Shown: one piece after another, positions 1-64,000 of the stretch
How the letters are laid out: each line of letters begins with the position of its first letter
Numbering within the stretch: position 1 is the stretch's first letter
From: Candidatus Poribacteria bacterium
Lineage (GTDB): Bacteria; Poribacteria; WGA-4E; WGA-3G
Length of the DNA: 64,000 nucleotides
Assembly: GCA_965208245.1 (NCBI GenBank)
Contig: OZ242325.1
Coordinates: forward strand, 1,395,699 to 1,459,698
Direction of reading: 5' to 3'
The notes under the pieces: generated by a model
The model's database searches: none
What the model was told of the DNA's origin: nothing
Seen by the model: only the letters and a program-made list of their open reading frames with translations
Position numbers and translations under genes: made by a program

Positions 1-201
1 CACAATGAGATTATCCAAAACTTCTGTGTTGATCTGCACCAACAGGTTCTTAGAGTGGCAAGCGTTGAACCTGTGTCCGTTTTTGACCGTGGGTTTGCAC
101 GGGCACGATACGTCATCAAGTATCTTGACGATAGAGGTATCAACGTCTTGATGCGTGTTCCCCGCAACGTCAGTGTGTGCGGATGGGAAGCAGCGAAAAC
201 T
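1..201 (+). pseudogene. 3' fragment of a DDE transposase (IS4/IS5-like C-terminal region), truncated at the window edge and ending in an early stop
   Basis: Frame 1 reads ...FDRGFARARYVIKYLDDRGINVLMRVPRN... then stops. The DRG(Y/F)/VxR pattern is typical of the third catalytic region of DDE_Tnp_1 transposases. No 5' part lies in the window. Confidence 0.35.
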
Positions 202-364
202 TGACGACATAAAGACAGACTTTCTCACACATAAAACGGACAAACACAACAATGGAACAAAACAAAATAAAAATGGGGGTAAGTGACCATGAAATGGATG
301 TTGACACATTACAGCCATAGATTGTATAATATGGCAAGTGTCAGACAATTAAGGGTGCGATTTT

Positions 365-2791
365 TTATTTTTCGTCTAATTTAACTCCCTCAATATCTAT
401 CCTTAAATGCCGATTATGTTTGCAAAGTCGCTGAATCGGTGTTAAATCACGAATCGGATTACCTTTGACATGCAAATGTATTAGATTCTTCAAGGACTCT
501 ACAACACTAACATCACGAACCTGATTATTCATAAGTTCCAAAAACTGCAACTGAGATAGGTCCTTAAGCGGAGTGATGTCAGTAATCAGATTGTCATTCA
601 GCCACAAAACATAAAGTTCAGGCAATTGTGAAATAGGGGTAATGTCCCTAATCCTATTCTTAAGAAGTCTTAATCGTCGTAATTTTCTCAACTGTACAAG
701 TGGAGTTATATCGCTAATTTCACTTTCTTTGATTGTCAAGTTAAAAAGAAGAGGTAATGAAGTTAAAACAGAAGTGAGGTGTGGAAGGTCTTTAAAATTC
801 TTTCCACCCACAATTATATCCACAAGACTCGTTAATTCTGCAAGGGGTGTAAAGTCATCAATTTTATTATTCACAAGTGACAAAACTGCAAGTTTTGGAA
901 AATTCTTAACTGATGTCAAATCACTAATTTTATTGCCATCCAAAATCAAAACCCGCAGATTATCTAAATGTGTGAGAGGAGTAAAATCACTTATCATACA
1001 ATCTTCAAGGTACAACCTCTCTAATTGATTTAATCCAGATAACGTAGTCAGATCAATATCTCTGTTTTTTGATAAATATAGATATACGAGCTCTGTTATG
1101 CCATTTAGTGGGGTAATGTCGGTAATATGATTGTTGTTAAGTGACAGGTCTGTAATTCGTGTCAAATTTGTCAGAGGGTTAATGTCTTCAATCTGATTGT
1201 CATTAATTTCCAACTTCGTAATTTGCATTAACCCAGCGAGAGAAGTGATGTCAGTAATCTGATTAGAACTTAGATCTAATTCTGTAATTTGTGTTAACCC
1301 AACAAGTGGCGTGATGTCAGTAATCTGATTAGAACTTAGATCTAATTCTGTAATTTGTGTTAACCCAACAAGTGGCGTGATGTCAGCAATTTGATTATTA
1401 TTTAATGCAAGACTTTCAAGTTCTGTAAGTCCAATAAGCGGAGAAATATCCGTAATCTGATTCCCACCAACCGATAGACTAAAAAGTTCTTTCTTTCCTA
1501 CCAGCGGATTTATGTCAGTTATTTTATTATCACTGATCCCTAATACCCTAAGAGTCTTTAATCCAGCAAGCGGAGAAATATCACTAATTTGGTTATTCGA
1601 CAGGTAAAGAAGTTGAAGATGCTCAAATCCAGCAAATGACATGATGTCAGCAATTTGATTATTACCAAGTGACAATGTCTTGATTCGTGCTAATTCTCTG
1701 AGTGGTGTGACATCACCTATCATATTGAATGATAATGCTAATTCTTGAAGTTGTGTCAATTTAGCAAGAGGAGCAATGTCGTTTATTTTATTACTACAAA
1801 GAGAAAGATCTGTCAGCTCAAGCATATTTTCAAGTCCTGCAACAATAGGTGTTAAATCTCGAATCTCATTATAATCCAAATCTAATTCCGTAATATGTTG
1901 AAAACCATCAATGAACTCTATCTTACTGATTTTATTATGTTCAAGCGATAATTTTGTCAGTTGTGTTAATCGTGCAAGTGCAGAAATATCACTAATCTTA
2001 TTTTTACGTAGCTCTAACTCACGCAACTGTGATAATCCCTCAAGAGGTGTTAGATCACTTATTAAATTGTCTCCAAGATCTAAGTCTACAAGGTGTGTTA
2101 GACCCATCAATGGAGTTAGATCATTGATGTTATTATCGGAAAGGTGTAAGGTATTTAGACACTGTTTTAACCCTGATAGTAAACTAATATCACTAATTTC
2201 ATTAGTTGAAAGGGTTAATTTTTTGAGTCCTGTTAATCCAGCAAGCGGGGATAATTCGCTAATTCTGTTACCATGTAGTGATAATATTGTCAATTGTGTT
2301 AAATTCCATAAGGGTTGGATGTCTTTAATTTGGTTTCCATTAAGTGAAAGGTGTGTCAGATTGGCTAATCCTCTCAGTGATGTAATATCACTTATTCGGT
2401 TTCCATTAAGTGAAAGGTGCGTCAGATTGGTTAATCTTGTCAGTTGTGAAATATCACTTATTCCGTATCCGTAGTTGTAAGTCAATACTAAACGTGTCAA
2501 CTTTGTTAGGCCGCTCAGTGGCGTTAAGTCTTCAAATTTGTTATAGCTAAGTACTATCTCTGTTAATCCCGTCATTTTCTCTATGCCAGTTAAGTCGCTT
2601 ATCTGACTATCACTTGCTTCGAGTTTTTCAATTTTCTTCAACTCCTTTTCATTGAAAGGTGTATTTTTATCTAAATTGAGTGCTTCCCGAATAACTGCAG
2701 CTAAATTTGGATCCGGTATCTCAACGTGTTCTGCAGATGAACAACTGACGAAAAATGTGAGGGGCAATAACAACAAACATAATTGTCTCAT
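365..2791 (-). CDS. Leucine-rich-repeat (internalin/eukaryote-like LRR) lipoprotein, 808 aa
   Basis: N-terminal signal peptide with lipobox (LLLPLTFFVSC). About 30 consecutive 22-aa LRR units (LxxLxxLxLxxNxIxDIxPL). The ORF is long and uninterrupted. Confidence 0.85.
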   Translation of the reverse strand: MRQLCLLLLPLTFFVSCSSAEHVEIPDPNLAAVIREALNLDKNTPFNEKELKKIEKLEASDSQISDLTGIEKMTGLTEIVLSYNKFEDLTPLSGLTKLTRLVLTYNYGYGISDISQLTRLTNLTHLSLNGNRISDITSLRGLANLTHLSLNGNQIKDIQPLWNLTQLTILSLHGNRISELSPLAGLTGLKKLTLSTNEISDISLLSGLKQCLNTLHLSDNNINDLTPLMGLTHLVDLDLGDNLISDLTPLEGLSQLRELELRKNKISDISALARLTQLTKLSLEHNKISKIEFIDGFQHITELDLDYNEIRDLTPIVAGLENMLELTDLSLCSNKINDIAPLAKLTQLQELALSFNMIGDVTPLRELARIKTLSLGNNQIADIMSFAGFEHLQLLYLSNNQISDISPLAGLKTLRVLGISDNKITDINPLVGKKELFSLSVGGNQITDISPLIGLTELESLALNNNQIADITPLVGLTQITELDLSSNQITDITPLVGLTQITELDLSSNQITDITSLAGLMQITKLEINDNQIEDINPLTNLTRITDLSLNNNHITDITPLNGITELVYLYLSKNRDIDLTTLSGLNQLERLYLEDCMISDFTPLTHLDNLRVLILDGNKISDLTSVKNFPKLAVLSLVNNKIDDFTPLAELTSLVDIIVGGKNFKDLPHLTSVLTSLPLLFNLTIKESEISDITPLVQLRKLRRLRLLKNRIRDITPISQLPELYVLWLNDNLITDITPLKDLSQLQFLELMNNQVRDVSVVESLKNLIHLHVKGNPIRDLTPIQRLCKHNRHLRIDIEGVKLDEK
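1255..1386. repeat. Exact 66-bp tandem duplication (2 x 66 bp = one 22-aa LRR unit each) inside the LRR gene
   Basis: 1255-1320 and 1321-1386 are identical base for base. The preceding unit (1189-1254) is related but diverged. Confidence 0.9.
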
Positions 2792-2966
2792 AATATTCTA
2801 TTCCCTTCAAATTAGATTGATTACCGATAGCATCTTCTGGTGTAATGCCTATATTGTACTGAGCCTTCTGTTTTACTACCCTTTTGACCGCCCATCCACC
2901 CATCCCTCTTATCCTGTAAATCCTGGTTCAGACAAAGTTCCATAACCCGATCAATCAGAACTGGTA

Positions 2967-4646
2967 TTATCCTGTTACAGCACCTTCGGACGCAGAGGAA
3001 ACAGATTTCGCGTATTTCGCCATAACCCCACGTGTATAACGCGGTGTGGGAGGAGTCCACGCTTCTAAACGCGCCTGTATTTCAGCATCAGAGAGGGAAA
3101 CATCCAACCTACGTGTTCTGGCATCAATCACAATTTCGTCCCCTTCTTTTAAAATAGCGATGGGACCCCCGATTGCTGCTTCAGGCGCAACGTGACATAT
3201 CATAAATCCGTGTGTTGCTCCAGAGAATCTGCCATCTGTCAGAAGCGCAACATCCTCACTTAAACCGGCACCGACAATTGCTGCTGTCACACCTAACATC
3301 TCCCGCATGCCAGGTCCACCTATAGGTCCTTCATAACGTATCACAACCACATCACCCGGTTTGATTTTACCCCCCTTGATAGCAGTAAATGTGTCCTCTT
3401 CACGTTCAAAGATACGTGCGGGACCGCGATGCAACGTTTTTTCCTGACCCGCTAACTTTATCACACACCCATCAGGTGCAAGGTTACCTTGCAAGATAGC
3501 AAATCCACCGGTCCGTTTCAAAGGAGCATTAACTGATCTAACAACCTGTTGACCCTCCGTCTCAGTTGCAGCAGCCGCTTCCTCACCGATTGTTTTACCC
3601 GTAACAGTCAGCTCATCCGTATGCAGCAAACCTGCTTCTATCAACCGTTTCGTTAGAAATTGGATTCCACCCGCTTCATACAAGTCGGTTGCGACAAACT
3701 GTCCACCCGGTTTAAGGTCTGCCAATATAGGTGTTTTTTGGCTAATGGTGTGGAAATCTTCAAGGGTTAAAGGTATCTGCGCTTCGTGTGCAATAGCGAG
3801 CAGATGCAGAACACCGTTTGTTGAACCGCCTGTTGCAGCAACAGATGTAATCGCATTCTCAAGAGACTTTCGGGTAATGATCTGACTTGGACGACGGTCA
3901 GCAGCCAGCATATCCATCACAAGTTGTCCCGCTTTATATGCTTCGTTATCCTTCTCTTCAACCACAGCTGGCACACTCCCACTACCCAACGGTGCAATAC
4001 CTAACATCTCAACAGCAGTCGCCATCGTATTTGCAGTGAACTGACCCCCACAAGCACCAGGGCCAGGACAGCCTTTACTAATCAAATCGTCCAATTCCTC
4101 AACTGTGATAGTTCCTTCTGCATGCTGTCCGACCGCCTCAAATACGTCTTGTATTGTGACATCGCGCCCCTGAAAATTACCGGGCATAATTGAACCGCCA
4201 TATAACGTGAGAGACGGTATATCTAAACGTGCTAACGCCATCACGGTACCGGGAACTGTCTTGTCACATCCGCAGAGTGCAATCACCGCATCAAACATGT
4301 TGCCGATAGAGACTAACTCTATTGAATCCGCAACGACTTCTCTGCTGATGAGAGAGGTCTTCATCCCCTCTGTACCCATTGTAATACCATCAGAGATACT
4401 CACAGTATTAAATTCAAGCGGCGTTCCACCAGCATCACGGATACCAGCCTTAACCTTAGCAGCAAGATGTCTCAAGTGGAAATTACAAGGTCCTATTTCA
4501 ATCCATGTGTTTGCAACCCCGATAATTGGCTTGTCAAGGTCTTCTAGTGAAAGCCCACCATCACCGAACATCAGCATCGTGCGTGCAGCAGCGCGGTCGG
4601 GACCATCGGTAATCGCATAACTCCGGGGTTTCAGTTTATTAGACAT
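2967..4646 (-). CDS. ilvD: Dihydroxy-acid dehydratase (IlvD/EDD family)
   Basis: 559 aa from the ATG at 4646, with an AGGAGA RBS upstream. IlvD/EDD hallmark segments are present (CDKTVPG, SLISREV..., C-terminal GAVTG). The called ORF extends 21 aa further upstream without an RBS. Confidence 0.88.
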
Positions 4647-4954
4647 GATTCTGTATTCTCCTGCATAAGCATATACTATGAGAGCGGGGGCAACGTTGTC
4701 AAACGACATTCACTAAAAACTATGTATTGAACCTATTATAGCAGATTTACGCTTTTTCTGCCTACTGAAAATGGATAATTCCTTGACAGAGCATTTGTTA
4801 ATAGTATACACTATTAAAATAACTAAGAATTTCCCGACAGGATCTAATCTAAAGTAGAGCCTCAAGAACGTCATTCACCAAAGTATACCTGATAACGATG
4901 ACGCACCGTTTTGCTCGTTGTTATTCACATCATGTCTAACAGGAGATATACTTC

Positions 4955-6436
4955 ATGCAGGAAAAATTGATTCTTGAAAAAATACGTCAAGTCCGTCGAC
5001 GCCTAAATGTCCAAGGTTATTTACAAACCCTGGCAATCTTCTTGTTATACGGACTAACTGTTTGTGTCCCAGTTGTCATTGTTGACAGTCTTGTCACATC
5101 ATTCAATATACCATCACTGACATTCCTGTGGGTGGCATGTGGTATTGCAGTCGTTGCATGCGTCGTTCGTTTAGTGCGTCCAATAAACCTATTGGAAGCA
5201 GCCCGCGCAATTGATGTGGATGCATCCTTGAAAGACCGTGTTGTCAGCGGGTTAGAACAAATTGAACGTAAGACTAATGAAACGCTAACTGCACTTCAAC
5301 TACAAGATACCAGTAAGAGATTGCAAGCAATCCCAATCAAACAGGTCGCGAAATACGAAGTCCCACGACAAACTTTCTTTGTCGCTTTAGTGGCAATTTT
5401 CCTCGTAACTTTCTCGTATGTTGAGTTTTTTGAACCACCTACGACTGCAGCAGAACTAGACTATTCAGCTGAAATCGCAACTGAAACTGATTCACTGTTA
5501 AAGCAAATTGAAGAAGCAAAGAAAGAAACCGAAGAGAACGAAGATCAGGAACTCAAGGAAATTTTAGAAGAGATTGAGAAAAGAACACTTGAGATGAAAA
5601 AAACTGAGATGAAACCGAAGGAAGTTCTTGCAAGAATGACAGAGTTAACACAACTCTTGAAAAACAAAATTGACCCTGTCAAGATTGCACAGCAAGAAGA
5701 GCTTATGCAAGAACTCGGACAACAATTCATCGGTAACCCTATTCTCGGAGAATTCGGACAACAGTTGAAACGCGGCGACTACAAGAAAGCTGCTGACAAA
5801 TTGGACAAAGTTGCCAAAGACGTTCCAAAATTCGACCCCGAACAACGGCAAAACCTTTCTGATGAACTCAAAAGGGCAGGCAAAAGTCTAAAGGATTCTG
5901 ACCTCGATGGACTCGGAGGAAATATTGCTGGGGCAGGAGAAGCAATGGAAGGAAATGATACTGAAGGCGCACAAGGTAAACTCAACGCCTCAAGTAAGCA
6001 GATCCGCAATTTCGACCTGCTCAAGAATCGCAATCAGAAGTTGACAGACCTACTCTGTGCATGTGAAAATTGTAAGGCATGTATTGCAGCATGTTGTGCA
6101 GGAAAAAACCCAGCAACCGGTTTGACAAATATGTTATCTAATAGTCCTACGAATAGTGCAGGAAACAAAACCTCCACATCTCAACAAGGAGACCTTACTT
6201 CACTCGATTCTACACTCAACCTGCAGCAGATCACGGGTGTTCAAGGCGAAGGTAGTTCCACCGTGCAAACTTCAAAAGTTTCCGCTGAAGGACAAGAATC
6301 TTCACTCAACTATAAAGATGCTTACATGAAGTATCAAAAACTCTCAGAAGATGCACTCACACAGGAACAGATACCCCTCGGATATAAGTTCTATGTGAAA
6401 CGCTATTTTGAATCCATTAAACCAACTGAAGATTAA
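4955..6436 (+). CDS. Hypothetical membrane/coiled-coil protein with a Cys-rich cluster, first gene of the MoxR-DUF58-BatA operon
   Basis: Two N-terminal TM helices, a long K/E-rich predicted coiled coil, and the motif CACENCKACIAACCAGKN (7 Cys in 14 residues). Same strand and close spacing to moxR. Confidence 0.6.
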   Translation: MQEKLILEKIRQVRRRLNVQGYLQTLAIFLLYGLTVCVPVVIVDSLVTSFNIPSLTFLWVACGIAVVACVVRLVRPINLLEAARAIDVDASLKDRVVSGLEQIERKTNETLTALQLQDTSKRLQAIPIKQVAKYEVPRQTFFVALVAIFLVTFSYVEFFEPPTTAAELDYSAEIATETDSLLKQIEEAKKETEENEDQELKEILEEIEKRTLEMKKTEMKPKEVLARMTELTQLLKNKIDPVKIAQQEELMQELGQQFIGNPILGEFGQQLKRGDYKKAADKLDKVAKDVPKFDPEQRQNLSDELKRAGKSLKDSDLDGLGGNIAGAGEAMEGNDTEGAQGKLNASSKQIRNFDLLKNRNQKLTDLLCACENCKACIAACCAGKNPATGLTNMLSNSPTNSAGNKTSTSQQGDLTSLDSTLNLQQITGVQGEGSSTVQTSKVSAEGQESSLNYKDAYMKYQKLSEDALTQEQIPLGYKFYVKRYFESIKPTED

Positions 6437-6518
6437 GAACACACCTAAGCAATAATCACCGCAGAGATAAATGGCAATCCTTGCGGTGATTTAACGCCTA
6501 TGCACCGTAGGGAGAAAA

Positions 6519-7502
6519 ATGTCCGAAAATTTAGAACAAAAACACAATGAATTCCGTGAGACCTTCAAAAAAATACAAGAAGAAGTTTCTAAGCGGATCG
6601 TTGGTCAGAAGGAAATTATTGAAGGTGTTTTAATTTGCTTAATGACGGGAGGACATGCACTATTAGAAGGTGTCCCCGGCTTAGGCAAAACACTACTCAT
6701 CACTACACTCCATGAAGTCCTCGACTTAGAAGAACAACGCATACAATTTACACCCGACCTGATGCCTGCGGATATTGTAGGTACTACAATTGTCGCAGAG
6801 GATGATGTCGGAAAAAAATTCTTCGAATTTCAACCAGGCCCCATCTTCGCAAATCTCGTCCTCGCGGATGAAATTAACCGCGCAACACCAAAAACACAGT
6901 CAGCATTACTTCAAGCCATGCAAGAAAAATCTGTTACCGTCGCCGGAGTACATCACAATTTAGATCTACCTTTCTTTGTCATGGCAACACAGAACCCATT
7001 AGAAATGGAAGGAACATATCCATTACCGGAAGCACAACTTGACAGATTCTTCTTCAAACTTAAGGTTGAGTTCCCAAGTATTGAAGAACTTGATGTTGTC
7101 ATGGAACGCACAACAAAACGCGAAATGCCTACTGTTGGAAAGGTTTGCGAAGGCTCGGTTATCAACACACTCGAACAGATCGTCCGAGATATCCTGATCG
7201 CTGAAGATGTTCGAAAATATGCATTACACATCGTCATGGGAACGCATCCTGAAACAGAAGATGCACCAGAAATGACAAAGAAATATGTGCGCTACGGTTC
7301 AAGTCCACGCGGAGCACAAGCACTAATACTTGCAAGCAAGGTAAAAGCTATTTTAGACGGAAGATATAATGTAGCACGCGAGGATATCCAGTCTGTTGCA
7401 TTACCCAGTCTGCGCCACCGTCTTATACTCAGTTTTGAAGGGGAAGCTGAGGGCATCGACCCCGACATGATCATTAACAATTTGTTAGAAGTAACAGATT
7501 AG
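6519..7502 (+). CDS. MoxR-family AAA+ ATPase
   Basis: Walker A GVPGLGKT, Walker B LADEINRA, 327 aa. Typical MoxR architecture. Confidence 0.9.
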   Translation: MSENLEQKHNEFRETFKKIQEEVSKRIVGQKEIIEGVLICLMTGGHALLEGVPGLGKTLLITTLHEVLDLEEQRIQFTPDLMPADIVGTTIVAEDDVGKKFFEFQPGPIFANLVLADEINRATPKTQSALLQAMQEKSVTVAGVHHNLDLPFFVMATQNPLEMEGTYPLPEAQLDRFFFKLKVEFPSIEELDVVMERTTKREMPTVGKVCEGSVINTLEQIVRDILIAEDVRKYALHIVMGTHPETEDAPEMTKKYVRYGSSPRGAQALILASKVKAILDGRYNVAREDIQSVALPSLRHRLILSFEGEAEGIDPDMIINNLLEVTD

Positions 7503-7529
7503 TCTCTCCATTGCGGATACCATAATTAA

Positions 7530-8417
7530 ATGAACGAAACACAATCTGCATTTGACAGCGATTTCCTAAAACAACTTGAATACCTTTACATCGTCTCAAA
7601 AAAGATCTTTGCTGGACGTATAAAGGCTGAACGCCGCAGTACACGAAAAGGTGTCAGCGTAGAGTTTGCTGATTACAGAAACTACACTGCTGGAGACGAT
7701 TTTCGTTATATTGATTGGAATGCATTCGCAAGATTGGACGAATTGCTACTAAAACTCTATGAAGAACGCGAAGACCTACACATCTATTTTCTGGTTGATG
7801 CAAGTGAGTCCATGACGTACGGTGAATTACCTAAACTCATATACGCAAAACGAGTTGCCGCCGCACTCGCTTATATCGGGCTCTCAAATCTTGACAGAAT
7901 CGGCATAACTACATTCAATACAACAGATAAATCTCGACTACCTGTAGAACGCGGGAAAGGAAAGATTTTCACCGTCCTCAATTTCCTTGATCAAATTGAA
8001 GCTTCAGGTGAAACCGATCTAGAGCAAGCATTCCACAATTTTATCCACATGACGAAACGACGCGGATTGATCGTCCTCATTTCAGACCTATTTGACCCAA
8101 AAGGATTCACTGCCGGACTCAACATGCTAAAGTTTCAAAAGCACGACCTGTTTGTTGTTCATATAATTGACGAAAAAGAAGCTGAACCCGATCTACTCGG
8201 CGACTATCATCTCGTTGATGTTGAGACAAATGAACTTCGACCTGTCACCATAAATGAATCACACATTAAACGGTATCAGGACCTCTTCAAAAAATACTGC
8301 AATGACCTTGACAGGTATTGTACGCAGAGAGAAATAAGTCTTGTTCGGACAATGACGAAAACACCATTTGATGAACTCATATTACGCATTTTCCGAACGG
8401 GTGGTTTTGTAACCTAA
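7530..8417 (+). CDS. DUF58 (vWA-like) protein, MoxR partner
   Basis: Conserved DUF58 segments (DYRNYTAGDDFRYIDW, LVDASESM). Immediately downstream of moxR. Confidence 0.85.
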   Translation: MNETQSAFDSDFLKQLEYLYIVSKKIFAGRIKAERRSTRKGVSVEFADYRNYTAGDDFRYIDWNAFARLDELLLKLYEEREDLHIYFLVDASESMTYGELPKLIYAKRVAAALAYIGLSNLDRIGITTFNTTDKSRLPVERGKGKIFTVLNFLDQIEASGETDLEQAFHNFIHMTKRRGLIVLISDLFDPKGFTAGLNMLKFQKHDLFVVHIIDEKEAEPDLLGDYHLVDVETNELRPVTINESHIKRYQDLFKKYCNDLDRYCTQREISLVRTMTKTPFDELILRIFRTGGFVT

Positions 8418-8452
8418 CACCTTTTGACCTTAAATTGTCCGGATAATATTGA

Positions 8453-10543
8453 TTGATGAATTTCCTATCACCTGCCTCCTTGTTCTTATTCGGACTTGCA
8501 ATTCCGATTATTGCACTCTACATTCTCAAATTAAGACGGAGACGAGAACCTGTCTCTACACTCATGTTCTGGGAACAACTCTTCAAAGAGAGACAAACCA
8601 CATCCCTATTTCAAAGGCTCAAACACCTATTATCACTTTTGCTTCAACTACTGTTTCTTGCACTCTTAGTTTTAGCAGCCGCCAGACCACAGTTCGCTTT
8701 CATCACAAAATCAGCACGACAACTCATACTCATTGTTGACCATTCAGCGAGTATGAACGCCGTCTTAAACTTCGATCCCGAAAACCCTGAAACAGAATCA
8801 CGTTTAGATTCTGCAAAAGAAACAGCACTCCAAATTGCACAAGGACTACGTTTTATGGATGAAATGTCTGTCATCAGTTGTCATACCCGTCCCATAATTC
8901 ATACCCCGTTCACAAGACATCAGAAAACAATTCGTAAAGCGATCGAATCCATTCAACCCACAGACATAAAAACAGACTTAAAACCTGCTATAGACCTTGC
9001 ATTAGCCGTTGCACAAACAAAACCTAATCCAGAAATAATAATCCTCAGCGATTTCCAAAAAATCTCCGAAGAGACCCTCGCTGATTTCCAAAACTTACAA
9101 ACCGAAAACATAAACCCAGACGATAATGATCAAGAACAAAAAAGAGATATCAAACGCCACCTCCTACAAATCGGCGAAGAGAACGATAATGTCGGTATTA
9201 CCCAATTTCGTGTCCGAAAGAGCATTGTCAACGCTTTTGATTATGAAACACTACTGAGCGTCATAAATACCTCAGATGAAGAAAAGAAATGTAGTGTTGA
9301 ACTCTATTTTAGCGAAAGCCTATTTGATGTACGCCCCTATACACTTGCCCCCGGTGAAATAAAGACCGAGATATTCAGTAATTTTACATTTGAAGGCGGG
9401 GAACTCAAAGCAGTATTAGACATTGAGGACGCACTTAAAACCGACAATGTCGCCTACGCAACACTCCCCATACGGGAAAGTACCACTGTCCTATTGGTAA
9501 CAGAAGAGAATCCTTTCCTAAGGAATGCACTTGCAGTTGATGAGAAAATAAACCTAACCGTCGCAACACCTACAGAATACGAAGCAAATACACAAGATTT
9601 TGAGGTAGTCATTTTTGATCGCTACAGTCCCACCTCACTCGGTGATGGTAATTTTATGTTCATTTATCCACCCAATTCTGATACACCGCCAAATATAGGT
9701 ACAGACGATTCTGTTGCAACGTGGAAAATCGGAGAAGAGATAGAAACACCCATTATTACAGAATGGGAACGAACACATCCAATACTACAACATGTGCAGT
9801 TAGAAAACGTACTTATCGGAAAAGCTTACACAGTAACACCAACACCAACATCGAAAGTCCTTGTCCGTTCATTTGAATCGCCAGTCGTGTTTGTAGATGT
9901 TACACCAAAAAGAAAAATCGTGTTTGCAGCAATTAACATACTAGAGTCCGATCTACCACTCCGCATAGCATTCCCTGTCATCATGGCAAATACCATAACA
10001 TGGTTTGTCCAGGGTGATAAAATAGAAGAGTACCATCTACTTACAGGTGAAGTCTTGCGGTATAAATTTGATGCTCAAGAGATAGAAGAAGTAAAGAACA
10101 AACTCCCGCAAGATAAAACAGTTGAAAACCCGCAAATGACCGTCCAAATCACCGGTCCTAACGATAAAACGTGGTACATCCCAATAGACAATAAAGGTGA
10201 TAATGGTGGTGAATTACTCTTTGATCAGACACAACTTGCAGGTTTCTACGCCTTAACCCTAACGAATGCAACAACTAATGAGAATACAGAAACTGATGAA
10301 AACCTTGAAGAAGAGAATACGACAGATGAAAATGGATTCAAGAAGTTATGGGCAGTAAATCTCGCAAGTGAAACCGAAGCAAGTATCAATGCTGTTGACG
10401 GAATAGAAGAATTGGTGACAGAAACAGAACTGATCAGTGGCAGTTCATTCTTCCGGTTTCCGCCGTGGATATACCTTGTCTTTCTCGCTGTTATCTTGAG
10501 CGTTGTGGAGTGGTTCATGTATCAACGCAGAAAAATAGACTAA
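8453..10543 (+). CDS. BatA-like von Willebrand factor A domain membrane protein (aerotolerance-operon type)
   Basis: N-terminal TM, RRRREP, second TM, then a vWA MIDAS-like motif (IVDHSASM). C-terminal TM anchor. 696 aa. Confidence 0.8.
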   Translation: MMNFLSPASLFLFGLAIPIIALYILKLRRRREPVSTLMFWEQLFKERQTTSLFQRLKHLLSLLLQLLFLALLVLAAARPQFAFITKSARQLILIVDHSASMNAVLNFDPENPETESRLDSAKETALQIAQGLRFMDEMSVISCHTRPIIHTPFTRHQKTIRKAIESIQPTDIKTDLKPAIDLALAVAQTKPNPEIIILSDFQKISEETLADFQNLQTENINPDDNDQEQKRDIKRHLLQIGEENDNVGITQFRVRKSIVNAFDYETLLSVINTSDEEKKCSVELYFSESLFDVRPYTLAPGEIKTEIFSNFTFEGGELKAVLDIEDALKTDNVAYATLPIRESTTVLLVTEENPFLRNALAVDEKINLTVATPTEYEANTQDFEVVIFDRYSPTSLGDGNFMFIYPPNSDTPPNIGTDDSVATWKIGEEIETPIITEWERTHPILQHVQLENVLIGKAYTVTPTPTSKVLVRSFESPVVFVDVTPKRKIVFAAINILESDLPLRIAFPVIMANTITWFVQGDKIEEYHLLTGEVLRYKFDAQEIEEVKNKLPQDKTVENPQMTVQITGPNDKTWYIPIDNKGDNGGELLFDQTQLAGFYALTLTNATTNENTETDENLEEENTTDENGFKKLWAVNLASETEASINAVDGIEELVTETELISGSSFFRFPPWIYLVFLAVILSVVEWFMYQRRKID

Positions 10544-10560
10544 TCCATCTTCTCCCTCAT

Positions 10561-10572
10561 TAGAATATTCTA
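10561..10572. promoter_or_regulatory. Perfect 12-bp palindrome TAGAATATTCTA with a TAGAATA half-site repeated at 10612-10618, candidate operator upstream of the HicAB-like ORF
   Basis: Seen directly in the sequence, about 50 bp upstream of the 10622 start. The half-site recurs just before the ATG. Confidence 0.4.
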
Positions 10573-10621
10573 TAAGTCAAAATACACTTGATTCTTAACC
10601 TAAAAGGAGTTAGAATAATAC

Positions 10622-11125
10622 ATGAATCGAAGAGAAACCTTGCTTGATAGAGCACAGCGAAATCCAAATGGACTAAAATTTAGAGACTTTAAAAAACGCC
10701 TCCGTCAGTGTGGATGGACACAACACCGTCAGCGAGGAATCACCGAACACGGTATTCACCCAGTAGGTATCGCCTCATCATCCAACCGGAGCGTTCTAGG
10801 GCGAAGGAATACCAAGTTCGGCAATTTCTCAAACAATACAATCAGGAGACAGCAGATGAAGACGCATAACCAAGACGACTTTGATGGTTTCATGATCAAT
10901 GTGTTTTTTGATGAAGATGGTGATTACCTGGCACACCTCATGGAACTCCCAAATGTCTCAGCTTTCGGACCAACACCTGCCAAGGCATTAGATGAACTAA
11001 AAATCTCATGGGAATTGATGAAGGAATGTTACCACAAAGATGGCGAACCTATACCGACACCACCTTCACGCGATGGATATGAAGGGCCCTTCAATGTTCT
11101 TGTTGATGCCCAACTTTATATGTAG
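10622..11125 (+). CDS. HicA-like toxin domain fused in frame to a HicB-like (UPF0150) antitoxin domain, single 167-aa ORF
   Basis: N-terminal part LKFRDFKKRLRQCGWTQHRQRG..EHGIHP resembles HicA (GW..R..GSH..F.HP). C-terminal part FDGFMINVFFDEDGDYLAHLMELPNVSAFGPTPAKALDELK...KDGEPIPTP strongly resembles HicB (F..EDGGY.V.FPDLPGC...G.T.EEAL....DGEPIP.P). No stop codon separates the two. Confidence 0.55.
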   Translation: MNRRETLLDRAQRNPNGLKFRDFKKRLRQCGWTQHRQRGITEHGIHPVGIASSSNRSVLGRRNTKFGNFSNNTIRRQQMKTHNQDDFDGFMINVFFDEDGDYLAHLMELPNVSAFGPTPAKALDELKISWELMKECYHKDGEPIPTPPSRDGYEGPFNVLVDAQLYM

Positions 11126-11147
11126 GAAAGCAGAATAGGAAATACAG

Positions 11148-11930
11148 ATGGAAAATAAACCGATAAATATACTCAAAACAGAAGGATTAAGCAGACACTA
11201 TGGCGGTGTAATAGCATTGTCGGATGTCGAAATGAACATACATCCAGGTCAGATATCCAGTCTGATAGGTCCCAACGGTGCTGGTAAAACCACACTCTTT
11301 AACTGCGTTACCGGGTTAGACAAACCAACTTATGGGTCAACATTTTTTTTAGGAAAACGAATTACAGGTTTTCGTCCTGATCAGGTAACAAAACTCGGTA
11401 TTGCTCGCACATTTCAGAACATCAGACTTTTTACAGAACTTACGGTCTTAGATAACGTCAAAATAGGGAGACATCCGCGCACCTCAAGCACACTTGTAGG
11501 GTCAGTATTTCATACGCCAAGACAAAAAAAAGAAGAACAACAAATTACAGAATATGCAATGGACATGCTCAGGTTCGTAGGTTTAGAAGACATTAGCGAT
11601 CAAACAGCAGGAAATCTATCTTATGGTGACCAACGGAGAGTCGAAATCGCACGAGCATTAGCAACAAAACCTCTACTCATACTCCTTGACGAACCCGCAG
11701 CAGGAATGAACCCACTTGAAACACAACAACTCATTTCTCTTATCTATACGATACGTGATCAAGGAATCTCTGTCCTATTGATAGAGCATGATATGAAACT
11801 CGTCATGCAAATATCCGATTGGGTCACCGTACTTGACCACGGAGAAAAAATCTGTGATGGTGAACCCACAGTCGTTCAAAACGATGAACGCGTCATTGCA
11901 GCATATTTAGGAACTTCTGACGATGCTTAA
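11148..11930 (+). CDS. livG: ABC transporter ATP-binding protein, LivG-like (branched-chain amino acid type)
   Basis: Walker A GPNGAGKTT, ABC signature LSYGDQRR, Walker B LLILLDEPAAGMN, characteristic LivG insert. Confidence 0.85.
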   Translation: MENKPINILKTEGLSRHYGGVIALSDVEMNIHPGQISSLIGPNGAGKTTLFNCVTGLDKPTYGSTFFLGKRITGFRPDQVTKLGIARTFQNIRLFTELTVLDNVKIGRHPRTSSTLVGSVFHTPRQKKEEQQITEYAMDMLRFVGLEDISDQTAGNLSYGDQRRVEIARALATKPLLILLDEPAAGMNPLETQQLISLIYTIRDQGISVLLIEHDMKLVMQISDWVTVLDHGEKICDGEPTVVQNDERVIAAYLGTSDDA

Positions 11931-12627
11931 ACTTCAAAACATTCACACATACTACGGTAATATCAGAGCTGTACGCGGAATCTCAATCGAAGTAAACGTC
12001 GGTGAAAAGGTATGTATGATCGGTGCAAACGGTGCTGGAAAATCTACAACACAGATGACAATTTCCGGTATATATAAACCCGTACAGGGAACTATCACTT
12101 TTGATGGGATGGACATCACCAGATCCTCTCCTGAACAAAGAGTTAAATGGGGAATCTCACAAGTGCCTGAAGGACGACTGATCTTTCCTGATATGACTGT
12201 CCTTGAAAACCTTGAACTCGGCGCATACCTCAGAAAGGATACAGCAGGAATCAGAACAGACCTAAACAAAATATACGACTATTTCCCCATCCTTTTTAAT
12301 AGAAAAAAACAACGCGGGGGCAGTCTCAGTGGCGGCGAACAGCAGATGTTGGCTATCGGACGCTCACTCATGTCACACCCAACACTATTACTATTAGATG
12401 AACCCTCCTTAGGTTTAGCACCACTCATAGTAAAACAGATTTTTGAAATCCTCCAGCAGATAAATGAAGAAGGTACAACAATCCTATTAGTTGAGCAGAA
12501 CGCACAACTTGCATTGAACCTAACAGACAGAGGCTATGTCATGGAAACAGGAGAAATAACAATTGAAGGGAATTCAACCGATCTATTAGCAGATGAAAGG
12601 GTGCGACAAGCCTATCTCGGAGAATAA
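11923..12627 (+). CDS. livF: ABC transporter ATP-binding protein, LivF-like
   Basis: Walker A GANGAGKST, signature LSGGEQQM, Walker B LLLLDEPSLGLAP. Overlaps livG by 8 bp. Confidence 0.85.
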   Translation: MLKLQNIHTYYGNIRAVRGISIEVNVGEKVCMIGANGAGKSTTQMTISGIYKPVQGTITFDGMDITRSSPEQRVKWGISQVPEGRLIFPDMTVLENLELGAYLRKDTAGIRTDLNKIYDYFPILFNRKKQRGGSLSGGEQQMLAIGRSLMSHPTLLLLDEPSLGLAPLIVKQIFEILQQINEEGTTILLVEQNAQLALNLTDRGYVMETGEITIEGNSTDLLADERVRQAYLGE

Positions 12628-12631
12628 TTAA

Positions 12632-13495
12632 ATGTATCCAACGCTAATTAACTTCGGCACGATCGGAAACTTTCCTGTCGGAATTCATAGTTACGGTGTG
12701 ATGTTAGCAACCGCATTTATTACATGCAGTCTCCTGTTAGGACGGGAATTGAACCGTAGAGGATTTCAGGGAGAGATTGCAACTGCTTTAGTCGCCGCTG
12801 GAGCCATCGGTGGAATTGTCGGAGCAAAAATATATTATGTCCTTTTCATTGCGGACCCTTTTCATTTACACGACATGTTCAGTCCAAGCGGCTTAGTCTG
12901 GTATGGTGGATTATTTGGGGGCAGCGCAGGTGTGACGTGGGTAATACTCAGATCCACAAACCCGTTTTTACCGACGATTGACATAATCGGTCCACTGCTC
13001 CTACTCGGATACGGAATTGGTCGCATCGGGTGTTTACTCGCCGGTGACGGTGATTACGGTCCCCCTTCTGATCTCCCGTGGGCAATGGCATTTCCTAACG
13101 GCACAGTACCCACAGATGTCCCTGTCCATCCAACACCAATATATGAAACAACTATCTCCTTTATATTCTTTGGTATTCTCTGGTCACAACGTAAGAAGTT
13201 TGTATCAATACCAGGATTACTTTTCGGGGCGAGTCTTGTTGGACTTGCAGTAGAGAGATTCATTGTTGAATTCTGGCGCTTGACACCGCGTGTATTCCCA
13301 GAAACTTCATCGTTGTCATGGTTGACATCACCCCAATTAGTTAGTATAATCTTGTTCTGTTTCGGCATCTTCTTTATCATGTGGATGTCCAAGCGTCCAA
13401 GAGTAGATGCAGCATCCCCTATGACTGATGAGCAACCGATACCTGAACCAAAGAAAAGATCACATCGTCCACAAAAACGGAGACAGCGGCGTTAA
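12632..13495 (+). CDS. lgt: Prolipoprotein diacylglyceryl transferase (Lgt)
   Basis: Multi-TM protein with Lgt-type signature GYGIGRIGCLLAGDGDYG and HPTPIYE. Basic C-terminal tail. Confidence 0.7.
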   Translation: MYPTLINFGTIGNFPVGIHSYGVMLATAFITCSLLLGRELNRRGFQGEIATALVAAGAIGGIVGAKIYYVLFIADPFHLHDMFSPSGLVWYGGLFGGSAGVTWVILRSTNPFLPTIDIIGPLLLLGYGIGRIGCLLAGDGDYGPPSDLPWAMAFPNGTVPTDVPVHPTPIYETTISFIFFGILWSQRKKFVSIPGLLFGASLVGLAVERFIVEFWRLTPRVFPETSSLSWLTSPQLVSIILFCFGIFFIMWMSKRPRVDAASPMTDEQPIPEPKKRSHRPQKRRQRR

Positions 13496-13665
13496 TTGAC
13501 TTTCGGTTATTAGCGGCTGGAAATCAATTAATTAATGGATTGTACTTGAAGAAAACAGTCTCCAAAAAGCTAATGATGAAGAAGATATTGTAGAAGTCTC
13601 AATAGATGAACTGTAAAATCAAGTCTTAATGTTGACGGTGTTGATTTCCAATTGGTGCATTGATG

Positions 13666-15648
13666 TTAGGACACAATATTACATTGTGGTAACGAGTCTA
13701 TAAAGAGTTTACCATACCTGCGCGTCCTGATTCTTGCATCCAGAATGACAACGATGCCTTGGTCGGTTTGCGTCCGGATAAGCCGTCCAAATCCCTGCTT
13801 AAATCGCAGAATTGCTTCTGGTAAACTGAATTCCATAAACTCGTTGCCACCTTTTTCCTTAATCTGTTTGACGCGTGCTTCCAATACAGGATGGGTTGGT
13901 ACTTCAAACGGTAATCTTGTAATAACGACACTGCTCAACGCTTCACCGCGAACATCAACACCTTCCCAGAAACTGGAAGTGCCGAACAGCACAGAATTTG
14001 TATCTTCACGGAAAGATTCAAGCATATCCGATCGTGAAAGATCACCTCCCTGTTTGAACGTTTCAATGCCGATTTTAGCAAGGTAAGGAGCAACTTCATC
14101 GTATACTTCATCCATCATCTTGTAACTTGTGAATAGAACAAATGCCTTTCCGTGAGTCAGTTTAAGATAGTGTTTTATCTCCTTAATTGCGGCAGGAACA
14201 AATTCATTACTATTCGGTTCAGGCATTGCGCGAGGAATGTGGAGTTCAACCTGTTCTTTGAAATTAAAGGGTGATTGCACAAGGTGTTCTTGACAATCAA
14301 CTATACCGATTCGACTCTTGAAATAATCAAATGTTTGATTAGTGGATAGAGTAGCACTTGTCATGACAACACTCTCTTTCGTCTCAAATAGAGTTTCTTG
14401 CAACATCTGACTCACATTTACCGGCGTAGCATTCAGCATAATACGCGGCATGCGTCCCCATCTTGAAGTTTCTATCCAGTAGATGTAGTTAGGGTCCGGT
14501 TGACGTATCATCAGATCCAACTCCTCGCGAAGTCTTACACACTGGTTGTAGTAAGATGACAATTCCTGTTCATCATCTTCCAGTTGAGAAACCTCCCGCA
14601 TCTGTTTAAGTGTCCTCTCGATTTGTGAGAGCGGTTGATCTAACGTATTTCCCATTGAGAACACCCTATCAAGGTTGGTCTCATCGACTCTAACAGTTGT
14701 ACTTCTGTTCTCTAATTCATTAAAGTATGTTTCAACGGCATCAAAAAATTGGTTTGCTTGTTCACGCGTTTCATCGACCTGTTCTTTTAGGACATCGGAC
14801 TCGAATCGGGTTGCTGTACCACTCTCGTTCCGTTCACCGAATAATGCATCTAAGAACCATTTTACGCGTGTATTGCTAAGTTCAACACTAGCATGCGTTG
14901 TCGCTGTAGATTCCAAGTGGTGTGCTTCATCAATGATGAGATAGTCATAGTCAGGAAGTATACCTATAGAAGGGTCTTTCTGTTTAAGTACTAAATCGCT
15001 AAAGAGGAGATGATGGTTGACAATCAATAGGTCTGCCTCATACATCTGATTCCGTGCCTTAAAATAGAAACAGACTTCGTAAGTTGGACAATTTCTTCGA
15101 AGACAGTTATCTCGATCAGATACAACCTTGTCCCAGATATGAGGTCTTGGTTCAAAATGTAGGTCTGCACGACTACCATCGTCGGTCTGTTCAACCCATT
15201 TGACAATATCCTGTACCTGTTCAACTTCTTCGTAGGTATCAAATAAACCCCGATCATATTGAATGAAACTGTCTAATCTTCGCCGCGAGAGGTAGTTCCG
15301 TCTACCTTTCGCGAGTACTGCCTTGAAATCCCGTGGGAGAACTTTCTGAAGGAAAGGAATATCTTTGGTAACGAGTTGTTCTTGCAGGCTAATTGTGTTT
15401 GTTGATACGACTACAGTCTGTTCATTCCTCAACGCAAGCGAGATCGCAGGAATGAGATACGCAAAACTTTTACCAACGCCTGTACCAGCTTCAACTATCA
15501 GGTGATCGGAAGTGGCAAATGCTCGTGCAACAGCATTCGCCATGTTTAATTGCCCTTCGCGAAACTCATAACCTATTAAGTGTTGGGAGATGATTCCGCC
15601 TGGACTAAATATATCTCTAAGGGTAAGTGTTTTAGAAGTTTGTGACAT
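13666..15648 (-). CDS. DinG/Rad3-family ATP-dependent DNA helicase
   Basis: Walker A GTGVGKS, DEAH box (IIDEAHHLE), 660 aa, C-terminal helicase motifs. Confidence 0.85.
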   Translation of the reverse strand: MSQTSKTLTLRDIFSPGGIISQHLIGYEFREGQLNMANAVARAFATSDHLIVEAGTGVGKSFAYLIPAISLALRNEQTVVVSTNTISLQEQLVTKDIPFLQKVLPRDFKAVLAKGRRNYLSRRRLDSFIQYDRGLFDTYEEVEQVQDIVKWVEQTDDGSRADLHFEPRPHIWDKVVSDRDNCLRRNCPTYEVCFYFKARNQMYEADLLIVNHHLLFSDLVLKQKDPSIGILPDYDYLIIDEAHHLESTATTHASVELSNTRVKWFLDALFGERNESGTATRFESDVLKEQVDETREQANQFFDAVETYFNELENRSTTVRVDETNLDRVFSMGNTLDQPLSQIERTLKQMREVSQLEDDEQELSSYYNQCVRLREELDLMIRQPDPNYIYWIETSRWGRMPRIMLNATPVNVSQMLQETLFETKESVVMTSATLSTNQTFDYFKSRIGIVDCQEHLVQSPFNFKEQVELHIPRAMPEPNSNEFVPAAIKEIKHYLKLTHGKAFVLFTSYKMMDEVYDEVAPYLAKIGIETFKQGGDLSRSDMLESFREDTNSVLFGTSSFWEGVDVRGEALSSVVITRLPFEVPTHPVLEARVKQIKEKGGNEFMEFSLPEAILRFKQGFGRLIRTQTDQGIVVILDARIRTRRYGKLFIDSLPQCNIVS

Positions 15649-15668
15649 AAAGTTGAATGATTATATAA

Positions 15669-17003
15669 CTATTCTTTCGTTAAGTGAACTGTAACCTGCT
15701 CTACACCGAAACTACTTTTTATCTCAATCTTCAGTTCTTCAGCTTCTCGTTCAAGTTGAAGGATTGCTTCAAGAGCTGCAACATCAGGTATCTTTTTTCC
15801 GTTGACTTTAAGGATAAGTGAACCGCGTGGAATCTTTGCATTGTAGCCTGGCGCGTCTACTTGTACTCTTTCCACGACAACACCGCTATCTTCTTCAGTT
15901 AGGTAAGTGTACCTTTCAAAATCCTGTTTTTCCAATTTCCGTACTGCTAATCCAAGTGTTTTCCATGGTACAGAATCGTCTTCGTAAGGTATACCCGCTA
16001 ATTCAGGTGGTATTTCATCAATTATCACATTTAAGGTTTTATCTCTACCGCTGCGCAATACCTTAATTACTGCCTTTTTGCCAACTTTTGATTCAGCGAT
16101 TAGCGTCATCAGGTCCACTGATTTTTTTATCTTTTCACCATTGTATTCAACGATTACATCATTTCGCCTCATTCCAGCACGGTATGCGGGTGTATCCGAT
16201 CTCACGAAAGTGACACGGATCCCATCGCGTACTTCCCGCATTCTGATTCCGAGGTATCCCCGGATAATCTTTCCATTTGCAATGAGTTGATCACCAATAT
16301 TATTGACCATATTGCTTGGAATAGCAAATCCCGCGCCTGCCCGAACCGGTGCTGGAGTATTCTCTACCTTCCGAATGAGCGCATTTATTCCAACAACTTC
16401 TCCGTAAATATTAAGCAGCGGTCCGCCACTGCTACCCGTATGAATCCAAGCGTCTGTCTGAATAAAGTTCTGGTGTCGGATAAATTGAAGTCCGAGCGGT
16501 ACTGACCGACCCTTACCACTTACAACACCTGTCGTTACCGAATATTCAAGCTGAAAAGGGTTACCGATGGCAACCGCAAATTGTCCAACTTGCACCTTTT
16601 CTGAATTTGCTAAGGGTAGGGTTGGAAACACCTCTTCACGATTCACTTTTAAGACAGCGATATCAGTGATAATATCCGTTCCAACTAATTTTGCATCAAG
16701 TTCAGTTCCATCTAATAACTTGACCCTATAGTATTCTGCACCACGAACGATGTGGTCATTTGTCAAAATATGACCATCTTCACGATAAAAGAAACCTGAA
16801 CCGGCACGATTCAACTCCCGATCTGAGTGTCCCGCAAAAATTCCAACAATTGCAGGTTTTGCTTTCGTAGCAATGTCAACGAAGGCACTTTCAATAGCAC
16901 TGAGTAACTCCAAATTACTCGGCAATTCTGTTTTGTTTGCACATGACGCAAATATAACAATCATCATGACAAGAGTGCAATACAAGGATAACTTCTTTCG
17001 CAT
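15669..17003 (-). CDS. HtrA/DegP/DegQ-family periplasmic serine protease with two PDZ domains
   Basis: Signal peptide from the ATG at 17003. Trypsin-like catalytic segments (TNDHIV..., DIAVLK, GSSGGPL). Two PDZ-like C-terminal regions. Confidence 0.9.
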   Translation of the reverse strand: MRKKLSLYCTLVMMIVIFASCANKTELPSNLELLSAIESAFVDIATKAKPAIVGIFAGHSDRELNRAGSGFFYREDGHILTNDHIVRGAEYYRVKLLDGTELDAKLVGTDIITDIAVLKVNREEVFPTLPLANSEKVQVGQFAVAIGNPFQLEYSVTTGVVSGKGRSVPLGLQFIRHQNFIQTDAWIHTGSSGGPLLNIYGEVVGINALIRKVENTPAPVRAGAGFAIPSNMVNNIGDQLIANGKIIRGYLGIRMREVRDGIRVTFVRSDTPAYRAGMRRNDVIVEYNGEKIKKSVDLMTLIAESKVGKKAVIKVLRSGRDKTLNVIIDEIPPELAGIPYEDDSVPWKTLGLAVRKLEKQDFERYTYLTEEDSGVVVERVQVDAPGYNAKIPRGSLILKVNGKKIPDVAALEAILQLEREAEELKIEIKSSFGVEQVTVHLTKE

Positions 17004-17108
17004 AGTATGTTCCTTTTTAGTGATTTTTACAGGGATAATACTCTCCAATTAGGTTTCAGATGGTTGATGTATAATTTATTTTAACAAATTCTCATGGGAT
17101 TATCAATT

Positions 17109-17246
17109 CAATTTATAGCGAACTTTAGAATTAATGCCAGTTATAATATTAACGTCTTCACAACGGGCGAGGAAACCTCGCCCCTACGAGGGTGATTTTT
17201 GTAAATACGTTAAATGTCTCATTAATTGTTGATTTTACTATAATTG
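17109..17246. repeat. Repeat family A copy 1 (solo), homologous to the region immediately upstream of the IS3-like orfA stub at 49692-49816
   Basis: Shared blocks: caatttatagYgaacttYagaattaatg, the hairpin acaacgggcgagg..acctcgcccctacg, and aaatgtctcattaattRttgaYtttactataattg. Copy 1 carries an extra about 25-bp insert. Confidence 0.8.
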
Positions 17247-17247
17247 G

Positions 17248-18057
17248 CTATTCAATGATACCTTCCATGCGTGCTTGGATCCACGGTTTGTGTTCAGGAT
17301 GTGTGTGAATATAGAAAACACCATTTTGAATTGCGTTGACAACGTGTTCAGCGATTTCAGCCGGCGACAAACCTGCCTGCATTTCGACGTGTGCATTCCG
17401 GATAAAACCCTCTGTTACAGTATTGTGATCTACTTCTGTTTCTGGATTCTGTAATGAATCTGGACGGTTTCGTTCAGTGTTTAAGATTCCTGTTTGCACC
17501 CAACCTGGACATAACACATGTACCTGAATCAGTGAATCGATCTGTGCTAATTCATCAGCGAGGGTTTCAGATAGCGCAACTACGCCGTGTTTACTTACCT
17601 TATATATACCTGGACCTGGACTTCGAATCAGTCCGAGTATTGAAGCAGTGTTTACGATATGACATTCTGTCTTTTGTGACAGCATTTGTGGAACGAAGGT
17701 TCGAATTCCGTGTATGACTCCCCAGAGGTTAACCCCGAGTACCCATTCCCAATCGGCGATCGTATGTTCCCATATCGGACGACTGCAAACCACGCCAGCA
17801 TTGTTGCATAGGATATGGACTGCACCAAATGCCTCAATCGTCAATGCTGCCAGATGTTCAACGTCCTGTGCATTAGACACATCCGTCTTCACAGCAAGGA
17901 CAGTTGCTCCACTTGCTTGTAAATCATCTCTAAGTCTGAATAGGGGTTTTTCCTCAACATCTGCAAGGACAACTGTTATCCCTTCAGCAGCGAAACGTTC
18001 TGCTAATCCTCTGCCTATACCACTCGCTGCGCCTGTAATTACTGCGACTTGTTTCAT
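17248..18057 (-). CDS. Short-chain dehydrogenase/reductase (SDR) family oxidoreductase
   Basis: N-terminal TGAASGIGRG Rossmann motif, NNAG, and YKVSKHG catalytic motif. Confidence 0.9.
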   Translation of the reverse strand: MKQVAVITGAASGIGRGLAERFAAEGITVVLADVEEKPLFRLRDDLQASGATVLAVKTDVSNAQDVEHLAALTIEAFGAVHILCNNAGVVCSRPIWEHTIADWEWVLGVNLWGVIHGIRTFVPQMLSQKTECHIVNTASILGLIRSPGPGIYKVSKHGVVALSETLADELAQIDSLIQVHVLCPGWVQTGILNTERNRPDSLQNPETEVDHNTVTEGFIRNAHVEMQAGLSPAEIAEHVVNAIQNGVFYIHTHPEHKPWIQARMEGIIE

Positions 18058-18103
18058 TCATATTCCTTTTGTGATTGCTCATATTGTTCTGTCCAGTTAT
18101 ATT

Positions 18104-18178
18104 TGTAGGTCGGGTAGAGCGAAGCGAAACCTATAAATCAACGCTATGAATGCCTTATGGCATTCCTGCCTACAGAGT
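18104..18178. repeat. Repeat family B, partial/degenerate copy (one intact 28-bp arm TGTAGGTCGGGTAGAGCGAAGCGAAACC plus a degenerate partner ...cctgcctacag)
   Basis: The arm is identical to the terminal inverted repeats of the full copy at 55774-55897. An internal gaatgccttatggcattc hairpin is present. Confidence 0.7.
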
Positions 18179-18442
18179 ACGTGAATAGTTTTTTGTATAC
18201 TTGACCATAGATTGTAATTATACCACATCCTTGGTTTAGATAGAGTCCCTAATTGCTGATTGCAATACATATATTTCATCTTCATACAGGACTGAGGTCC
18301 ATATTAGACTTGTTTTATCTTCTTAAATGGACGCATAAGGTGTAATTCATAACAATTCATCCCCTAGTCCAAACATCCATTTTCTGTTGAATATATGCCC
18401 ACTTTATGCTATTCTATAAACAGATTTTCCATAGGAGTGAGC

Positions 18443-19096
18443 ATGTTAGAAGAAACAACATTTAGAGAACAGGAGCTCCGAGAACTCTCTAAATATATAC
18501 TGACCCATTTTTCAGATAGAAGTGTGAGATGGTTATTAGAGGACAAAGAGAATGTTCGGGGTCTAATAGAAATCCTTGTGAGTGAGCTAGTAGATTATAT
18601 TGATTTCAGTCACCTTGAACGGCAAAATACTATATTCTTATCAAGCAAACTACAGGAACAAGTATCAGATCTGATTTTCAGTGTGCCTTTCAAGAGTGGT
18701 TCTGAAACAGATGAACTTCTGATATATATTTTGATAGAGCATCAGTCGACGGTAGATGTTTCAATGGGTTTCCGTTTGTTATTTTATATGATGCATATCT
18801 GGGATGCACAACGACAGGAGTGGTTAAGAGATAACGTTCCGAAAAGTGAATGGCGTTTGCGTCCGATAGTACCTATCGTGTTTTACAGTGGTGACCGCCG
18901 GTGGCATGTGCCGTTATCTTTGACAGCGATGATGGATATACCGAAAGAGCTGACCCGATTTGCTCCCAATTTTGATGCCCTCATTCTCAATGTAAAAAAA
19001 ATGGAGACATCGGAATTTACAAAAACGGGTCATCCGTTTGGATGGTTGCTCACGGTCTTACAGAATGAAGACGCGGATAAGGTAGCTGAACAGTAG
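18443..19096 (+). pseudogene. Rpn/YhgA-family (PD-(D/E)XK recombination-promoting nuclease / transposase_31) gene, N-terminal part, separated from its C-terminal part by an IS607-family element
   Basis: LIYILIEHQSTVDVSMGFRLLFYMMHIW and IVPIVFYSGDRRWHVP match conserved Rpn/YhgA blocks. The ORF ends at 19096, just before the IS. Confidence 0.6.
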
Positions 19097-19150
19097 TAAA
19101 AAATCTATATTTTTCTTGATATTTCAATATGTTTATGATATACTATTTAT

Positions 19151-19732
19151 ATGACTTATGTATCAACACGTAAAGCAAGCAAGTTGCTGGATTATACACC
19201 TGACCATCTAAGGAGATTAGCAAATGCGGGAAAGATTGACACAATCCGCACGGAGGGCGGACACAGACGTTATGATGTTGATGGATACATCAAAAGCAAA
19301 TCCGATTCAACTCTTGTTACCATTTGCTACTGCAGGGTCTCCAGTGCCAAGCAAAGAGACGATCTTGAACGACAAGTTAACTATATGCGAAGCATCTACC
19401 CCGAAGCAGAAGTTATCCGAGACATCGGAAGCGGTCTCAACTTTAAAAGAAAAGGTCTTAGAACCTTACTGGAACGGCTTATGCAAGGTGATAAGCTCCA
19501 AGTTGTTATTGCCCATCGGGATAGACTCGCCCGGTTCGGTATCGACCTTATACGATATCTCATTGAACAAAACGGTGGCGAACTCGTGGTTTTGGACCAG
19601 ACAGAACACAGTCCGCAAGAAGAGCTCACGGCGGATCTTCTCGCAATCCTGCATGTCTTCAGTTGTAGAATGCATAGACTCCGAAGTTATCGTCAAAAAA
19701 TCAAAGAAGATAAGAGTTTATCCGACAGTTGA
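19151..19732 (+). CDS. tnpA: IS607-type transposase TnpA (MerR-like HTH + serine recombinase catalytic domain)
   Basis: N-terminal HTH (KASKLLDYTPDHLRRLANAGKI). Catalytic serine context VTICYCRVSSAKQRDDLERQ. 193 aa. Confidence 0.8.
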   Translation: MTYVSTRKASKLLDYTPDHLRRLANAGKIDTIRTEGGHRRYDVDGYIKSKSDSTLVTICYCRVSSAKQRDDLERQVNYMRSIYPEAEVIRDIGSGLNFKRKGLRTLLERLMQGDKLQVVIAHRDRLARFGIDLIRYLIEQNGGELVVLDQTEHSPQEELTADLLAILHVFSCRMHRLRSYRQKIKEDKSLSDS

Positions 19733-20810
19733 ACAGCGTGGGATGTTGCGTCAATGGTTCGGGACTGCGCGGTATGTCTATAACAAGACGCTGAATATAC
19801 TCAACACTACGGACACCCAAGCGAACTGGAAAGCAATAAAGACACCTATTTTGAAAGATTTACCTGACTGGGCTAAAGAGACACCTTACCAAGTGAAATC
19901 TGTTGCTATCCGTGATGTCTGCGTTGCTGTTCGCGAAGCAAAGAAGAAGTGTAAAGAAATAGGTGAATATCAATCTGTTTCTTTCAAGTCTAAACGTAAA
20001 CCATCAGATAGTATTTTTATTCCGAAGTCTGCTATATCGGAACGTGGTGTTTACTACACAATGCTTGGTGATCTGAAAATGTCAGAAGCGTTACCTGATA
20101 ACATTGCAGACTCGCGACTGATGAAAGATGGCGATGCATACTATCTGTGCGTATCCTATACTGTGACAACTCAGAAGCGAAAGCCAAACGGAAGCGTTGT
20201 CGCTTTAGACCCTGGCGTGAGAACATTCCTCACCTATTTTCATGAGCATGGGTTCGGATGGCTTGGACACCATGCGATTAATCGTATTCAAAGACTCTGT
20301 GCGAACCTTGACGATCTATTATCCCGTGCTGCGAAAGCAAAACGACCTTCACGCAAGAACCTGAGACGTGCAGCAAACAGGATTAGAGAGCGTATCCAAA
20401 ACCTTGTAGATGAGTTGCACCATAAAGTAGCACGATACCTTGTTGATACCTTTGATATTGTCCTATTACCTACGTTTGAGACTTCAGAAATGACTTGCAA
20501 ATCAGCAAGAAAACTAAACAAGAAGTCTGTCAGACAGATGTTGACACTATCTCACTATAGATTCAAAAAGTTTCTCAAGCATAAAGCAAAAGAAATAGGT
20601 TGCAAAGTTGTTGATGTGTGTGAAGCATACACATCCAAAACTGTGTCTTGGACAGGTGAGATTGTCAATAATTTGGGTGGACGCAAAACAATCAAAGACA
20701 GCACTGGACTCAAGATGGACAGAGACTTGAATGGCGCACGCGGGATATTCCTGCGTGCATTGGTAGATGAACCCTGGTTGCTTGACATAAGCAACTTGCA
20801 AATCGTATAA
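19653..20810 (+). CDS. tnpB: TnpB (OrfB_IS605/RuvC-like) with RuvC D/E/D residues present but no zinc-finger cysteines
   Basis: Start placed at the ATG at 19653 (MSSVVECIDSEVIVKKSKKIRVYPTVEQRGMLRQWFG, the canonical TnpB N-terminus). RuvC-I ALDPGVRTF, RuvC-II LLPTFETSEM, RuvC-III MDRDLNGARGI. The segment between II and III (YTSKTVSWTGEI...KDSTGLK) has V/T/S where the CxxC...CxxC residues normally sit. Confidence 0.75.
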   Translation: MSSVVECIDSEVIVKKSKKIRVYPTVEQRGMLRQWFGTARYVYNKTLNILNTTDTQANWKAIKTPILKDLPDWAKETPYQVKSVAIRDVCVAVREAKKKCKEIGEYQSVSFKSKRKPSDSIFIPKSAISERGVYYTMLGDLKMSEALPDNIADSRLMKDGDAYYLCVSYTVTTQKRKPNGSVVALDPGVRTFLTYFHEHGFGWLGHHAINRIQRLCANLDDLLSRAAKAKRPSRKNLRRAANRIRERIQNLVDELHHKVARYLVDTFDIVLLPTFETSEMTCKSARKLNKKSVRQMLTLSHYRFKKFLKHKAKEIGCKVVDVCEAYTSKTVSWTGEIVNNLGGRKTIKDSTGLKMDRDLNGARGIFLRALVDEPWLLDISNLQIV

Positions 20811-20824
20811 AGAAGTGCAATACT

Positions 20825-21274
20825 GTGTATTGCACGGAAATATACAGGTTAATATCATCGGAAACTCTAAAAGAAGCATTTAGGGAAGCGGTTACGCATC
20901 TAAATAGGTTGGAACCAGAACAAGCAGAATATAGGATACGAGTGTTACACTATTTTGTGATGTTAATCGCAAATCAGCGTCCATCTGATGAACACATTGA
21001 GTTGTTGGATTTAGTAAATCAACTTTCAGGTGAAGAGGAGGTAGAACTAATGGCAAAGTCAATGGTAGATGTAACGTTTGAAAAAGGAGAAACACAAGCG
21101 AAACGAGATAGTGTCATCAAGTTACTGACGCATCAGTTTCCAGATGTTTCCGATACTGTTGTTGAGGCAATCCACGAAATTCAGGAGCGTTCAAGACTTG
21201 ATACGTTGTTTGATCAAATCCTAACTGCGAAATCTCTTGATGATATTGATTTGAATAGTGTTGGTAGTCATTAA
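20825..21274 (+). pseudogene. Rpn/YhgA-family gene, C-terminal part (same frame as the 18443-19096 part)
   Basis: EKGETQAKRDSVIKLLTHQFPDVSDTVVEAIHEIQERSRLDTLFDQILTAKSLDDI matches the conserved Rpn C-terminal tail (EQG..G... LL..RFG.LP......I......L..W....L.A.SL.EV). Both frame coordinates are congruent mod 3 with the N-terminal part. Confidence 0.55.
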
Positions 21275-21301
21275 AGCCTATAGATCTTGACACAGCAAAG
21301 A

Positions 21302-22750
21302 TCATAAAAACGAGTAAGTCACGTCCGGTTTATAATCAGGCAGCAACGCATTATGCGGTTGACCGACGATAAGCTCCTTCCCATCAGTAAAACCTTCGGG
21401 ACGATCCTTGAGAATCTCAATTAAGCGGTTTCGCCAAGGTGTTAAAAGCGTTTCAGCATCGTTCTGCAATGCTAAATCCCGTGTTTCGTGCGGATCCTCG
21501 TCCAAATTAAAGAGATGTTCCTGTCCTGTCTGAGAATACCAGATATACTTACAACATCCATCTGTTAGGTAGTGATTGCCGTGTTTGTAATTGTAACAAC
21601 CAGAATGTTCACCATGCAGACATTCACGTACACGGTCAACCTCACCCTGCATAATAGGTAGAAGGCTCTTACCAGTGCAAGTATTCGGTATCTCAATATC
21701 AGCAGCGTCAAGTATCGTAGGCATGATGTCCTGCAAACCGACAGGTGTGTTGCAGACGAATTCTTTCGGATATCTCCATCTTGCTGGTGCTCGCATCAGG
21801 AACGGCACCCGTGCTGATGCTTCATAAGGGAAAGTTTTCCGATACATATTATGGTCACCCAGCATTTCACCGTGATCAGATGTGAAGATGACGAGACAGT
21901 CATTCAAGCCACCCATGTTCTGCAAGAGACGTCCAATTTGATCGTCAATAAAATTGATCATCCCGTAATAGGCAGCCCGCGCACATTGCATATCATACTT
22001 AGAGAGAGAAATCTCCCACGCATTTGGATTAAAACCTCTCTGTTGTCCATCTAATTCTGGTGCCCAATCTCCTACTACAAGTTCAGGTAGTTCTCGTTGG
22101 ATGTATCGTTCATAGTAGTGTGCTGGTGGTGTTAAGGGTGGGTGCGGGTCAATAAAAGAGATATTGAGAAAGAAAGGAGTAGAAGGATCGCGTTTTCGCA
22201 CGAATTTCAAGGCACGATCAACGCACCAAAAAGTGTGCATCTGATCTTCTGGTAAGTGGTGTGGACGACCTACCCATCCGTTAGCAGAGACACCATGTGC
22301 CATACCTGGATCATAATCATGTCGACGATGGTATTGTTGTAACCATTCGACATAGTCGTTGTTTGCGGTTCCATGTGTAGCATCAGATAATTGGAGATGG
22401 TCAAAACCGTAACGTTTACGCGGTGGACTCAGATGTAGTTTCCCTATCATCTCCGTTTGATAACCGGCTGCAGACAACTCACCAGCAAGTGTATGCGGTG
22501 GGTCCCACTCCGCACCTCTATATCCGACTGCTCCATTTGCGGCGGGGGCAGTGCCGGTCATTATCCCACGTCGCGCGGGGATACAACTTGGACATTCAGC
22601 ATAACCACGACGGAAGTGTGTACCGCTGTGACCTAGCCAATCCAAGTTTGGTGTCTGTAGACAATCGGGACCGTCTGGATCGAGACCTAAACAGTCTCCA
22701 CGTTGTTGATCAGTGGTGATAAGAAGTATATTTGGACGAGAATCAGGCAT
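21302..22750 (-). CDS. Sulfatase (arylsulfatase family, Cys-type)
   Basis: Start at MPDSRPNILLITTDQQRGD. Formylglycine motif CIPARRGIMTG (C-x-P-x-R). 482 aa from this start. The called ORF has a 48-aa upstream extension that is unlikely to be real. Confidence 0.85.
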   Translation of the reverse strand: MPDSRPNILLITTDQQRGDCLGLDPDGPDCLQTPNLDWLGHSGTHFRRGYAECPSCIPARRGIMTGTAPAANGAVGYRGAEWDPPHTLAGELSAAGYQTEMIGKLHLSPPRKRYGFDHLQLSDATHGTANNDYVEWLQQYHRRHDYDPGMAHGVSANGWVGRPHHLPEDQMHTFWCVDRALKFVRKRDPSTPFFLNISFIDPHPPLTPPAHYYERYIQRELPELVVGDWAPELDGQQRGFNPNAWEISLSKYDMQCARAAYYGMINFIDDQIGRLLQNMGGLNDCLVIFTSDHGEMLGDHNMYRKTFPYEASARVPFLMRAPARWRYPKEFVCNTPVGLQDIMPTILDAADIEIPNTCTGKSLLPIMQGEVDRVRECLHGEHSGCYNYKHGNHYLTDGCCKYIWYSQTGQEHLFNLDEDPHETRDLALQNDAETLLTPWRNRLIEILKDRPEGFTDGKELIVGQPHNALLPDYKPDVTYSFL

Positions 22751-23181
22751 TTCTATCTCCAAGATGGGAATAAAAAAGAGTGGTGACTGTTGTTTCAAAT
22801 CTAAAGAACTTGCATAACATATAGCATAACACAATATGTCTATATGTGCAAGCAATTGGTTGGGTTTAATAGCAAAACGTCTTGACATATTCACCTTTCA
22901 CATGGTATTTTATGGCATTGAAATTTTATATTACCTCAGACTATATTTCATCAGGAGAAGAATATTGAGTATTGTTGTTCACGCCACACACGAAACTATT
23001 CAAAAAACAACGGTTATTGGTTACAAAACACATGGAGATTTAGCAGAAATAGCAATTGCGGAGTTCATTAACCAATACATGTATGATTTTCGTCCAATTC
23101 ACGTTGGTAAAGAACTTTTCCGGGCAAAATCAAAAGAAGAAGACATATTGCATCTATAAAGCAGAAATCAGGCATTTAATT

Positions 23182-24324
23182 ATGGCAGAAATTCTTACTC
23201 TATTTGATGGATCAGACACTTTACTAAATGTTCCATCAACACAAAGCATAAAATACGCTGGATCCAAGCTAAAACTCATCCCGCAGATACTCCAACTCGT
23301 GCAGAAGGTCAATGCTAAGACAATCTTGGATGGATTTTCAGGGACAACGCGTGTCTCACAAGCATTTGCAAAGCTTGGTTATAACGTAGTCTGTAACGAC
23401 ATCTCCTCATGGTCAAAAGTTCTTGGAACTTGCTACCTTCTAAACACTAAACAACGATCTGACTATCAACCGCTTATTGATCATCTAAATGCACTTCTAC
23501 CATTTGATGGCTGGTTCACAGAACACTATGGCGGACACATTAACGACGGTTCATCAATACAGAAGGATGGACTAAAAAAACCGTGGCAGTTACATAATAC
23601 CCGCAAATTAGATGCAATCCGAGAAGAAATAGAAGACCAAAATCTCAGTGTTGTTGAAAAAGCAGTGGCACTTACTAGTCTAATGCTTGCATTGGATCGT
23701 GTCGACAGCACGTTGGGACACTTTTCTTCATACCTGAGGATGTGGTCACCACGATCCTTCAAAGAACTTACGCTTGAAGTGCCAGAAGTGTTTACTTATA
23801 AAGGACACCATAAAGTCCACCAATCCGATATTTTTGAACTCGTGCCAGAAGTATCCGCAGACCTTGCATATTTCGATCCTCCTTACGGTTCAAACAACGA
23901 AAAGATGCCACCTTCCCGTATAAGATATGCTGCATACTACCACCTATGGAAAAGTGTGATCCTTTATGATAAACCGAATCTGTTCGGTAAAGTTAACCGT
24001 CGCACAGATTCATCCGATCAATCATCTGCATCAATATTTGAGGAATTCCGACGAAATAGAGATAAACGTTTCATCGCTGTTGAAGCAATAGAGAAGTTAA
24101 TCAGAATCACACAAGCACGCTGGATTTTGTTGTCATATAGTTCCGGAGGACGTGCAACCGCAGATGAACTGAACGATGTGATGCAAACTAACGGTAAACT
24201 TCTTGCTGCTACTAAAATCGATTACAAACGAAATGTTATGGGGAGTATGAAATGGTCTGATGAATGGACTCCTGCCACTACTAAACCGAATCAGGAATAT
24301 CTTTTTCTTCTTGAAAAAAGGTAG
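23182..24324 (+). CDS. D12-class (Dam-family) N6-adenine DNA methyltransferase with a C-terminal extension
   Basis: Dam motif X/I (IKYAGSKLKLIPQI, LDGFSGTTRV) and catalytic DPPY (YFDPPYGSNN). 380 aa against about 280 for canonical Dam. Start at the ATG at 23182. Confidence 0.8.
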   Translation: MAEILTLFDGSDTLLNVPSTQSIKYAGSKLKLIPQILQLVQKVNAKTILDGFSGTTRVSQAFAKLGYNVVCNDISSWSKVLGTCYLLNTKQRSDYQPLIDHLNALLPFDGWFTEHYGGHINDGSSIQKDGLKKPWQLHNTRKLDAIREEIEDQNLSVVEKAVALTSLMLALDRVDSTLGHFSSYLRMWSPRSFKELTLEVPEVFTYKGHHKVHQSDIFELVPEVSADLAYFDPPYGSNNEKMPPSRIRYAAYYHLWKSVILYDKPNLFGKVNRRTDSSDQSSASIFEEFRRNRDKRFIAVEAIEKLIRITQARWILLSYSSGGRATADELNDVMQTNGKLLAATKIDYKRNVMGSMKWSDEWTPATTKPNQEYLFLLEKR

Positions 24325-24477
24325 AGAACGGATATTATTCCTATTGTGCCGGTAAGATGCATTTCGTTGGAACAGATGTTATGCATGGTTGGGACGAACG
24401 GATAGGGCGCGATATCATCGGAAATAACGGATATCCGTATTCGCCTATGATTGTTGATTACAATTAGCACTTTTTAT

Positions 24478-24561
24478 ATGAAGATTAAAAAATCCTCTGT
24501 GTAATCGACGGGCAATGAATTGCCCATCAAGATATTACCCGATTCAAATCTTAATCTTCAT
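24478..24561. terminator. Nested inverted-repeat structure between convergent genes: outer arms ATGAAGATTAA/TTAATCTTCAT, inner GGGCAAT-GA-ATTGCCC; candidate bidirectional terminator
   Basis: Seen directly. It lies between the MTase stop (24324) and the ATPase stop (24558-24560), and the right arm overlaps the ATPase stop codon. There is no strong U-tract. Confidence 0.3.
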
Positions 24562-25976
24562 ATAAAAAGATCACTTAGCGCAATCAAGATAACATCTTCT
24601 GCTACTGTTTTCTGCCTGAGTTTTTCTGTAAACCCACCCGCAGAAAACAGCAGGTATCTCGGTTTCTGTTGCCACGGGATGGGTAACTTAGATACTTTTT
24701 CAATCAACTGATTTAGGACGTTTTCACCAATAGGTGCTTCATGCCATTTGCATTCACCAATCCAGTGGCTGTTCTCTATATTCTCTGTCAACACGTCAAT
24801 TTCAAGTTCCGATCCCCATTGTGCCCCAATCCGTTTTGGGGCGATCTTTAGTTTCTCATTCCAATACCGTGCAACATATTGACGGCAAACATCCTCAAAA
24901 ATCCCTCCCATGTAGTCAGGTAAATGGGGTTCAATCATCTCCCGATATACCAGATCAGCATTTCCAGATTCAATAAGACTCCTATTCGGTTGAATAAACC
25001 GATACCAGAAATTCAGGTAATTATCAGCAAGTTTATATAATCCCTTTCTACTTTTCTGTGGTACTCGTTCTGTTATTGGTGTAATCCGCTTCACCATACC
25101 TAAATCTCTTAGCACGCTGATGTATTTATTTGTCTTCGTTCGATCCATTTGCACACGTTGTGAAATCTCGTTGAGTTGCGTTGAACCGTTGGCAATTGCA
25201 TGCAGTATACTAGCATAAATCCTCGGTTCTCTAAGTTCCATGCGTAGCAAAAAGTTTGCCTCGTCAAACAAATATCCTTGAGGTGTGAGAAATTGTTCTT
25301 TGATATGTTGTTCTATTGTTCTCCTAGATACTTCCTGTGAATTAGGAAAACTACGATAAGCAAATCTATTAAGATATGCAGGTATACCTCCCAGAATCCC
25401 GTAAACAATCATTTTCTCTTTGAAGGCGTATTCGGAGAAGAAACGCCCACTATCCCTATAGGACATTGGCATCAACTGCAATTGTCCTGTTCGTCTACCA
25501 TAGAGTGGTGATCTTTCTGCTAACACTTCCCGTTCCATAAAACTCACCTGTGAACCACACAGAATTAGGAAAAGGTTGCTATTTTTCCCATGCAAGTCCC
25601 AAAAACGTTGTATGAGTGATGGGAGCGCAGCATTGTCTTCACATAGATACTGAAATTCATCAAGCACCAAAATCAATCTTTCTTGTTGCGATTTCTGGGC
25701 GAAATAGATCAGTGCAGTTTCCCAGTCATTGAAGGTAATATTCTGTAACAGTGGATCATCAATCACATGTTGTGCTACCTGTTTCAGTTGTTGAAGGTGG
25801 TCATGTTCCTGTTGCTGACTAGCAAGGAAATAGATACTGTGTTTGTTTTTACAAAACTGCAGTAGAAGTTCTGTTTTTCCAATACGTCGTCTTCCATATA
25901 GGACGAAAAATTCAGCATTGCCTGAACGATACATCTGTTCTAATGATTCTATTTCTTGCTCTCTGTTTATGAACAT
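24558..25976 (-). CDS. AAA+ ATPase of the archaeal-ATPase/DUF234 type
   Basis: Walker A GRRRIGKTE, Walker B LVLDEFQ, 472 aa. The C-terminal region is typical of the DUF234 family. Confidence 0.75.
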   Translation of the reverse strand: MFINREQEIESLEQMYRSGNAEFFVLYGRRRIGKTELLLQFCKNKHSIYFLASQQQEHDHLQQLKQVAQHVIDDPLLQNITFNDWETALIYFAQKSQQERLILVLDEFQYLCEDNAALPSLIQRFWDLHGKNSNLFLILCGSQVSFMEREVLAERSPLYGRRTGQLQLMPMSYRDSGRFFSEYAFKEKMIVYGILGGIPAYLNRFAYRSFPNSQEVSRRTIEQHIKEQFLTPQGYLFDEANFLLRMELREPRIYASILHAIANGSTQLNEISQRVQMDRTKTNKYISVLRDLGMVKRITPITERVPQKSRKGLYKLADNYLNFWYRFIQPNRSLIESGNADLVYREMIEPHLPDYMGGIFEDVCRQYVARYWNEKLKIAPKRIGAQWGSELEIDVLTENIENSHWIGECKWHEAPIGENVLNQLIEKVSKLPIPWQQKPRYLLFSAGGFTEKLRQKTVAEDVILIALSDLFI

Positions 25977-26016
25977 AACCCCTCACCCAAAGGCCAATTT
26001 TTTATACTTTAGATTA

Positions 26017-26034
26017 TTATACTTTAAAGTATAA
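26017..26034. promoter_or_regulatory. Perfect 18-bp palindrome TTATACTTTAAAGTATAA, with TATACTTTA repeated just upstream, in the 5' region of the ATPase gene
   Basis: Seen directly. It sits about 40 bp upstream of the ATPase start on the minus strand and is consistent with a dimeric regulator binding site. Confidence 0.35.
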
Positions 26035-26356
26035 TAATAAGTCAAGTCGTGATATTTGATTTGCATATATTACACTTCTGTGGTAAATTACTTGACAAAC
26101 AAAATTCTACATAATTAAAGGTAGCAATGTGCATAAGAGTTTTCGGCTAAGTAATGGTATATGCCATTTTAGAATTGAGAACTTAGACTGTCAGGGACTC
26201 GCGTTTTAGAATTGAGACGAAATCATTATTAAACCGAAAACCCTCAACAGTATTTCTAACAATCAAGCGGTATCCGAGACCATTCCCTATCTGTGTTGAT
26301 ATAGCAAATCATTATGCACATCACTCAAATACATAGAATTTATAGGTAAATGTGTT

Positions 26357-26725
26357 GTGAAAACCCTATTTTTCTTACTTGCAATACTACTCATTCTTTT
26401 TGGAATCGGCAGTGGAATCTATTTTGAATTTTCAGATGACAGTGAAGATACACCGAACTGGAGGAAGGGTTTCTTCAGACTAACACTAGTGCTATCGTTC
26501 ATTGTTGGTGTTTCCGGTGGTATCTTTTTTAGCAGTTTAGCTAAGATAGGGAAACTTGCAGATAAAGATGATGGGGATCCGTCTCCCGTATACTTCACTA
26601 ATCCAAAATTAGTTTTTATTACTTATGCAGTTATGTTCTTCGGATTCGTCTGGTTAGGATACGCCATCATTCAATGGCCTCTCTACTACATCTTTATGTT
26701 TGTGTTACAGGGATTTACGAGTTAA
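26357..26725 (+). CDS. Small hypothetical integral membrane protein (3-4 TM)
   Basis: Hydrophobic helices. Annotated start is GTG. No recognisable family. Confidence 0.45.
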   Translation: MKTLFFLLAILLILFGIGSGIYFEFSDDSEDTPNWRKGFFRLTLVLSFIVGVSGGIFFSSLAKIGKLADKDDGDPSPVYFTNPKLVFITYAVMFFGFVWLGYAIIQWPLYYIFMFVLQGFTS

Positions 26726-26934
26726 GAAATTCGGAGAATCGTGTCAAGAGATGAGCACTGCGTTTCCACACATCGGCAACCTTACAGATGATATCTGTAT
26801 TGTGCGATCTCGGAATTGACCACGAGAAACTGACGTGTCGTTTCCAAGGTCGAGATTTCCGTTTGACAGATGTTCACGGACATGTTGTCCAGGATATTCT
26901 ATCATAATTGATATGAAGTCTCATATATCTGTAT

Positions 26935-27216
26935 ATGAAAACCAAACCGCTTGAACTACAGTTCTATACGAAACCTGATTGTCCACTTTGTGATGAAGCA
27001 AAATCGGCATTGCAGGTAATCACAACCAAGTTATCATTTCTTGCTATAAATGAGATTGATATATCAACAAATATCGGTCTATTTACAAAATACAAACTAT
27101 TGATTCCTATGCTTGAAATGAATGGAAAACCGCTTTTTGTGCATCGAGTTGATTCAGAGAAGTTGTTGTGGCAGTTGCGGTGGTACCGATTACGAAGTTT
27201 TTTCAGCAGAAACTGA
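26935..27216 (+). CDS. Glutaredoxin-like (thioredoxin-fold, DUF836-type) small protein
   Basis: CPLCDEAK active-site-like CxxC near the N-terminus and thioredoxin-fold spacing. 93 aa. Confidence 0.6.
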   Translation: MKTKPLELQFYTKPDCPLCDEAKSALQVITTKLSFLAINEIDISTNIGLFTKYKLLIPMLEMNGKPLFVHRVDSEKLLWQLRWYRLRSFFSRN

Positions 27217-27229
27217 AAGTGGGTTAATT

Positions 27230-27679
27230 ATGACTCATCCTAAACATATCGTTGCTGTCTCCGGACTCGTAAGTCATCCGAACAGCGATGTTTTACTCAT
27301 ACACGGACCAAAACGAGGTTGGGAATTTCCGGGTGGTCAAGTTGAAGAAGGTGAAAACCTGATTGAGGCATTACAACGTGAAATCAGAGAAGAATCAGGT
27401 GTCAATGCATCGATTGGGTCACTTGTTGGAATCTATTCAAACGTCAGTACTCCCCAGAAACTGATGTTTGGATTTTTGTGTGATTATGTCAGTGGTGAAT
27501 TAACTACGAGTGACGAAAGTTTAGAAACCAGATGGGTTACCCGCCATTCAGTATTGCAGTATGTTTCTCATTCAGTGATCTATGATCGTATAACAGATCT
27601 GTTGCGTTTTTCTGGTCGTGTCATCTATCGCGTTTACACCACCAATCCGTATCAAATTTTCGAAGAGTATTTTTTATGA
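27230..27679 (+). CDS. NUDIX hydrolase
   Basis: Nudix box GGQVEEGENLIEALQREIREESGV. Start at the ATG at 27230 (MTHPKH...). The called ORF extends upstream through Cys-rich low-complexity sequence. Confidence 0.8.
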   Translation: MTHPKHIVAVSGLVSHPNSDVLLIHGPKRGWEFPGGQVEEGENLIEALQREIREESGVNASIGSLVGIYSNVSTPQKLMFGFLCDYVSGELTTSDESLETRWVTRHSVLQYVSHSVIYDRITDLLRFSGRVIYRVYTTNPYQIFEEYFL

Positions 27680-27691
27680 AGTGGAAGAACG

Positions 27692-27901
27692 CTATCGCTT
27701 CTGTTTTAAATGTCCCCAACTTGTCACCATTTTATACTGAGGTGATACTGAAAGTGAACCTTCAACCCAATCTGGAAAGTAAGCATGTCCTAATGGAAAA
27801 TCGGTCAGTTGTGTCATCTTACGACTATTTAGATCATAACGATAAATATTACGTGCATCAGATTCCTTGTATGAAAGCAGCACCGTTCGATCATTCCCCA
27901 T
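27692..27901 (-). pseudogene. Fragment resembling a TolB/PD40 beta-propeller repeat protein
   Basis: LLSYKESDARNIYRYDLNSRKMTQLTDFP resembles a PD40 repeat (DGS.IYvmDadGsn.rrLT). It is short and isolated, so it is probably a remnant. Confidence 0.25.
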
Positions 27902-28008
27902 CCATGTGAATCCACCAAATCCCCCTTCTACCGAAAACTTATCTATGATACGTCTGTCTGTAAAAACATTCTGAATAATAAGACGTTTTGCTATGACCTT
28001 GAAGGAAA

Positions 28009-28767
28009 TTAACTGTTATATTCTTCCCATAGCGCGCGATAGAAATTCATCACTCTCACCGGGTCAGAACTACCCGCAATTTCTGCTAATGTGTATCCAT
28101 CATACCCAGATTCTCTCAATAAGGAAAAGAGTTGTCGCCAAGGATACTCCCTTCGGTGTAATTCGGTGATGTGGACTAATCCGATTTTACCCTTTACGTA
28201 ATTAAAGTTGTTCTGTATGGAACCGTTCTCGACTTCTCCGAAGTTTGAATTCCAACAGACATATACATTGTCGTGGTCAGCAACATCTATAATCGTTCGG
28301 ATATGACGTAGTTCAGAAGTGCCACTGCCGTGAACTTCCAAACGAATCTCTACACCGAGATTAGACGCAAATTCACCGCATTCGCGTAAAGCTAACCCGA
28401 TTTGTTCCAATGTTTTTTCTACAGGCACTTCACTCGGAAGTCCATTTGGACGCACCTTTACACCCGGTGTCCCCACATCTGCTGCTAACTGTGAGTACTT
28501 CTTCGTGCCATCAATATTCTTACGAACTGCATCCTGATCAACTGAATGATAGTCAAATGCAGAACCTAAACCGGCTATCTCAATCGGTGAGTCCTCAAAT
28601 TGTTTTTTGACATCAGACCGTTCACTTGCGGATAGGTCGACCTCTACACCGTGTGCATGTGTTGTTCGTAATTCGACCCCTGAGAAACCCGTCTCTGAGC
28701 ATCTTTCAATTATTGTGGGAATGTCCCAATCTCTAGCCATATTATAGGTTACTAAACCAAGTTTCAT
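28009..28767 (-). CDS. Sugar phosphate isomerase/epimerase (xylose isomerase-like TIM barrel)
   Basis: 252 aa. Conserved E..H and D motifs of the AP-endonuclease-2/xylose-isomerase-like TIM fold (LEVHGS, HITELHR, GYDGYTLAEI). Confidence 0.8.
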   Translation of the reverse strand: MKLGLVTYNMARDWDIPTIIERCSETGFSGVELRTTHAHGVEVDLSASERSDVKKQFEDSPIEIAGLGSAFDYHSVDQDAVRKNIDGTKKYSQLAADVGTPGVKVRPNGLPSEVPVEKTLEQIGLALRECGEFASNLGVEIRLEVHGSGTSELRHIRTIIDVADHDNVYVCWNSNFGEVENGSIQNNFNYVKGKIGLVHITELHRREYPWRQLFSLLRESGYDGYTLAEIAGSSDPVRVMNFYRALWEEYNS

Positions 28768-29293
28768 ATAAACTCCTTAGTGATGCACTCCCAACGCATA
28801 AATGCGTGGGTCCTCTTATGAAGATCCGCTTCCCACAAGCATACGGACAGCGTTTTAAACCTTTTAGGTTCTCCAAGGTTATGTGTTCCGAAAACGGACC
28901 TCAACGAAAACCAAGTCACATAACTTATGCAAAAAGTCATGGCACGCACCACTTATGCAACTACAAGGAGAGTTTTAGTGTGGGAACTCCCTGATACTTT
29001 TGACTGCCATAAGCAGTATCAAAAAGAGACGTTGAGTGTCTCAAACTTTCGTTTAGGTGATATGCGACATGAAAGGCATATCAAAATCTAAATCGGTGTT
29101 TCCCAGCAACAAGCAAAATCCTATATGCAACTTGGATGGGGTGACGCTTTGTCTGTGTTGACAAAGATTGCATTGCCACCCACTGCTTGAGACTTTAATT
29201 ATACCATACGGGACGGGACTTTATCAAATCTTTTTTGACTTCGGCACAAGGAAACACGATTGGACCCGAAGCCTAAAGGTTTGGGATTGTTAA

Positions 29294-29873
29294 CTAAGTC
29301 ACTTCAAATAGTTTTTCTACTGGACATGAAAAACCTTCAATTACATCTTCTCCTGTGAGTGTATCACCAATTTTAAAAATCTTGGATACTTTGCCCGGTC
29401 TATAGACAGCCACATGTTCCAATACAGGATCAATTACCCACACCATGCATGTACCTGCATCAAGATACGCTAACACTTTTTCTGATACATCCCAGAGTAT
29501 ATCTGACGGTGAAATAACTTCAACTGCAAGATCTGGTGGAAATGGAAAACCTTTAGTTCTGTCTTCAGGCACTCGATGGTTAGCAACATAAGCCACATCG
29601 GGCTTCATTACACGTTCACCTACCCTAAATGATGTCTCAGCAGTATAATACATCACCTAGTTGATTCTGATAAACGTGTGCGTCTAAATAACGGATTACC
29701 CGAACACTAATACCACCATGTAAAATAGATGTAACTGGCATGGGAATTAATACTCCTTTGACATATTCGTAACCCTCTATGTCATTGTCAAAGAATTCTT
29801 CCAGAGTTATATCCGTTTTAATGGGTGGCAGTATATTATGATCATGAACTAAGTTTTTTATATGAGTGTTCAT
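29294..29873 (-). pseudogene. Uma2-family (DUF820) PD-(D/E)XK endonuclease, frameshifted near 29640-29656
   Basis: The N-terminal ORF (ITLEEFF...GYEYVKGVLIPMPVTSILHGGIS) and the C-terminal ORF (KPDVAYVANHRV...PDLAVEVISPSD...YLDAGTCMVWVIDP) together form one Uma2 protein. They are in different frames and overlap by 20 bp. Confidence 0.6.
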
Positions 29874-29966
29874 GACACTTCCCCCTAAGAAGATACCTTT
29901 TTTGAATTGTGTTAATCTGTTTCTTCTGTTATACTATCTCAAAATCGAACAGAGGAGAACATTTAC

Positions 29967-30794
29967 ATGGCTTACGCACTTGAAGATGAATTCGGTGACA
30001 TTATCGGTAAAGCAAGACGTGGTCAAAATATGTCACATAGCAAGATAGCAGATGCTGCAAGTATTACCGAATCAGACCTATCTCGTATGGAACAGTATAC
30101 TTTAAAACCTACAGAATCGCAAGTATATAAAATTGCAGAGGTGCTGAATTTAGATGGAGCAAAACTCCTTGATATTGCTAATGAAACATGGGAGCCAGCT
30201 CCGATTAAAGAACATGAAAACACAGATTTGAAGGTCATCATGGTAAGTGCACCCGTTGGTGGATGGCCAGTCAATGCTTATATTTTAGTCTGCAAATCCA
30301 CGCAAGAAGCTGCCATCATTGATACGGCTGCACATCCTGACTTAATCTTGAAACAACTTGACATGCATAAAGTAAATGCAACGTCTATTCTCTTGACTCA
30401 TTCACATAGAGATCACACCGATGGTTTGATTCAACTACAGAACGCTATCGACTGTGAAACATATATCCATAAGAATGAACCTAAACCTAAGAGTGCAGGA
30501 AAACTACATGAACTTGTGCATGCTGACGTTGTTGAGATTGGGGGACTCAAGGTAACTGTGCTAGATACCCCCGGACACACACCAGGTGGGTGCAGTTTTT
30601 TCACAGAGTCTGCTGCTTTCGTTGGTGATGCAATTTTCGCAGGTTCCGTTGGCGGACCGAACATCTCATATCAGGATGAAATAGATAGCGTTCAGGACAA
30701 TCTGCTCTCACTTCCTGATGATATAAGACTGTTTCCAGGACACGGACCTGCTACGACCGTAGGTGAAGAAAAACTACACAATCCGTTTTTCTAA
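29967..30794 (+). CDS. XRE-type HTH domain fused to an MBL-fold metallo-hydrolase (glyoxalase II-like)
   Basis: N-terminal HTH (QNMSHSKIADAASITESDLSRME). MBL motifs THSHRDHTDG, H..D, and GHTPG. Confidence 0.8.
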   Translation: MAYALEDEFGDIIGKARRGQNMSHSKIADAASITESDLSRMEQYTLKPTESQVYKIAEVLNLDGAKLLDIANETWEPAPIKEHENTDLKVIMVSAPVGGWPVNAYILVCKSTQEAAIIDTAAHPDLILKQLDMHKVNATSILLTHSHRDHTDGLIQLQNAIDCETYIHKNEPKPKSAGKLHELVHADVVEIGGLKVTVLDTPGHTPGGCSFFTESAAFVGDAIFAGSVGGPNISYQDEIDSVQDNLLSLPDDIRLFPGHGPATTVGEEKLHNPFF

Positions 30795-30848
30795 TCAGAC
30801 ATTTCACTGTGGAATTTTTTGCAGTTAATGATGTGTGAGGCATGAGTA

Positions 30849-31871
30849 TTGCTATCTTATGTACTCCAAAGATTCCTCTCCATAAGTTTATCCCTTCTTG
30901 GTGTGTCTCTTCTTGTGTTTTTTATGGTACATCTGATCCCGGGTGATGTTGCGCTGACAATTGCAGGTGAACGTGCAACCCAAGAGGTACTTGAACAAAT
31001 CCGGGAAGATATAGGTCTGGATAAACCGTTGTATCATCAATACGGAATCTTCCTGTGGGACCTTATTCATCTTGATTTAGGACGTTCCTTTAAGACGAAG
31101 CAGCCTGTGATTGAAGAAATCAAAGACTACTTTCCTGCTACTGCTGAGTTAACGCTTGCTGCAATGATGTTTTCTATTTTTTTCGGGATAGCAGCTGGGA
31201 TAATCGCAGCGGTTTATCGTGGGAAGTTTTTGGACTATTTCTCCATGTCGACTTCACTTGCTGGTATCTCAATGCCGATATTCTGGCTCGGATTGATGCT
31301 GATACTCCTATTTGCTCATTACCTGAATGTTCTGCCAGTGTCAGGACGCTTAGATACTGAGTTAAGCTTAGATGTAGAAACTCTTACCGGCTTCATGCTG
31401 ATTGACACCTTGCTTCAAGGCAATTTTACAGCATTTAAGGATGCAATTACTCATCTGATATTACCTGCGATTACATTAGGAACTATCCCGTTAGCGATCA
31501 TCGCGAGGATGACTCGTTCAAGTCTGCTTGAGGTGTTAAATCAACCTTACATTACGACTGCTTATGCAAAAGGTTTGTCTCGGTGGAGAGTCATTATTAA
31601 GCATGCGCTGAAGAATAGTATGGTGCCTGTATTGACAATAATTGGCTTGGAATTCGGTTATCTTATGGGTGGTGCAATTTTGACGGAGCATATTTTCTCA
31701 TGGCCTGGTCTCGGTTCATGGCTACGCGTCTCAGTTGAAGCACGTGATGTGCGCGCTGTTCAAGGTGGTGTCTTATTCGTTTCTGCACTATTCATGTTTG
31801 TCAATTTAATTGTTGATCTGTTATATGCCTACTTTGATCCGCGCATAAAAGTAGAGGACGATACGCTATGA
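30849..31871 (+). CDS. ABC peptide/nickel transporter permease, DppB/OppB-like
   Basis: N-terminus MLSYVLQRFL...VHLIPGD is typical of DppB. An EAA-like loop is present. TTG start as called. Confidence 0.8.
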   Translation: MLSYVLQRFLSISLSLLGVSLLVFFMVHLIPGDVALTIAGERATQEVLEQIREDIGLDKPLYHQYGIFLWDLIHLDLGRSFKTKQPVIEEIKDYFPATAELTLAAMMFSIFFGIAAGIIAAVYRGKFLDYFSMSTSLAGISMPIFWLGLMLILLFAHYLNVLPVSGRLDTELSLDVETLTGFMLIDTLLQGNFTAFKDAITHLILPAITLGTIPLAIIARMTRSSLLEVLNQPYITTAYAKGLSRWRVIIKHALKNSMVPVLTIIGLEFGYLMGGAILTEHIFSWPGLGSWLRVSVEARDVRAVQGGVLFVSALFMFVNLIVDLLYAYFDPRIKVEDDTL

Positions 31872-32722
31872 ACACTAATGTTACTGCAACAAGTCAACAA
31901 CACATCATGCCTAAACTGATGCGGCATCCGTCAGCTGTGATTGGTGCATCTATCATACTCTTTTTTGTGACTATCGCTATCTTTGCCCCTCTATTAGCAA
32001 AGCACGAACCAATGACTGCCAAAGTAGAAAATCGACTTAAAGGTTGGTCATACCAACATTTACTAGGCACCGATGGCACGGGTCGGGACGTATATAGCAG
32101 GATTCTGTACGGTGCGCGAATCTCGTTGAAAGTCGGTTTAATCGCAATAACATTTTCACTCGGTTTGGGAACACTTTCCGGGGCATTTGCTGGCTATTAT
32201 GGTGGTTGGTTAGACAATGTGATTATGCGGGTTATGGATATGCTGCTTGCAATGCCGAGTATTCTGCTTGCAATGGTCATTGTTACGATTTTGGGACAGA
32301 GTCTGACGAATGCGATTATCGCTGTTTCTATCGTTTATATTCCGCAGTATGCAAGGATATTACGCGCTTCTGTTTTGAAAGTCCGGGAGTTAGACTATGT
32401 TACCGCAGCGAAGGTCATCGGGGCAAGCGACATCCGAATTCTGGTAACAACCGTCCTTCCGAATTGTCTTGCTCCGTTGATTGTTCAAGCAACTCTAGGA
32501 ATAGGCGCAGCAATTTTGGATGCCGCTGGACTCAGCTTCCTCGGACTCGGGGCAGAAATAGGTGTACCAGAATGGGGGGCAATGCTCAATGAGAATACAA
32601 AGTTTATTCGCAGAGCACCTTTATCCGTATTTGCCCCCGGCATGGCGATCTTTCTTATCGTGTTAGGGTTTAATCTTCTCGGTGATGCACTACGTGACGC
32701 ACTTGACCCACAAATAGATTGA
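31868..32722 (+). CDS. ABC peptide/nickel transporter permease, DppC/OppC-like
   Basis: Overlaps the dppB-like stop by 4 bp. BPD_transp_1 pattern and a C-terminal GDALRDALDP motif. Confidence 0.8.
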   Translation: MNTNVTATSQQHIMPKLMRHPSAVIGASIILFFVTIAIFAPLLAKHEPMTAKVENRLKGWSYQHLLGTDGTGRDVYSRILYGARISLKVGLIAITFSLGLGTLSGAFAGYYGGWLDNVIMRVMDMLLAMPSILLAMVIVTILGQSLTNAIIAVSIVYIPQYARILRASVLKVRELDYVTAAKVIGASDIRILVTTVLPNCLAPLIVQATLGIGAAILDAAGLSFLGLGAEIGVPEWGAMLNENTKFIRRAPLSVFAPGMAIFLIVLGFNLLGDALRDALDPQID

Positions 32723-32731
32723 GGTCCACTT

Positions 32732-33762
32732 ATGTTTACACCTGATTTCAATTATACACACAACATCGTTAGGAATTTGATGATCATTGAAGGGTCAAAA
32801 GAGGTTATTGAAAACTCGCCTATTCTTCCAGTTTGGCAATCACGCCTTCAAAAAGAGGCATTGATACGACTCGAATTGAGGGAACACAGCTTACTTTAGA
32901 GCAGGTTCGAGACCTCATTGATGAAAAACCTATTGCCGCAAAAAAACGGGACATTCAAGAGGTACGCAATTATTTAAAAGTTGCCGCCTTCATTGATGAT
33001 GTTTACGGAAATCCTGACATGCTACTTGACCTCCGCACGATTCGACATATACATTTCCTGATACTTGATGGGATAGAAGGGGGTTATGAACCGGGTGAAT
33101 TTCGCAAAATACAGAATTATGTTGTAAATAGCAGAACAAATCAAGTAATTTACACACCTCCACCTGCTTCTTATGTCCCAATACTGATGCTGGAATTGGT
33201 AGATTGGTTACGCTCTGACGATGCTAATCAACTATCACCCTTGCTTAAATCGGGGATTGTACACTACCAATTTGTTACCATTCATCCATTTCTTGATGGC
33301 AATGGCAGAACTGCACGGGCACTTGCAAATCTTATTCTCTATCATTCTGGCTATGACATTAAAAAACTCTTTTCACTTGAAGAATATTACGATTTGAATC
33401 CTGCGGATTATTATGAGGCGTTACAGAGTGTCCGATCAACCGCTAAACTCACAACGTGGTTGGAATATTTTACTACTGGCATTGCTGAGGAAATGCAGAA
33501 GGTTAAAGAAATGGTACTGACTCATAGTAGAGATAGAGCCTTACGCAATAGAATAGGTCAGGTAGCACTTACAGAACGGCAGCTAGTGATTCTCAACTAT
33601 GTCGAAAAACATGGACAGATTACTAACCGAGAATTGCAGCAACAAGTTAATCTTTCACATTCCTCTGCCCACAAGGAATTATTGACACTAGTGGAAAGTG
33701 GTTTGTTAATCAGAAAAGGAAAAGCACGAGGAACTCATTATGTATTGGTTGATGATTTCTAA
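32732..33762 (+). pseudogene. Fic/Doc-family protein, apparently frameshifted in an A5 run near 32860
   Basis: Fic motif HPFLDGNGRTARAL in the long frame. The conserved N-terminal Fic region (…LPVWQSRLQKEA) reads in a different frame starting at the ATG at 32732. Frames switch between QKEA and TTRIEGT around caaaaagagg. Confidence 0.55.
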
Positions 33763-33910
33763 CAAATGTGGTTGATGATTACGCTATGAACCTAAACTAT
33801 ATAAAGGTTTACAGCAGTTGATGATTCAGTTGATGTTTTTCAAGGTCTTTGGTTGTTGATACTGCAATAAAACCATACTATGACAGGGTTTAGACAGGTT
33901 GATGATAGGA
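33704..33910. repeat. Five or more dispersed direct copies of GGTTGATGAT within about 200 bp, upstream of the FGGY kinase gene
   Basis: Copies near 33704, 33769, 33818 (doublet), 33857 (variant), and 33898. Iteron-like spacing of about 50-80 bp. Confidence 0.5.
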
Positions 33911-33990
33911 TTTCGTAAAAATAAAGGGAAAATGGGGTGGAAAATACCTAAAACTGATTGCTGATTATTGAAAGAAAAAGGAGAAAACAG

Positions 33991-35496
33991 ATGAGTCTAC
34001 TGGGGATTGATGTTGGAACAACGGGTTGTAAAGTCATTTCATTCCGCGAGGACGGAGAGATATTAGCACAAGCATATCGCGAATATCCATTGATACATCC
34101 ACAACCCGGATGGTCAGAATTAGATGGGAATGTTGTTTGGGAAAAAGTTGCTGATGGAATACGTGAAGTCGCATCACAAACAGATGCCGATCCAATTGAA
34201 GCCATAAGTGTCGCTTCACAAGGTGAGGCAGTGACACCTGTATGGGGAAATTGTGATGTGCTCACAAATGCAATCACTACATTTGACTCCCGCACATCAG
34301 GAATCTGTGATGAGATCCTAAAGAATATCACACCATTAGAGGTGATGCAAATTACTGGAATGCCACCGAGTGACATTCATACGCTTGCAAAACTTGTATG
34401 GATAAAACGCAATCAACCTGATCTATACAAAGAGGTATGGAAGTTCTTCGGTTTTGAAGACTTCATTAACTTCAGACTTGGTGTTCACCCCGTTGTTGAT
34501 TACTCACTTGCATCACGAACAATGGCGTTTGACATAATCAACAAAACGTGGTCAGATAGGATGTTTGATCTTGCCGATATTGACGCATCACTTTTACCAG
34601 ATACAGTCCCATCAGGAACTATCATCGGTGAGATTGGTAAAAAGGTATCTACCGAGATGGGATTACCTAGGGGTGTTGTCGTTGTTGCTGGGGGGCATGA
34701 CCAACCATGTGGTGCATTGGGAGCAGGTATAATACGTGGGGGAGAAGTTATGGATGCTACGGGTACTGTTGAATGTATTGCCCCCGCCTTCGGAGAACCG
34801 GTCATCAACCAACAGATGATAGATGGGAACTTTTCTTGCTATCCTCATGTTGTTGAAGGACTCTATGTAACATTAGGATTTGTCTCAAGTGGTGGCGCTG
34901 TCCTTAGATGGTTCAGAGACACATTTGCAGAAACTGAAATTGCCCGATCAGCTGCAGAAAATCGTGATGTATATGATATCCTGCTTGAGAATATACCCGA
35001 TTCACCCGGAACGGCGATGTTACTTCCACATTTTACAGGTTCAGGAACACCACATCTTGATCTGGAGTCGAAGGGGGCAATTGTTGGACTCACACTTTCT
35101 ACGTCAAAAGGTGAACTTGTGAAAGCAATTCTTGAGGGTATAAGTTACGAGATTAAACAGAATCTCACAATGTTACAAGATGCTGGTGTAGAAATAAATG
35201 AAGTGCGAGCAATAGGGGGTGGCGCGAAATCTGACAAATGGCTACAACTAAAAGCAGATATGTTTGGTAAAAAAGTCATTGCATTAGACATCTCTGAGGG
35301 TGTTTGCCTCGGCACGGCAATTTTAGCTGGCACAGCGATTGGTAAATATAGTTGCATTGAGGAAGCAGTAGAACTGTTAGTAAAACCGAAAGAAACATAT
35401 TATCCTCGTGAAAAGATAGCACAAGAATACGATGAAAAACTTAAAGTGTATGAACAGATCTATCCCGCTTTGAATTCTATAAACAAGCAAATCTAA
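33991..35496 (+). CDS. FGGY-family carbohydrate kinase (xylulokinase-like)
   Basis: Start MSLLGIDVGTTGCKV with a GGAG RBS. FGGY N- and C-terminal domains (GGGAKSDKWLQLKADMFG). Confidence 0.85.
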   Translation: MSLLGIDVGTTGCKVISFREDGEILAQAYREYPLIHPQPGWSELDGNVVWEKVADGIREVASQTDADPIEAISVASQGEAVTPVWGNCDVLTNAITTFDSRTSGICDEILKNITPLEVMQITGMPPSDIHTLAKLVWIKRNQPDLYKEVWKFFGFEDFINFRLGVHPVVDYSLASRTMAFDIINKTWSDRMFDLADIDASLLPDTVPSGTIIGEIGKKVSTEMGLPRGVVVVAGGHDQPCGALGAGIIRGGEVMDATGTVECIAPAFGEPVINQQMIDGNFSCYPHVVEGLYVTLGFVSSGGAVLRWFRDTFAETEIARSAAENRDVYDILLENIPDSPGTAMLLPHFTGSGTPHLDLESKGAIVGLTLSTSKGELVKAILEGISYEIKQNLTMLQDAGVEINEVRAIGGGAKSDKWLQLKADMFGKKVIALDISEGVCLGTAILAGTAIGKYSCIEEAVELLVKPKETYYPREKIAQEYDEKLKVYEQIYPALNSINKQI

Positions 35497-35524
35497 TTGC
35501 ACAGATCCCAACGTTTATAAACAT

Positions 35525-35646
35525 GACTTACGCAGTTTCTCTTAAAGTCCCTCTGATAAGGGGAACTTAGGGGGGTAAATCACTAAAATATCATTGAAAT
35601 AACGACTTTTTAACCCTCTTATCAAGAGGGAATGCGTAAGTCATGA
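35525..35646. repeat. Repeat family C copy 1 (about 120 bp MITE-like element; inverted relative to the copy at 54911-55019)
   Basis: About 85% identity to the reverse complement of 54911-55019. Internal near-palindromes CCCTCTGATAAGGGG / CCCTCTTATCAAGAGGG. Confidence 0.8.
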
Positions 35647-35776
35647 TAAACTAAACATGAACGGCCTTGACACATCAACTTAATTTAAGGTATACTAAAA
35701 GCAAAAGAGAACCTTAAACAACCTTAACAAGAAAGTCAGAACAGTACCACAAGAATCTATCAGGAGTGATAGACGT

Positions 35777-37327
35777 ATGGCAAAATACAAAAACATACAT
35801 CTTTTTTTGCTGATTCTTTTAGGTTGTGTATGCGTTGAATTGAACCTTCCTGCAGATGATGCTACAAATTCTGAATTAACGCAGAATGCCTTAGTATATG
35901 TCATTGACATCCGTACCGAAATCGGAGGCGGTGTCAGCACTTATGTCAAGAAGGGCATTCAGAAAGCAGAACAGGCTAATGCAGACATCATTGTTTTTGA
36001 TATAGACACCCCAGGAGGTAAGGTTGATTCCGCTGTAAAGATAATACGGTCAATCCAAGTTACGGAAGTACCAACTATAGCATTCATTAACAGACAAGCG
36101 ATTTCTGCTGGAGCGATGATTTCAGCAGCTTGTGATCAGATCGTAATGACTTCTGGGGCAACAATAGGAGACTCTGCACCTGTTGACACACAAGGAAATG
36201 AAGCACCAGAGAAAATTGTCACTTACATCCGTACGACTATCCGGTCAACCGCAGAACGCCAAAATAGAAATCCAGACATTGCCGAGGCGATGGTGGACAA
36301 AAGGTTATATCTTGTACGTTTAGAGAATGGAGATATAATTAAACTACGACCTATTGAGTTTATAAATGAACAGGATGCAGGCACACAGATGAAAATCCTA
36401 TGTGATGAAGGTGAGCTGCTAACACTGTCAACTATTCAGGCTCTTGATTACGGATTCGTTAATACGCAAGCAGAAAACCTATCTGAATTACTTGCACAAT
36501 ACCGAATCGTTGAAATAGAGCATGACTATAGTGAAAATGTCATAACGGCATTGCCACAGAAGGATATGTTAAGTCAACAAGAGGAGCGTGGAAAAAAACG
36601 GGTATCCCTCATTAAGACGTTGGCGTATGCTAAAGTTGAAAGGTTTGAAGTAACAGTTGCAGATCGTACAGTCTTCTTTCTCACTAGTCCATATATCAGT
36701 GCATTACTGCTTTCGTTAGGAGGACTCGGACTACTCGTTGAAATACGAACCCCGGGTTTTGGAATACCCGGTTTTCTTGGATTACTCTTTATAGGTCTGT
36801 TCTTCGGGGGACACATGCTCAACCAAATATCATTGTGGGTTGTCATGTTATTGTTTGTATTAGGATTAGCATTAATTGTTGTTGAGGTGTTTGTTATTCC
36901 AGGATTCGGTATTGCAGGGATTATAGGTCTATTGTTGATGCTGGGAAGTGTGTTTTACACCTTTTTTAGCGAGACCGGTGACTTTTCTGTTGCCCTCTTG
37001 TGGTTATCTATCTCAATCATTTTAACCTCTGCGTTGGCAATATTTGCAACTATCTTCCTGCCAAAGTCATCTCCATTTCAACGATTCGCGCTCTCCACCG
37101 TGATGAGTGCTGATCAAGGATACCATTCAGCTGGTATAGATGACTTTCAGAGTTTTGTTGGGAAAACAGGTGTTGCGTTAACACCGCTACGACCCGCAGG
37201 AACTGCACGCATAGAAAATAAAAGGTTAGATGTTGTCACAGTAGGGAACTTCATTGACGAGAATACCCCGATTAGAGTATTAGAGGTAGAAGGATCTAAG
37301 ATCTCTGTTGAAACGCTTGAGGCGTAA
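35777..37327 (+). CDS. NfeD-family membrane-bound serine protease (long form: ClpP-like domain + TM region + OB-fold C-terminus)
   Basis: Signal peptide, ClpP/SppA-like N-domain, central multi-TM block, C-terminal OB-like domain (GKTGVALTPLRPAGTARIENKRLDVVTV). Confidence 0.75.
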   Translation: MAKYKNIHLFLLILLGCVCVELNLPADDATNSELTQNALVYVIDIRTEIGGGVSTYVKKGIQKAEQANADIIVFDIDTPGGKVDSAVKIIRSIQVTEVPTIAFINRQAISAGAMISAACDQIVMTSGATIGDSAPVDTQGNEAPEKIVTYIRTTIRSTAERQNRNPDIAEAMVDKRLYLVRLENGDIIKLRPIEFINEQDAGTQMKILCDEGELLTLSTIQALDYGFVNTQAENLSELLAQYRIVEIEHDYSENVITALPQKDMLSQQEERGKKRVSLIKTLAYAKVERFEVTVADRTVFFLTSPYISALLLSLGGLGLLVEIRTPGFGIPGFLGLLFIGLFFGGHMLNQISLWVVMLLFVLGLALIVVEVFVIPGFGIAGIIGLLLMLGSVFYTFFSETGDFSVALLWLSISIILTSALAIFATIFLPKSSPFQRFALSTVMSADQGYHSAGIDDFQSFVGKTGVALTPLRPAGTARIENKRLDVVTVGNFIDENTPIRVLEVEGSKISVETLEA

Positions 37328-37379
37328 CGCGAAATTTGACTGTACATATTATGACTGTACATATTTGGAGGCGACCTAT

Positions 37380-37859
37380 ATGTGGGTACCAACTATTCTA
37401 ATTGCACTCGGCATACTATTGGTGTTTATTGAGATTCTACTTTTACCAGGTTTTGGAGCTGCGGGAATACCTGGTATCATCATCTTCTGTGTTGGCATCG
37501 GGATGATCTGGACAAATGAAGGCGTAAAAACGGCTCTTATTTTCACAAGTATCGCACTAATTTTTGTTATACCGATAGCAATTATCCTGTTATCTCTTAT
37601 TAGAGAAACGCCGATAGGAAAGACATTTATTCTGGATGCAGCAGAAAGTAGTGATAAAGGTTATCACGCCGCTCCAAGAGAATTAACAGCATTTGTCGGT
37701 AAATCTGGGAAGACAATCACCCCACTACGTCCAGCGGGAGTAGCACTCATAAATGGACAACGTGTTGACATCGTAACACAAGGCGAGTTCGTAGAACCAG
37801 AAACTGAGATTGAAGTCATACAAGTTGAAGGTAGTAGAGTTGTTGTCCGAAGTCTATAA
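37380..37859 (+). CDS. NfeD-like short form (TM + OB-fold; YuaF/YqfB-like)
   Basis: Start MWVPTILIALG with a GGAGG RBS. The C-terminus GKSGKTITPLRPAGVALINGQRVDIVTQGEF parallels the long NfeD C-terminus. Confidence 0.7.
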   Translation: MWVPTILIALGILLVFIEILLLPGFGAAGIPGIIIFCVGIGMIWTNEGVKTALIFTSIALIFVIPIAIILLSLIRETPIGKTFILDAAESSDKGYHAAPRELTAFVGKSGKTITPLRPAGVALINGQRVDIVTQGEFVEPETEIEVIQVEGSRVVVRSL

Positions 37860-37920
37860 TCAGTGATCTGGAAAACTAATCTGAAAAATCAATTATACTT
37901 GAACAAGAAGGAGATACAGT

Positions 37921-38841
37921 ATGGAAACACTTAATCCTATTATACCTATAGTTGCAGTCGTTGCACTTATAGTAGTCTTTATGTTTTTCTGGTTCGTACC
38001 AGTAGGACTATGGATTGCAGCAGTTGCAGCAGGGGTACCACTACGCATCTTTGAACTTATCGGGATGCGGCTGAGAAGGGTCAATCCGAATGTTATTGTC
38101 AGAGCTCTTATCAGTAGTCACAAAGCGGGATTGAAAGTTGCTACGTCAGACTTGGAAGCACATTATCTGGCGGGTGGCAATGTACTTAACGTTGTCAGCG
38201 CGTTAATTGCTGCTGATAAGGCAAGGAACATCAGTCTTGATTTTACGCAAGCTGCAGCGATTGATTTAGCTGGTAGAGATGTATTTGAAGCAGTTCAAAT
38301 CAGCGTTAATCCACGGGTTATTACAACACCACGCATCAGTGCCCTTGCCCTTGATGGCGTCGAACTTATTACGACTGTCAGAATAACTGTGCGAACCTTT
38401 ATCAACCGACTCGTCGGCGGAGCGGGCGAAGAAACAATCGTCGCTCGTGTAGGTGAAGGTATTATCAGTGCAATCGGCGCATCTGATACCTACGAAGATG
38501 TTCTTGAAAACCCTGATATCATCACGAAAACAGTGCTTGATAGAGGACTTGATGCTGGTACTGCATTTGAAATCTTGTCTATTGATATTGCTGATGTAAA
38601 TGTTGGGAAAAATATTGGGGCAGAACTCCAGGCAGAACAAGCGGAAGCCGACCTCGTGGTAGCGCAAGCAAAAGCAGAGGAACGACGCGCGCTTGCAGTC
38701 GCAAGAAAACAGGAGATGACAGCAGGTGTACAAGAGAAAAGGGCAACAGTTGTAGAAGCAGAAGCCACTGTACCCAGAGCACTTGCAGGGGCATTTCGTG
38801 AAGGAAACTTTGAGATTTCAAATATAAGAGAAGGAGCATAG
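37921..38841 (+). CDS. floA: Flotillin-like protein FloA (UPF0365/YqfA family)
   Basis: Near-diagnostic FloA blocks: [26 protein letters not shown](F/L)[15 protein letters not shown](V/I)[27 protein letters not shown]. Confidence 0.85.
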
Positions 38842-38842
38842 A

Positions 38843-39874
38843 ATGGAAACAGCAATAATCGCTATAATAGCAGTATGTGTATTACTGTTCTTAATAGTCA
38901 TTGCATGGTTAGTTCCCCTCGGTTTATGGATTACTGCTATTGCTGCTGGCGTTAAGGTTGGAATTTTTGACCTTGTCGCAATGCGTTTACGACGGGTACC
39001 ACCAGCTGGCATTGTTGAACCACAAATCAACGCAACAAAAGCCGGACTAACATTATCACTAGACGACCTTGAAGCACACTACCTCGCAGGTGGACGTGTC
39101 GGAAGCGTAGTGGCTGCTCTCATTGCAGCAGACAAAGCTAACATTCAGTTGGACTTTGCACAAGCTGCCGCAATTGACTTAGCTGGTAGAGATGTATTAC
39201 AAGCAGTTCAGTTGAGTGTTACACCAGAGATTATTGATATACCAAGTAATGAAGACGCAGCAAATGGCATTACTGCAGTCGCCAGAGATGGTATCCAACT
39301 CATCGTTAAAGCACGTGTCACTGTCAGGGCAAATATTGACAGACTTGTTGGTGGTGCGACAGAAGATACTATTCGGGCAAGGGTGGGTGAAGGTATTATC
39401 ACAACAATAGGTTCATCCGCAAATCACAAACAGGTGTTAGAGAATCCAGTAAGGATATCCGAAACTGTCCTTGAGAAAGGACTTGAAGCTGGAACAGCTT
39501 TTGAGATTCTCTCCATAGATATTGCTGATATAAATGTCGGTGAAAATATCGGTGCAAAATTACAGACGGATCAAGCTCAAGCTGAACTCAAGATTGCACG
39601 CGCAAAAGCTGAAGAACGAAGAGCAAAAGCCGAGGCAGAAGAGGAAGAAAACAAAGCTCTCGTAGAAGAAATGACCGTCAAACTGATTGAAGCAGAAGCC
39701 GAAATCCCGCTTTCTATATCAGACGCTTTCAATTCAAAAAACATGAGCGTTATGGACTATTATACACTACGGAATATACTCGCTGACACAGAGATGCGAC
39801 AATCCATTGCAGCACCTGGCGGTTCAGATGAAGGTGACACAACACGGTCAGCACATTCCCTAGGCCTATCTTAA
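38843..39874 (+). CDS. floA: Second FloA paralog (tandem), with an extended E/K-rich C-terminus
   Basis: The same FloA blocks as above (about 65% identical by eye). Separated from the first copy by 1 bp. Confidence 0.85.
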
Positions 39875-39895
39875 ACCGATCTGAAGGAGATACGA

Positions 39896-40369
39896 ATGGA
39901 ATTCAATCTTGAGGCATTAATACCGATTATACTTGCAATACTTTTCATCGTTTTTGGTGGTTCACGCAGACGCAAACCAACACAACGTCCTGCACAAGAT
40001 CCTCAGGCAGCTGAATCAAACACTTTTGAGGTAGATACCGCTAACGATAGCGATGTTGTGTTTCCACCCTTCATGGATAATTTTGAGAGCGTTCCAACAG
40101 AGATGGAAGTATCACAACGTAATCAGACGATTGACGAAGATATGAACGCTCAAATGGTGGCAGAAAAATCTGAACCTGTCCCTGAACCTACACCACAGAG
40201 GAAACCTATAGAGACACCTCCTATTCCAGTAGATTCACCAACGCGTTTGCCATCAAGACCTTTGCCTATAACTTCTCTAATCGAACTGAATCCAGATACA
40301 TTTCGACAAGGTATTATCTTGGCTGAAATATTGGGACAACCAAAGACTTTCGGCAATCGGAGACGTTAA
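39896..40369 (+). CDS. Small single-pass membrane protein, paralog 1 of an uncharacterised pair
   Basis: N-terminal TM helix and an acidic low-complexity middle. Conserved C-terminus PPIPVDSPTRLPSRPLPITSLIELNPDTFRQGIILAEILGQPK shared with the next ORF. Confidence 0.6.
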   Translation: MEFNLEALIPIILAILFIVFGGSRRRKPTQRPAQDPQAAESNTFEVDTANDSDVVFPPFMDNFESVPTEMEVSQRNQTIDEDMNAQMVAEKSEPVPEPTPQRKPIETPPIPVDSPTRLPSRPLPITSLIELNPDTFRQGIILAEILGQPKTFGNRRR

Positions 40370-40836
40370 TGGATTTAATTGTGTGGACACGTATTATTGT
40401 ACCACTCACTATCCTAATATTTGTCATATATGTTGTCATATCAGCGAATCGATTGGATAAGCAGATTAGACAACAGAAAGTTGATGCAAAGTATCAGGTC
40501 AAGACTCCTATTGTTTCCACAAATACTGATCATGATGTCAATGATAATTTTGATGGGTTATATCCTTTGCCTGAGGAACTACAGAAGACAGATGAAAGGT
40601 CAGAAGTACCTGAACTACAAACGGTTACTGAGAAGATAAATAAGGAAGTCGAAACAGCCACTGGTGTTGACGAGACATCAGGTACTACACCGCCAATACC
40701 AGTGGATTCTACATCAAAACTGCTTTCAAGACCGATTCCTATTACATCATTATTAGAATTGTCTCATCAAACACTCCTTGACGGTATAATCTTGTCAGAA
40801 ATCCTTGGCAGACCCAAATGTTTACGCGGACGCTAA
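40369..40836 (+). CDS. Small single-pass membrane protein, paralog 2 (translationally coupled to paralog 1 via TAATG overlap)
   Basis: N-terminal TM helix. C-terminus PPIPVDSTSKLLSRPIPITSLLELSHQTLLDGIILSEILGRPK. Confidence 0.6.
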   Translation: MDLIVWTRIIVPLTILIFVIYVVISANRLDKQIRQQKVDAKYQVKTPIVSTNTDHDVNDNFDGLYPLPEELQKTDERSEVPELQTVTEKINKEVETATGVDETSGTTPPIPVDSTSKLLSRPIPITSLLELSHQTLLDGIILSEILGRPKCLRGR

Positions 40837-40847
40837 TGAATCGAGCA

Positions 40848-40966
40848 GGACTTACACAAAGGATTGGATTTAACAACGCATTGAACGAATATCGCAAAGA
40901 ACGGGCAATGAATGGTTTCCTTACTACCAACACTCTAACTTCTAATAATGAACAAAATGCGTAAGT
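40848..40966. repeat. Possible diverged MITE relic sharing only the terminal inverted repeats of repeat family C (caggacttacac ... gcgtaagtcttg)
   Basis: The 12-bp ends match the family C terminus and its complement. The internal sequence is unrelated. Confidence 0.3.
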
Positions 40967-40993
40967 CTTGTTCTTATAGCTAAGGTTGAATCA

Positions 40994-43159
40994 ATGCGTC
41001 ACAGATATCAGCACTTTCTAATTCTATTTCTATCCCTCATACTTTGTCCACTCAGTGCTAATCAACCTGAAAAGAATTCGAAATTAGATTTGTCTACTGA
41101 AATGGAGATTCCGCCTTATGCCAGACACCTCAAAGGGATAAAGGTATGTCTTGATCCTGGACATGGGGGGCAAGAACATATCCCAGATTTCAAACAGGGT
41201 CCTACAGGTCTCCGAGAAGCGGAAATAAACCTGAAAGTTGCCAAGTATCTTCAAAGTCTCTTAGAAAAAGTAGGCACTACTGTCATTATGACGCGTGATG
41301 ATGATTCTTATGTAAGTTTAGTTGACAGAAGCGAAATTGCTAACAATAATCAAGCAGACTTCTTCATATCAATACACCACAACGGAATTAATGATAATCC
41401 TGAAGTAAACTACACCTCTACCTGGTATCATGGTGATGCAGATGACTCCCGACCGAGTCTTGACATTGCTCGTTACGTTCAACAAGGTGTCTCGGACGCG
41501 TTACGTCTCCCAAACTCACCATCCACTGGACTCTATTCAGACAAGTTAATAGTTGCATCAGGTTTTGGTGTATTGCGCATGACAAAATGTCCCGCTATCG
41601 TATGTGAAGCCTCCTTCTACACAAACCCTGAAGAGGAAGCCAGATTAAAGAACGATCAATATCTGAAGAGAGAAGCTTACGGCTATTTCGTCGGTATAGC
41701 ACGATATGTTGAATCTGGATTACCGAAGGGTGTTCTAATCACACCAGAAAATGAATCTATAATTCAGACAAAGGTGCCAACAATTAAAATAAAAATCATG
41801 GATGGTTTACATGAGCGCGGTGCGTGGATGTTAAAACGGCAGCAGATCTTTACTAATTCCTTATGTGTGAAAATCAATGGATCGGCGTATCCTTTTCAAT
41901 ATGATCGTGACACCGATATAATCACGGTTGAAGTTAAGGAACCTTTAGCGAATGGACTTCATTTTGTTCAAACAAACATGGTGAATTACTATGGAAACCA
42001 CAGTTTGCCTCAACCGCAGCAATTTAAAATAGCACCACCTGCAACCAAAATTGAACTGAATGCATGGACAATGAACATGCCATACATTGGAAATGGATAT
42101 GTAGGAATTGTAGCTAATGCTCTTGATGCTGATGGTTTACCCATCGCTGATGATGAAATCGTCAGAGCAGAAGCATCTGTCGGAACACTTGCGTCTTCTG
42201 AAAGCACTTCAAAGGATGGAAAGGCATATTTTTACCTTAATGCACTTGACCATCTAAGTGAAACTGTTGTGGAAATCTCTTACGGTAAGGCACGGAATTC
42301 ACTAAAAATACATTTCACCGACATTCCAAACGGAGTCATTCAAGGATACGTTACCAATGCTGCTTCTAGTGATCCGATTTCACAGGTCAAATTGCACGCT
42401 TCACCGATGTTATCTGCTGAATCTGATCCTAAAGGACACTACTTTTTGAAAACAGATCCCGATTTGGATTATCCATATCAAACAACACTCAACTTCTCAA
42501 AACAAGGTTTCTATACTTATGAACAACATACCACCATAGAACAGAATAGGTCTACAATTGTCAATGTGGAACTTTACCCCATTGCTGGCAGTGCTTTTGA
42601 TAATACAACTATAGTCATTGACACAAAGACAGATACGCAGAAGACTCAAAAACTGATTTCTTCATTGAAAGACATGTTAGAAGTTGCCGGTTCAAAGGTA
42701 TTCAATATCCATACACCTGGGCAAACGATGTCCATTGAAGATCGGATTAAAAAAGTAAACAGTATTAATCAGGAAGGATACTATCTACAAATAAACCACA
42801 CGGCAAAGATTGAAGGAGAACCTATTGTCATAGCGAAACACAATTGTGGCAACCGGGAGACCGAATTTATGCAAAAGCGTATCCTTGAACAGTTCAACAG
42901 TAGACTCTATAAAACAACGGTTGAGACCATCCAAGATAGAGAAACACCAATAATCCAACAGACAAACAAATTAGCAATGACTCTTGAAATCCGTTCTATT
43001 GGTAATAAAGACTTTACATCAGAGCAGGAAGCATCTGCTATATTCTTAGGTATGTGGCAATTTCTAAAGGATGTTATAGAAATTGAGATGAAAAAAATAG
43101 AGAGATTTATGGAATATTACAACGGAGTTCAAGGGAATAAGGATGCAGATCACTTCTAA
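40994..43159 (+). CDS. N-acetylmuramoyl-L-alanine amidase (Amidase_3, AmiC-like) with a long C-terminal multi-domain extension
   Basis: Signal peptide. Amidase_3 catalytic region (GHGG..., ADFFISIHHNG, CEASFYTN). 721 aa in total. Confidence 0.8.
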   Translation: MRHRYQHFLILFLSLILCPLSANQPEKNSKLDLSTEMEIPPYARHLKGIKVCLDPGHGGQEHIPDFKQGPTGLREAEINLKVAKYLQSLLEKVGTTVIMTRDDDSYVSLVDRSEIANNNQADFFISIHHNGINDNPEVNYTSTWYHGDADDSRPSLDIARYVQQGVSDALRLPNSPSTGLYSDKLIVASGFGVLRMTKCPAIVCEASFYTNPEEEARLKNDQYLKREAYGYFVGIARYVESGLPKGVLITPENESIIQTKVPTIKIKIMDGLHERGAWMLKRQQIFTNSLCVKINGSAYPFQYDRDTDIITVEVKEPLANGLHFVQTNMVNYYGNHSLPQPQQFKIAPPATKIELNAWTMNMPYIGNGYVGIVANALDADGLPIADDEIVRAEASVGTLASSESTSKDGKAYFYLNALDHLSETVVEISYGKARNSLKIHFTDIPNGVIQGYVTNAASSDPISQVKLHASPMLSAESDPKGHYFLKTDPDLDYPYQTTLNFSKQGFYTYEQHTTIEQNRSTIVNVELYPIAGSAFDNTTIVIDTKTDTQKTQKLISSLKDMLEVAGSKVFNIHTPGQTMSIEDRIKKVNSINQEGYYLQINHTAKIEGEPIVIAKHNCGNRETEFMQKRILEQFNSRLYKTTVETIQDRETPIIQQTNKLAMTLEIRSIGNKDFTSEQEASAIFLGMWQFLKDVIEIEMKKIERFMEYYNGVQGNKDADHF

Positions 43160-44144
43160 GATCACTAAACTACAACTTAAACGTCCTTTCAAAATTTCGC
43201 GTCGTAAAACGGACCCTTATAGAAAGACGATCTTTGTTGAAATTGATGGGGGTATTGGTGAAGCATCTCCAGCAAAGTTCTATGGTGAAACTGTTGAAAC
43301 AGTTGAAACTGCACTGGGATTCATCTCTTCAGAATTGAACGAGGACCTTGATCAGAATCACGAGGTTATGTCAAAGGTAGCATCAATTTTAGAGGGTAAT
43401 TATGCTGCGAAATCTGCAATAGATATGGCACTCAATGACAGACTGGGTAAAAAACTCGGTGTTCCCCTATACAAACTCTTGGGACTCAATCCACTAAACA
43501 CACCACATACCTCGTTCACAATAGGACTCGATGAACCAACTGTTATGGCAGAGAAAGCATTAGCAGCTGATATGTGTCCAATACTGAAAGTCAAACTTGG
43601 AACAGCACGGGATATTGAGATAATGGAAACACTTCGCACTGTAACTGACAAACCGATATATGTTGACGCAAATACCGCGTGGTCACCAAACGAGGCAGTA
43701 CAGAAAATACATCAACTTAAAGAATATGGCGTAGAATTAATCGAACAACCGACAGAACCTGATGATATTGCAGGGTTAAAGTTCGTTCGCGAGAATTCTG
43801 AACTACCGATTATTGCAGACGAAAGTGTGAAACGTGCAAGTGATATACCGAGTTTATCAGGAGCAGTAGATGGCATAAACCTCAAATTAGTCAAATGTGG
43901 AGGACTATTAGAAGCGGTGAGAATGATACACGTTGCGCGCGCACACGGATTACGCGTCATGATTGGCTGTATGATAGAGAGTTCTCTTGGTATCACTGCA
44001 GCTGCCCATCTATCTCCACTCGTTGACTATGCAGATTTAGATGGAAATTTGTTGATTAAGAATGATCCATTTTCTGGTGTAACACTTAACAACGGGAAGT
44101 TAATGCTACCTGATAGACCAGGAATTGGTGCCGTCAAAACTTAA
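43143..44144 (+). CDS. Dipeptide (L-Ala-D/L-Glu) epimerase, enolase superfamily MLE subgroup
   Basis: KVKLG K-x-K motif; metal ligands in DANTAWS, E (LIEQP), D (IADES). 333 aa. Overlaps the amidase by 17 bp. Confidence 0.8.
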   Translation: MQITSKITKLQLKRPFKISRRKTDPYRKTIFVEIDGGIGEASPAKFYGETVETVETALGFISSELNEDLDQNHEVMSKVASILEGNYAAKSAIDMALNDRLGKKLGVPLYKLLGLNPLNTPHTSFTIGLDEPTVMAEKALAADMCPILKVKLGTARDIEIMETLRTVTDKPIYVDANTAWSPNEAVQKIHQLKEYGVELIEQPTEPDDIAGLKFVRENSELPIIADESVKRASDIPSLSGAVDGINLKLVKCGGLLEAVRMIHVARAHGLRVMIGCMIESSLGITAAAHLSPLVDYADLDGNLLIKNDPFSGVTLNNGKLMLPDRPGIGAVKT

Positions 44145-44172
44145 AAGCAAAAATGCAGAATAGGAGAGATAA

Positions 44173-44886
44173 ATGTCAAACCCTAACAGAAACGTCCTAA
44201 TCATAGGTGGTACAGGCTTCTTAGGAAGTGCCGTGACGAAAACATTTATATCATTGGGTGACACGGTCGCAGCCACATATCTGTTTGACGATGAAGTGGA
44301 AAGATTTAAGCAACACAATCCGGATCTTAGTGATGTCGTTACCTTTCTTTATGCCAATGTCACTGAGGAATCAGTAGTGCAGAAGACCATAGATGCTTGT
44401 ATTGATAAGTTCGGTCATCTTGATATATTGGTAAATATCGTTGGTGGGTTTGTTGGTGGTATTGACACAGTTGAACTTGAGGAAGATAAGTGGGATTTCA
44501 TGATGAACCTTAACCTCAAATCAGTGTTTTTATGTTGCAAAACAGTAATTCCGCACATGAAAGCACAGGGTTATGGCAAAATCGTAAACGTCTCTGCGCG
44601 TGCAGGACTAAAGGGTGAAGCGGGACTGAGTGCTTATTGTGTCTCTAAAGGAGGCGTGCGGACGTTAACAGAGTCATTAGCCGCGGAGGTGATGGATTCG
44701 GGTATCAACGTCAACTGCATAATGCCGAGTATAATGGATACCCCAATGAACCGAGATGCAATGCCTGACGAAGACTATACGCGTTGGGTAAAAACTGATG
44801 ATGTCGCAAAGGTAATCTGTTTTCTGACTTCTGATGAAGCATCTATTATCAATGGTGCTGCGATACCTGTTTATGGTAGGATGTAA
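44173..44886 (+). CDS. SDR-family oxidoreductase
   Basis: GGTGFLG Rossmann motif, NVSARAG, and YCVSK catalytic motif. Confidence 0.85.
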   Translation: MSNPNRNVLIIGGTGFLGSAVTKTFISLGDTVAATYLFDDEVERFKQHNPDLSDVVTFLYANVTEESVVQKTIDACIDKFGHLDILVNIVGGFVGGIDTVELEEDKWDFMMNLNLKSVFLCCKTVIPHMKAQGYGKIVNVSARAGLKGEAGLSAYCVSKGGVRTLTESLAAEVMDSGINVNCIMPSIMDTPMNRDAMPDEDYTRWVKTDDVAKVICFLTSDEASIINGAAIPVYGRM

Positions 44887-44920
44887 TTTATGGTAGGATG
44901 TAATTTATGGTAGGATGTAA
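44870..44920. repeat. Three perfect tandem copies of the 17-mer TTTATGGTAGGATGTAA spanning the SDR stop codon
   Basis: Seen directly. The first copy encodes the last residues YGRM and the stop of the SDR. Confidence 0.9.
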
Positions 44921-45211
44921 AAAGACATTATTCCTACATAATTGTGGTGAATAGATACTTGCAGTATATGTAACTCCTGGAAAATCGACTGGTAGAGCAT
45001 CGCGCACAACGGGGGCAAGTTGCCATGCATGCCGAGCATCAGTTACGGACGGTTCTCCGGCACAGTCTTGGAATTATGCCATTAAACTGTTAATTTGTTA
45101 AAGTTATAGTGGGTTGTTGGTTTTTGCTTGTATTTCTTCGCCATTTCTGATAAAATTGCCTCTAAAAGATTTTACAAGATAATTCAATCCGCATATATAA
45201 GGATATAACAG

Positions 45212-46492
45212 ATGGCACTTCCAAAAATGGCACGGGTCAGACAACATTTTGATGCACCTACGCTTCCAGACCTTAGATTTACAATTCGTGAGGAGTTAGA
45301 TCGGATTGGCGTTGCGTCAATTGTCCGTTCTGGTGAGACGGTAGCGATTACTGCCGGCAGTCGTGGTGTTGCCAATATTGCAACTGCAGTTAAAACAACT
45401 GTGGATTATCTCAAAGAAATTGGTGCAAAACCTTTTGTCGTACCAGCTATGGGGAGCCATGGCGGTGCGACAGCGGAAGGACAACGGAACGTATTAGAAC
45501 ATTACGGTATCACAGAGACCACTGTGGGGGCACCTGTGAAAGCAACAATGGAGGTGATGGAACTCGGTAAAATTTCGCACGGACGTGATGATACTGTACC
45601 CGTTTTCATGGATCGCTATGCTGCAGCGGCTGACCATGTTGTTCTTCTCAATCGTATCAAAGCACATACAGATTTCAACGGTTCCATTGAAAGTGGTCTT
45701 GTAAAGATGATGGTAATTGGATTAGGGAAACAGCAAGGAGCAAACTACTATCACCGAGCGTTCTTTCAGTACGGTTTCGAAAATGTTATCATGGCAGTTG
45801 GACGTTTTATCCTTGATACAGACAAAATCGCTTTCGGGTTAGGACTGATTGAAAACGCACATGAACAGACGGCTAGAGCAGTGGCGATGCCTGCTGCACG
45901 TCTTATACAAACCGAACGACAACTCTTAGTGGAAGCAAAATCGCTCATGGGGCAATTGCCATTTGCAGAATTAGACCTATTGATCGTGGATTTTATTGGA
46001 AAAAACATCAGTGGAACAGGTCTGGACTCAAATGTTATCGGTAGAATGATGCAGAATTTTGAACCAGAACCCGTGAAACCGCAAATCCTTCGTATTTTTG
46101 TCCGTGACCTTACAGAAGAGAGTGACGGGAATGCAACAGGTATCGGTCTCGCTGATTTCACAACGACACGACTCGTTGATAAGATTGACCGACATGCAAC
46201 CTATATGAACGGTATCACTGCACTCGGTCCACAGAAATCAAAAATCCCGTTCTACTACGATACTGATAGAGAGGCAATAGAAGTTGCACTTGAAACCATC
46301 GGTCTGACAAAACCAGAAAACTCACGTGTGATACGCATAGAAAGCACCTTGAGATTAACAGATCTTGATATCTCAGAAGTATTGCTGAAAGATGTACAAC
46401 TGCATTCAAACTTGGAGGTAGTAGGTGATGTCCAACCTTTCACATTTGATGAAAAGGACAACTTACTACCGTTTGCTTCGGAGGAACACTAA
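45212..46492 (+). CDS. LarA-like (nickel-pincer lactate racemase family, DUF2088 N-domain) protein
   Basis: The segment ETVAITAGSRG...PFVVPAMGSHGGATAEGQ...LEHYGI parallels the LarA N-domain (VAIVVSDITR...IVFALGTHR...). 426 aa. Function assigned by family resemblance only. Confidence 0.5.
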   Translation: MALPKMARVRQHFDAPTLPDLRFTIREELDRIGVASIVRSGETVAITAGSRGVANIATAVKTTVDYLKEIGAKPFVVPAMGSHGGATAEGQRNVLEHYGITETTVGAPVKATMEVMELGKISHGRDDTVPVFMDRYAAAADHVVLLNRIKAHTDFNGSIESGLVKMMVIGLGKQQGANYYHRAFFQYGFENVIMAVGRFILDTDKIAFGLGLIENAHEQTARAVAMPAARLIQTERQLLVEAKSLMGQLPFAELDLLIVDFIGKNISGTGLDSNVIGRMMQNFEPEPVKPQILRIFVRDLTEESDGNATGIGLADFTTTRLVDKIDRHATYMNGITALGPQKSKIPFYYDTDREAIEVALETIGLTKPENSRVIRIESTLRLTDLDISEVLLKDVQLHSNLEVVGDVQPFTFDEKDNLLPFASEEH

Positions 46493-47083
46493 GTGAAACG
46501 ATTGATAGTCGGTATCACAGGTGCAAGTGCAGTTGTTTACGGTGTCCGGCTTCTTGAAGTTCTCGCGAAACAAGAAGATATGGAGATTCATCTAACTATC
46601 TCCTCATCCGGTGCACGTGCTTTGCGGGAGGAACTGAAGATTGAGTTAGACATTAATGATTTCAAATTGCAATCCCTTATCGATATTGATACAAAGCAGA
46701 TCATTTACCACCATGAATCTGACATAGGTGCGTCAATTGCAAGCGGGTCATTCCGCACCGAAGGGATGATTGTTGTGCCGTGTAGTATGGGAACTGTCGC
46801 TGCAATTGCAGCAGGTATTTCACGCAATTTGATCCAACGTGCAGCGGATGTCTGTATCAAAGAACGACGTAAATTAGTCATCGTCCCGCGTGAAACCCCG
46901 CTAAGTTCAATACATCTGGAGAACATGCTGAAGTTGTCACGCGTTGGTGTGTGCATGTTACCTGCAATGCCAGGGTTCTACCATTTCCCGAAATCAGTGG
47001 ACGATCAGATCAACTTCGTTGTGACAAAGATACTGGATCAGTTCAGCATAGATTCTGGTTTGACACAGCGGTGGAAAGAATAG
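46493..47083 (+). CDS. ubiX: Flavin prenyltransferase UbiX (prenylated-FMN synthase)
   Basis: N-terminus MKRLIVGITGASAVVYGVRLLEVL with flavoprotein-family conservation throughout. 196 aa. Confidence 0.88.
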   Translation: MKRLIVGITGASAVVYGVRLLEVLAKQEDMEIHLTISSSGARALREELKIELDINDFKLQSLIDIDTKQIIYHHESDIGASIASGSFRTEGMIVVPCSMGTVAAIAAGISRNLIQRAADVCIKERRKLVIVPRETPLSSIHLENMLKLSRVGVCMLPAMPGFYHFPKSVDDQINFVVTKILDQFSIDSGLTQRWKE

Positions 47084-47122
47084 TTACGGATACCATTCCT
47101 AGTTAATAATACCTTATATTTC

Positions 47123-47217
47123 TGTAGGTCGGGTAGAGGAATGCCATTATAATATTAACTGGCGACATGTATTGATTGGACACATCATATCGGGTTTCGT
47201 ACCTCTACCCGACCTAT
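47123..47217. repeat. Repeat family B copy (short variant; arms TGTAGGTCGGGTAGAGG ... CCTCTACCCGACCTAT)
   Basis: Inverted arms as in the 55774 copy. The interior shares ttataatattaac with the insert in repeat A copy 1. Confidence 0.75.
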
Positions 47218-47251
47218 GAAAGAATGTGACAAGAACAATAGAATTAGTCTG

Positions 47252-48100
47252 ATGCGAAAACTCAAAATTATCCTTGAGATGATAAAGTTTGAACACACGG
47301 TGTTCGCGCTGCCGTTTGCAATTATGAGTGCGTTTATTGCATCGGATGGGCTGCCACCACTACCGAAGTTGGGTTGGATTCTCGTGGCGATGGTTGGCGC
47401 GCGGAGTTGTGCAATGGCGTTCAATCGACTCGCTGATGCAGAAATTGATAGCAAGAACCCAAGGACTTCAACCCGTGCTATTCCAGCAGGTCTAATCACG
47501 AAAGGATCCGTTTGGGTTTTTACGCTCGTTTCTGCTGGCTTGTTGGTATGTGCAGCATGGCGTTTAAATCCGCTTGCATTTGCGTTATCACCTGTCGCAC
47601 TTGCTGTCATAATGGGGTATTCGTTCACGAAACGGTTCACAGCACTTTCACATTTGTGGTTAGGACTTGCGCTCTCTATATCACCTATTGGTGCATGGAT
47701 CGCCATCACTGGCAGATTTGATTGGACACCGATAGTTCTCTGCTGTGTTGTGTTGCTATGGACAGCAGGTTTTGACATTATATATGCATGCCAAGATGTG
47801 AACTTTGACAGAAGACATGGACTGCATTCCATTCCTGCGCGGATAGGTATACGTTGGGCTCTATGGATTTCTGCTGCGTTGCATGTCGTTGCAGTTATCC
47901 TTCTATTTATCATTCCGCTCCTTGCGGAATTAGGACTATTTTATTTTATCGGTGTAGGGATTGTTGTTCTGATATTTATCTATGAGCATACCATTGTGAA
48001 ACCGAATGACCTTTCACGCGTCAATTTGGCATTTTTCACCCTTAACGGTATGATTAGTCTGGTCTTAATGGCACTTTCTATCACTGATATTCTATTGTAA
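47252..48100 (+). CDS. UbiA-family aromatic prenyltransferase (4-hydroxybenzoate polyprenyltransferase-like / MqnP-like)
   Basis: Start MRKLKIILEMIKFEHTVFALPFA. The Asp-rich motif region NRLADAEIDSKNPRT and a second DxxxD-like block are present. Eight or nine TM helices. Confidence 0.8.
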   Translation: MRKLKIILEMIKFEHTVFALPFAIMSAFIASDGLPPLPKLGWILVAMVGARSCAMAFNRLADAEIDSKNPRTSTRAIPAGLITKGSVWVFTLVSAGLLVCAAWRLNPLAFALSPVALAVIMGYSFTKRFTALSHLWLGLALSISPIGAWIAITGRFDWTPIVLCCVVLLWTAGFDIIYACQDVNFDRRHGLHSIPARIGIRWALWISAALHVVAVILLFIIPLLAELGLFYFIGVGIVVLIFIYEHTIVKPNDLSRVNLAFFTLNGMISLVLMALSITDILL

Positions 48101-48137
48101 AAGATGTCAATATTTGAGTTTTGGAGTAAAGAACTAC

Positions 48138-48959
48138 ATGAAACTATCGCTATCTGTCAGGGTAGCAGAAAACGCTTCAAAAAGAGATGCTACCCACACC
48201 TTTGTGCAGCTAACAGAACTCGCAGCGAATCTCGGCTATGAAGCGATGTGTATGCGTGCATCACAGGTCGGTATACATTCACCACTGGAACAGATTACAG
48301 CAGCACGTAAACAGGCAGATTCGCTGGACCTCAAGATTTCTATGGTCACAGGTGATTTTCCTGTTCCGCTCAATAATGATGAAGGTCCTGATGGATTACG
48401 GAATATAACACCGTATCTTGATCTGACGCAGCTTCTTGGAGCAGGCCTTATTCGCATTGCAATGAAGGTTGAAGAGGATATTGTTTGGGCACAACGCGCA
48501 TCTGATGAAGCAGCAGAACGCGGAATCTGCCTTGCACATCAATTACACACACAAAGTCTGTTCGAAACAGTTGAGGGTTCTATTGATGTGTTGAACCGTG
48601 TCGGGAGCAAGAACTTTGGTATTATCTATGAACCCGCTAATCTCGACCTATGTGGACAGGATTACGGGATTGAAACACTCAAAAGGTTTGCCCCTTATCT
48701 CTTCAATGTCTATCTCCAGAACCACATTCGCAGACCAGAGGGAAGGACACGTCTATTGACGTGGATACATGGAGAAGTTCCCCATGATCCAATCCGGCTA
48801 CAAGATGTGGGTGGGATTGATTTTTCGTTAGTATTTGAAGGTTTAGAAGCAATTGGCTATGACGGTTATGTGACGGTACATCAAGCGTTCAGAGAGATGA
48901 TGGAACCTGAAGATGCTGCTGAACAGAGTTACGCGTATCTAAAACCTTTGTGTGCATGA
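48138..48959 (+). CDS. Sugar phosphate isomerase/epimerase (xylose isomerase-like TIM barrel)
   Basis: Start MKLSLSV... with an RBS. Family motifs (IYEPANLDL, GYDGYVTVH). Confidence 0.75.
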   Translation: MKLSLSVRVAENASKRDATHTFVQLTELAANLGYEAMCMRASQVGIHSPLEQITAARKQADSLDLKISMVTGDFPVPLNNDEGPDGLRNITPYLDLTQLLGAGLIRIAMKVEEDIVWAQRASDEAAERGICLAHQLHTQSLFETVEGSIDVLNRVGSKNFGIIYEPANLDLCGQDYGIETLKRFAPYLFNVYLQNHIRRPEGRTRLLTWIHGEVPHDPIRLQDVGGIDFSLVFEGLEAIGYDGYVTVHQAFREMMEPEDAAEQSYAYLKPLCA

Positions 48960-49021
48960 ATCGGGAATCTCTATATTGTCTTTACACTATAAAGAAGAAC
49001 ATATTTTAAGGAGGCAGAACC

Positions 49022-49621
49022 GTGGCATTTAGCGATTTTAAAACAATTGCTGAAGTTCAAGAAAAATTCAGCATCAAGTACGCGTATCAGGATTTTCTGG
49101 GTGTTGTAACAAAAAAACCTTCAGAATACTTTTTAGATGAACTTGAATTTAGCCAACAACATATAGATTTTTTTTACTCAGAAGGGTCAAGATGTGAAGT
49201 GATTATTTTCCCCATTTTAAGAGAAATATACAAAGATTATGCGGAAAACTACGGACTTTGGATAAAAAAATATATTACCTATGATGAAACTTTGAACGGA
49301 ACTCCTGATTACCTTGTTGCTACAAAATCTGAATTGGGAATTACGGTACTCGGAATACCTTTAGTCATGATGGTTGAAGCCAAAAAGAACGACTTTGAAA
49401 TCGGTTGGGGACAATGTTTGGCTGAAATGGTTGCTGCACAAAAGATGAATGACAACCCCTCATATCCAATCTACGGAATTGTTACAGATGGAACTTCATG
49501 GGAATTTGGACAACTTGTCAACGATGTTTTTACAAGAAATATGACAAATTTTACCATTGCAGATTTACCGCTTCTATTCGGAGCAGTTGATTCTGTATTC
49601 AAAGCAATTCAGAAAAATTAA
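49022..49621 (+). CDS. Hypothetical protein with a candidate PD-(D/E)XK nuclease motif
   Basis: GTPDYLVA ... LVMMVEAKKND gives a PD-x(n)-ExK arrangement on alternating hydrophobic strands. GTG start as called. No confident family. Confidence 0.5.
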   Translation: MAFSDFKTIAEVQEKFSIKYAYQDFLGVVTKKPSEYFLDELEFSQQHIDFFYSEGSRCEVIIFPILREIYKDYAENYGLWIKKYITYDETLNGTPDYLVATKSELGITVLGIPLVMMVEAKKNDFEIGWGQCLAEMVAAQKMNDNPSYPIYGIVTDGTSWEFGQLVNDVFTRNMTNFTIADLPLLFGAVDSVFKAIQKN

Positions 49622-49691
49622 GTTTATTAATACTGTACTGCCATCGAAAATTAGGACCACTATCTAAACCAAGATTGTGGTATTATAATAA

Positions 49692-49816
49692 CAATTTATA
49701 GTGAACTTCAGAATTAATGAAACACGCCACAACGGGCGAGGTGACCTCGCCCCTACGCTGGATGGTTTTCGTAAATGGTGAAAATGTCTCATTAATTATT
49801 GACTTTACTATAATTG
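49692..49816. repeat. Repeat family A copy 2, directly upstream of the IS3-like orfA stub (likely an IS left-end region)
   Basis: Homologous to 17109-17246. It ends about 10 bp before the orfA RBS. Confidence 0.8.
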
Positions 49817-49829
49817 TAAGGAGTATATG

Positions 49830-49967
49830 ATGGCAAAACGAAAACGAAGAAGTTTCACATCCACACTCGAGTTTAAAGCAGAGGTTGTTCTTGAAACACT
49901 CAGCGGTGACAGTTCCCAAGCGGAAATATGTCGACGGCATAACCTACTTCCAGATACCAAATTTTGA
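49830..49967 (+). pseudogene. Truncated IS3-family orfA (HTH transposase N-terminus, 45 aa then stop)
   Basis: MAKRKRRSFTSTLEFKAEVVLETLSGDSSQAEICRRHNL is a classic IS3/IS911 OrfA HTH start. It is terminated prematurely, and no orfB follows. Confidence 0.7.
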
Positions 49968-50078
49968 CGAAGTAGGACTTTTTTTGATGAATTCTACGGC
50001 AGTCCGATGCGATATTGGCACGATTTAGGACACGCTGCACTAGAAGAAAAACTCGGACTCTGTTGGTCCCAAGAATGA

Positions 50079-50291
50079 ATTAAAACTTACGCTGAACATC
50101 TCATCGGCGTAACACTACATGATCTGCAAGAACTTGATCCGTATCATCCACCCGGTACCGGTGATTTAAATTGGGATGAAACCTTTGCACAGATACCCAA
50201 CGAAGCAATCAAAGTAATTGAAATAAAGTATGCTGACAGAGAAGAAGTTATCCAAGCACGTGAATTATGTGCGTTTACACCTATAGAGTAA
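50079..50291 (+). pseudogene. C-terminal fragment of a xylose-isomerase-like TIM-barrel protein (relic)
   Basis: HLIGVTLHDLQELDPYHPPGTGDLNWDETFAQIPNEAIKVIEIKYADRE matches the family's C-terminal H..D...PG.G.I.W block. There is no N-terminal part and no start codon. Confidence 0.45.
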
Positions 50292-50304
50292 GAGAGCTCT
50301 CCTA

Positions 50305-52485
50305 ATGATGCAATTAACCAATTCAAGAACGATTTCATTTATAAAGTCTTCGTTTATAAAGTCTTCGTTCTGTATTATTGTCTATCCTCTCATTTTTTTT
50401 CTCAACTTTAGTCTTTTCGTGAGGGTTTGCCACACACAAGATATTTCAGGCAGTCACGCATGCACTATCCACGGACACGTTACAGATACACAAGACAATC
50501 CTCTCACAGGGTATATTGTTTTAACAGTACTGCCAAAAGGCAGTGTAACTTACGCTGACAAGACAGATTCTACGGGGCAGTGGATGCTTAGACACCTTCC
50601 TATTGGCACTTGGAATGTTGAAGTTAGACATCTCGGCGTACGTATAATGCAACGTGAAGTTACTGTTGTTGACAAAACTGAAGTGACTTTTATTGTTAAG
50701 GGGACGGGTGTTATTTCTGGGTTCTTACTTGATTCCACCAACAAGCTGCCTCTGCCAATTACGGATGAAATCAAAGTCGAGCATATTGCAAAAGAGGATG
50801 AATTATTCCAAGGAACATACAAAGGAAAGGTAACAGATGGATATTTTGAAATAAGAAACTTGTTACCCGGCAGCTACCGTATCATCGATTCTTTCGATGG
50901 ATATGTTATGACGAACACCAGTTTATCTAAGATTACGGTCCCCCCACGAAACCGTGCAGATGGTGTGCAAGTATATATCAAAAAAGGAGCAACTGTCACC
51001 GGCAGCATAATTGGTGCGGAAGATGGACAACCGCTATCAGGAGCAATTGTCAGTGTTATATCGGAACATAGCAGCAACTTCTATTCAGCTGCAACGGATA
51101 CGCATGAAACGGAAACAGATACCCACGGAAAATTTCGCTTAACAGTCCCAAACGATTCAGATACCTATTTTGCATTCACGGTAATTGCATCCCATCCCCG
51201 TCATCAAACGCATCGCTGGCGTTGGGAGATGATACCGGACAAAACGGATTATACGTTGGGTGAGCTCAAACTGATGCCTTTTCTGTCTTTAACGGGAAAG
51301 GTAGACGACATCAAGTCAAACCGGTCACGCTACGGTCTCACTGTGCGTTTAAAGATGCACAATACACCTGCTGATTTCTTCCGTGCAGCAGCGCAGCCTG
51401 AACATGCTGTTACAACTGATCAGGAAGGGAATTTTGTCTTTGCTGAACTACATCCGATAGATTATAGTTTGACAGTCGTACAGAATAATGGTATCATTGC
51501 ATATCGTGAAACTGTCAACCCAAAAACCGATAACCCGTTACACATCCAATTGCCAGAATTAATGGTGTTACACGGTTCGGTAGTTGATACACAACAGCAA
51601 CCTTTATCAGATGTGCAAGTACGGACAACTCTTCATCCAAAAGAAAGTAGCGGACACGGCACACACTTAGCCATGACACAAACTGACGAAAAGGGTGTTT
51701 TCAATTTGCAGGTCATTGCAGCCGCTGACGCACTACTGTCCGTAGAAGTGTCAAAAAAAGGTTACTTCTCAAGGGTTTATCCAAATGTGAATATTAGGAA
51801 AGACCCGTTGATTGTTACCCTTGAGAAAGGCAATACAATTAAAGGAAACGTCATTGTTCCGGCAGATACAACAGCTGCCTACTATGATGTGAAGGTCTTT
51901 TCGATAGATGTTGAGATGACACCAAAGTTGGATCCACTTGCATTAAACAAACCTTTAATGTCCAGACGATTTGATGTGTCAGCACAAGAGTTTGTGCTGA
52001 ACGGTCTTTTTAGAGGGGAATATACGTTGTTTATCATAGGCAGCGACTTTACATCAAACGGAATGAACGTAGAAGCAGGTGAAGATGAAGGTACTTGGGA
52101 ATATACTATATTAGTCGTTGCGGATAGACCGAGGATTAGTTTAATGGGACAAGTGATGTGGTCAGATACGGGTGAACCTATCAAAAAAGCAGGTGTCATC
52201 CGGTCATGGTATCCTTGGGATCTGGACAAATATGATATGTCATTGACCCTGGACCGCTTTGAAACTGAGACAGATGCTGAAGGAAAGTTTATGTTTTCAG
52301 GTTTAACGCAAGGACGATACGCCTTACTTATCCGCACTGTTGATACGGTCTGGATAAATGAGACGAGGAAATATAAACGCATCTACATGCAGAAGCAGGT
52401 TGAAATACCAATTTGTAGTGATAACACACATCATATCTATCTGGGAAGACTGGATGGCAGAACTTTCGAAATCGGAATGAAATAA
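50305..52485 (+). CDS. Large secreted protein built from carboxypeptidase-regulatory-like (CarboxypepD_reg) beta-sandwich repeats
   Basis: Signal/TM at the N-terminus. Repeated G.V.D...G.PL.GA.V motifs (HGHVTDTQDNPLTGYIV, GSIIGAEDGQPLSGAIV, HGSVVDTQQQPLSDVQV, GQVMWSDTGEPIKKAGV). 726 aa. Confidence 0.7.
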   Translation: MMQLTNSRTISFIKSSFIKSSFCIIVYPLIFFLNFSLFVRVCHTQDISGSHACTIHGHVTDTQDNPLTGYIVLTVLPKGSVTYADKTDSTGQWMLRHLPIGTWNVEVRHLGVRIMQREVTVVDKTEVTFIVKGTGVISGFLLDSTNKLPLPITDEIKVEHIAKEDELFQGTYKGKVTDGYFEIRNLLPGSYRIIDSFDGYVMTNTSLSKITVPPRNRADGVQVYIKKGATVTGSIIGAEDGQPLSGAIVSVISEHSSNFYSAATDTHETETDTHGKFRLTVPNDSDTYFAFTVIASHPRHQTHRWRWEMIPDKTDYTLGELKLMPFLSLTGKVDDIKSNRSRYGLTVRLKMHNTPADFFRAAAQPEHAVTTDQEGNFVFAELHPIDYSLTVVQNNGIIAYRETVNPKTDNPLHIQLPELMVLHGSVVDTQQQPLSDVQVRTTLHPKESSGHGTHLAMTQTDEKGVFNLQVIAAADALLSVEVSKKGYFSRVYPNVNIRKDPLIVTLEKGNTIKGNVIVPADTTAAYYDVKVFSIDVEMTPKLDPLALNKPLMSRRFDVSAQEFVLNGLFRGEYTLFIIGSDFTSNGMNVEAGEDEGTWEYTILVVADRPRISLMGQVMWSDTGEPIKKAGVIRSWYPWDLDKYDMSLTLDRFETETDAEGKFMFSGLTQGRYALLIRTVDTVWINETRKYKRIYMQKQVEIPICSDNTHHIYLGRLDGRTFEIGMK

Positions 52486-52486
52486 A

Positions 52487-53179
52487 ATGAAAAAAACTGT
52501 CTACATTCTCATACTATCCATCATATTATGTCTCATCTTTGTTCGGCAAGGTGACGTAGGGGCAGTAACGTGGCAGGATGAATTCGATCTTGAGACGCAA
52601 GAAAATTGGCAATTACGGGGCGATGATTCCACATGGCGAATTGAGGAAGGATTCTTGCGCGCAAAAATCAACACCAAAAAGCAGTGGACAACTATGTTTG
52701 AAGTCTTTGAATATACTAACCATGTTGGAGATTTCAGTAACATTACAATAAAAGCAGAAAACATAGGCACATCTGGAAACGTTAAGTTTGGTATAGTGAT
52801 TGGTAAAGACTTCCTAAATGACAATGGTGAATTAGAGGAAACAGGTTATTACCTTTTTCTCACAAATGATATGCAGGCATTAAGGGACGGAAAGGTGTTT
52901 CTTGGGACGGGGAGACGTTGGAATACTGATGTGCTTTATCAAATGACACTGCACTTCAATGAAGGTAGATTTCAGTTTTCTGGTAATGACGAAACACGCA
53001 TGGGCTTTATAGATGCAAATCTAAAGACGATTGATTTCTTCGGTTTTGTCCTTACCGGTTATGTTACAGATATGCCGAATACAGGTGAAGGATATGTGGA
53101 ACGTGTTACAATTTCCGGGCTACCGGTAACAGCAAGAGATAAATTAACAACAACATGGGGACAGTTGAAGCAAGATTAG
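52487..53179 (+). CDS. Secreted LamG-like jelly-roll protein (DUF1080 / 3-keto-disaccharide hydrolase-like), paralog 1
   Basis: Signal peptide. WQDEFDLETQENWQLRGDDSTWRIEEGFLRA resembles the DUF1080 W...W.v.dG.L start. Paralogous to 55041-55739. Confidence 0.55.
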   Translation: MKKTVYILILSIILCLIFVRQGDVGAVTWQDEFDLETQENWQLRGDDSTWRIEEGFLRAKINTKKQWTTMFEVFEYTNHVGDFSNITIKAENIGTSGNVKFGIVIGKDFLNDNGELEETGYYLFLTNDMQALRDGKVFLGTGRRWNTDVLYQMTLHFNEGRFQFSGNDETRMGFIDANLKTIDFFGFVLTGYVTDMPNTGEGYVERVTISGLPVTARDKLTTTWGQLKQD

Positions 53180-53216
53180 GGTGAATTTTGAAAATAATAA
53201 CCTCTTCACCCCGGTA

Positions 53217-53245
53217 GGTGCGATTTCCTAATCGCACCGGTTTTG
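53217..53245 (+). terminator. Rho-independent terminator candidate (GGTGCGATT-tcct-AATCGCACC followed by GGTTTTG)
   Basis: 9-bp perfect stem, 4-nt loop, and a T-run about 35 bp after the stop at 53179. Confidence 0.55.
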
Positions 53246-53303
53246 ACTGTGTAAATTATTCAATATTCTACCATAAACGCATATAAGTAGATGTTACACG
53301 CTT

Positions 53304-54056
53304 ATGTTTCAGAAGAATTTAGACCTTATTTTTAATCTATTCTTATTGATAATACTAATCTCTGTTGCATGCTGGGGTAAATTTGCTGGTGCAAGGTTAA
53401 ACCCGCACGAACGGGCCAATCCAACCGCGTCCGGTGCATATTATCGCACACCCGGCAAAAATGGAAAATGGTTTGGACCCGAAATCAACTCACTCACACT
53501 TTGTAAGGGTACACATAACCCCTATAACAATAGAGGCTTTTTTGACATTATAGAAACAATTGAGAACGCAGTGGTATCTAAGTCCAATATTACGGGGGCG
53601 TTGCACTGGTATAGACGACAGAAGTGGACATTTGCAGATGACAAGACCCCGTGGGGTACAAATGTGTCCATTATCACGTTACATGACGATCTTGGGTGGA
53701 GTGAGATCAGTACGGGAGGCGGGACAACCGGTTATCCGTGGAGTGGAATAGAACGGCATTGGCGCGATGGAAATATCATCAGACAACAAGCAACAGTGAT
53801 GGGATGGCGACAGTATGCACGCGGGAGAGAACGATGGATCTGTCCAATGTACTTTAAAATCGGAGGTTGGCAAGGAGAAGACCTTGAAGTGCACTGTCGA
53901 ACATATAGAACATGGTTCCCACCTGATTGGCAAGAACTCAAACAACGTGATGGAGACTTCGGTTTCCCTGTAGAACGTAAACCCGGTCTCATCAGCCGCA
54001 GAGGAAAGTTAACACATAGATGGTATGATTGTATAAAAATCAGGGGTATCAACTGA
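53304..54056 (+). CDS. Hypothetical secreted protein
   Basis: N-terminal hydrophobic signal. 250 aa, Trp/Arg/Gly-rich, no recognisable family. Confidence 0.55.
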   Translation: MFQKNLDLIFNLFLLIILISVACWGKFAGARLNPHERANPTASGAYYRTPGKNGKWFGPEINSLTLCKGTHNPYNNRGFFDIIETIENAVVSKSNITGALHWYRRQKWTFADDKTPWGTNVSIITLHDDLGWSEISTGGGTTGYPWSGIERHWRDGNIIRQQATVMGWRQYARGRERWICPMYFKIGGWQGEDLEVHCRTYRTWFPPDWQELKQRDGDFGFPVERKPGLISRRGKLTHRWYDCIKIRGIN

Positions 54057-54083
54057 GTAATGATAGATTGTAGCATGATGGTA

Positions 54084-54228
54084 TTAACTAAACCCAAGTT
54101 GCTACCTACAAGATTTAGACATGGAAACGCCATCTATTTAGCAATATTGTAGTGTCCACTGTCAGTTTTGCCCTCACAGGCACAATCTGCCAGATTGTGC
54201 TACATAGGTGGCAACTTGGGTTAACTAA
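54084..54228. repeat. About 145-bp structured element bounded by 23-25-bp inverted repeats (TTAACTAAACCCAAGTTGCTACCT / AGGTGGCAACTTGGGTTAACTAA) with an internal 10-bp-stem palindrome GCACAATCTG-c-CAGATTGTGC
   Basis: Seen directly: MITE-like or structured RNA. Confidence 0.5.
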
Positions 54229-54255
54229 AGAAAATCATCGAAATCATAAATTCAA

Positions 54256-54284
54256 TTGACACCATTTTATAAATCTGTTATAGT
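54256..54284 (+). promoter_or_regulatory. Near-consensus sigma70-type promoter: TTGACA - 17 nt - TATAGT
   Basis: Exact -35 hexamer, 17-nt spacer, and 5/6 -10 match, about 110 bp upstream of the 54398 ORF. Confidence 0.4.
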
Positions 54285-54397
54285 TTAAAATATCGGTTGT
54301 GGGGCATCACAGTTTAGAAGGACTGTGGATTTTAGCTTCATTATTTTGTTAACACCCTCATTATTTCAATAATTCACCGTAAGATGAGTGGTACATT

Positions 54398-54685
54398 ATG
54401 AACAGATACATCAAATTAACACTCGGTGGAAGTGTGATGCTTATCCTTGTCAGTGTGATCTGCTATTTTTGGTATCAGCAGGAGACAGCACCTTACCAAG
54501 AAGAATATACCAAGACACAGCAGTTCGCAAGCGAATACAGAGCATCTCAAAAAACAGAGAAATCTGTTGAAAAAGTAGATGCTGTTGAGAGACAAGTCGT
54601 TGATAATGTGGAACGCAAGCGGTTCCTGCAGAACATGCAACAGAACAGACCGATATACATGGAAGACATGTTAATTCCCATGTAA
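54398..54685 (+). CDS. Small hypothetical protein with an N-terminal TM/signal anchor
   Basis: 95 aa. Hydrophobic N-terminus (LTLGGSVMLILVSVICYFWY) and a Q/E-rich tail. Confidence 0.45.
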   Translation: MNRYIKLTLGGSVMLILVSVICYFWYQQETAPYQEEYTKTQQFASEYRASQKTEKSVEKVDAVERQVVDNVERKRFLQNMQQNRPIYMEDMLIPM

Positions 54686-54910
54686 TCGGAGTACCACAAC
54701 TACAAACAACTGAGGGAGCGCGAAGATATATATATATGACGCTGAAGATGTATTCCCAACAGGGTCCGCAGAACAAGAGGTGTGGCTGCAGGTAGAAATT
54801 AAACTACTTTCACAGGGGAAACCTTTGTTAGATCTTAGAAAGTCATCAGGGTATCTCGTCAGGTCTATAGCCATTATAACTTTGCCAATTTCAATACAAT
54901 CAGGACTTAC

Positions 54911-55019
54911 GCATTCCCTTTGATAAGGGGTTAGGAAGGTTAAAAAGTCGTTATTTCAATGCTATTTTAGTGATTTAACCCTTAAAGTCCCCTTATCAGT
55001 GGGACTTTATAAGAGAAAC
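54911..55019. repeat. Repeat family C copy 2 (MITE-like), abutting the start of the DUF1080-like paralog 2
   Basis: Reverse-complement match to 35525-35646. The called GTG start at 54999 lies inside the element, and the real ATG at 55041 lies just outside it. Confidence 0.8.
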
Positions 55020-55040
55020 AAAGTGCGTTTAGTTATAGAT

Positions 55041-55739
55041 ATGCGAAATATTCTGCTTTTACTGATCCTCATGTTTTTATCAGTTAGCAACATCATTTCC
55101 ACACCGGCAGATATATGGCACGATGATTTTGATATGGAAAATGCTGAAGCATGGAAAAATATTGGGGATAGAAGAGTGTGGAAAGTGGTTGATGGCATGT
55201 TACGCATTGAAGTCAATAGAGATTGGGCAGTTGGTTATGAACTCTACGAACTCATAGCATTTCCCGAGCACCATAGGGATTTTGTTGTTACAATCAAGAA
55301 TTTTGGGGGTGACAAACTCCGTTTCGGTTTCTGTGTAGGACGTCGTTTTCCTGAAACCGCTGATGAAGACCCGTTCTATTATGTATTTTTTCCTGATGAA
55401 ATTAGAGCACGCCGTTTCAATGGCAGAGGCACCAGTCATCCTTTTCGGTATAGGTTGTCTCGTGAACCACGTCAACGTTGGAACACAGACGTAATAGATG
55501 AGATGGAATTGCATTTTAACTCAGGATTCTTTCTCCTGTTTGTTGATGGTGAATTCCGAACAAAATTCAAAGATTCAAACTTCAACCGGATAGAAATCCT
55601 TGGCTTTGTTGTAGAAGGAATCAACATCGCTAACGAATGGGAAGCTGAAGGTTGGGTTGATTCGTTCACTATTTCTGGTCTGAACGTCTCAGCAGAAGTT
55701 AAGACAACAGAAACTTGGGCGGAAATAAAAGGGAACTGA
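55041..55739 (+). CDS. Secreted LamG-like jelly-roll protein (DUF1080-like), paralog 2
   Basis: Start MRNILLLLILMFLSVSN (signal). WHDDFDMENAEAWKNIGDRRVWKVVDGMLRIE parallels paralog 1. Confidence 0.55.
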   Translation: MRNILLLLILMFLSVSNIISTPADIWHDDFDMENAEAWKNIGDRRVWKVVDGMLRIEVNRDWAVGYELYELIAFPEHHRDFVVTIKNFGGDKLRFGFCVGRRFPETADEDPFYYVFFPDEIRARRFNGRGTSHPFRYRLSREPRQRWNTDVIDEMELHFNSGFFLLFVDGEFRTKFKDSNFNRIEILGFVVEGINIANEWEAEGWVDSFTISGLNVSAEVKTTETWAEIKGN

Positions 55740-55773
55740 CGACATCTAACTTGTAGAATGCCTTCTCTTACAT

Positions 55774-55897
55774 TGTAGGTCGGGTAGAGCGAAGCGAAAC
55801 CCGACTTTTCTATATTGTGAGAGATTACGTATCCAAAACAACGCCAAATGTGCGTTTGGGCATTTGGCGGGTTTCGCTTCGCTCTACCCGACCTACA
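55774..55897. repeat. Repeat family B full copy: 124-bp MITE-like element with perfect 30-bp terminal inverted repeats TGTAGGTCGGGTAGAGCGAAGCGAAACCCG and an internal hairpin (ACGCCAAATG...CATTTGGCG)
   Basis: Seen directly. It sits between convergent genes, and the stop codon of the minus-strand gene (55893-55895) lies inside the right TIR. Confidence 0.85.
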
Positions 55898-56642
55898 AGA
55901 CAGCACTTGACAAAGCACTATCACTACAAATAGCACCAGCACGTAAAACCTCATAATAAGGCAAACACTCAGATAGGACATCTTCCAATTCTATAGGAAA
56001 AGGTTCGCTTTTCGGTTTATACGGCACAAACCCGACACTACGATGCACGTTCTCATACCAATGCGGAGCCCACACGCCATCCGAAGAATGTCCATCACGC
56101 TTCCAAGATAGCATCTCTTCCTCAAAAGGTATATCCAACTGAGAACAGAGGATTGACAAAACATGCTTTGGATCTAGCAACAATTCCTTTGCATCTAAGA
56201 TAGGTGGTATTTGTCCAATCTGCTGTAATTCAGTCAATAGTTCAGCCTGAATCTTCAAACCCGTATCCTTCAAGGTAGGAATCCCAATCACTTTCGTTAA
56301 TGAAGGGAGCATCTCTTTCGGATCACGAATAAGCAAAATATTCACTGTCTTCTGCATGAATGTTCTGTCAATATTGACAAGGTGATGTGCCATCTGTTTC
56401 ATAAAAAGGATAGGCTTAGTACACTCACCTAAAACAACTTCACGAATCACTGCCTTCATATCTGTTTCCATTGAGGCAATAACCGCATCTCGACCAGGAT
56501 GCATTACCCCTGTAGTATGTAAATAGTGTGCATAGAACGGTTCATCAACAACTCCTGTATCGCTCCGTTGTGCAAAAGCATACATCAGAGCGGTTGAAAT
56601 ATTGCGGGGTCCTGACCATAGACACACTCTTTTCGTTTGCAT
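55893..56642 (-). CDS. Sulfotransferase-family protein (putative)
   Basis: PAPS-binding-like 5'PSB motif LWSGPRNISTAL and 3'PB-like LLIRDPKEM. 249 aa. Confidence 0.5.
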   Translation of the reverse strand: MQTKRVCLWSGPRNISTALMYAFAQRSDTGVVDEPFYAHYLHTTGVMHPGRDAVIASMETDMKAVIREVVLGECTKPILFMKQMAHHLVNIDRTFMQKTVNILLIRDPKEMLPSLTKVIGIPTLKDTGLKIQAELLTELQQIGQIPPILDAKELLLDPKHVLSILCSQLDIPFEEEMLSWKRDGHSSDGVWAPHWYENVHRSVGFVPYKPKSEPFPIELEDVLSECLPYYEVLRAGAICSDSALSSAVL

Positions 56643-56666
56643 GTGTATCCTCTATTCTTTATCTGA

Positions 56667-57263
56667 TTACCAACGCATTGCCGCTTCTCGGTACAGTTGT
56701 ATCTGTTCCATGTTGCGTGGTACTGTTGCTTGTATAGATTTGCGTTTGCGATTGCCTACAACAGTTTTGGCCTTCAACACTATTGGCGCGCGGAGCATAT
56801 TCCTAAGTGTAACAATCCTAGACTCATAATATACCCACATCCGTTGCTCTGTATAAGGATTGAGCACATACACGGAATTAACATTCTCCGATGTACCAAC
56901 GATTTCTGAGAACGAGTCGTAATCGGGATAGGTGAGTTTAATCGTTTTGTCGTATCCTTCAAGAAACATCTGATCCGGAGGGGTTTTGGGGGAATACCCA
57001 CTCAATTTACACCTATAAAACTGTATCGGTGCAGCGGATTTGTTGATGAGATGGAGAGAGACCACAATCGATAGACGGTTATTGTCATCACGATTGATAA
57101 ACCAAGTATCCTCCTGAATCAGGTTGACCGTCAAACCGGGAATTTGTCGCCATCTGTGATAAACAACTGCCAATCCAATCATGCATCCTAAAATGAGTAA
57201 CACCCACTGTCCCGTTGAAGATGCAATAAACTTTAGGAGTTCTTCAAATGTCTGTTGTAGCAA
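56667..57263 (-). CDS. Hypothetical membrane-anchored protein
   Basis: Single N-terminal TM (WVLLILGCMIGLAVVY). 198 aa, no family recognised. Confidence 0.5.
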   Translation of the reverse strand: MLQQTFEELLKFIASSTGQWVLLILGCMIGLAVVYHRWRQIPGLTVNLIQEDTWFINRDDNNRLSIVVSLHLINKSAAPIQFYRCKLSGYSPKTPPDQMFLEGYDKTIKLTYPDYDSFSEIVGTSENVNSVYVLNPYTEQRMWVYYESRIVTLRNMLRAPIVLKAKTVVGNRKRKSIQATVPRNMEQIQLYREAAMRW

Positions 57264-57859
57264 ATCAACTCCTTCTCAAGTGTTTCAGCAGAAATCACAC
57301 CGTTTCTGTGAACAATAGGAGGTGATATAGATATATCGTAAACTGTTGATGGTATAGAGTTTAATGTCTTTCCATCATCAACAATGTAATCTAATTGAGA
57401 ACTGAGTTCTTGTCTAAATTCCGACGGTGAGGTGGCTGCTGGTGTGCCTGAAAGATTAGCACTAGTGATTGCAAGTGGACCTCCAAATTCTTGGAGTATG
57501 CGCAATAATAAAGGCTGATTAGGAATTCGTAAACCTACAGTGTTACCACCAGCTGTCAGGTCAGGTAGCAGGTTTTTTGCCTCTACGATGATTGTTAATC
57601 CACCTGGCCAAAACCTATTTGTAAGGTGATAAAAGAATCCGGTCAGGTTCTGTGCTACCATTTGGACATCCTCTGTTGAACCTAAGACTAAGGGGATAGG
57701 TTTCTCGTCTGGTCGTCCCTTTAACGTGTATAGTTTTTGCACCGCCTCCAGATTAAATGGATCAGCACCTATACCATACACTGTATCCGTTGGAACAGCA
57801 ATAATTCCACCAGACTTTATACAGTTAACTGCTGTTTCAATACGTTTATCAGATGCCAT
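57233..57859 (-). CDS. tsaC: L-threonylcarbamoyladenylate synthase (TsaC/YrdC family)
   Basis: YrdC signature TDTVYGIGADPFNLEAVQKLYTLKGRP. 208 aa. Confidence 0.85.
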   Translation of the reverse strand: MASDKRIETAVNCIKSGGIIAVPTDTVYGIGADPFNLEAVQKLYTLKGRPDEKPIPLVLGSTEDVQMVAQNLTGFFYHLTNRFWPGGLTIIVEAKNLLPDLTAGGNTVGLRIPNQPLLLRILQEFGGPLAITSANLSGTPAATSPSEFRQELSSQLDYIVDDGKTLNSIPSTVYDISISPPIVHRNGVISAETLEKELICYNRHLKNS

Positions 57860-57886
57860 GTATGTTGCTCCTGTCTGCTAAGATAT

Positions 57887-58912
57887 TTATCTGGCATCAA
57901 CTATTGATCCGTTTGCGGCAGCGTTGAGTGAGAGTTCATCACGGTGTCCTTGCTGATACTTCACATAAGCGATTCCTGCGATCATTGCGCCGTTATCCGT
58001 ACATAAACTAAAGGGTGGATAATGGATTTCCGCGTCAATTTCTTGTGCAGCTTGCTTTAGAGATGACCTTAGTTTACTGTTTGCTGCAACCCCACCGGTC
58101 AACGTTATCGTGTGGCAACCCGTAGTTTTTGCGGCTTGAACGGTCTTTGTTACAAGCACATCAACAACTGCTGCTTGGAAACTTGCAGCAATGTCTTCAA
58201 TGGTAATTTCTCCGCTTTCTATTGTTCCCGCGCGTTCTGCCTTTTCCACAAAATATCGCACCGAGGTTTTAACTCCGCTAAAACTGAATTGATGATCACC
58301 GCTGCGGAGCATTGGGCGCGGAAAGTCAATAGCTGTCGGATTACCTTTCTGTGCAAGGTCATCTATGATTTTGCCACCTGGAAAACCGAGTCCTAGATAC
58401 TTTGCAACTTTATCATAGACTTCACCTGCTGCATCGTCTTGTGTTGTACCGAGTACCTTATATTTCCATCCTTCATGAACTTCTACCAGCAAGGTGTGTC
58501 CACCAGATACGGTCAAACAGATGTGGGGAAAAGTTAAGTTCTCGTGCACCATGTAATTGGCGTAGATATGTCCTTCAATGTGATTGATACCAAGTAAAGG
58601 AAGATTGTGGGAGTATGCAAGGCTTTTGGCTGCTGCCACGCCAATCAGTAAAGCACCAATCAAACCTGGACGATTTGTCACAGCAACAGCATCTATATCC
58701 TCAAAAGTAGTGTCAGCTTCAACGAGTGCTCTGCTGACGATATAGTTAATTGCTTCTATGTGTTTGCGGGATGCTAATTCTGGCACAACACCCCCGTATT
58801 CTTCATGTGCTTTTATCTGTGATGCAACGATGTTTGATTGCACATCACGACCATTAACTACAATAGCTGCAGATGTTTCATCACAAGAGGTATCTATACC
58901 GAGTATCTTCAC
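57887..58912 (-). CDS. tsaD: tRNA N6-adenosine threonylcarbamoyltransferase TsaD (Kae1/YgjD family)
   Basis: MKILGIDTSCDETSAAIV start, HIEGHI metal-binding motif, 341 aa. Confidence 0.9.
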   Translation of the reverse strand: MKILGIDTSCDETSAAIVVNGRDVQSNIVASQIKAHEEYGGVVPELASRKHIEAINYIVSRALVEADTTFEDIDAVAVTNRPGLIGALLIGVAAAKSLAYSHNLPLLGINHIEGHIYANYMVHENLTFPHICLTVSGGHTLLVEVHEGWKYKVLGTTQDDAAGEVYDKVAKYLGLGFPGGKIIDDLAQKGNPTAIDFPRPMLRSGDHQFSFSGVKTSVRYFVEKAERAGTIESGEITIEDIAASFQAAVVDVLVTKTVQAAKTTGCHTITLTGGVAANSKLRSSLKQAAQEIDAEIHYPPFSLCTDNGAMIAGIAYVKYQQGHRDELSLNAAANGSIVDAR

Positions 58913-59008
58913 AAGGTTATCATTTTATTCGGATAATCTGGATAATTCAAGAGTTGATGGGATGAACATATCACACATCCATCCCATGTATTATACGTAA
59001 CTTATACG

Positions 59009-60739
59009 TTATTCTTGAAGCGAATTGCTATCTACAGATTGGTTTTCCCTTCTTTCTTTTATCATGCCTGCAAGGACACATCCCCCCATACCTAATAGGA
59101 CAAGTGCGAAAGGGAAACCTGTTGCAAGTGATGCGGCTTGTAAAGCCCTCAACCCTCCTCCGAGTAGCAGTGCTATAGCAACTAAACCTTCAGCAGTGCA
59201 CCAGAAAACCCGTTGTGCAACCGGAGCATCAATCTTGCCACCAGCCGCTATTATATCAACGATGAGCGAACCGGAATCTGAAGAGGTAACAAAAAAGATG
59301 ATTGTTAGCAGCATTGCAACACAGGAAAGGAGCATCGTCATCGGAAGTTCTTTAAACATCTCAAACAGAGCCATTTCAGGTACATACGCCTCAACAACTT
59401 CTGTTACACTAGCATAACCATTAGATAGGAACTGATGGATGGCGGTTCCGCCAAATGCGCTAAACCACAAAAGACACAGAATCGTCGGCAATATAAGTAC
59501 AAAGAAGACAAATTGACGCACAGTACGCCCTTTTGATATCCTTGCAATGAATGTACCGATGAACGGTGCCCAAGCGATCCACCATGCCCAGTAAAAGGTC
59601 GTCCAACCGTGTAAAAAACCTGTATCTTCACGACCTATCCAATTGCTCAGTGGAACAATCTCCCTGACATAAGTCACCAATCCAGAGAACATACTTTGAA
59701 AGATGTAACGCGTTGGTCCGAGAATGAAAATAGTTATGAGCAGAACAAACGCGAGAATTATGTTAAACTGACTCAAACGTTTGATTCCAACATTGATACC
59801 GGTCATCACTGATATAAGAGCGATAGCGGTAATCCCTACAATTAACAAAATCATAGTCAGATTATTTGCTGGTATGTTAAATAGAGCATTAAGACCAGAA
59901 GTTACTTGCTTAGCACCTAAGCCAAGTGAAGTCGCCAATCCGAAGATACCAGCAAATATTGCAAATGTATCAATGATGTGTCCTGGCCAACCCCATATAC
60001 GTTCCCCGAATATAGGATAGAAAGCGGAGCGGATAAGCATCGGAAAACCTCGGTTATATGCAAAGAATGCCAGTGCAAGGCCTACAATGCCGTAGACACC
60101 CCATCCGTGTAATCCCCAGTGAAAGACTGTTGCAGCAATACCTAAAGAAGCTGCTCTTTTAACTGTACTGTCTTCTATGTCAGGAACACTTTTATCGTTG
60201 TAAAATTTCTTGGTGCCGAATCCTTTATCCGCATCTTCGATCTGTAACGCATCTCCTGTCTGAACATCAATTTCGGTGAAAATTGCGTTCTTATCATATA
60301 CCGTTTCAACGCCGAGTGGGGGATCCTGATAGTATGTGACCGGTTCTAACACACCAAAAAATAGCAGACCGATCCCAACACCTGCAGCAAAAAGCATCGC
60401 TAACCAAGTTAAATAGGAATACTCAGGTTTTGCATCAGCACCGCCAAGTCGAATTTTGCCAAGTGGTGAAATAGCGACAATCAAACAAAAGAGAACCACG
60501 AGATTAGCAGTACTCATAAATAGCCAATCAAGGTTGGTAGTAAGCCAGGTTCGCACACTTCCGAATAGTTTTGTCGCTTGGTTTTGAAAAATAAGTGAAC
60601 CAACTATAAATAAAATAATAGTGATACCGGATATCACGAATACGGGGGTTAGGTAAATGTCTAAACCGAATAATTTCTTATACCTACCTTCATCTACCTG
60701 ATGCGGCATCTGTAGCGTTTGTTTTTCTTCTTCGTGCAT
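59009..60739 (-). CDS. BCCT-family (betaine/carnitine/choline) transporter
   Basis: BCCT signature WTTFYWAWWIAWAPFIGTFIARIS. 12-TM topology. 576 aa. Confidence 0.85.
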   Translation of the reverse strand: MHEEEKQTLQMPHQVDEGRYKKLFGLDIYLTPVFVISGITIILFIVGSLIFQNQATKLFGSVRTWLTTNLDWLFMSTANLVVLFCLIVAISPLGKIRLGGADAKPEYSYLTWLAMLFAAGVGIGLLFFGVLEPVTYYQDPPLGVETVYDKNAIFTEIDVQTGDALQIEDADKGFGTKKFYNDKSVPDIEDSTVKRAASLGIAATVFHWGLHGWGVYGIVGLALAFFAYNRGFPMLIRSAFYPIFGERIWGWPGHIIDTFAIFAGIFGLATSLGLGAKQVTSGLNALFNIPANNLTMILLIVGITAIALISVMTGINVGIKRLSQFNIILAFVLLITIFILGPTRYIFQSMFSGLVTYVREIVPLSNWIGREDTGFLHGWTTFYWAWWIAWAPFIGTFIARISKGRTVRQFVFFVLILPTILCLLWFSAFGGTAIHQFLSNGYASVTEVVEAYVPEMALFEMFKELPMTMLLSCVAMLLTIIFFVTSSDSGSLIVDIIAAGGKIDAPVAQRVFWCTAEGLVAIALLLGGGLRALQAASLATGFPFALVLLGMGGCVLAGMIKERRENQSVDSNSLQE

Positions 60740-60807
60740 TTTGGATTCTCCTTTTTTAGAGTAGTAGTCTACACAAGGTCAAACTACATGACAAGGGCGT
60801 GAACCAA

Positions 60808-62202
60808 TTAGAAATAAACACCGAAGTTAAAATTAAGTCGCCAATTCCAAACGTTATTGCCGTTTGCACCAACATCACCTGCACCATCGTAAATATTCCC
60901 GTAACCTTCTCTGATTCCATCACCTGCACTGTTACCTACAAAGGAATTACCATTAGATAAACCGAGGTCGCTATAGACATACAGTGAATCAAAGATGTTC
61001 CAATTTATCCCAAGTGTTACAAGGGTACTTGGATTGTAAGTATCAACAGTTTTGAGAATAGTACTCCATTCTATGTATGGCATTACACTGTTTAGCCATG
61101 AAATACTTTCTGTGTTAATTCCACCATAACGCAGGGAAAGGGCAGGTATTAACCCTTCAGACGCAACAGGCCATGCAAATTCGTAAGCACCCATCGGAAT
61201 CAAGTCCCCTGTTCCCCAAGCTGTATCCTCTGTAATATTGTGCGCATAATAGGTAAACTGTGAATAGAGCGTGAAATCTGCTGCTGAGTTCTTCATGTGC
61301 GCGGAAAGAGCGAAGTGATTTCCGCTTTCATCGTCTCCTACATTCGTTCCTTGCAACAAACCGAATTGTGCTGAGACTCCTATATCAGCAACGTTTTCAA
61401 TGGAATAGATTGCACGAAGATTAAATTGATGTAGCTCATCAAACCCATTCTCCTCAACACCCCATTGCACATTTCCATCTTTATCTGCTTGCTCTTCCCA
61501 TTTTACAACATCGTATCCGTATCGCGCACTATTGAGACTATTTCCTAGCGTCTGAGGTTCACTCATCAGGAAATAGCCTACATCATAAGTTAGGTTACTA
61601 GTGTTGTTATTCCATACAATTCCCAGATCAGGGTCATCAGCGAGTCCGACATAAAAATGCTGGTCAAAAAACCAACTGTTAGAAACACCGTAGTCTGTTG
61701 GTCCAAAAGGCACTCGTACAATGCCTGCTTTGAGCGTCCCCGTATCCTTGAAATCGTAACCTAACCATGCAGTATGTATCATGCTGTACCCTATTGAATT
61801 GCCAAAATACCTCGGATACCATCGATATTCCAGCTTGCCAATGACGTTATGAAAGTCAAGGTTGACATTCAGTCGTAGTAATTCAAGATCAACATCGCCA
61901 AAGTTTGCCCCTCTACCGTCATCCTCCAAATACGGTTGACCGGAACTATCATATCGCGTCCGATCTTCATACGTACCGTAGACGTAGTTGGCTCGCATTG
62001 CACCACCGATTTTTATAGGACTTTTCTTTGGTTCAACTTCTGCGCTGTTTTCTGCAGTCGTATCAGCCACTGCAAATGGTAACGCTATCAAGAAAAAGGC
62101 AGTACAGAATGTTAGTAAAGGTTGGAACTTACTATTTTTTGTACAAAGCCATTGTATTAAACTATTGTTCTGTAACACGATTACCTCCTTAGAAACATAC
62201 AC
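60808..62202 (-). CDS. Putative outer-membrane beta-barrel/porin-like protein
   Basis: N-terminal signal region. Alternating amphipathic strands rich in Tyr/Gly/Asn. C-terminal aromatic terminus ...NFNFGVYF typical of OMP beta-barrels. The start is uncertain. Confidence 0.55.
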   Translation of the reverse strand: MYVSKEVIVLQNNSLIQWLCTKNSKFQPLLTFCTAFFLIALPFAVADTTAENSAEVEPKKSPIKIGGAMRANYVYGTYEDRTRYDSSGQPYLEDDGRGANFGDVDLELLRLNVNLDFHNVIGKLEYRWYPRYFGNSIGYSMIHTAWLGYDFKDTGTLKAGIVRVPFGPTDYGVSNSWFFDQHFYVGLADDPDLGIVWNNNTSNLTYDVGYFLMSEPQTLGNSLNSARYGYDVVKWEEQADKDGNVQWGVEENGFDELHQFNLRAIYSIENVADIGVSAQFGLLQGTNVGDDESGNHFALSAHMKNSAADFTLYSQFTYYAHNITEDTAWGTGDLIPMGAYEFAWPVASEGLIPALSLRYGGINTESISWLNSVMPYIEWSTILKTVDTYNPSTLVTLGINWNIFDSLYVYSDLGLSNGNSFVGNSAGDGIREGYGNIYDGAGDVGANGNNVWNWRLNFNFGVYF

Positions 62203-62478
62203 TCATTAGGTCATTAATACTCATTTTAGTGGGGATTAACAGGAAAAACAGCAGAAGTGCCCCCACCTTCTGAACACAACTGCAAGCAAACAAGTTATGT
62301 ATATAGTAAAACTTGAATTGTATGAAACATATATTTTGTAGTACAATCTGTTAGATTGTGTCTGCTGAGCCTATTGTCCAATGTTTCATTAATTCTAAAA
62401 TTCACTATAATACCACAGGTTGTAATTTAATGTCTAAAAAGAAACGCCTACAATTTCTTTTAGACGAGTCCGTAATGC

Positions 62479-63921
62479 TTATTGTATCTGTCCCATTGCA
62501 CTAAACATCATAAATGTTTGCACTAATTGTTTGTAATCACCTACTGAAATGAGGAGTTTTGCACCGACACCACCGTCCCGTACTTTTGCTGACATACCGA
62601 TATTGTAGTTTTCAGGGATCCCCATGATCATGCCAGCTATCATCTGTATTTCAGCGGCAGCGTTTGGATCAACTTTTGATGCCAGAGAAACGAAACTTTT
62701 AATGGCTGCTATAGGAGAAATTCCAAATAATAGATTATTATCTTTTCCTAACTTTTCAACAAGATTCTGATAACCTACATTTTCAGATATACTCTCAACA
62801 ACTTTAGTTTTGCTATTAAGTGCACTCTGTATGACTTCTGCTCCCCCAAAAGCAAAATAGAGTTGTTCATCAGAAAATGCATAAGACCAATGCCATTCAT
62901 GAGGTATCAGAACAGCAATCTCAGCAATCTCTATAGGGATATCCTGAAAAGCAACACCAAAATTGGGGAAGACAATTGTCTTGATCTCTACCTCGTTATG
63001 CATAATTGGGTTTCCAGCATACACCCCATCGAAAATAGAGAGTTGTGGAACTTCTCCCATTGTCTCTTCCATAATTTGTATCATTGTGTTCAGGTTGTCC
63101 AAGTAACGCTCATCATAGTATGTTTTGACTTTCTCTTCATCTTCAAGATCATAAATGACCAAAACATCAGGAATTAAACTATCTCTAAAATTCACGGAGA
63201 AACCTTGTTCTTTACCCAATGCTTTGTACATCTCTTGCATCTCTTGCATGATTTTTTTGAGGTCCTGACTCCATTCTTCGTTTTCTGAAGGAAGAGCTAA
63301 CAACGAAGACATGCTCCATTCATATAAACGCGACGCATCTCCTTCAACCCCCCCGAACATGAATCCTCCATTGGGTAAATCATTCATAATTGCTAATTCA
63401 TCAGGCATCAGTTCTTTTAGGGTGTCTTGTATCTTCCCTTCGTCTTTAAACTTCAGAAAAGGGGAAAGTTGTACATCAGTACCTTCTATCTGAAGTGTTG
63501 CATTTACGGATTCTAAATTGCTAATTAGTTCAGCAAATGTCCTAATCACACTTTCTATCATTGGAACTGAAGACATGAAATCGAGAAAACTTTCCGCATC
63601 ATTAATTTCGGCATTCATGTCTTCCATAATCGTTTCAATATACGGTGCAATAATTGTCTCAAGATCAAAATACACAGCAAGTTGATCAGTTCCCTTTGCG
63701 ACCTGATTTAAAAATACGGTGTAATTAGGATTAGCAGCGATTGCATTTTGGTCGCCCTTACTCACATCAATGATGCTCACACAATCTTTAGCATGTTGTG
63801 AGAAGACAAGGGTATTTCCCAAAATAGCAAAACTCCCATCACCTTCAGACCTAAGGTAGGTTTCACCCTTATATTTGATGGGTTCGCTGCCTTGTGCTTC
63901 TGTTTCAATAACCTGCATCAT
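62479..63921 (-). CDS. Hypothetical protein (periplasmic/unknown; possibly DUF3352-like), probably 5'-extended beyond the window
   Basis: 480-aa ORF. The reading frame stays open upstream of the called Met to position 64000 (…AIFFTSFDPVAVAATVHLTDPEAMMQ), so the true start may lie outside the window. Confidence 0.5.
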   Translation of the reverse strand: MMQVIETEAQGSEPIKYKGETYLRSEGDGSFAILGNTLVFSQHAKDCVSIIDVSKGDQNAIAANPNYTVFLNQVAKGTDQLAVYFDLETIIAPYIETIMEDMNAEINDAESFLDFMSSVPMIESVIRTFAELISNLESVNATLQIEGTDVQLSPFLKFKDEGKIQDTLKELMPDELAIMNDLPNGGFMFGGVEGDASRLYEWSMSSLLALPSENEEWSQDLKKIMQEMQEMYKALGKEQGFSVNFRDSLIPDVLVIYDLEDEEKVKTYYDERYLDNLNTMIQIMEETMGEVPQLSIFDGVYAGNPIMHNEVEIKTIVFPNFGVAFQDIPIEIAEIAVLIPHEWHWSYAFSDEQLYFAFGGAEVIQSALNSKTKVVESISENVGYQNLVEKLGKDNNLLFGISPIAAIKSFVSLASKVDPNAAAEIQMIAGMIMGIPENYNIGMSAKVRDGGVGAKLLISVGDYKQLVQTFMMFSAMGQIQ

Positions 63922-64000
63922 CGCTTCTGGATCTGTTAAATGTACGGTAGCGGCAACAGCAACGGGATCAAAACTTGTAAAAAAAATTGCAAAATCATTG

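Follow-up and report, generated by a model that had tools for sequence, protein, structure and literature searches.

What does a TnpB become when its catalytic residues stay and its zinc finger goes? A reading made from the sequence alone had noted, in a 64-kb stretch of a Candidatus Poribacteria genome (hereafter the window, meaning the whole stretch analysed), an IS607-family TnpB with a complete RuvC D/E/D triad, no zinc-finger cysteines, and a candidate omegaRNA region ending in a hairpin. We followed this up by comparing the locus with its relatives. Taken as a whole, we think it quite probable that the locus is a recent IS607 insertion carrying a zinc-finger-less pro-Fanzor TnpB of 528 aa with an omegaRNA of ~141 nt. 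Its features are collected in Table 1, and the window thereby gains exact annotation of the element's limits and target site, and a candidate TAM and guide.

Table 1. Features of the element and its flanks, in window coordinates.
Feature	Position	Strand	Basis or remark
Interrupted host gene, 5' part (YhgA/Rpn-like PD-(D/E)XK 'Transposase_31')	18395..19082	+	PF04754, E 2e-30
Target-side motif AAGG (RRGG consensus), candidate TAM	19079..19082	+	Left-flank logo
Left IS607 crossover dinucleotide GG	19081-19082	+	
IS607-family element	19083-20861	+	1779 bp; no terminal inverted repeats or target-site duplication
Sigma-70-like promoter TTGATA-17-TATACT (TG-extended)	19116..19144	+	Consensus match only
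tnpA, IS607 serine recombinase	19151..19732	+	NCBIfam transpos_IS607, 175.8 bits (cut-off 110)
Shine-Dalgarno-like AAGGAG	19210..19215	+	8 nt upstream of ATG 19224, read from sequence
tnpB, probable long form, 528 aa	19224..20810	+	Open frame; 19653-20810 is its C-terminal 385 aa
Probable TnpB N-terminal extension, 143 aa, +1 frame within tnpA	19224..19652	+	Alignment; predicted structure
RuvC-I motif DPG (D186 short, D329 long numbering)	20208..20216	+	Aligns with ApmFz2 D324
Canonical RuvC-II position, Pro (P273) replacing Glu	20469..20471	+	Near-invariant Pro, 150 representatives
Relocated catalytic Glu in VCEAYTS (E324 short, E467 long)	20622..20624	+	Invariant; aligns with ApmFz2 E467
Former zinc-finger (TNB) segment YTSKTVSWTGEIVNNLGGRKTIKDSTGLKM	20628..20717	+	No Cys or His
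Candidate omegaRNA scaffold, ~141 nt	20721..20861	+	Last 30 tnpB codons and 51-nt tail, to right end
RuvC-III Asp in DRDLNGARGI (D358 short, D501 long)	20724..20726	+	Aligns with ApmFz2 D501
Stem-loop 1, 10 bp, GCACGCGGGA/UCCUGCGUGC	20736..20758	+	Within coding sequence
Stem-loop 2, 8 bp, GGUUGCUU/AAGCAACU	20776..20796	+	Within coding sequence
Stem-loop 3, 9 bp, GTGCAATAC-TGT-GTATTGCAC, loop UGU	20815..20835	+	Just past stop codon
Right-end GG crossover dinucleotide	20860..20861	+	Right end closes with ...ATCATCGG
Interrupted host gene, 3' part	20862..21274	+	Joined-ORF and empty-site comparison
Predicted guide-encoding flank AAACTCTAAAAGAAGCATTT	20862..20881	+	Matches empty-site target next to AAGG; TnpB/IS607 analogy

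An intact, mobile IS607-family element interrupts a host gene

The element, an IS607-family insertion sequence in the genome of a sponge symbiont, Candidatus Poribacteria, is intact and was inserted recently. A search for other copies, suggested at the outset as the way to define the ends, yielded them exactly: five aligned copies from one Poribacteria genome fixed both limits, and an alignment of 28 Poribacteria copies gave the same result. An empty-site allele (L081), with flanks 92–97% identical to those of the window, differed from the occupied site by a 1779-bp insert with GG common to both junctions and no duplication; the empty site reads GATAAGG/AAACTC. When the two ends were compared for terminal inverted repeats, only 8 of 30 positions matched. 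A single dinucleotide shared by the target and both junctions, with neither inverted repeats nor a duplication, is the IS607 pattern. Joining the two parts of the interrupted gene restored an ORF of 366 aa, in frame and with 100% identity to an uninterrupted protein (P0271).

The element occurs once in the window, and its relatives are mobile. Genome CAXXUA has five near-identical copies with unrelated flanks and identical ends, and at least six copies are present in OZ241845 and likewise in CAXXLX. Among GTDB contigs, with one genome per species, we found 515 related loci, including at least five copies in single Poribacteria genomes and close relatives in Cyanobacteriota (Moorena, Okeania, Dapis and others). 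Decay also occurs, as some copies have frameshifts or carry D to A or N changes at motif positions (P0020, L035, L036).

In TnpA, the MerR/HTH domain (residues 3–42) precedes the Resolvase catalytic domain (58–181; both Pfam), which is the inverted, HTH-first order of IS607-family serine recombinases. The position of the promoter-like sequence is kept in related left ends; because it ends 6 nt ahead of the tnpA ATG, the tnpA mRNA is probably leaderless. At 48 distinct insertion sites, the left flank has A (32) or G (16) at position −4, A (33) or G (13) at −3, and GG at −2/−1. The right-end junction reads TCGG, versus RRGG at insertion sites. This RRGG logo may reflect target choice by TnpA instead of a TnpB TAM.

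The TnpB has a relocated catalytic glutamate

The tnpB frame was recognized by Pfam and NCBIfam models (guided_TnpB, 139.9 bits with a cut-off of 100; HTH_OrfB_IS605; OrfB_IS605; Cas12f1-like_TNB). Together with the adjoining transpos_IS607 match and the alignment of its triad to ApmFz2, this bears out the identification as an IS607-family TnpB with complete D/E/D. ALDPGVRTF, LLPTFETSEM and MDRDLNGARGI, the strings initially assigned to RuvC-I, -II and -III, all occur in the ORF, and the first and third assignments hold. The second is wrong; the column of the LLPTFETSEM Glu varies (E/D/N/S/K/G/Q/R) across 150 cluster representatives (50% identity), and we rejected it as the catalytic residue. 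Across the same representatives DPG is near-invariant, and the RuvC-III Asp is invariant in those of full length. At the canonical RuvC-II position, where this protein has Pro, Fanzor and TnpB2 proteins have Pro or Gly (PMC10530073).

The invariant Glu is instead shifted ~45–50 residues C-terminal and stands 6 residues ahead of the zinc-finger position; after E324 comes AYTSKT, with V331 next, at the place of the first Cys. In ApmFz2, the Fanzor2 of Acanthamoeba polyphaga mimivirus (PDB 9B0L; PMC11832414), the E467A mutant of the aligned residue is inactive (PMC10530073, PMC11832414). With the shifted CEAYTS Glu as its catalytic residue and DPG in RuvC-I, the protein is therefore a pro-Fanzor/TnpB2-type IS607 TnpB, and by its sequence it belongs to the lineage that was the bacterial source of eukaryotic Fanzors. 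It has in common with published members (Yoon et al. 2023, PMC10711439; Jiang et al. 2023, PMC10530073) DPG, the RuvC-II Pro, a catalytic Glu preceding the zinc-finger position by 6 residues, RuvC-III DRDxNGA, an IS607 serine TnpA alongside, and cyanobacterial close relatives. It differs from them in that all four zinc-finger Cys are replaced and the host belongs to the Poribacteria.

ApmFz2 is also the best solved relative, both by sequence (E 5e-26) and by Foldseek (E 1.6e-22, 495 columns), and the predicted fold matches TnpB, Cas12f and Fanzor2 structures. The rearranged triad is the same, D324/E467/D501 in ApmFz2 versus D329/E467/D501 here (long numbering), and the G-rich 3-nt TAM of ApmFz2 (GGG) compares with the candidate RRGG. 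In contrast to the protein described here, ApmFz2 retains a C4 finger with bound zinc and has an NLS, and overall identity is ~22%.

The zinc finger has been lost across a clade

As first noticed from the sequence, the interval from RuvC-II to RuvC-III lacks a C4 zinc finger (CxxC...CxxC). YTSKTVSWTGEIVNNLGGRKTIKDSTGLK contains neither Cys nor His, and residues 326–358 (short numbering) are free of both. V331, T334, K348/D349 and T351/G352 occupy the four Cys positions of ApmFz2, with no frame break. The Pfam TNB domain still matches the Cys-less protein (53 bits), and AF2 modeled the former zinc-finger segment with moderate confidence (pLDDT 63–75). The published pro-Fanzor pattern (DPG...ExxxxxxCxxC...CxxC...D) fails only at the cysteines; the remaining spacing fits exactly. 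Because all four Cys are replaced, the regular expression that defines pro-Fanzors cannot match this clade.

Alignment with relatives disposed of the initial concern that the loss might be a local frameshift. The segment is Cys-less in all 120 of the 120 closest homologues and forms a conserved 'TVSWTGE...' motif; among the 150 nearest representatives of clusters at 50% identity, ~75 lack the CC pair and some keep a single Cys. The core evolves with dN/dS of 0.05–0.17, and the former zinc-finger segment itself has dN 0.16 versus dS 1.4, a ratio of ~0.11. On this comparative evidence, the loss is a conserved, selected trait of a large clade and not a sequencing artefact. The sequence-only reading had anticipated that close homologues might all prove Cys-less and be annotated as a known inactive TnpB-like clade. 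They are all Cys-less, but no known inactive clade: their annotation is RNA-guided endonuclease TnpB, the triad is retained, and they are mobile.

Could a TnpB without a zinc finger nevertheless be a nuclease-dead or impaired RNA-guided DNA binder that works as a cofactor of transposition or a regulator of the TldR kind? TnpBs have often been exapted and inactivated (PMC10691335), and most mutations in the zinc finger of ISDra2 TnpB are deleterious and were depleted (PMC11844463), so that zinc-free activity is not guaranteed. TldRs (bioRxiv 10.1101/2023.11.30.569447) resemble the protein described here in being TnpB-derived with a degenerate C-terminal region, and they use omegaRNA-like guides. 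However, TldRs have lost catalytic residues and mobility and are tied to host genes, whereas here the triad sits in a complete, multi-copy IS607 element with TnpA, both ends, flanks that vary among copies, and a matching empty site. D/E/D and DPG are invariant clade-wide, and purifying selection is strong, former zinc-finger segment included. Zinc-free TNB/Nuc domains exist in active Cas12 enzymes, such as Cas12a, which also counts against impairment. We consider an impaired nuclease quite unlikely, and predict that the TnpBs of this clade cut DNA without zinc.

Zinc-finger-less TnpB branches, RIIIr-4 and 'some large branches', were noted by Altae-Tran et al. 2023 (PMC10691335), and our search of the literature found no biochemical characterization of them. 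There too, the C4 motif is lost or mutated branch-wide, the catalytic site is conserved or rearranged, and activity is presumed; RIIIr-4 has a rearranged RuvC-III, whereas the clade described here has a rearranged RuvC-II and canonical DRDxN. The clade is a natural experiment: in the lineage that seeded Fanzors, selection has maintained a TNB domain whose zinc site is gone. This bears on the role of the zinc finger and on the engineering of compact editors. The motif search by which pro-Fanzors were defined could not see the clade, and their diversity and host range have therefore been under-counted (for example, Poribacteria beside Cyanobacteria).

A probable N-terminal extension of TnpB encoded within tnpA

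The sequence-only reading began TnpB at ATG 19653 and gave it 386 aa. The frame is real, with 385 codons up to the TAA at 20808-20810, and this gene model is probably truncated. As a conserved start, ATG 19653 is ruled out: the codon is ATG in only 23 of 55 distinct loci and ACG or ACA (Thr) in 27, and the frame is open upstream to ATG 19224. The ATG at 19224 (tnpA nt 73) and its Shine-Dalgarno-like motif are kept in the Poribacteria copies, and most related loci have an ATG at tnpA nt 67–76. From these comparisons, TnpB is probably a 528-aa protein begun ~143 codons earlier, in the +1 frame of tnpA.

Alternatively, the 143 codons may be untranslated and TnpB may start near 19653-19690, the openness of the +1 frame arising from some other constraint on tnpA, for instance codon-pair bias, translational coupling or the structure of the mRNA. 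Cyanobacterial homologues are indeed annotated by NCBI as short forms (381–420 aa), AF2 confidence is very low over residues 1–80 (pLDDT <30, predicted disordered), and upstream of the SWF motif we found no sequence similarity to any solved domain. We nonetheless regard this alternative as unlikely. Besides the Thr codon that half of the loci have at the 19653 position and the retained upstream ATG, it has to contend with a +1 frame that is stop-free over tnpA in ~70 of 72 related loci, with 0 stops versus 8–14 in the +2 frame. This avoidance holds at TnpA identities down to 50%, and shuffling synonymous codons gave 3–6 expected stops (P ≤ 0.001–0.02 per locus). The +1-frame residues P, C, L and L are conserved at 92–100% where both overlapping TnpA residues vary. 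Four-fold diversity in tnpA falls across the overlap from 0.37 to 0.22 in Poribacteria and from 0.64 to 0.42 in Cyanobacteria, a drop resembling that in the accepted tnpA-tnpB overlap. Canonical IS607 controls, in contrast, have 13–25 +1-frame stops in tnpA and tnpA-tnpB overlaps of only 4–38 nt, and a solo Nostoc tnpA with no tnpB has 5 such stops. Shuffles, synonymous diversity, frame-specific residues and canonical controls all point to dual coding of the overlap.

We predict that the extension is translated, and it resembles the Fanzor2 N-terminal domain. Residues 81–130 were modeled at pLDDT ~65 and bear conserved PYW...LLLP...TV..SWF motifs. HMMER aligned the extension in one stretch in representatives down to ~35% identity, zinc-finger-bearing ones included. 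Both this TnpB and ApmFz2 have an SW[YF] motif in their N-terminal part, and in a profile alignment SWF pairs with ApmFz2 NSWY 82–85. The long form also agrees with ApmFz2 in length (528 versus 520 aa) and register, ~130–150 residues preceding the core 'KIRxYPT' start in both, which likewise argues against an untranslated frame. The N-terminal domain of ApmFz2 has hitherto been seen as something added in eukaryotes or viruses, whereas the extension described here lies in tnpA, in the other frame; Yoon et al. 2023 and Jiang et al. 2023 (PMC10711439, PMC10530073) mention neither a long tnpA overlap nor an N-terminal extension.

Tentatively, and with slightly more doubt than belief, we suggest that bacterial pro-Fanzor TnpBs, zinc-fingered or not, have a true length of ~520–530 aa, the initial ~140 residues being specified by the +1 frame over nearly the whole of tnpA; that this extension is the prokaryotic ancestor of the Fanzor2 N-terminal domain (RuvC-R/thumb), which would then have been inherited and not have arisen anew once the lineage had passed to eukaryotic viruses; and that the TnpBs of the large zinc-free subclade, to which this element belongs, are still active RNA-guided nucleases. 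If so, the overlap would be among the longest conserved out-of-frame gene overlaps of bacterial insertion sequences. A real extension would also mean that most database models and short-form constructs are truncated, that the account of the origin of the Fanzor2 N-terminal domain needs revision, and that tnpA and tnpB are locked together by ~500 nt of dual coding.

A candidate omegaRNA at the right end

By analogy with other TnpBs, an omegaRNA had been expected at about 20650-20830, with a hairpin (20814-20834) at the element's right boundary. A structured RNA does overlap the gene end and the right end, but conservation and covariation place it at ~20721-20861. The hairpin has the 9-bp stem and TGT loop described for it, lies one base further on, and is the third stem-loop of this structure, 26 nt inside the right end set by the multi-copy alignment and the empty site. 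By itself it is unexceptional, since the window has 7 perfect 9-bp hairpins (~1.6 in shuffles).

Column diversity across 20721-20861 is 0.04–0.08, versus 0.15–0.4 upstream and 0.7 past 20861; synonymous diversity is low over the last ~25 tnpB codons, and the fold z-score is −4.9. Compensatory pairs numbered 7, versus 3.7 in shuffles, and 0 of 500 shuffles attained that value. In 51 sequences, compensatory changes were found at 7 of 10 pairs of stem-loop 1 (95.7% of cells paired) and at 8 of 8 pairs of stem-loop 2 (95.8%). Stem-loop 3 shows AU/GC covariation at one pair in Poribacteria, and its stem is variable or missing in many cyanobacterial relatives. A covariance model recovered the structure in all cyanobacterial loci, with double changes at 31 of 38 pairs and 90.7% of cells paired (35–48% in slid controls), although scores at distant loci come partly from conserved coding sequence and the alignment (A6) was fitted to the model. 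A search of Rfam with the scaffold region gave no family match.

These results bear on whether the 141-nt block is solely a DNA right end, with subterminal repeats bound by TnpA and perhaps a transcription attenuator. IS607 ends do hold TnpA-binding repeats (PMC6188088), the left and right ends have short inverted 7-mers in common, the final 26 nt hardly vary and are largely unpaired in the predicted structure, and on the minus strand the hairpin followed by a T-run is terminator-like. DNA-binding sites, however, do not predict compensatory changes such as those of stem-loops 1 and 2, and the slid controls collapse; the block lies in precisely the place that the omegaRNA takes in TnpB, IS607 and Fanzor2 systems (PMC10711439, PMC11832414), and the two roles can coexist. 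A DNA end alone is, in our view, very unlikely, and we infer that 20721-20861 is an omegaRNA scaffold with its guide starting at 20862. The TnpB-reRNA systems of ISXfa1 and IS607 (H. pylori) offer a close analogy: they have the same architecture and GG crossover, with a scaffold of ~144 nt up to the right end and a ~17-nt guide (PMC10711439). Their target TAM GGG versus right-end CGG follows the same self/non-self logic as RRGG versus TCGG here. They differ in that their TnpBs have the RuvC-II Glu in its canonical place and carry a C4 zinc finger, their tnpA-tnpB overlap is only tens of nt, and the tnpA +1 frame is full of stops.

In the mechanism we propose, the serine recombinase TnpA would move the double-stranded element by crossover at the GG dinucleotide, leaving no duplication. 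TnpB, with its N-terminal 143 residues comparable in position to the Fanzor2 N-terminal domain, would bind an omegaRNA of ~141 nt that derives from the 3' end of the tnpB transcript and folds into three stem-loops and a long-range helix. Reading through the right end into the flank would supply the guide. The complex would then cut element-free alleles in which RRGG lies beside a guide match, and recombinational repair of the cut allele would restore the element; the occupied site would be spared because the right end finishes in TCGG. The expression and ends of the omegaRNA are predicted, as is the TAM.

The conserved right end must hold TnpA-binding sites as well. In four loci, an extra 24-nt hairpin lies directly 3' of stem-loop 3.

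Genes, family and active site

The stretch contains two genes on one strand, tnpA followed by tnpB. Pfam assigned MerR/HTH and Resolvase domains to TnpA, and HTH_OrfB_IS605, OrfB_IS605 and Cas12f1-like_TNB domains to TnpB. The latter domains, with the guided_TnpB score, confirm that the ORF picked out in the sequence-only reading encodes TnpB, and the motif strings quoted there occur in the protein. That reading was largely correct, and its description of the protein as zinc-finger-less stands; its RuvC-II assignment and its element boundary do not, and its gene start is probably wrong too. No further copies of the element were found inside the window.

Features of the IS607 element and its surroundings (window positions)
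Feature	Position	Strand	Basis or remark
IS607 element, 1779 bp	19083-20861		multi-copy end comparison
GG dinucleotides	19081-19082, 20860-20861		multi-copy end comparison
Promoter-like TTGATA-17-TATACT	19116-19144	+	consensus match; ends 6 nt before tnpA ATG
tnpA, IS607 serine transposase, 193 aa	19151-19732	+	NCBIfam transpos_IS607, 175.8 bits (cut-off 110)
Shine-Dalgarno-like AAGGAG upstream of tnpA-internal ATG	19210-19215
Open tnpB frame, 528 aa (long form)	19224-20810	+
Extension (motifs PYW, LLLP, TV..SWF)	19224-19652		conserved in related loci L001-L080
TnpB short form, 385 aa	ATG 19653 to TAA 20810	+	guided_TnpB, 139.9 bits (cut-off 100)
Stem-loop 1	20736-20758		RNAalifold
Stem-loop 2	20776-20796		RNAalifold
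Stem-loop 3	20815-20835		RNAalifold
Long-range helix	20724-20729 with 20845-20850		RNAalifold

The closest solved relative of TnpB is mimivirus L79 (ApmFz2, a Fanzor2; PDB 9B0L), which ranked first in the sequence search (E 5e-26) and in the fold comparison made with the AlphaFold model (Foldseek E 1.6e-22 over 495 aligned columns). By alignment, D186 of RuvC-I (ALDPG), E324 (VCEAYTS) and D358 of RuvC-III (DRDLNG), all in short-form numbering, correspond to ApmFz2 D324, E467 and D501, a triad that coordinates Mg2+ in the cryo-EM structure; either substitution, D324A or E467A, abolishes activity (PMC11832414, PMC10530073). The canonical RuvC-II position is a proline (P273), as in Fanzors and “TnpB2” proteins, which have Pro or Gly there and a Glu ~45–50 residues downstream (PMC10530073). 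Among 150 cluster representatives (50% identity), DPG, the proline, E324 and D358 were essentially invariant, and dN/dS of the TnpB core against relatives was 0.05–0.17; comparison indicates that the intact triad is under selection. The D/E/D triad claimed earlier is therefore kept, but its glutamate is E324 and not the E of LLPTFETSEM. That motif was ruled out as RuvC-II by the ApmFz2 alignment and by the variability of its Glu column (E/D/N/S/K/G/Q/R in the 150 representatives).

TnpB has both features by which Yoon et al. recognize “pro-Fanzors”, DPG in RuvC-I and a Glu six residues ahead of the zinc finger (PMC10711439). The element belongs to the known pro-Fanzor/TnpB2 IS607 lineage, within which the zinc-less subclade that holds it is large and apparently undescribed.

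Loss of the zinc finger

The segment previously read as cysteine-free, YTSKTVSWTGEIVNNLGGRKTIKDSTGLK, contains neither Cys nor His. In a collinear alignment, the four Cys positions of ApmFz2 fall on V331, T334, K348/D349 and T351/G352, and the spacing of TnpB fits the published pro-Fanzor regular expression, DPG x(120,160) E x6 C xx C x(12,18) C xx C x(4,8) D, exactly, cysteines excepted. Because this expression requires the cysteines, the zinc-less clade cannot be found with it. All 120 of the closest proteins (50–90% identity) lacked the zinc finger and carried TSKT[VIA]SW[TNS]GE instead, and among the 150 nearest representatives CxxC...CxxC was present in ~65 and absent in ~75. Finger-less representatives have VT, AT, NT, HT or DT at the first pair, and a few that kept a single Cys (CS, CT) look like intermediates.

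A local frameshift or sequencing error was excluded as the source of the loss, since the alignment with 9B0L is collinear and the segment is common to 120/120 closest homologues. In the former zinc-finger segment, dN was 0.16 versus a dS of 1.4. These comparisons indicate that the loss is real, clade-wide and under selection. A literature search on zinc-finger-less IS607 TnpB found only the general statement of Altae-Tran et al. that zinc fingers were lost “in some large TnpB branches” (PMC10691335), and no paper describing or testing this clade specifically. In ISDra2 TnpB, zinc-finger mutations are mostly deleterious (PMC11844463). We speculate that the TNB domain may have as its core, in place of the zinc knuckle, the conserved tryptophan of TVSWTGE (W333) together with neighbouring glycines.

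A probable tnpB start within tnpA

The ATG at 19653, taken in the sequence-only reading as the tnpB start, is probably the wrong one; half of the distinct loci have Thr (ACG/ACA) at this codon, and the frame is open well upstream of it. Public gene calls make half of the homologues ~527 aa long. Across 72 loci whose TnpA proteins are 50–93% identical, the tnpA +1 frame was stop-free between ~nt 70 and the TnpB core with only two exceptions, while the +2 frame held 8–14 stops. Synonymous-codon shuffles within each tnpA predicted 3–6 stops in the +1 frame (P ≤ 0.001–0.02 per locus), and the +2-frame stops matched the shuffle expectation. As controls, the +1 frame held 13–25 stops in canonical IS607 elements of Helicobacter, Paraclostridium and Vibrio, whose tnpA and tnpB overlap by 4–38 nt, and 5 in a Nostoc IS607 tnpA that stands alone, with no tnpB.

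Four-fold-site diversity (Poribacteria/Cyanobacteria) was 0.37/0.64 in tnpA codons 1–23, 0.22/0.42 in codons 24–167, 0.15/0.37 in the undisputed tnpA-tnpB overlap and 0.42/0.64 in non-overlapping tnpB. In the +1 frame, the P of PYW, a C and the LL of LLLP were 92–100% conserved at positions for which both of the TnpA residues they overlap are variable. Most loci have an ATG at tnpA nt 67–76, preceded in Poribacteria by AAGGAG or GGAG. Comparison thus indicates dual coding of tnpA and tnpB and suggests a TnpB of 528 aa, with ~500 nt dual-coding, whose gene probably starts inside tnpA. A TnpA-TnpB fusion made by −1 frameshifting at the A-run at ~19695–19700 was ruled out because tnpB lies in the +1 frame relative to tnpA. 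The promoter-like motif suggests that a single transcript serves both genes, with no leader for tnpA and internal initiation for tnpB. In relatives, the position of this motif in the left end is conserved.

HMMER aligned the extension in one stretch down to ~35% identity, zinc-finger-bearing representatives included; it therefore belongs to the pro-Fanzor lineage and not to the zinc-less clade alone. The AF2 model of the long form had a mean pLDDT of 70.8 (core >85), with residues 1–80 disordered and residues 81–130 forming a helix and two strands at moderate confidence (~65). Length and register of the long form agree with those of ApmFz2 (its residues 154 and 518 fall on 128 and 516), and a profile alignment places the invariant SWF of the extension on NSWY at ApmFz2 82–85, in the “RuvC-R” of the Fanzor2 N-terminal domain, a correspondence that is suggestive only. 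Searched against the PDB, the extension profile found nothing for residues 1–118, and similarity to ApmFz2 only from SWF onward. The searchable literature describes short IS607 tnpA/tnpB overlaps only and makes no mention of a long one or of a prokaryotic N-terminal extension; an extension encoded within tnpA is apparently unreported.

A structured RNA at the right end

The block 20721–20861 (~141 nt) is much more conserved than the upstream coding sequence, and synonymous diversity in tnpB drops only in the last ~25 codons. From 25 distinct Poribacteria copies, RNAalifold predicted that this block forms three hairpins, a small stem and a long-range helix. In that alignment 98.3% of cells were paired, with 7 compensatory pairs versus 3.7 ± 0.9 in shuffled alignments (0/500 reached 7) and 0–2 in slid controls; the window's own sequence gave a fold z-score of −4.9. 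A covariance model built from the same alignment matched the same place in all remaining loci, including all cyanobacterial ones, with full-length matches in most. Among the 51 distinct sequences of the covariance-model alignment, double changes occurred in 31 of 38 pairs, 90.7% of cells were paired versus 35–48% with slid partners, and stem-loops 1 and 2 were 96% paired with 7/10 and 8/8 covarying pairs. These figures are generous, since the model itself shaped the alignment and part of the region is coding, yet they differ greatly from the controls. Stem-loop 3 is the least conserved and is missing or replaced in many cyanobacterial copies. Taken together, the comparison points to a structured RNA ending at the right end of the element, a candidate omegaRNA. 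An Rfam search of 20300–21000 (E ≤ 10) returned chance snoRNA-like matches only, and neither RAGATH-18 nor another omegaRNA family.

Stem-loop 3 is the hairpin GTGCAATAC-TGT-GTATTGCAC, reported earlier one base off and as sitting at the right boundary of the element. It was ruled out as the boundary, the real end being 26 nt further on, and as a tnpB terminator, the + strand having no T-run. By itself it is unremarkable, as one of 7 perfect 9-bp hairpins in the window (~1.6 in shuffles).

In four Poribacteria loci (L016, L019, L022, L023), stem-loop 3 is separated from the conserved terminal 26 nt by an extra 24-nt GC-rich hairpin (AGGCTTCAGGC...GCCTGC; columns 144–167 of alignment A3), ~25 nt upstream of the right end. 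The insertion is typical of an expansion that a guide-RNA scaffold tolerates. In a distant Poribacteria subgroup (loci L058, L062, L070, L072 and L077; ~54% identity), the 3′ non-coding tail downstream of tnpB exceeds 100 nt and has GC-rich stems in a structure unlike that of other copies; covariance-model scores are weak there, so the putative guide-RNA scaffold has diverged.

Element ends, target site and vacant allele

One Poribacteria assembly has five almost identical copies, whose similarity breaks off abruptly beyond GG/TAGAGTGACAG... at the left end and ...ATCATCGG/ at the right end (slashes mark junctions). In 28 Poribacteria copies, column diversity rose from 0.05 to 0.7 immediately after ATCGG. 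The element splits a YhgA/Rpn-like host gene (PF04754). Joining 18395–19082 to 20862–21274 restores an in-frame 366-aa ORF that is 100% identical to the uninterrupted public protein P0271; NCBIfam was uninformative for bridging the junction, its models ending before residue 229 of the reconstituted protein. The contig of P0271 is syntenic, with the same HtrA-like protease and SDR neighbours and flanks 92–97% identical, and carries the vacant site GACGCGGATAAGG/AAACTCTAAAAG, so the insertion is polymorphic, and it presumably happened recently. This site (GATAAGG/AAACTC) lies at 3627–3660 of L081 (ENA ERZ25069412 ctg804150), from a related Poribacteria population.

Vacant and occupied sites revealed no target duplication beyond the GG core, and the element ends have no terminal inverted repeat, both typical of IS607. 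The left flanks of 48 distinct insertion sites give the consensus R-R-G-G (A32/G16, A33/G13, then GG), and all right ends terminate in T-C-G-G. The comparison points to insertion into an RRGG site by TnpA-type crossover at GG. In ISXfa1, a GGG TAM and a CGG right end cause vacant sites to be cut and occupied ones to be spared (PMC10711439); RRGG target and TCGG right end are arranged here in the same way. ISXfa1 has a 144-nt scaffold and a 17-nt guide (PMC10711439). By analogy, the guide here would start at 20862 (AAACTCTAAAAGAAGC...), which adjoins AAGG in the vacant allele.

Judging from ISXfa1, ApmFz2 and TvTnpB, TnpB would bind the 3′ RNA of its own transcript and recognize RRGG beside the flank-matching guide. 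It would then cut vacant alleles, repair from the occupied copy would restore the element, and the TCGG of the right end would prevent self-cleavage. We speculate that the extension may stabilize RuvC and the RNA, as in Fanzor2.

L001, the closest relative, has a second right-end-like sequence (GAAATATATAGGTTAATTCTATCGG; ~30–60) ~10 nt upstream of its left end; a tandem insertion, a footprint or a right end on its own might each account for it. The inverted 7-mers TGATATT/AATATCA and ATATTTC/GAAATAT are common to subterminal 19105–19145 and 20835–20861 and are possible TnpA-binding repeats.

Distribution and decaying relatives

On contigs from one genome per species, we found 515 related loci, mostly in Candidatus Poribacteria and filamentous/marine Cyanobacteria, with at least 5 copies within single Poribacteria genomes. 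The clade is almost confined to sponge-symbiont Poribacteria and marine/filamentous Cyanobacteria (Moorena, Okeania, Dapis, Prochloron and others), which suggests horizontal exchange in habitats common to both groups. Some relatives are decaying: tnpB carries an insertion in locus L035 and a frameshift in L036, and L021 has stops in both the extension frame and tnpA. In protein P0020, DRA replaces DRD at RuvC-III, and several other relatives have N for the first, non-catalytic D of MDRD. Approximately 2 kb downstream of the element, an unrelated ORF (23056–24324) carries DPPYG, a motif characteristic of N6-adenine/N4-cytosine DNA methyltransferases.

Follow-up and report, generated by a model that had tools for sequence, protein, structure and literature searches.

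Tandem Genes Directly Downstream of floA in a Candidatus Poribacteria Genome Very Probably Encode YqfB-Family Paralogs Linked to Flotillin

Introduction

What do two small overlapping genes encode when they stand directly behind a flotillin gene cluster, and is their position there indicative of a role? The question is raised by a locus of Candidatus Poribacteria, lying in a window (the whole stretch of DNA that was analysed, 64,000 nucleotides of contig OZ242325.1) in which nfeD and floA genes are followed by a pair of ORFs and an amidase gene. A preliminary description of this DNA had regarded the pair as small paralogous membrane proteins with a conserved C-terminal motif, and had suggested a flotillin-associated accessory module.

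B. subtilis carries yqfB in the third position of a sigmaW-dependent operon, yqeZ(nfeD)-yqfA(floA)-yqfB, in which yqeZ encodes an NfeD-type serine protease and yqfA encodes FloA, and the operon confers sublancin resistance (PMC3498285, PMC8144471). In the latter paper, mention of yqfB is confined to an operon table. For Thermus, Hinderhofer et al. 2009 (PMC2636767) noted an adjacent "gene of unknown function" in the SPFH5 operon, and a recent mechanistic flotillin paper presents nfeD-floA as a two-gene operon (PMC11222466). We found no functional study of YqfB in the searchable literature; judging by their titles, the other papers on yqfB and flotillin are transcriptome or mode-of-action studies.

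Results and Discussion

Coordinates, Coding Evidence, and Paralogy

The features of the locus are collected in Table 1. Two adjacent ORFs of 157 and 155 aa that overlap as TAATG had been described, and both the coordinates and the sequence bear this out, the TAA of yqfB1 (40367-40369) and the ATG of yqfB2 (40369-40371) having one base in common. From this overlap and the GGAG at 40359-40362, translation of yqfB2 is probably coupled to that of yqfB1. BLASTP agrees that the two proteins are paralogs (54/156 identities, 35%, E 3e-22).

Table 1. Features of the nfeD-floA-yqfB locus, in positions of the window
Feature	Position	Strand	Basis
Promoter-like site TTGACA-18-TATACT, 11/12, upstream of nfeD1b; possible operon promoter	35667..35696	+	Consensus match only
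nfeD1b: long NfeD with ClpP-like protease domain, membrane domain, and C-terminal OB-fold (YqeZ-type)	35777..37327	+	PF25145 9.4e-50, PF24961 1.3e-23, PF01957 1.5e-12
Short NfeD: membrane domain and OB-fold	37308..37859	+	PF01957 1.3e-11, PF24961 4.6e-07
floA1: FloA paralog without the usual C-terminal tail	37921..38841	+	PF12127 1.5e-134, NF010186 7e-137, alignment
floA2: full-length FloA (YqfA/SPFH5), directly upstream of yqfB1	38843..39874	+	PF12127 5.7e-143, NF010186 6.6e-145
Shine-Dalgarno-like AAGGAG, 6 nt 5' of the yqfB1 ATG	39884..39889	+	Read from sequence
yqfB1: YqfB-family, 157 aa, ATG start	39896..40369	+	ORF list; ortholog P0002 (87% identical) and others carry PF27722
yqfB1 TM helix, residues 5-21	39908..39958	+	Hydropathy, flank charges; AlphaFold2 helix 5-21, pLDDT 78-89
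yqfB1 aromatic-acidic patch PPFMDNFE, residues 57-64	40064..40087	+	Conserved among Poribacteria-type homologs
yqfB1 C-terminal block, residues 108-157, PPIPVDSP...TFRQGIILAEILGQPK...RRR	40217..40366	+	Alignment conservation
yqfB1 C-terminal helix 133-146	40292..40333	+	AlphaFold2, pLDDT 82-84
GGAG within the yqfB1 3' end, 6 nt 5' of the yqfB2 ATG	40359..40362	+	Read from sequence
yqfB2: 155-aa YqfB paralog, "type 2" clade	40369..40836	+	ORF list, BLASTP, NJ tree
yqfB2 TM, about residues 9-27	40393..40449	+	Hydropathy
yqfB2 C-terminal block	40690..40833	+	Counterpart of the yqfB1 block
Amidase_3 protein and MR_MLE (dipeptide-epimerase-like) gene, outside the conserved unit	40994..44144	+	Pfam; Amidase_3 3.9e-43

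That these are real coding genes is supported by their GC content by codon position (0.57/0.43/0.29 and 0.50/0.36/0.30 for the pair), which resembles that of floA2 (0.61/0.42/0.30), and by a homolog search that returned 75 full-length relatives at E <= 0.01, of which all those with a source name come from Candidatus Poribacteria. A profile of 61 sequences compared with 1.84 billion cluster representatives recovered 258 at E <= 1e-3; with so many relatives in both searches, the pair lies far beyond chance.

Layout of the Locus

Pfam agrees with the neighbourhood as it had been read, i.e., two nfeD genes, two floA genes, the pair, and then the amidase. As in NfeD-SPFH5 operons, the NfeD1b and short NfeD genes (35777-37859) lie upstream of the FloA genes (37921-39874), and yqfB1 starts at 39896 on the strand of floA2, which ends at 39874, the position that yqfB holds behind floA. 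We also noticed that floA2 and yqfB1 lie in the same reading frame. Homologs of floA2 bear the source names FloA or YqfA. The true start of the short NfeD is probably the ATG at 37380; its ortholog in locus L005 is 160 aa long.

Our promoter and terminator scan gave no enrichment over shuffles (22 promoter-like sites, against a shuffle mean of 25.6), and no terminator-like site was found inside the cluster or between 40836 and 40994. The tight spacing, the common strand, and the absence of an internal terminator-like site fit one transcript, and on this layout co-transcription of the yqfB genes with nfeD and floA is probable. No tRNA genes and no Rfam families were found in the window.

Identity of the Family

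The C-terminal motif had been taken to lack a named family; nevertheless, many close homologs, including P0002 (87% identical), P0003, P0007, P0072, and others, carry a precomputed assignment to PF27722 (YqfB). The motif had looked unnamed because the PF27722 model is newer than the Pfam copy that was scanned and because the NCBIfam scan gave no family either. In that Pfam scan, made with a release that predates the model, both window proteins gave 0 families, and the NCBIfam scan gave only an HpsJ-like hit in the N-terminal region (16 bits against a cutoff of 140), which is noise. A Pfam match is also absent from the record of P0001, which is identical to YqfB1. Since YqfB of E. coli is an unrelated ASCH amidohydrolase, and neither window protein matches ASCH or any other Pfam family, we infer that the Pfam name refers to the Bacillus protein.

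Among the 120 matches listed from a profile search with a 133-sequence alignment, only Poribacteria-type members were found. For the Bacillota, the comparison covered positional orthologs, and with the HMM of the C-terminal motif those of Siminovitchia and Niallia (Bacillaceae), Planococcus, and Paenibacillus gave E values from 4e-10 to 7e-4. All NCBI and UniRef names of the Planococcus and Paenibacillus orthologs are "hypothetical protein."

The suggestion that the pair is an undescribed functional unit has to be given up as well, since B. subtilis is already known to have the yqeZ-floA(yqfA)-yqfB operon (PMC3498285, PMC8144471). It had been stated that the proposal would fall if the motif mapped to a well-characterised domain; the family is indeed named, but its function is uncharacterised. 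What is new here is a duplicated member of a named, functionally uncharacterised family, and two "hypothetical" genes of Poribacteria can now be named as YqfB-family flotillin-operon proteins.

Protein Architecture and the C-Terminal Motif

Each protein has a sole hydrophobic window, at residues 3-21 in yqfB1 (KD19 2.36) and at residues 9-27 in yqfB2 (KD19 2.53), with all other windows at or below 1.6. The flanks of these TM segments are acidic or neutral before and strongly basic after (RRRK in yqfB1; R..K..R..K in yqfB2), which by the positive-inside rule implies a predicted N-out/C-in topology for both proteins. The middle region carries a net charge of -12 in yqfB1 and -9 in yqfB2, with 20-21% D/E and 70-72% disorder-promoting residues. 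The AlphaFold2 model of yqfB1, made from a 61-sequence alignment, contains helices at 5-21 and 133-146 only, the rest having a pLDDT below 70 (mean 63). Hydropathy, composition, and AlphaFold2 are therefore in agreement with the description of one N-terminal TM helix and an acidic, probably disordered, middle in each protein. Within the middle of yqfB1, the model places a short helical turn at residues 60-62 of the aromatic-acidic patch, in which P57, P58, F59, and F63 each reach a conservation of 90% or more in the Poribacteria-type alignment.

The conserved C-terminal motif of 40 aa holds in part: both copies share an even longer block of about 50 aa (yqfB1 residues 108-157), but conservation across phyla is limited to about 16 aa. 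When sequences are anchored on the motif, this cross-phylum core reads (R)Q-G-I-I-L-[AS]-E-I-L-G-[KRP]-P-[KR]-x-L-R-R-R, with Glu in 191/195, Leu in 192/195, and Pro in 190/195 of the sequences. The longer block (PPIPVDSP...) and the PPFMENFE patch are conserved among Poribacteria-type members only. The C-terminal helix bears hydrophobic residues on all sides; calculated at 100 degrees, its hydrophobic moment per residue comes to 0.60 in YqfB1 and 0.14 in YqfB2.

Nearly all members of the family are 110-210 aa long and are built alike, with a TM at the N-terminus, then a charged low-complexity middle, and the motif at the C-terminus. Both window proteins show this architecture, with the GIIxxEILGxPK helix and a basic tail at the end, as do relatives from at least six phyla. 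Two other candidates for the C-terminus were considered and rejected, namely a second TM or C-terminal sorting signal, as no 19-residue window outside the N-terminus exceeds a KD of 1.6, and an amphipathic membrane-targeting helix of the MinD/FtsA type, which the low hydrophobic moment rules out.

Association of YqfB with floA Across Genomes

We examined the synteny by a FloA alignment scan of one genome per GTDB species, which gave 80 floA loci from many phyla (47 non-Bacteroidota and 33 Bacteroidota), and by comparing a 23-column HMM of the C-terminal motif with the six-frame ORFs of 87 loci and of an 18-kb stretch of the window (30001-48000). Each of the 50 HMM matches at E < 1 lies in the ORF that immediately follows floA, which is on the floA strand and starts about 0-250 nt past the floA stop; elsewhere in these six-frame ORFs, no match was found at E < 1. 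An ORF with the YqfB motif was present in 36/47 non-Bacteroidota floA loci at E < 1e-2 and in 40/47 at E < 1. Among the positives are Poribacteria (9/9), Paenibacillus, Planococcus, Siminovitchia, Niallia, several Clostridia, Gemmatimonadota, Latescibacterota, Hydrogenedentota, and Melioribacteraceae. The motif was found in none of the 33 Bacteroidota floA loci, so that YqfB is dispensable for FloA in general.

In the reverse search, in which the YqfB alignment was compared with metagenomes, 18 loci were recovered; floA lies directly upstream in all 13 that could be assessed, and the remaining five begin within 231 nt of a contig end. Co-occurrence with floA, which had been named as a check on the flotillin-associated module, thus holds from both directions, as every YqfB that could be assessed follows floA. 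The pair had been considered an accessory associated with flotillin, and this is upheld by a gene directly 3' of floA on the same strand in 40/80 floA loci and in 13/13 from the side of the motif. Family identity and linkage to FloA taken jointly, it is very probable that both ORFs are tandem YqfB-family paralogs linked to FloA. Flotillin work usually treats nfeD-floA as two genes; in most of the non-Bacteroidota phyla that were sampled (36/47 loci), we find behind floA a third one, whose product has a near-invariant C-terminal helix of 16 residues.

Duplication Within Poribacteria

Most Poribacteria loci carry nfeD1b, the short nfeD, floA1, floA2, and one yqfB, and tandem yqfB pairs were found in the window and in loci L008 and L088. 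From an NJ tree of 149 Poribacteria-type members, sequences with the N-terminus of the second copy, MD.IVWTRII.PL.ILIFVIYV.ISANR, were found to be monophyletic (8/8). So clean a type-2 clade points to one duplication, which would have occurred within one Poribacteria subclade. The second copy has retained the C-terminal helix, and its TM helix and linker are changed.

A Possible Role in the Flotillin Assembly

To what would such a protein bind? The SPFH and coiled-coil body of FloA is cytoplasmic, and so is the OB-fold of NfeD (PMC11222466). We propose that YqfB would be a single-pass membrane protein with its first few residues outside and the remainder in the cytoplasm, on the same side as the FloA body. 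The cytoplasmic part would form a tether, about 100 residues long, acidic and disordered, that ends in the short, near-invariant hydrophobic helix (G-I-I-L-[AS]-E-I-L-G-x-P-K) and then the basic tail. If this helix docks on the FloA oligomer, YqfB would serve the flotillin assembly as an accessory subunit tethered to the membrane, and the second copy, arising from the duplication in a Poribacteria subclade, would have kept the docking helix and altered its TM helix and linker. As the best explanation of the locus as a whole, a tandem YqfB serving as tethered accessory of the flotillin assembly has, in our estimate, a little better than an even chance.

Docking of the helix on FloA is a step to which we give somewhat less than even chances. 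A specific protein contact fits better than lipid binding, because the helix is non-amphipathic, its central Glu is near-invariant, and it is capped by G and G-x-P. FloA is the most plausible partner, because its gene invariably lies upstream, no other component is as well conserved, and YqfB occurs with either NfeD type. Across the non-Poribacteria loci, median identity to the window protein is 65% for the FloA core and 41-42% for the NfeD OB domains. Counting against docking, only two FloA columns separate YqfB-positive from YqfB-negative lineages, and they form no clustered site; FloA of the Bacteroidota, moreover, manages without YqfB in all 33 loci.

The main alternative is that the C-terminal helix binds the cytoplasmic OB-fold of NfeD instead of FloA, which would make YqfB an adaptor or regulator of NfeD. 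OB-folds are frequent binders of extended hydrophobic peptides, most YqfB-positive loci have NfeD genes ahead of floA, and Pfam describes PF01957 as a partner-binding domain. Nevertheless, the OB domains are far less conserved, at the median identities given above, than the YqfB motif suggests for its partner, Bacteroidota retain the short NfeD without YqfB, and locus L057 has a YqfB match while its NfeD is undetectable by BLAST, so that we consider this binding improbable, though worth keeping in view. Contact with lipid is a less probable alternative still: the helix and polybasic tail could fold back on the inner leaflet as an in-plane anchor, by which YqfB would act on lipids near FloA. 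Lipid-binding helices tolerate substitutions, and near-invariance at the level of residues, including the central Glu and the G-x-P, is atypical of them; the helix is, moreover, non-amphipathic by its moments in both copies. Speaking for such an anchor are the 3-5 Arg/Lys that follow the hydrophobic helix and the link of flotillins to membrane fluidity in the literature (e.g., in the title of PMC7360373), and we regard it as quite unlikely.

Another relation would be proteolytic, with YqfB as substrate or decoy of NfeD1b and its ClpP-like protease domain. NfeD1b is encoded in the same operon, and there is a precedent in archaea, where the hydrophobic C-terminal segment of the stomatin PH1511 is reportedly cut by the NfeD protease PH1510. 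Over all 80 loci, the presence of YqfB indeed correlates with NfeD1b (odds ratio 15.8, p 1e-7), but the correlation is gone within the non-Bacteroidota (odds ratio 1.3, p 0.70) and is for this reason a phylogenetic artefact. In eight YqfB-positive loci, either a short NfeD is the sole one or no NfeD was detected, and the signal-peptide-like N-terminus and about five TM of NfeD1b would put its protease domain outside and leave the YqfB tail inside, all of which makes a substrate role very unlikely. The least credible of the alternatives is that the pair serves the downstream Amidase_3 and epimerase as anchors or regulators, with FloA a mere neighbour. The order yqfB-amidase-epimerase is kept wherever a Poribacteria-type locus extends far enough, and the scan found no terminator-like site in the gap before the amidase gene. 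However, the amidase and the epimerase are absent downstream of every non-Poribacteria YqfB locus, whereas floA is always directly upstream; the adjacency is therefore lineage-specific, and an amidase-linked role is ruled out as a general explanation. The position before the amidase, to which attention had been drawn, is thus correct for this locus but has no general meaning.

Returning to docking on FloA, a wider and more speculative version can be formulated, which we think doubtful as it stands. YqfB would be a third subunit of FloA-NfeD, overlooked outside Bacteroidota, whose helix inserts in a conserved FloA site and tunes assembly or client access, and the Poribacteria pair would provide two differently anchored versions for a heteromeric assembly of two FloA proteins. 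With its invariant helix and its phyletic pattern more sharply defined, YqfB lends itself readily to experiments in B. subtilis.

Comparison With Known Systems

The sorting signals of the LPXTG and PEP-CTERM types and the targeting helices of MinD and FtsA are superficially similar to the YqfB tail, having a conserved motif, a hydrophobic stretch, and a basic tail at the C-terminus. Unlike the sorting signals, the hydrophobic stretch of YqfB spans only about nine residues with an invariant Glu and is not a TM segment, and it departs from the MinD and FtsA helices in its low hydrophobic moment. The C-terminal segment of PH1511 likewise contains a short hydrophobic stretch near the C-terminus and belongs to an operon with a ClpP-like NfeD. 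The YqfB motif, however, sits on a separate small protein and not on the SPFH protein, its tail is predicted to lie across the membrane from the protease domain, and it has no lineage-independent association with a protease-type NfeD.

Like the described NfeD-SPFH5/FloA operons (PMC2636767), the window has an NfeD1b-type gene first and the SPFH5 gene after it. Such an operon is usually presented as two genes (e.g., PMC11222466); in the window there are two copies each of nfeD and floA, and the third gene, itself conserved, is likewise duplicated. The nearest counterpart is the YqfB family, PF27722, with B. subtilis YqfB as its namesake, and it is this family that close homologs of the window proteins carry. 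Here too the protein is small (130-200 aa), with an N-terminal TM, a charged, disordered middle, and a C-terminal GIIxxEILGxPKxxR motif, and its gene lies immediately behind floA in the same orientation. Regulation by sigmaW and the sublancin phenotype are known for Bacillus only. In contrast to the B. subtilis operon, the pair of the window follows two floA and two nfeD genes and consists of two tandem copies, one of which belongs to type 2, a form specific to Poribacteria whose TM helix differs. The Poribacteria copies further differ from YqfB of the Bacillota in the extra conserved patches PPFMENFE and PPVPVDSP.

FloA paralogs, their C-terminal tails and YqfB

The two tandem FloA paralogs of the window (see table) differ at their C-terminus, where FloA1 is without the tail that is retained in FloA2 and in single-copy FloAs. 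In all Poribacteria loci, FloA1 and FloA2 recur alongside a long NfeD and a short one, and the paired FloAs are also present in two Hydrogenedentota loci (L019 and L043).

We compared the FloA C-termini across loci L008-L087, taking as the tail the part past the ADTxMR motif. The mean net charge of the tails was -1.0 in loci positive for the YqfB motif profile (E < 1e-2) and +0.6 in the others, a comparison that is confounded by phylogeny. Lys runs are frequent at the ends of Bacteroidota FloA tails. Speculatively, the basic tail of YqfB might provide in trans what is present in cis in Bacteroidota FloA.

The YqfB profile had no match at a few non-Bacteroidota floA loci (L036, L034, L055, L059, L062, and L084). 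At the Gemmatimonadetes locus L036, floA is nevertheless followed by a 240-aa ORF that carries a TM at its N-terminus and whose ending is degenerate (...LIRALVASEVFSPPPGL), so that counting YqfB by its motif probably gives too low a number. Six separate stretches of one 907-aa cluster representative (P0102) match the profile built from the 61-sequence YqfB alignment, the best being residues 434-474 against profile positions 110-149; this could be a repeat protein or a gene-calling artefact.

Neighboring genes

Downstream of yqfB, the Amidase_3/MR_MLE/SDR block is present in all Poribacteria-type loci (the window, L005-L014, and L088-L092) and does not follow yqfB in any of the other phyla sampled; possibly it extends the operon with lineage-specific peptidoglycan-recycling functions. 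The middle domain of the 721-aa Amidase_3 protein is CarboxypepD_reg-like.

The short NfeD more likely starts at an ATG at about 37380 (MWVPTIL...) than at the TTG of the mechanical ORF, because its ortholog in L005 is 160 aa long. The N-terminus of NfeD1b is signal-peptide-like with a lipobox-like LLGC and, if it is indeed a signal peptide, the ClpP-like domain would be placed outside the cytoplasmic membrane.

Features of the window and their coordinates
Feature	Position	Remarks
309-aa ORF	32833-33762	contains HPFLDGNGRTAR
NfeD1b N-terminus	35777-35870	MAKYKNIHLFLLILLGCVCV...
Short NfeD, mechanical ORF	start TTG 37308	20-nt overlap with nfeD1b
floA1	37921-38841	306 aa; stops shortly past coiled-coil region
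floA2	38843-39874	C-terminal tail present
Amidase_3 protein, MR_MLE epimerase-like gene, and SDR	40994-44886	block

Elsewhere in the window, the sequence noted for the 309-aa ORF fits the Fic motif HPFx[DE]GNGR, and the C-terminal part of this ORF appears winged-helix-domain-like.

Follow-up and report, generated by a model that had tools for sequence, protein, structure and literature searches.

Inverted doublets of GTAG-tagged REP sequences in Candidatus Poribacteria: a probable REPIN/BIME-type family

The hairpin element at positions 55774-55897 of the window, by which we mean the whole 64-kb stretch of Candidatus Poribacteria DNA that was analyzed, is probably a unit of the REPIN/BIME type: two inverted REP sequences with GTAG facing outward, a nested 35-nt hairpin, and flank modules typical of its family. 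We favor this reading because of the anatomy of the element, the covariation in the REP stem, the abundance of the family in Poribacteria, the presence or absence of the insertion at orthologous sites, and the flanking of RAYT genes by the same REP elsewhere. Both the family to which this REP sequence belongs and its RAYT have been described before in cyanobacteria, and what is added here is the extension to Poribacteria.

As a REPIN family, the copies would be non-autonomous and would be mobilized in trans by a RAYT (TnpA-REP), an HUH/Y1 enzyme related to the TnpA of IS200/IS605. The RAYT would bind the folded single-stranded REP, read the GTAG 5' of the stem, cleave beside it, and carry out strand transfer, and copies spread in this manner would lack target-site duplications. 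Such an enzyme presumably mobilized the copies in the Poribacteria lineage.

Anatomy of the doublet and its copies in the window

The initial annotation had described a near-perfect 124-bp hairpin with perfect 30-bp terminal inverted repeats and an inner hairpin, and both hairpins were confirmed. The outer arms (55773-55803 and 55868-55898) were 31 nt each, 100% complementary, and 64 nt apart. The 141-nt region folded into one long hairpin of -77.9 kcal/mol (dinucleotide shuffles, -34.4 +/- 3.5; z = -12.4), and the inner hairpin CGCCAAATG...CATTTGGCG gave a DNA fold of -11.6 kcal/mol (z = -3.7). A single arm also folded by itself as DNA (-7.3 kcal/mol), with GTAG followed by a 7-bp stem and an inner GC(GAA)GC pair. 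Its layout, GTAG-G-TCGGGT, a loop bearing GCGAAGC, and ACCCGA, is that of a GTAG-tagged REP hairpin (GTAGGTCGGGTAGAGCGAAGCGAAACCCGAC). A REP is a palindrome of 20-50 nt, often imperfect, that folds as a stem-loop directly 3' of GTAG. The arm folds in this way, with a covarying stem position (see below), and GTAG lies directly 5' of the palindrome at 55775 (+), 55896 (-), 18105, and 47124, with ATAG at 47217. The main element consists of the left REP, a 27-nt spacer, the nested 35-nt mini-hairpin, and the right REP (Table 1). This doublet of 122 nt has the organization of a REPIN, in which two inverted REPs and a short spacer are predicted to form one hairpin. A flank resembling the left module (..CCTACATT) borders doublets at the non-orthologous loci L099 and L054 (L numbers are our designations for the genomes and loci compared), and the right module also adjoins doublets in L093, L063, and L099.

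A search with the 16-mer head TGTAGGTCGGGTAGAG, allowing three or fewer mismatches, gave five matches in the 64-kb window (18104+, 47123+, 47203-, 55774+, and 55882-), whereas shuffled sequences averaged 0.25 and none of 100 reached five. Relaxed searches added no further copies in the window. The five REP units lie at three sites, all between ORFs, in agreement with the annotated number of copies, their intergenic position, and the shorter or degenerate state of the other two. The copy at 47124-47217 retains both arms, the left one a recurrent sub-family variant and the right one with GTAG changed to ATAG. The annotation had placed one copy at the start of the ubiA-like gene. This applies to the longest UbiA ORF: the mutated terminus of the REP, CCTAT (followed by G), overlaps its putative start codon, the ATG at 47216. 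The copy at 18105-18173 comprises one REP, a mini-hairpin variant, and a second REP reduced to CCTAC. A block like ttataatattaac was found at 17138-17152 and 47144-47158 and in seven Poribacteria loci. The interior blocks are shared, as had been noted, and the proposal of a small, non-autonomous, mosaic REP-like element is supported.

Table 1. Coordinates of the REP units, spacers, nested hairpins, and flank modules in the window
Feature	Position	Strand	Description	Basis
Third copy, REP	18105..18131	+	Decayed copy; ends early after GAAACC	Sequence, pattern search
Third copy, mini-hairpin variant	18132..18165	-	TATAAATCAACGCTATGAATGCCTTATGGCATTC, GAATGCC-stem type	90-97% matches in L112, L127, L084, L095, L014
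Third copy, REP remnant	18169..18173	-	CCTAC, the GTAGG head of the second REP; rest deleted	Sequence, fold
Second doublet, class-1 flank module	47090..47123		GGATACCATTCCTAGTTAATAATACCTTATATTTC, related to the Poribacteria motif TAATACCATTTCTAA...CATTATTTC found before many doublets	Flank comparison
Second doublet, left REP (variant)	47124..47163	+	Head GTAGGTCGGGTAGAG intact; stem AAACC replaced by CATTATAATATTAAC-TGG block	Same replacement in 7 Poribacteria loci
Second doublet, spacer	47164..47190		GACATGTATTGATTGGACACATCATAT, common ACATGTATTGATTGTG..ATCATGT type	Comparison with L114, L037, L120
Second doublet, right REP	47191..47217	-	Loop GTAC; GTAG changed to ATAG; ...CCTATG overlaps ATG of longest UbiA ORF	Sequence, ORF list
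Main element, left flank module	55741..55774		...GTAGAATGCCTTCTCTTACATT, missing at empty orthologous sites	L133/L136 homology ends at 55740
Main element, left REP	55775..55805	+	GTAG, G, 7-bp stem GTCGGGT/ACCCGAC, loop AGAGCGAAGCGAA including GCGAAGC mini-hairpin	Sequence, fold, family pattern
Main element, spacer	55806..55832		TTTTCTATATTGTGAGAGATTACGTAT, TTTTTATAGTG... spacer sub-family	Comparable spacers in L119, L020, L045, L061
Main element, nested mini-hairpin	55833..55867	-	35 nt; minus-strand reading CCAAATGCCCAAACGCACATTTGG + CGTTGTTTTGG, directly after right-REP stem CCCG	Fold; Poribacteria doublets
Main element, right REP (iREP)	55868..55896	-	Inverted; GTAG provides TAG stop of sulfotransferase ORF	Sequence, arm match, fold
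Main element, right flank module	55897..55921		AAGACAGCACTTGACAAAGCAC, class 3, missing at empty sites	L133 homology resumes at 55922

The mini-hairpin occupied the same position in many of the listed Poribacteria doublets and also followed CCCG in other host repeats. At least three different host repeats carry it. Among 22 parsable copies, 15 followed CCCG and three followed GGCG, and 17 were 34 nt long. The stem covaried (CAAATGCC, CGAATACC, GGAATGCC, and CAGCATGCC), and the tail CGTTGATTTGG was conserved. We tentatively propose, with slightly less than even confidence, that this 34- to 35-nt hairpin (55833-55867; variant, 18132-18165) is an independent, ultra-small mobile element that inserts into other hairpin repeats, at a precise point following CCCG in their stems. 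Its targets may include this REP, in either orientation, as well as two or more further types of repeat. No TnpA for the mini-hairpin was found, and the TnpB ORF in the window (19224-20810) has no Y1 partner.

Dispersal of the family, orthologous sites, and RAYT genes

We scanned genomes with the pattern GTAGGTCGGGTAGAG-N2-8-GAAACCCG. At least 117 genome loci matched, mostly in Candidatus Poribacteria MAGs, with at least 20 on a single 4.8-Mb Poribacteria contig, and a second scan gave at least 120 metagenome loci. With so many loci in other genomes, a local duplication was rejected in favor of the dispersed family that had been suspected. The listed loci and the window together held 201 REP units: 52 GTAG-outward doublets, three tail-to-tail pairs, two tandem pairs, and 90 singlets. 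The singlet-to-doublet ratio, which is approximate since the sample was chosen by REP matches, was 1.7, below the value of 2 used as a criterion for REPINs (Bertels & Rainey 2011, PMC3116915). The spacer mode of these doublets was 26-29 nt, and many doublets were near-identical among the listed Poribacteria loci. No Rfam family was matched at gathering thresholds anywhere in the window. The literature searched did not mention REPs, REPINs, or MITEs in connection with Poribacteria, and a full-text search with the REP sequence strings gave no match.

By design of the search, GTAG was present in all 201 units, and up to two substitutions were permitted in the 15-nt head. At the stem pair where the pattern left both positions free, T..A was found 151 times, C..G 12 times, T..G four times, and C..A twice. 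A pyrimidine preceded GTAG in 191 of the 201 units. The compensatory covariation points to selection acting on the hairpin and not on a binding site in duplex DNA, which argues against reading the arms as the terminal inverted repeats of a MITE. The same holds for the arms themselves, which are self-complementary GTAG-tagged hairpins that also occur singly (the 90 singlets among the listed loci). Furthermore, when the 52 listed doublets were examined for target-site duplications at offsets of 0-2 and lengths of 3-9, the duplications that the MITE reading had called for were not detected, with just three matches at chance level.

The window is syntenic with L041 at 80-86% identity, and the orthologues carry Poribacteria names. 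Beside the main copy, the sulfotransferase-like ORF on the minus strand ends at a TAG (55893-55895) that forms part of the right-arm GTAG, so the element does supply its stop codon, as annotated. In three assemblies from two related Poribacteria lineages (L133, L134, and L136), the corresponding gap was 27 nt, as against 181 nt in the window. The filled site was common to the window and to L137 and L138, which represent one other lineage and are short-read (Logan) contigs that both end inside the REP. Sulfotransferases of the lineages polymorphic for the insertion were 86-92% identical to that of the window. The site is therefore filled in some lineages and empty in others, as expected of a mobile REPIN, and the differing block measures 181 nt, more than the doublet with its 122 nt. 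Protein alignment gave a sulfotransferase of 249 aa in the window compared with 242 aa in the orthologues, and the additional residues at the C terminus, ALSSAVL, are encoded by the minus strand of the right flank module. The insertion gave the sulfotransferase seven more residues and its stop codon. Because the 181-nt block exceeds the doublet and the flank modules recur at non-orthologous loci, the unit that moved may have been a composite of larger size; alternatively, the doublet may have inserted into a target that is itself repeated. The sole effects at this site would be incidental, namely, the seven-residue extension, the new stop, and a very stable hairpin located at the 3' ends of two convergent transcripts. 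Strings of GAAGGTTGGGTTGAT in L133, L134, and L136 and at window position 55647 are coding sequence and were rejected as REPs.

RAYT genes flanked on both sides by the identical REP variant were found in other bacteria (L259, L260, L261, L254, L172, and L241). The RAYT ORFs in L172, L241, L254, and L252 had a REP(+) upstream and a REP(-) downstream. Those in L259, L260, and L261 were likewise bracketed, by REPs that match the variant of the window exactly (GTAGGTCGGGTAGAG..GAAACCCG), one lying ~40 nt ahead of the ATG and the other ~10 nt past the stop codon. Against the NCBIfam model for REP-associated tyrosine transposases (NF047646, cutoff 80), the L172 protein, of 180 aa, scored 197 bits and the L241 protein 193 bits, and the L172 RAYT (P0241) was 45% identical to E. 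coli RayT. A RAYT was present in 10 of the 120 listed metagenome REP loci. All of these REP-RAYT (REPtron) loci came from other phyla, in genomes of ~52% GC. Among the matches listed, the RAYT, a Y1/HUH protein, was the sole gene between such arms, again contrary to the MITE reading, for which a parent IS with these termini and a DDE transposase would be expected; none was found among them. By contrast, neither the 64-kb window nor ~100 Poribacteria 8-kb loci (~0.9 Mb) contained a RAYT gene or remnant in searches with phmmer, jackhmmer, and two profile HMMs, and no Poribacteria-named protein was among the best 120 homologues of either RAYT query. Among the listed genome loci, phmmer with E. 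coli RayT and jackhmmer with the L047 protein matched L047 alone, and this RAYT was set aside as proof of the association since the REPs at its borders are mainly of another type, GTAGGGGCGGGTTT... In L025 and L068, the ORFs enclosed by neighboring REPs proved to be ordinary genes and were rejected as RAYTs. A scan of viral contigs with an alignment of two RAYT sequences yielded no relative that could be confirmed.

Relic, structural, and MITE explanations

An unlikely alternative, though the strongest of those considered, is that the window copies are immobile fossils of a relic population, spread by a RAYT that the Poribacteria have since lost or now copied solely in a passive manner, by recombination or replication slippage. 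It would account for the failure to find a RAYT in ~0.9 Mb of REP-rich Poribacteria DNA when 10 of the 120 listed metagenome REP loci contain one, for the decay of two of the three window copies, and for the numerous singlets and disrupted REPs. However, the 31-nt arms of the main copy are perfect, near-identical doublets are common among the listed loci, and the insertion is polymorphic between lineages with closely similar sulfotransferases. A RAYT is normally present in a single copy per genome, so ~100 random REP loci would be expected to miss it. We prefer the REPIN reading with past mobilization by a RAYT, although the copies may be relics that are inactive in this lineage today.

It is considerably less probable that the element is primarily a structure selected by the host at gene ends, such as a bidirectional terminator, a stabilizer of mRNA 3' ends, or a site for nucleoid proteins or gyrase. 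The main copy is flanked by convergent ORFs, overlaps the last codon and stop of the sulfotransferase, and would form an RNA hairpin of -78 kcal/mol. TTTTCT follows the left REP on the plus strand, and E. coli REPs are credited with such roles in the introductions of two papers (PMC8266576 and PMC3733652). However, the complete hairpin is followed by a T-run on neither strand, so the pattern of an intrinsic terminator is not seen; the left REP alone has its TTTTCT, but with an atypical 13-nt loop. Apart from the inner mini-hairpin, a terminator scan reported nothing but weak sites, and the element had no Rfam match. Because the orthologous site is empty in relatives, with its 27-nt gap, the element is dispensable there. 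The three window copies lie in different contexts (convergent gene ends, the inside of a ubiX-ubiA pair, and a divergent promoter region), and the contexts of doublets in the listed Poribacteria loci (30 tandem, five divergent, and one convergent) resemble the background, so a preferred placement between convergent genes was rejected. The annotated role as a terminator or attenuator is consequently not supported, and the REPIN reading is retained.

The classical IS-derived MITE of the initial annotation, in which the arms are terminal inverted repeats bound as double-stranded DNA by the DDE transposase of a parent IS that duplicates its target site, is very improbable and already largely refuted: its perfect arms (31 nt rather than 30) stand, the element is small and present or absent at an orthologous site, and other, genuine MITE-like repeats, with the motifs TAATACCATTTCTAA or ATAGGTGTCAACTTAAG at their termini, occur in the same genomes, yet the self-folding REPs, the singlets, the association with RAYT, and above all the lack of target-site duplications led us to reject it.

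Implications and comparison with known systems

For annotation, the assignment would recast an apparent MITE, terminal repeats included, as a REP doublet, and it widens the host range of this REP-RAYT family to Poribacteria, a phylum of sponge symbionts. Such insertions can rewrite gene ends, as in the seven added residues and new stop of the sulfotransferase and, possibly, a false UbiA start. REPs also break short-read assemblies, given that both Logan contigs with the filled site end within one. The layered nesting of flank modules, REP doublet, and mini-hairpin makes these Poribacteria genomes useful for studying the targeting of one tiny hairpin element by another, and it opens no new class of system. 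If the mini-hairpin proposal is true, REP hairpins would be the sites at which a further and still smaller parasite lands, and its insertions would give rise to the mosaic repeats between Poribacteria genes. Small dispersed repeats (SDR) of Nostoc were reportedly described by Elhai et al. in 2008. Compared by description with these and with the palindrome-associated mini-elements derived from IS200/IS605, the mini-hairpin is likewise tiny and hairpin-forming, with a fixed short target and no obvious duplication, whereas its length and sequence differ and no transposase or parent IS was found.

The closest counterpart of the REP itself is gttgggttgaggaacgaaacccaac, which flanks the RAYT npun_F5543 of Nostoc punctiforme PCC 73102 (Bertels & Rainey 2011, Table S2, PMC3116915). 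It is essentially the same sequence as GTCGGGTAGAGCGAAGCGAAACCCGAC of the window, with the same stem register and GAG...GAAACCC frame, and like our family in other genomes, it is associated with a RAYT and organized in REPINs (PMC3116915). The two differ in a stem pair, T:A in Nostoc and C:G in the window, which is a compensatory change, and in the loop, GAAC versus CGAAGC. The host of the former is a cyanobacterium with 13 occurrences of the 16-mer (PMC3116915), in contrast to the dense loci of Poribacteria.

The family also resembles the E. coli REP/BIME system with RayT (YafM, TnpA-REP group 2), in which the palindrome is likewise long and imperfect, contains an irregular zone, and has GTAG on its 5' side, and a REP and an inverted REP are joined by a linker in a mosaic organization with other conserved motifs. 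The 45% identity noted above links E. coli RayT to a RAYT flanked by this REP family. The E. coli REP sequence, however, is unrelated to that of the window, which contains no long tandem BIME arrays, and the Poribacteria doublet is mainly a homodimer with its GTAG ends outward.

In REPINs of P. fluorescens SBW25 (Bertels & Rainey 2011), an inverted doublet also forms one long hairpin with no target-site duplication, doublets exceed expectation (here, a ratio of 1.7, below 2), and singlets resemble decayed doublets. The SBW25 REPs are short, near-perfect palindromes with group 3 RAYTs, whereas the REP described here is long, with a structured loop of 13 nt and a group-2-like RAYT. Finally, according to Di Nocera et al. 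(2013, PMC3733652), GTAG-15 sequences are cyanobacterial GTAG-tagged REPs with loops of 9-15 nt that occur mostly as dimers, and these dimers are often inserted within longer palindromic sequences. The window REP sequence had no match in the supplements of that paper; judged by description, the GTAG-15 dimers inside longer palindromes parallel the flank modules that surround the doublet in Poribacteria.

Anatomy of the hairpin and its copies in the window

The element at 55774-55897 has two 31-nt arms (55773-55803 and 55868-55898) that are 100% complementary and separated by 64 nt. The region was predicted to fold into one long hairpin of -77.9 kcal/mol, against -34.4 ± 3.5 kcal/mol for dinucleotide shuffles (z = -12.4), which agrees with the near-perfect hairpin described in the initial annotation. 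A single arm consists of GTAG, G, and a 7-bp stem (GTCGGGT/ACCCGAC) enclosing the 13-nt loop AGAGCGAAGCGAA; as single-stranded DNA, its predicted fold was exactly this stem-loop with an inner GC(GAA)GC pair (-7.3 kcal/mol). Because the GTAG head and the stem-loop match the published definition of GTAG-tagged repetitive extragenic palindromes (REPs; PMC3733652 and PMC8266576), each arm is such a REP. An inverted REP pair with GTAG ends outward has been called a "head-to-head dimer" (Di Nocera, PMC3733652) or a REPIN (Bertels & Rainey 2011). The element is a REPIN/BIME-type REP doublet, and the 124-bp copy is a basic doublet with a nested insertion, the mini-hairpin (see table). This label replaces that of a MITE with 30-bp terminal inverted repeats, since the arms are REP hairpins and no target-site duplication was evident among 52 doublets.

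The 16-mer TGTAGGTCGGGTAGAG occurred five times in the window (18104+, 47123+, 47203- with 2 mismatches, 55774+, and 55882-; shuffle mean, 0.25). These sites cluster at 18.1, 47.1, and 55.8 kb, and relaxed searches of the window added no further copies of this type, leaving the three copies originally counted. The main copy is pristine, and the other two are decayed. The 47.1-kb copy is a doublet with the common ACATGTATTGATTG spacer type, in which the GTAG of the right REP is mutated to ATAG and a CATTATAATATTAAC-TGG block stands in the left REP in place of the AAACC part of the stem. As the same replacement was found in seven Poribacteria loci, the left REP represents a sub-family, not random damage. 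The 18.1-kb copy is a decayed doublet that retains one REP truncated after GAAACC, and a mini-hairpin variant (GAATGCC stem); just a CCTAC remnant is left of the second REP.

Two gene overlaps noticed earlier were also found: the TAG stop codon of the sulfotransferase-family ORF falls inside the right arm and derives from GTAG, and the end of the 47.1-kb copy overlaps the initial ATG (47216) of the longest UbiA ORF. Together, the REP end and its class-2 module supply the first ~12 codons of this ORF (MKECDKNNRISL...), and translation may in fact begin at the downstream Met (MRKLKIILEM...).

Features of the main element, its copies, and other repeats and genes in the window
Feature	Position	Strand	Remarks
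Left REP	55775-55805		Part of basic doublet
Spacer	55806-55832		Between left REP and mini-hairpin
Mini-hairpin	55833-55867		35 nt, nested insertion
Right REP	55868-55896		Inverted relative to left REP; right flank of this copy, class 3
47.1-kb copy	47124-47217		Left flank, class 1; right flank, class 2
18.1-kb copy	18105-18173		Left flank, class 2
Sulfotransferase-family ORF	55893-56642	minus	Pfam Sulfotransfer_5
Start of longest UbiA ORF	47216-47260		REP end and class-2 module
Other GTAG-tagged perfect hairpins	17165-17187	minus	
	49734-49756	minus	
	53214-53237	plus	
	54181-54203	minus	
	62338-62359	plus	
Composite repeat	17113-17246		17159-17246 aligns with 49728-49816, ~82-93% identity, direct orientation
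	18212-18269		Inverted relative to 49634-49691
	49634-49816		
	62369-62410		
Short-chain dehydrogenase gene	17248-18057		
Rpn/YhgA-like (Transposase_31) ORF	18395-19096	plus	
TnpB-like ORF	19224-20810	plus	
Dispersed inverted pair	35538-35621 / 54932-55014		~61-84 nt, 83-87% complementary, 19 kb apart
17-mer array	44870-44920		Three perfect tandem copies of TTTATGGTAGGATGTAA

Two further repeats were observed in the window. One is the dispersed inverted pair, whose right member lies just upstream of an ORF at 54999. The other is the 17-mer array, which starts at the last 17 nt of an ORF (44173-44886) and continues downstream.

Flank modules, the nested mini-hairpin, and empty sites

The sequences adjacent to the doublets in Poribacteria are themselves conserved modules, which makes the organization mosaic. 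Three flank classes were distinguished: class 1, with TAATACCATTTCTAA..CATTATTTC before GTAGG and AGTTTATTTATGACAATTTGTCAATTAGAAATGGTATTA after CCTAC; class 2, with GTGGATAGTCCAGACTAAATAT and AAGTTTAACTTGGACAGTCCAC at the same places; and class 3, with AAAATAGCACTTGACAAAGCAC after CCTAC. The suggestion of mosaic small elements is thus upheld, with doublet, mini-hairpin, and flank modules combined. A composite repeat, probably "family A" of the initial annotation, was also observed; it includes a GTAGGGGCGAGG REP and a TTATAATATTAAC block, and its parts lie on either side of the short-chain dehydrogenase gene and are adjacent at 49.6 kb.

The mini-hairpin, reported at first as an inner hairpin, was found at the same doublet position in many Poribacteria loci (e.g., L020, L027, L038, L040, L045, L055, L057, L061, and L100) and twice in locus L085. 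It was also present inside unrelated hairpin repeats, always immediately 3' of a CCCG, for example between GAAACCCG and ACATG, CTCTACCCG and ACCTAC, or CAGTCCCG and TAGGGAC. Of the 22 copies whose 7-nt arms are perfect, 15 come after CCCG and 3 after GGCG, and a length of 34 nt is shared by 17; the stem shows compensatory variation, and the tail CGTTGATTTGG is conserved. We infer that the mini-hairpin may be an element in its own right, smaller still than the REP that harbors it and specific in its target; the 34-nt unit would target CCCG and use REP stems as landing pads. Separately, a MITE-like element was observed within a window-family REP at L037 (6870-7118), L052 (1189-1486), L053, L059, and L128. 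Its terminal repeats are ATAGGTGT(A/C)AACTTAAG, and 21-22 bp of the REP core, GGGTTTCGCT(TC/CA)CGCTCTACCC, are duplicated on its two sides; this duplication is unusually long and coincides with the hairpin.

The 55.8-kb site is empty in two related Poribacteria lineages represented by three assemblies (L133, L134, and L136), in which 20-27 nt separate the sulfotransferase gene (242 aa) from the convergent gene. Homology with the window ends at 55740 and restarts at 55922, leaving 181 nt in the window versus 27 nt there. The window sulfotransferase is 249 aa long, with an extra ALSSAVL from the class-3 flank module. The same filled site was found in a third lineage (protein P0001, 90% identical; contigs L137 and L138), and both short-read contigs break off within the REP, the usual outcome for a high-copy repeat. 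At a non-orthologous locus (L099), a composite is bordered by similar flanks left and right, and therefore the arriving unit may have been ~180 nt rather than a bare doublet.

Distribution of the REP family and its transposase

The window belongs to a relative of Candidatus Poribacteria: the closest named homologues of the window sulfotransferase are from Poribacteria, and a 5.9-Mb Poribacteria contig (L041) is syntenic with 57417-63518 at 80-86% identity. When one genome per species was scanned for the pattern GTAGGTCGGGTAGAG-N2-8-GAAACCCG, at least 117 loci matched. Among the matches listed, the great majority were from Poribacteria MAGs and a few from Desulfobacteraceae, Nitrospirota, Hyphomicrobiaceae, Marinobacter, and a cyanobacterium; at least 20 are on a single 4.8-Mb contig. 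With looser constraints, the pattern GTAGGTYGGGTWGAG...GAAACCCR was detected in 13 viral-collection contigs and at least 120 metagenome loci. In the listed genome loci and the window, 201 REP units were counted, arranged as 52 GTAG-outward doublets, 3 tail-to-tail pairs, 2 tandem pairs, and 90 singlets. The singlet:doublet ratio of 1.7 is below the threshold of 2 for "mostly doublets" (Bertels & Rainey 2011). The basic doublet is ~83-87 bp with a 26-29-nt spacer, and a pyrimidine precedes GTAG in 191 of the 201 units. The free stem pair in the scan pattern covaries (T..A, 151; C..G, 12; T..G, 4; C..A, 2), which demonstrates selection on the hairpin. GTAG-plus-hairpin sites numbered 7 in the window versus 0.9 in shuffles, so the genome carries several REP families. 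The other GTAG-tagged perfect hairpins differ in sequence (GTAGGGGCGAGG.., GTAGGTGCGATT.., GTAGCACAATCTG.., GTAGTACAATCTG...).

No gene for a REP-associated tyrosine transposase (RAYT) was found in the window or in the ~100 listed Poribacteria loci, and a RAYT-like ORF was present in 10 of the 120 listed metagenome REP loci. At L172, L241, L254, and L252, the RAYT-like ORF has a REP(+) just upstream and a REP(-) just downstream, with GTAG ends outward. Against a cutoff of 80 bits, NCBIfam NF047646 (an equivalog for REP-associated tyrosine transposase) matched the L172 protein with 197 bits and the L241 protein with 193; the former (P0241) shares 45% identity with E. coli RayT. Among the matches listed, it belongs to a conserved clade of 180-aa proteins that are 62-82% identical to the L172 query. 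Those from Desulfobulbia and Brasilonema are annotated as REP-associated tyrosine transposase, and those from Crocosphaera, Anaerolineae, and Brocadiaceae simply as "transposase." Two clade members were examined on long contigs (L259 and L260; L261), where REPs of exactly the window variant, GTAGGTCGGGTAGAG-loop-GAAACCCG, bracket the gene: one is ~40 nt ahead of the start codon and the other ~10 nt past the stop codon. Many members (P0241-P0360) sit on contigs of ~0.6-2 kb, consistent with assemblies breaking at the flanking REPs.

Other transposase-like genes were also observed. A RAYT-like gene of a different clade in a Nitrospirota MAG (L047, 4900-5950) is bordered by GTAGGGGCGGGTTT(C/T)AAACCCGCCC-type REPs, one of which lies inside the coding sequence (translated ...VGAGSLVRAGFKPAPT...); a window-type REP follows 120 nt downstream. 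In the window, the TnpB-like ORF (HTH_OrfB_IS605, OrfB_IS605, and Cas12f1-like TNB domains; ~155 unexplained N-terminal residues) lies directly 3' of the Rpn/YhgA-like ORF, with no Y1 TnpA nearby.

Proposed mechanism and relation to known systems

RAYT (TnpA-REP) is an HUH/Y1 enzyme related to IS200/IS605 TnpA that recognizes a folded single-stranded REP with a 5' GTAG, cleaves beside it, and performs strand transfer; group 2 RAYTs, such as that of E. coli, depend on a long REP stem that includes an irregular zone (PMC8266576). In the window REP, the GTAG is accompanied by a 7-bp stem with a 13-nt interior that is itself structured, and the enzyme flanking the identical REP elsewhere is group-2-like. 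We propose that a RAYT-type enzyme acting in trans on single-stranded DNA spread the window copies, the replicative unit probably being the doublet, possibly with flank modules.

The earlier idea of a terminator or attenuator found no support: the full hairpin lacks a T-run after it on both strands, relatives have an empty site, and the intergenic contexts of doublets at Poribacteria loci (30 tandem, 5 divergent, and 1 convergent) resemble the background (341, 64, and 61). A putative stabilizing effect on transcript 3' ends is possible.

The combination of doublets and flank modules resembles the mosaic E. coli BIMEs and the cyanobacterial GTAG-15 dimers "inserted within long palindromic sequences" (Di Nocera et al., PMC3733652). 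The REP flanking the Nostoc punctiforme RAYT npun_F5543, gttgggttgaggaacgaaacccaac (Bertels & Rainey 2011, Table S2; PMC3116915), is a T:A variant of the window REP. Since this REP is published and RAYT genes are flanked by the family elsewhere, both REP family and enzyme were already known; the expansion in Poribacteria was not described in the literature searched. The window copies thus add a new host phylum and a compensatory stem variant to a known, published REP-RAYT family.
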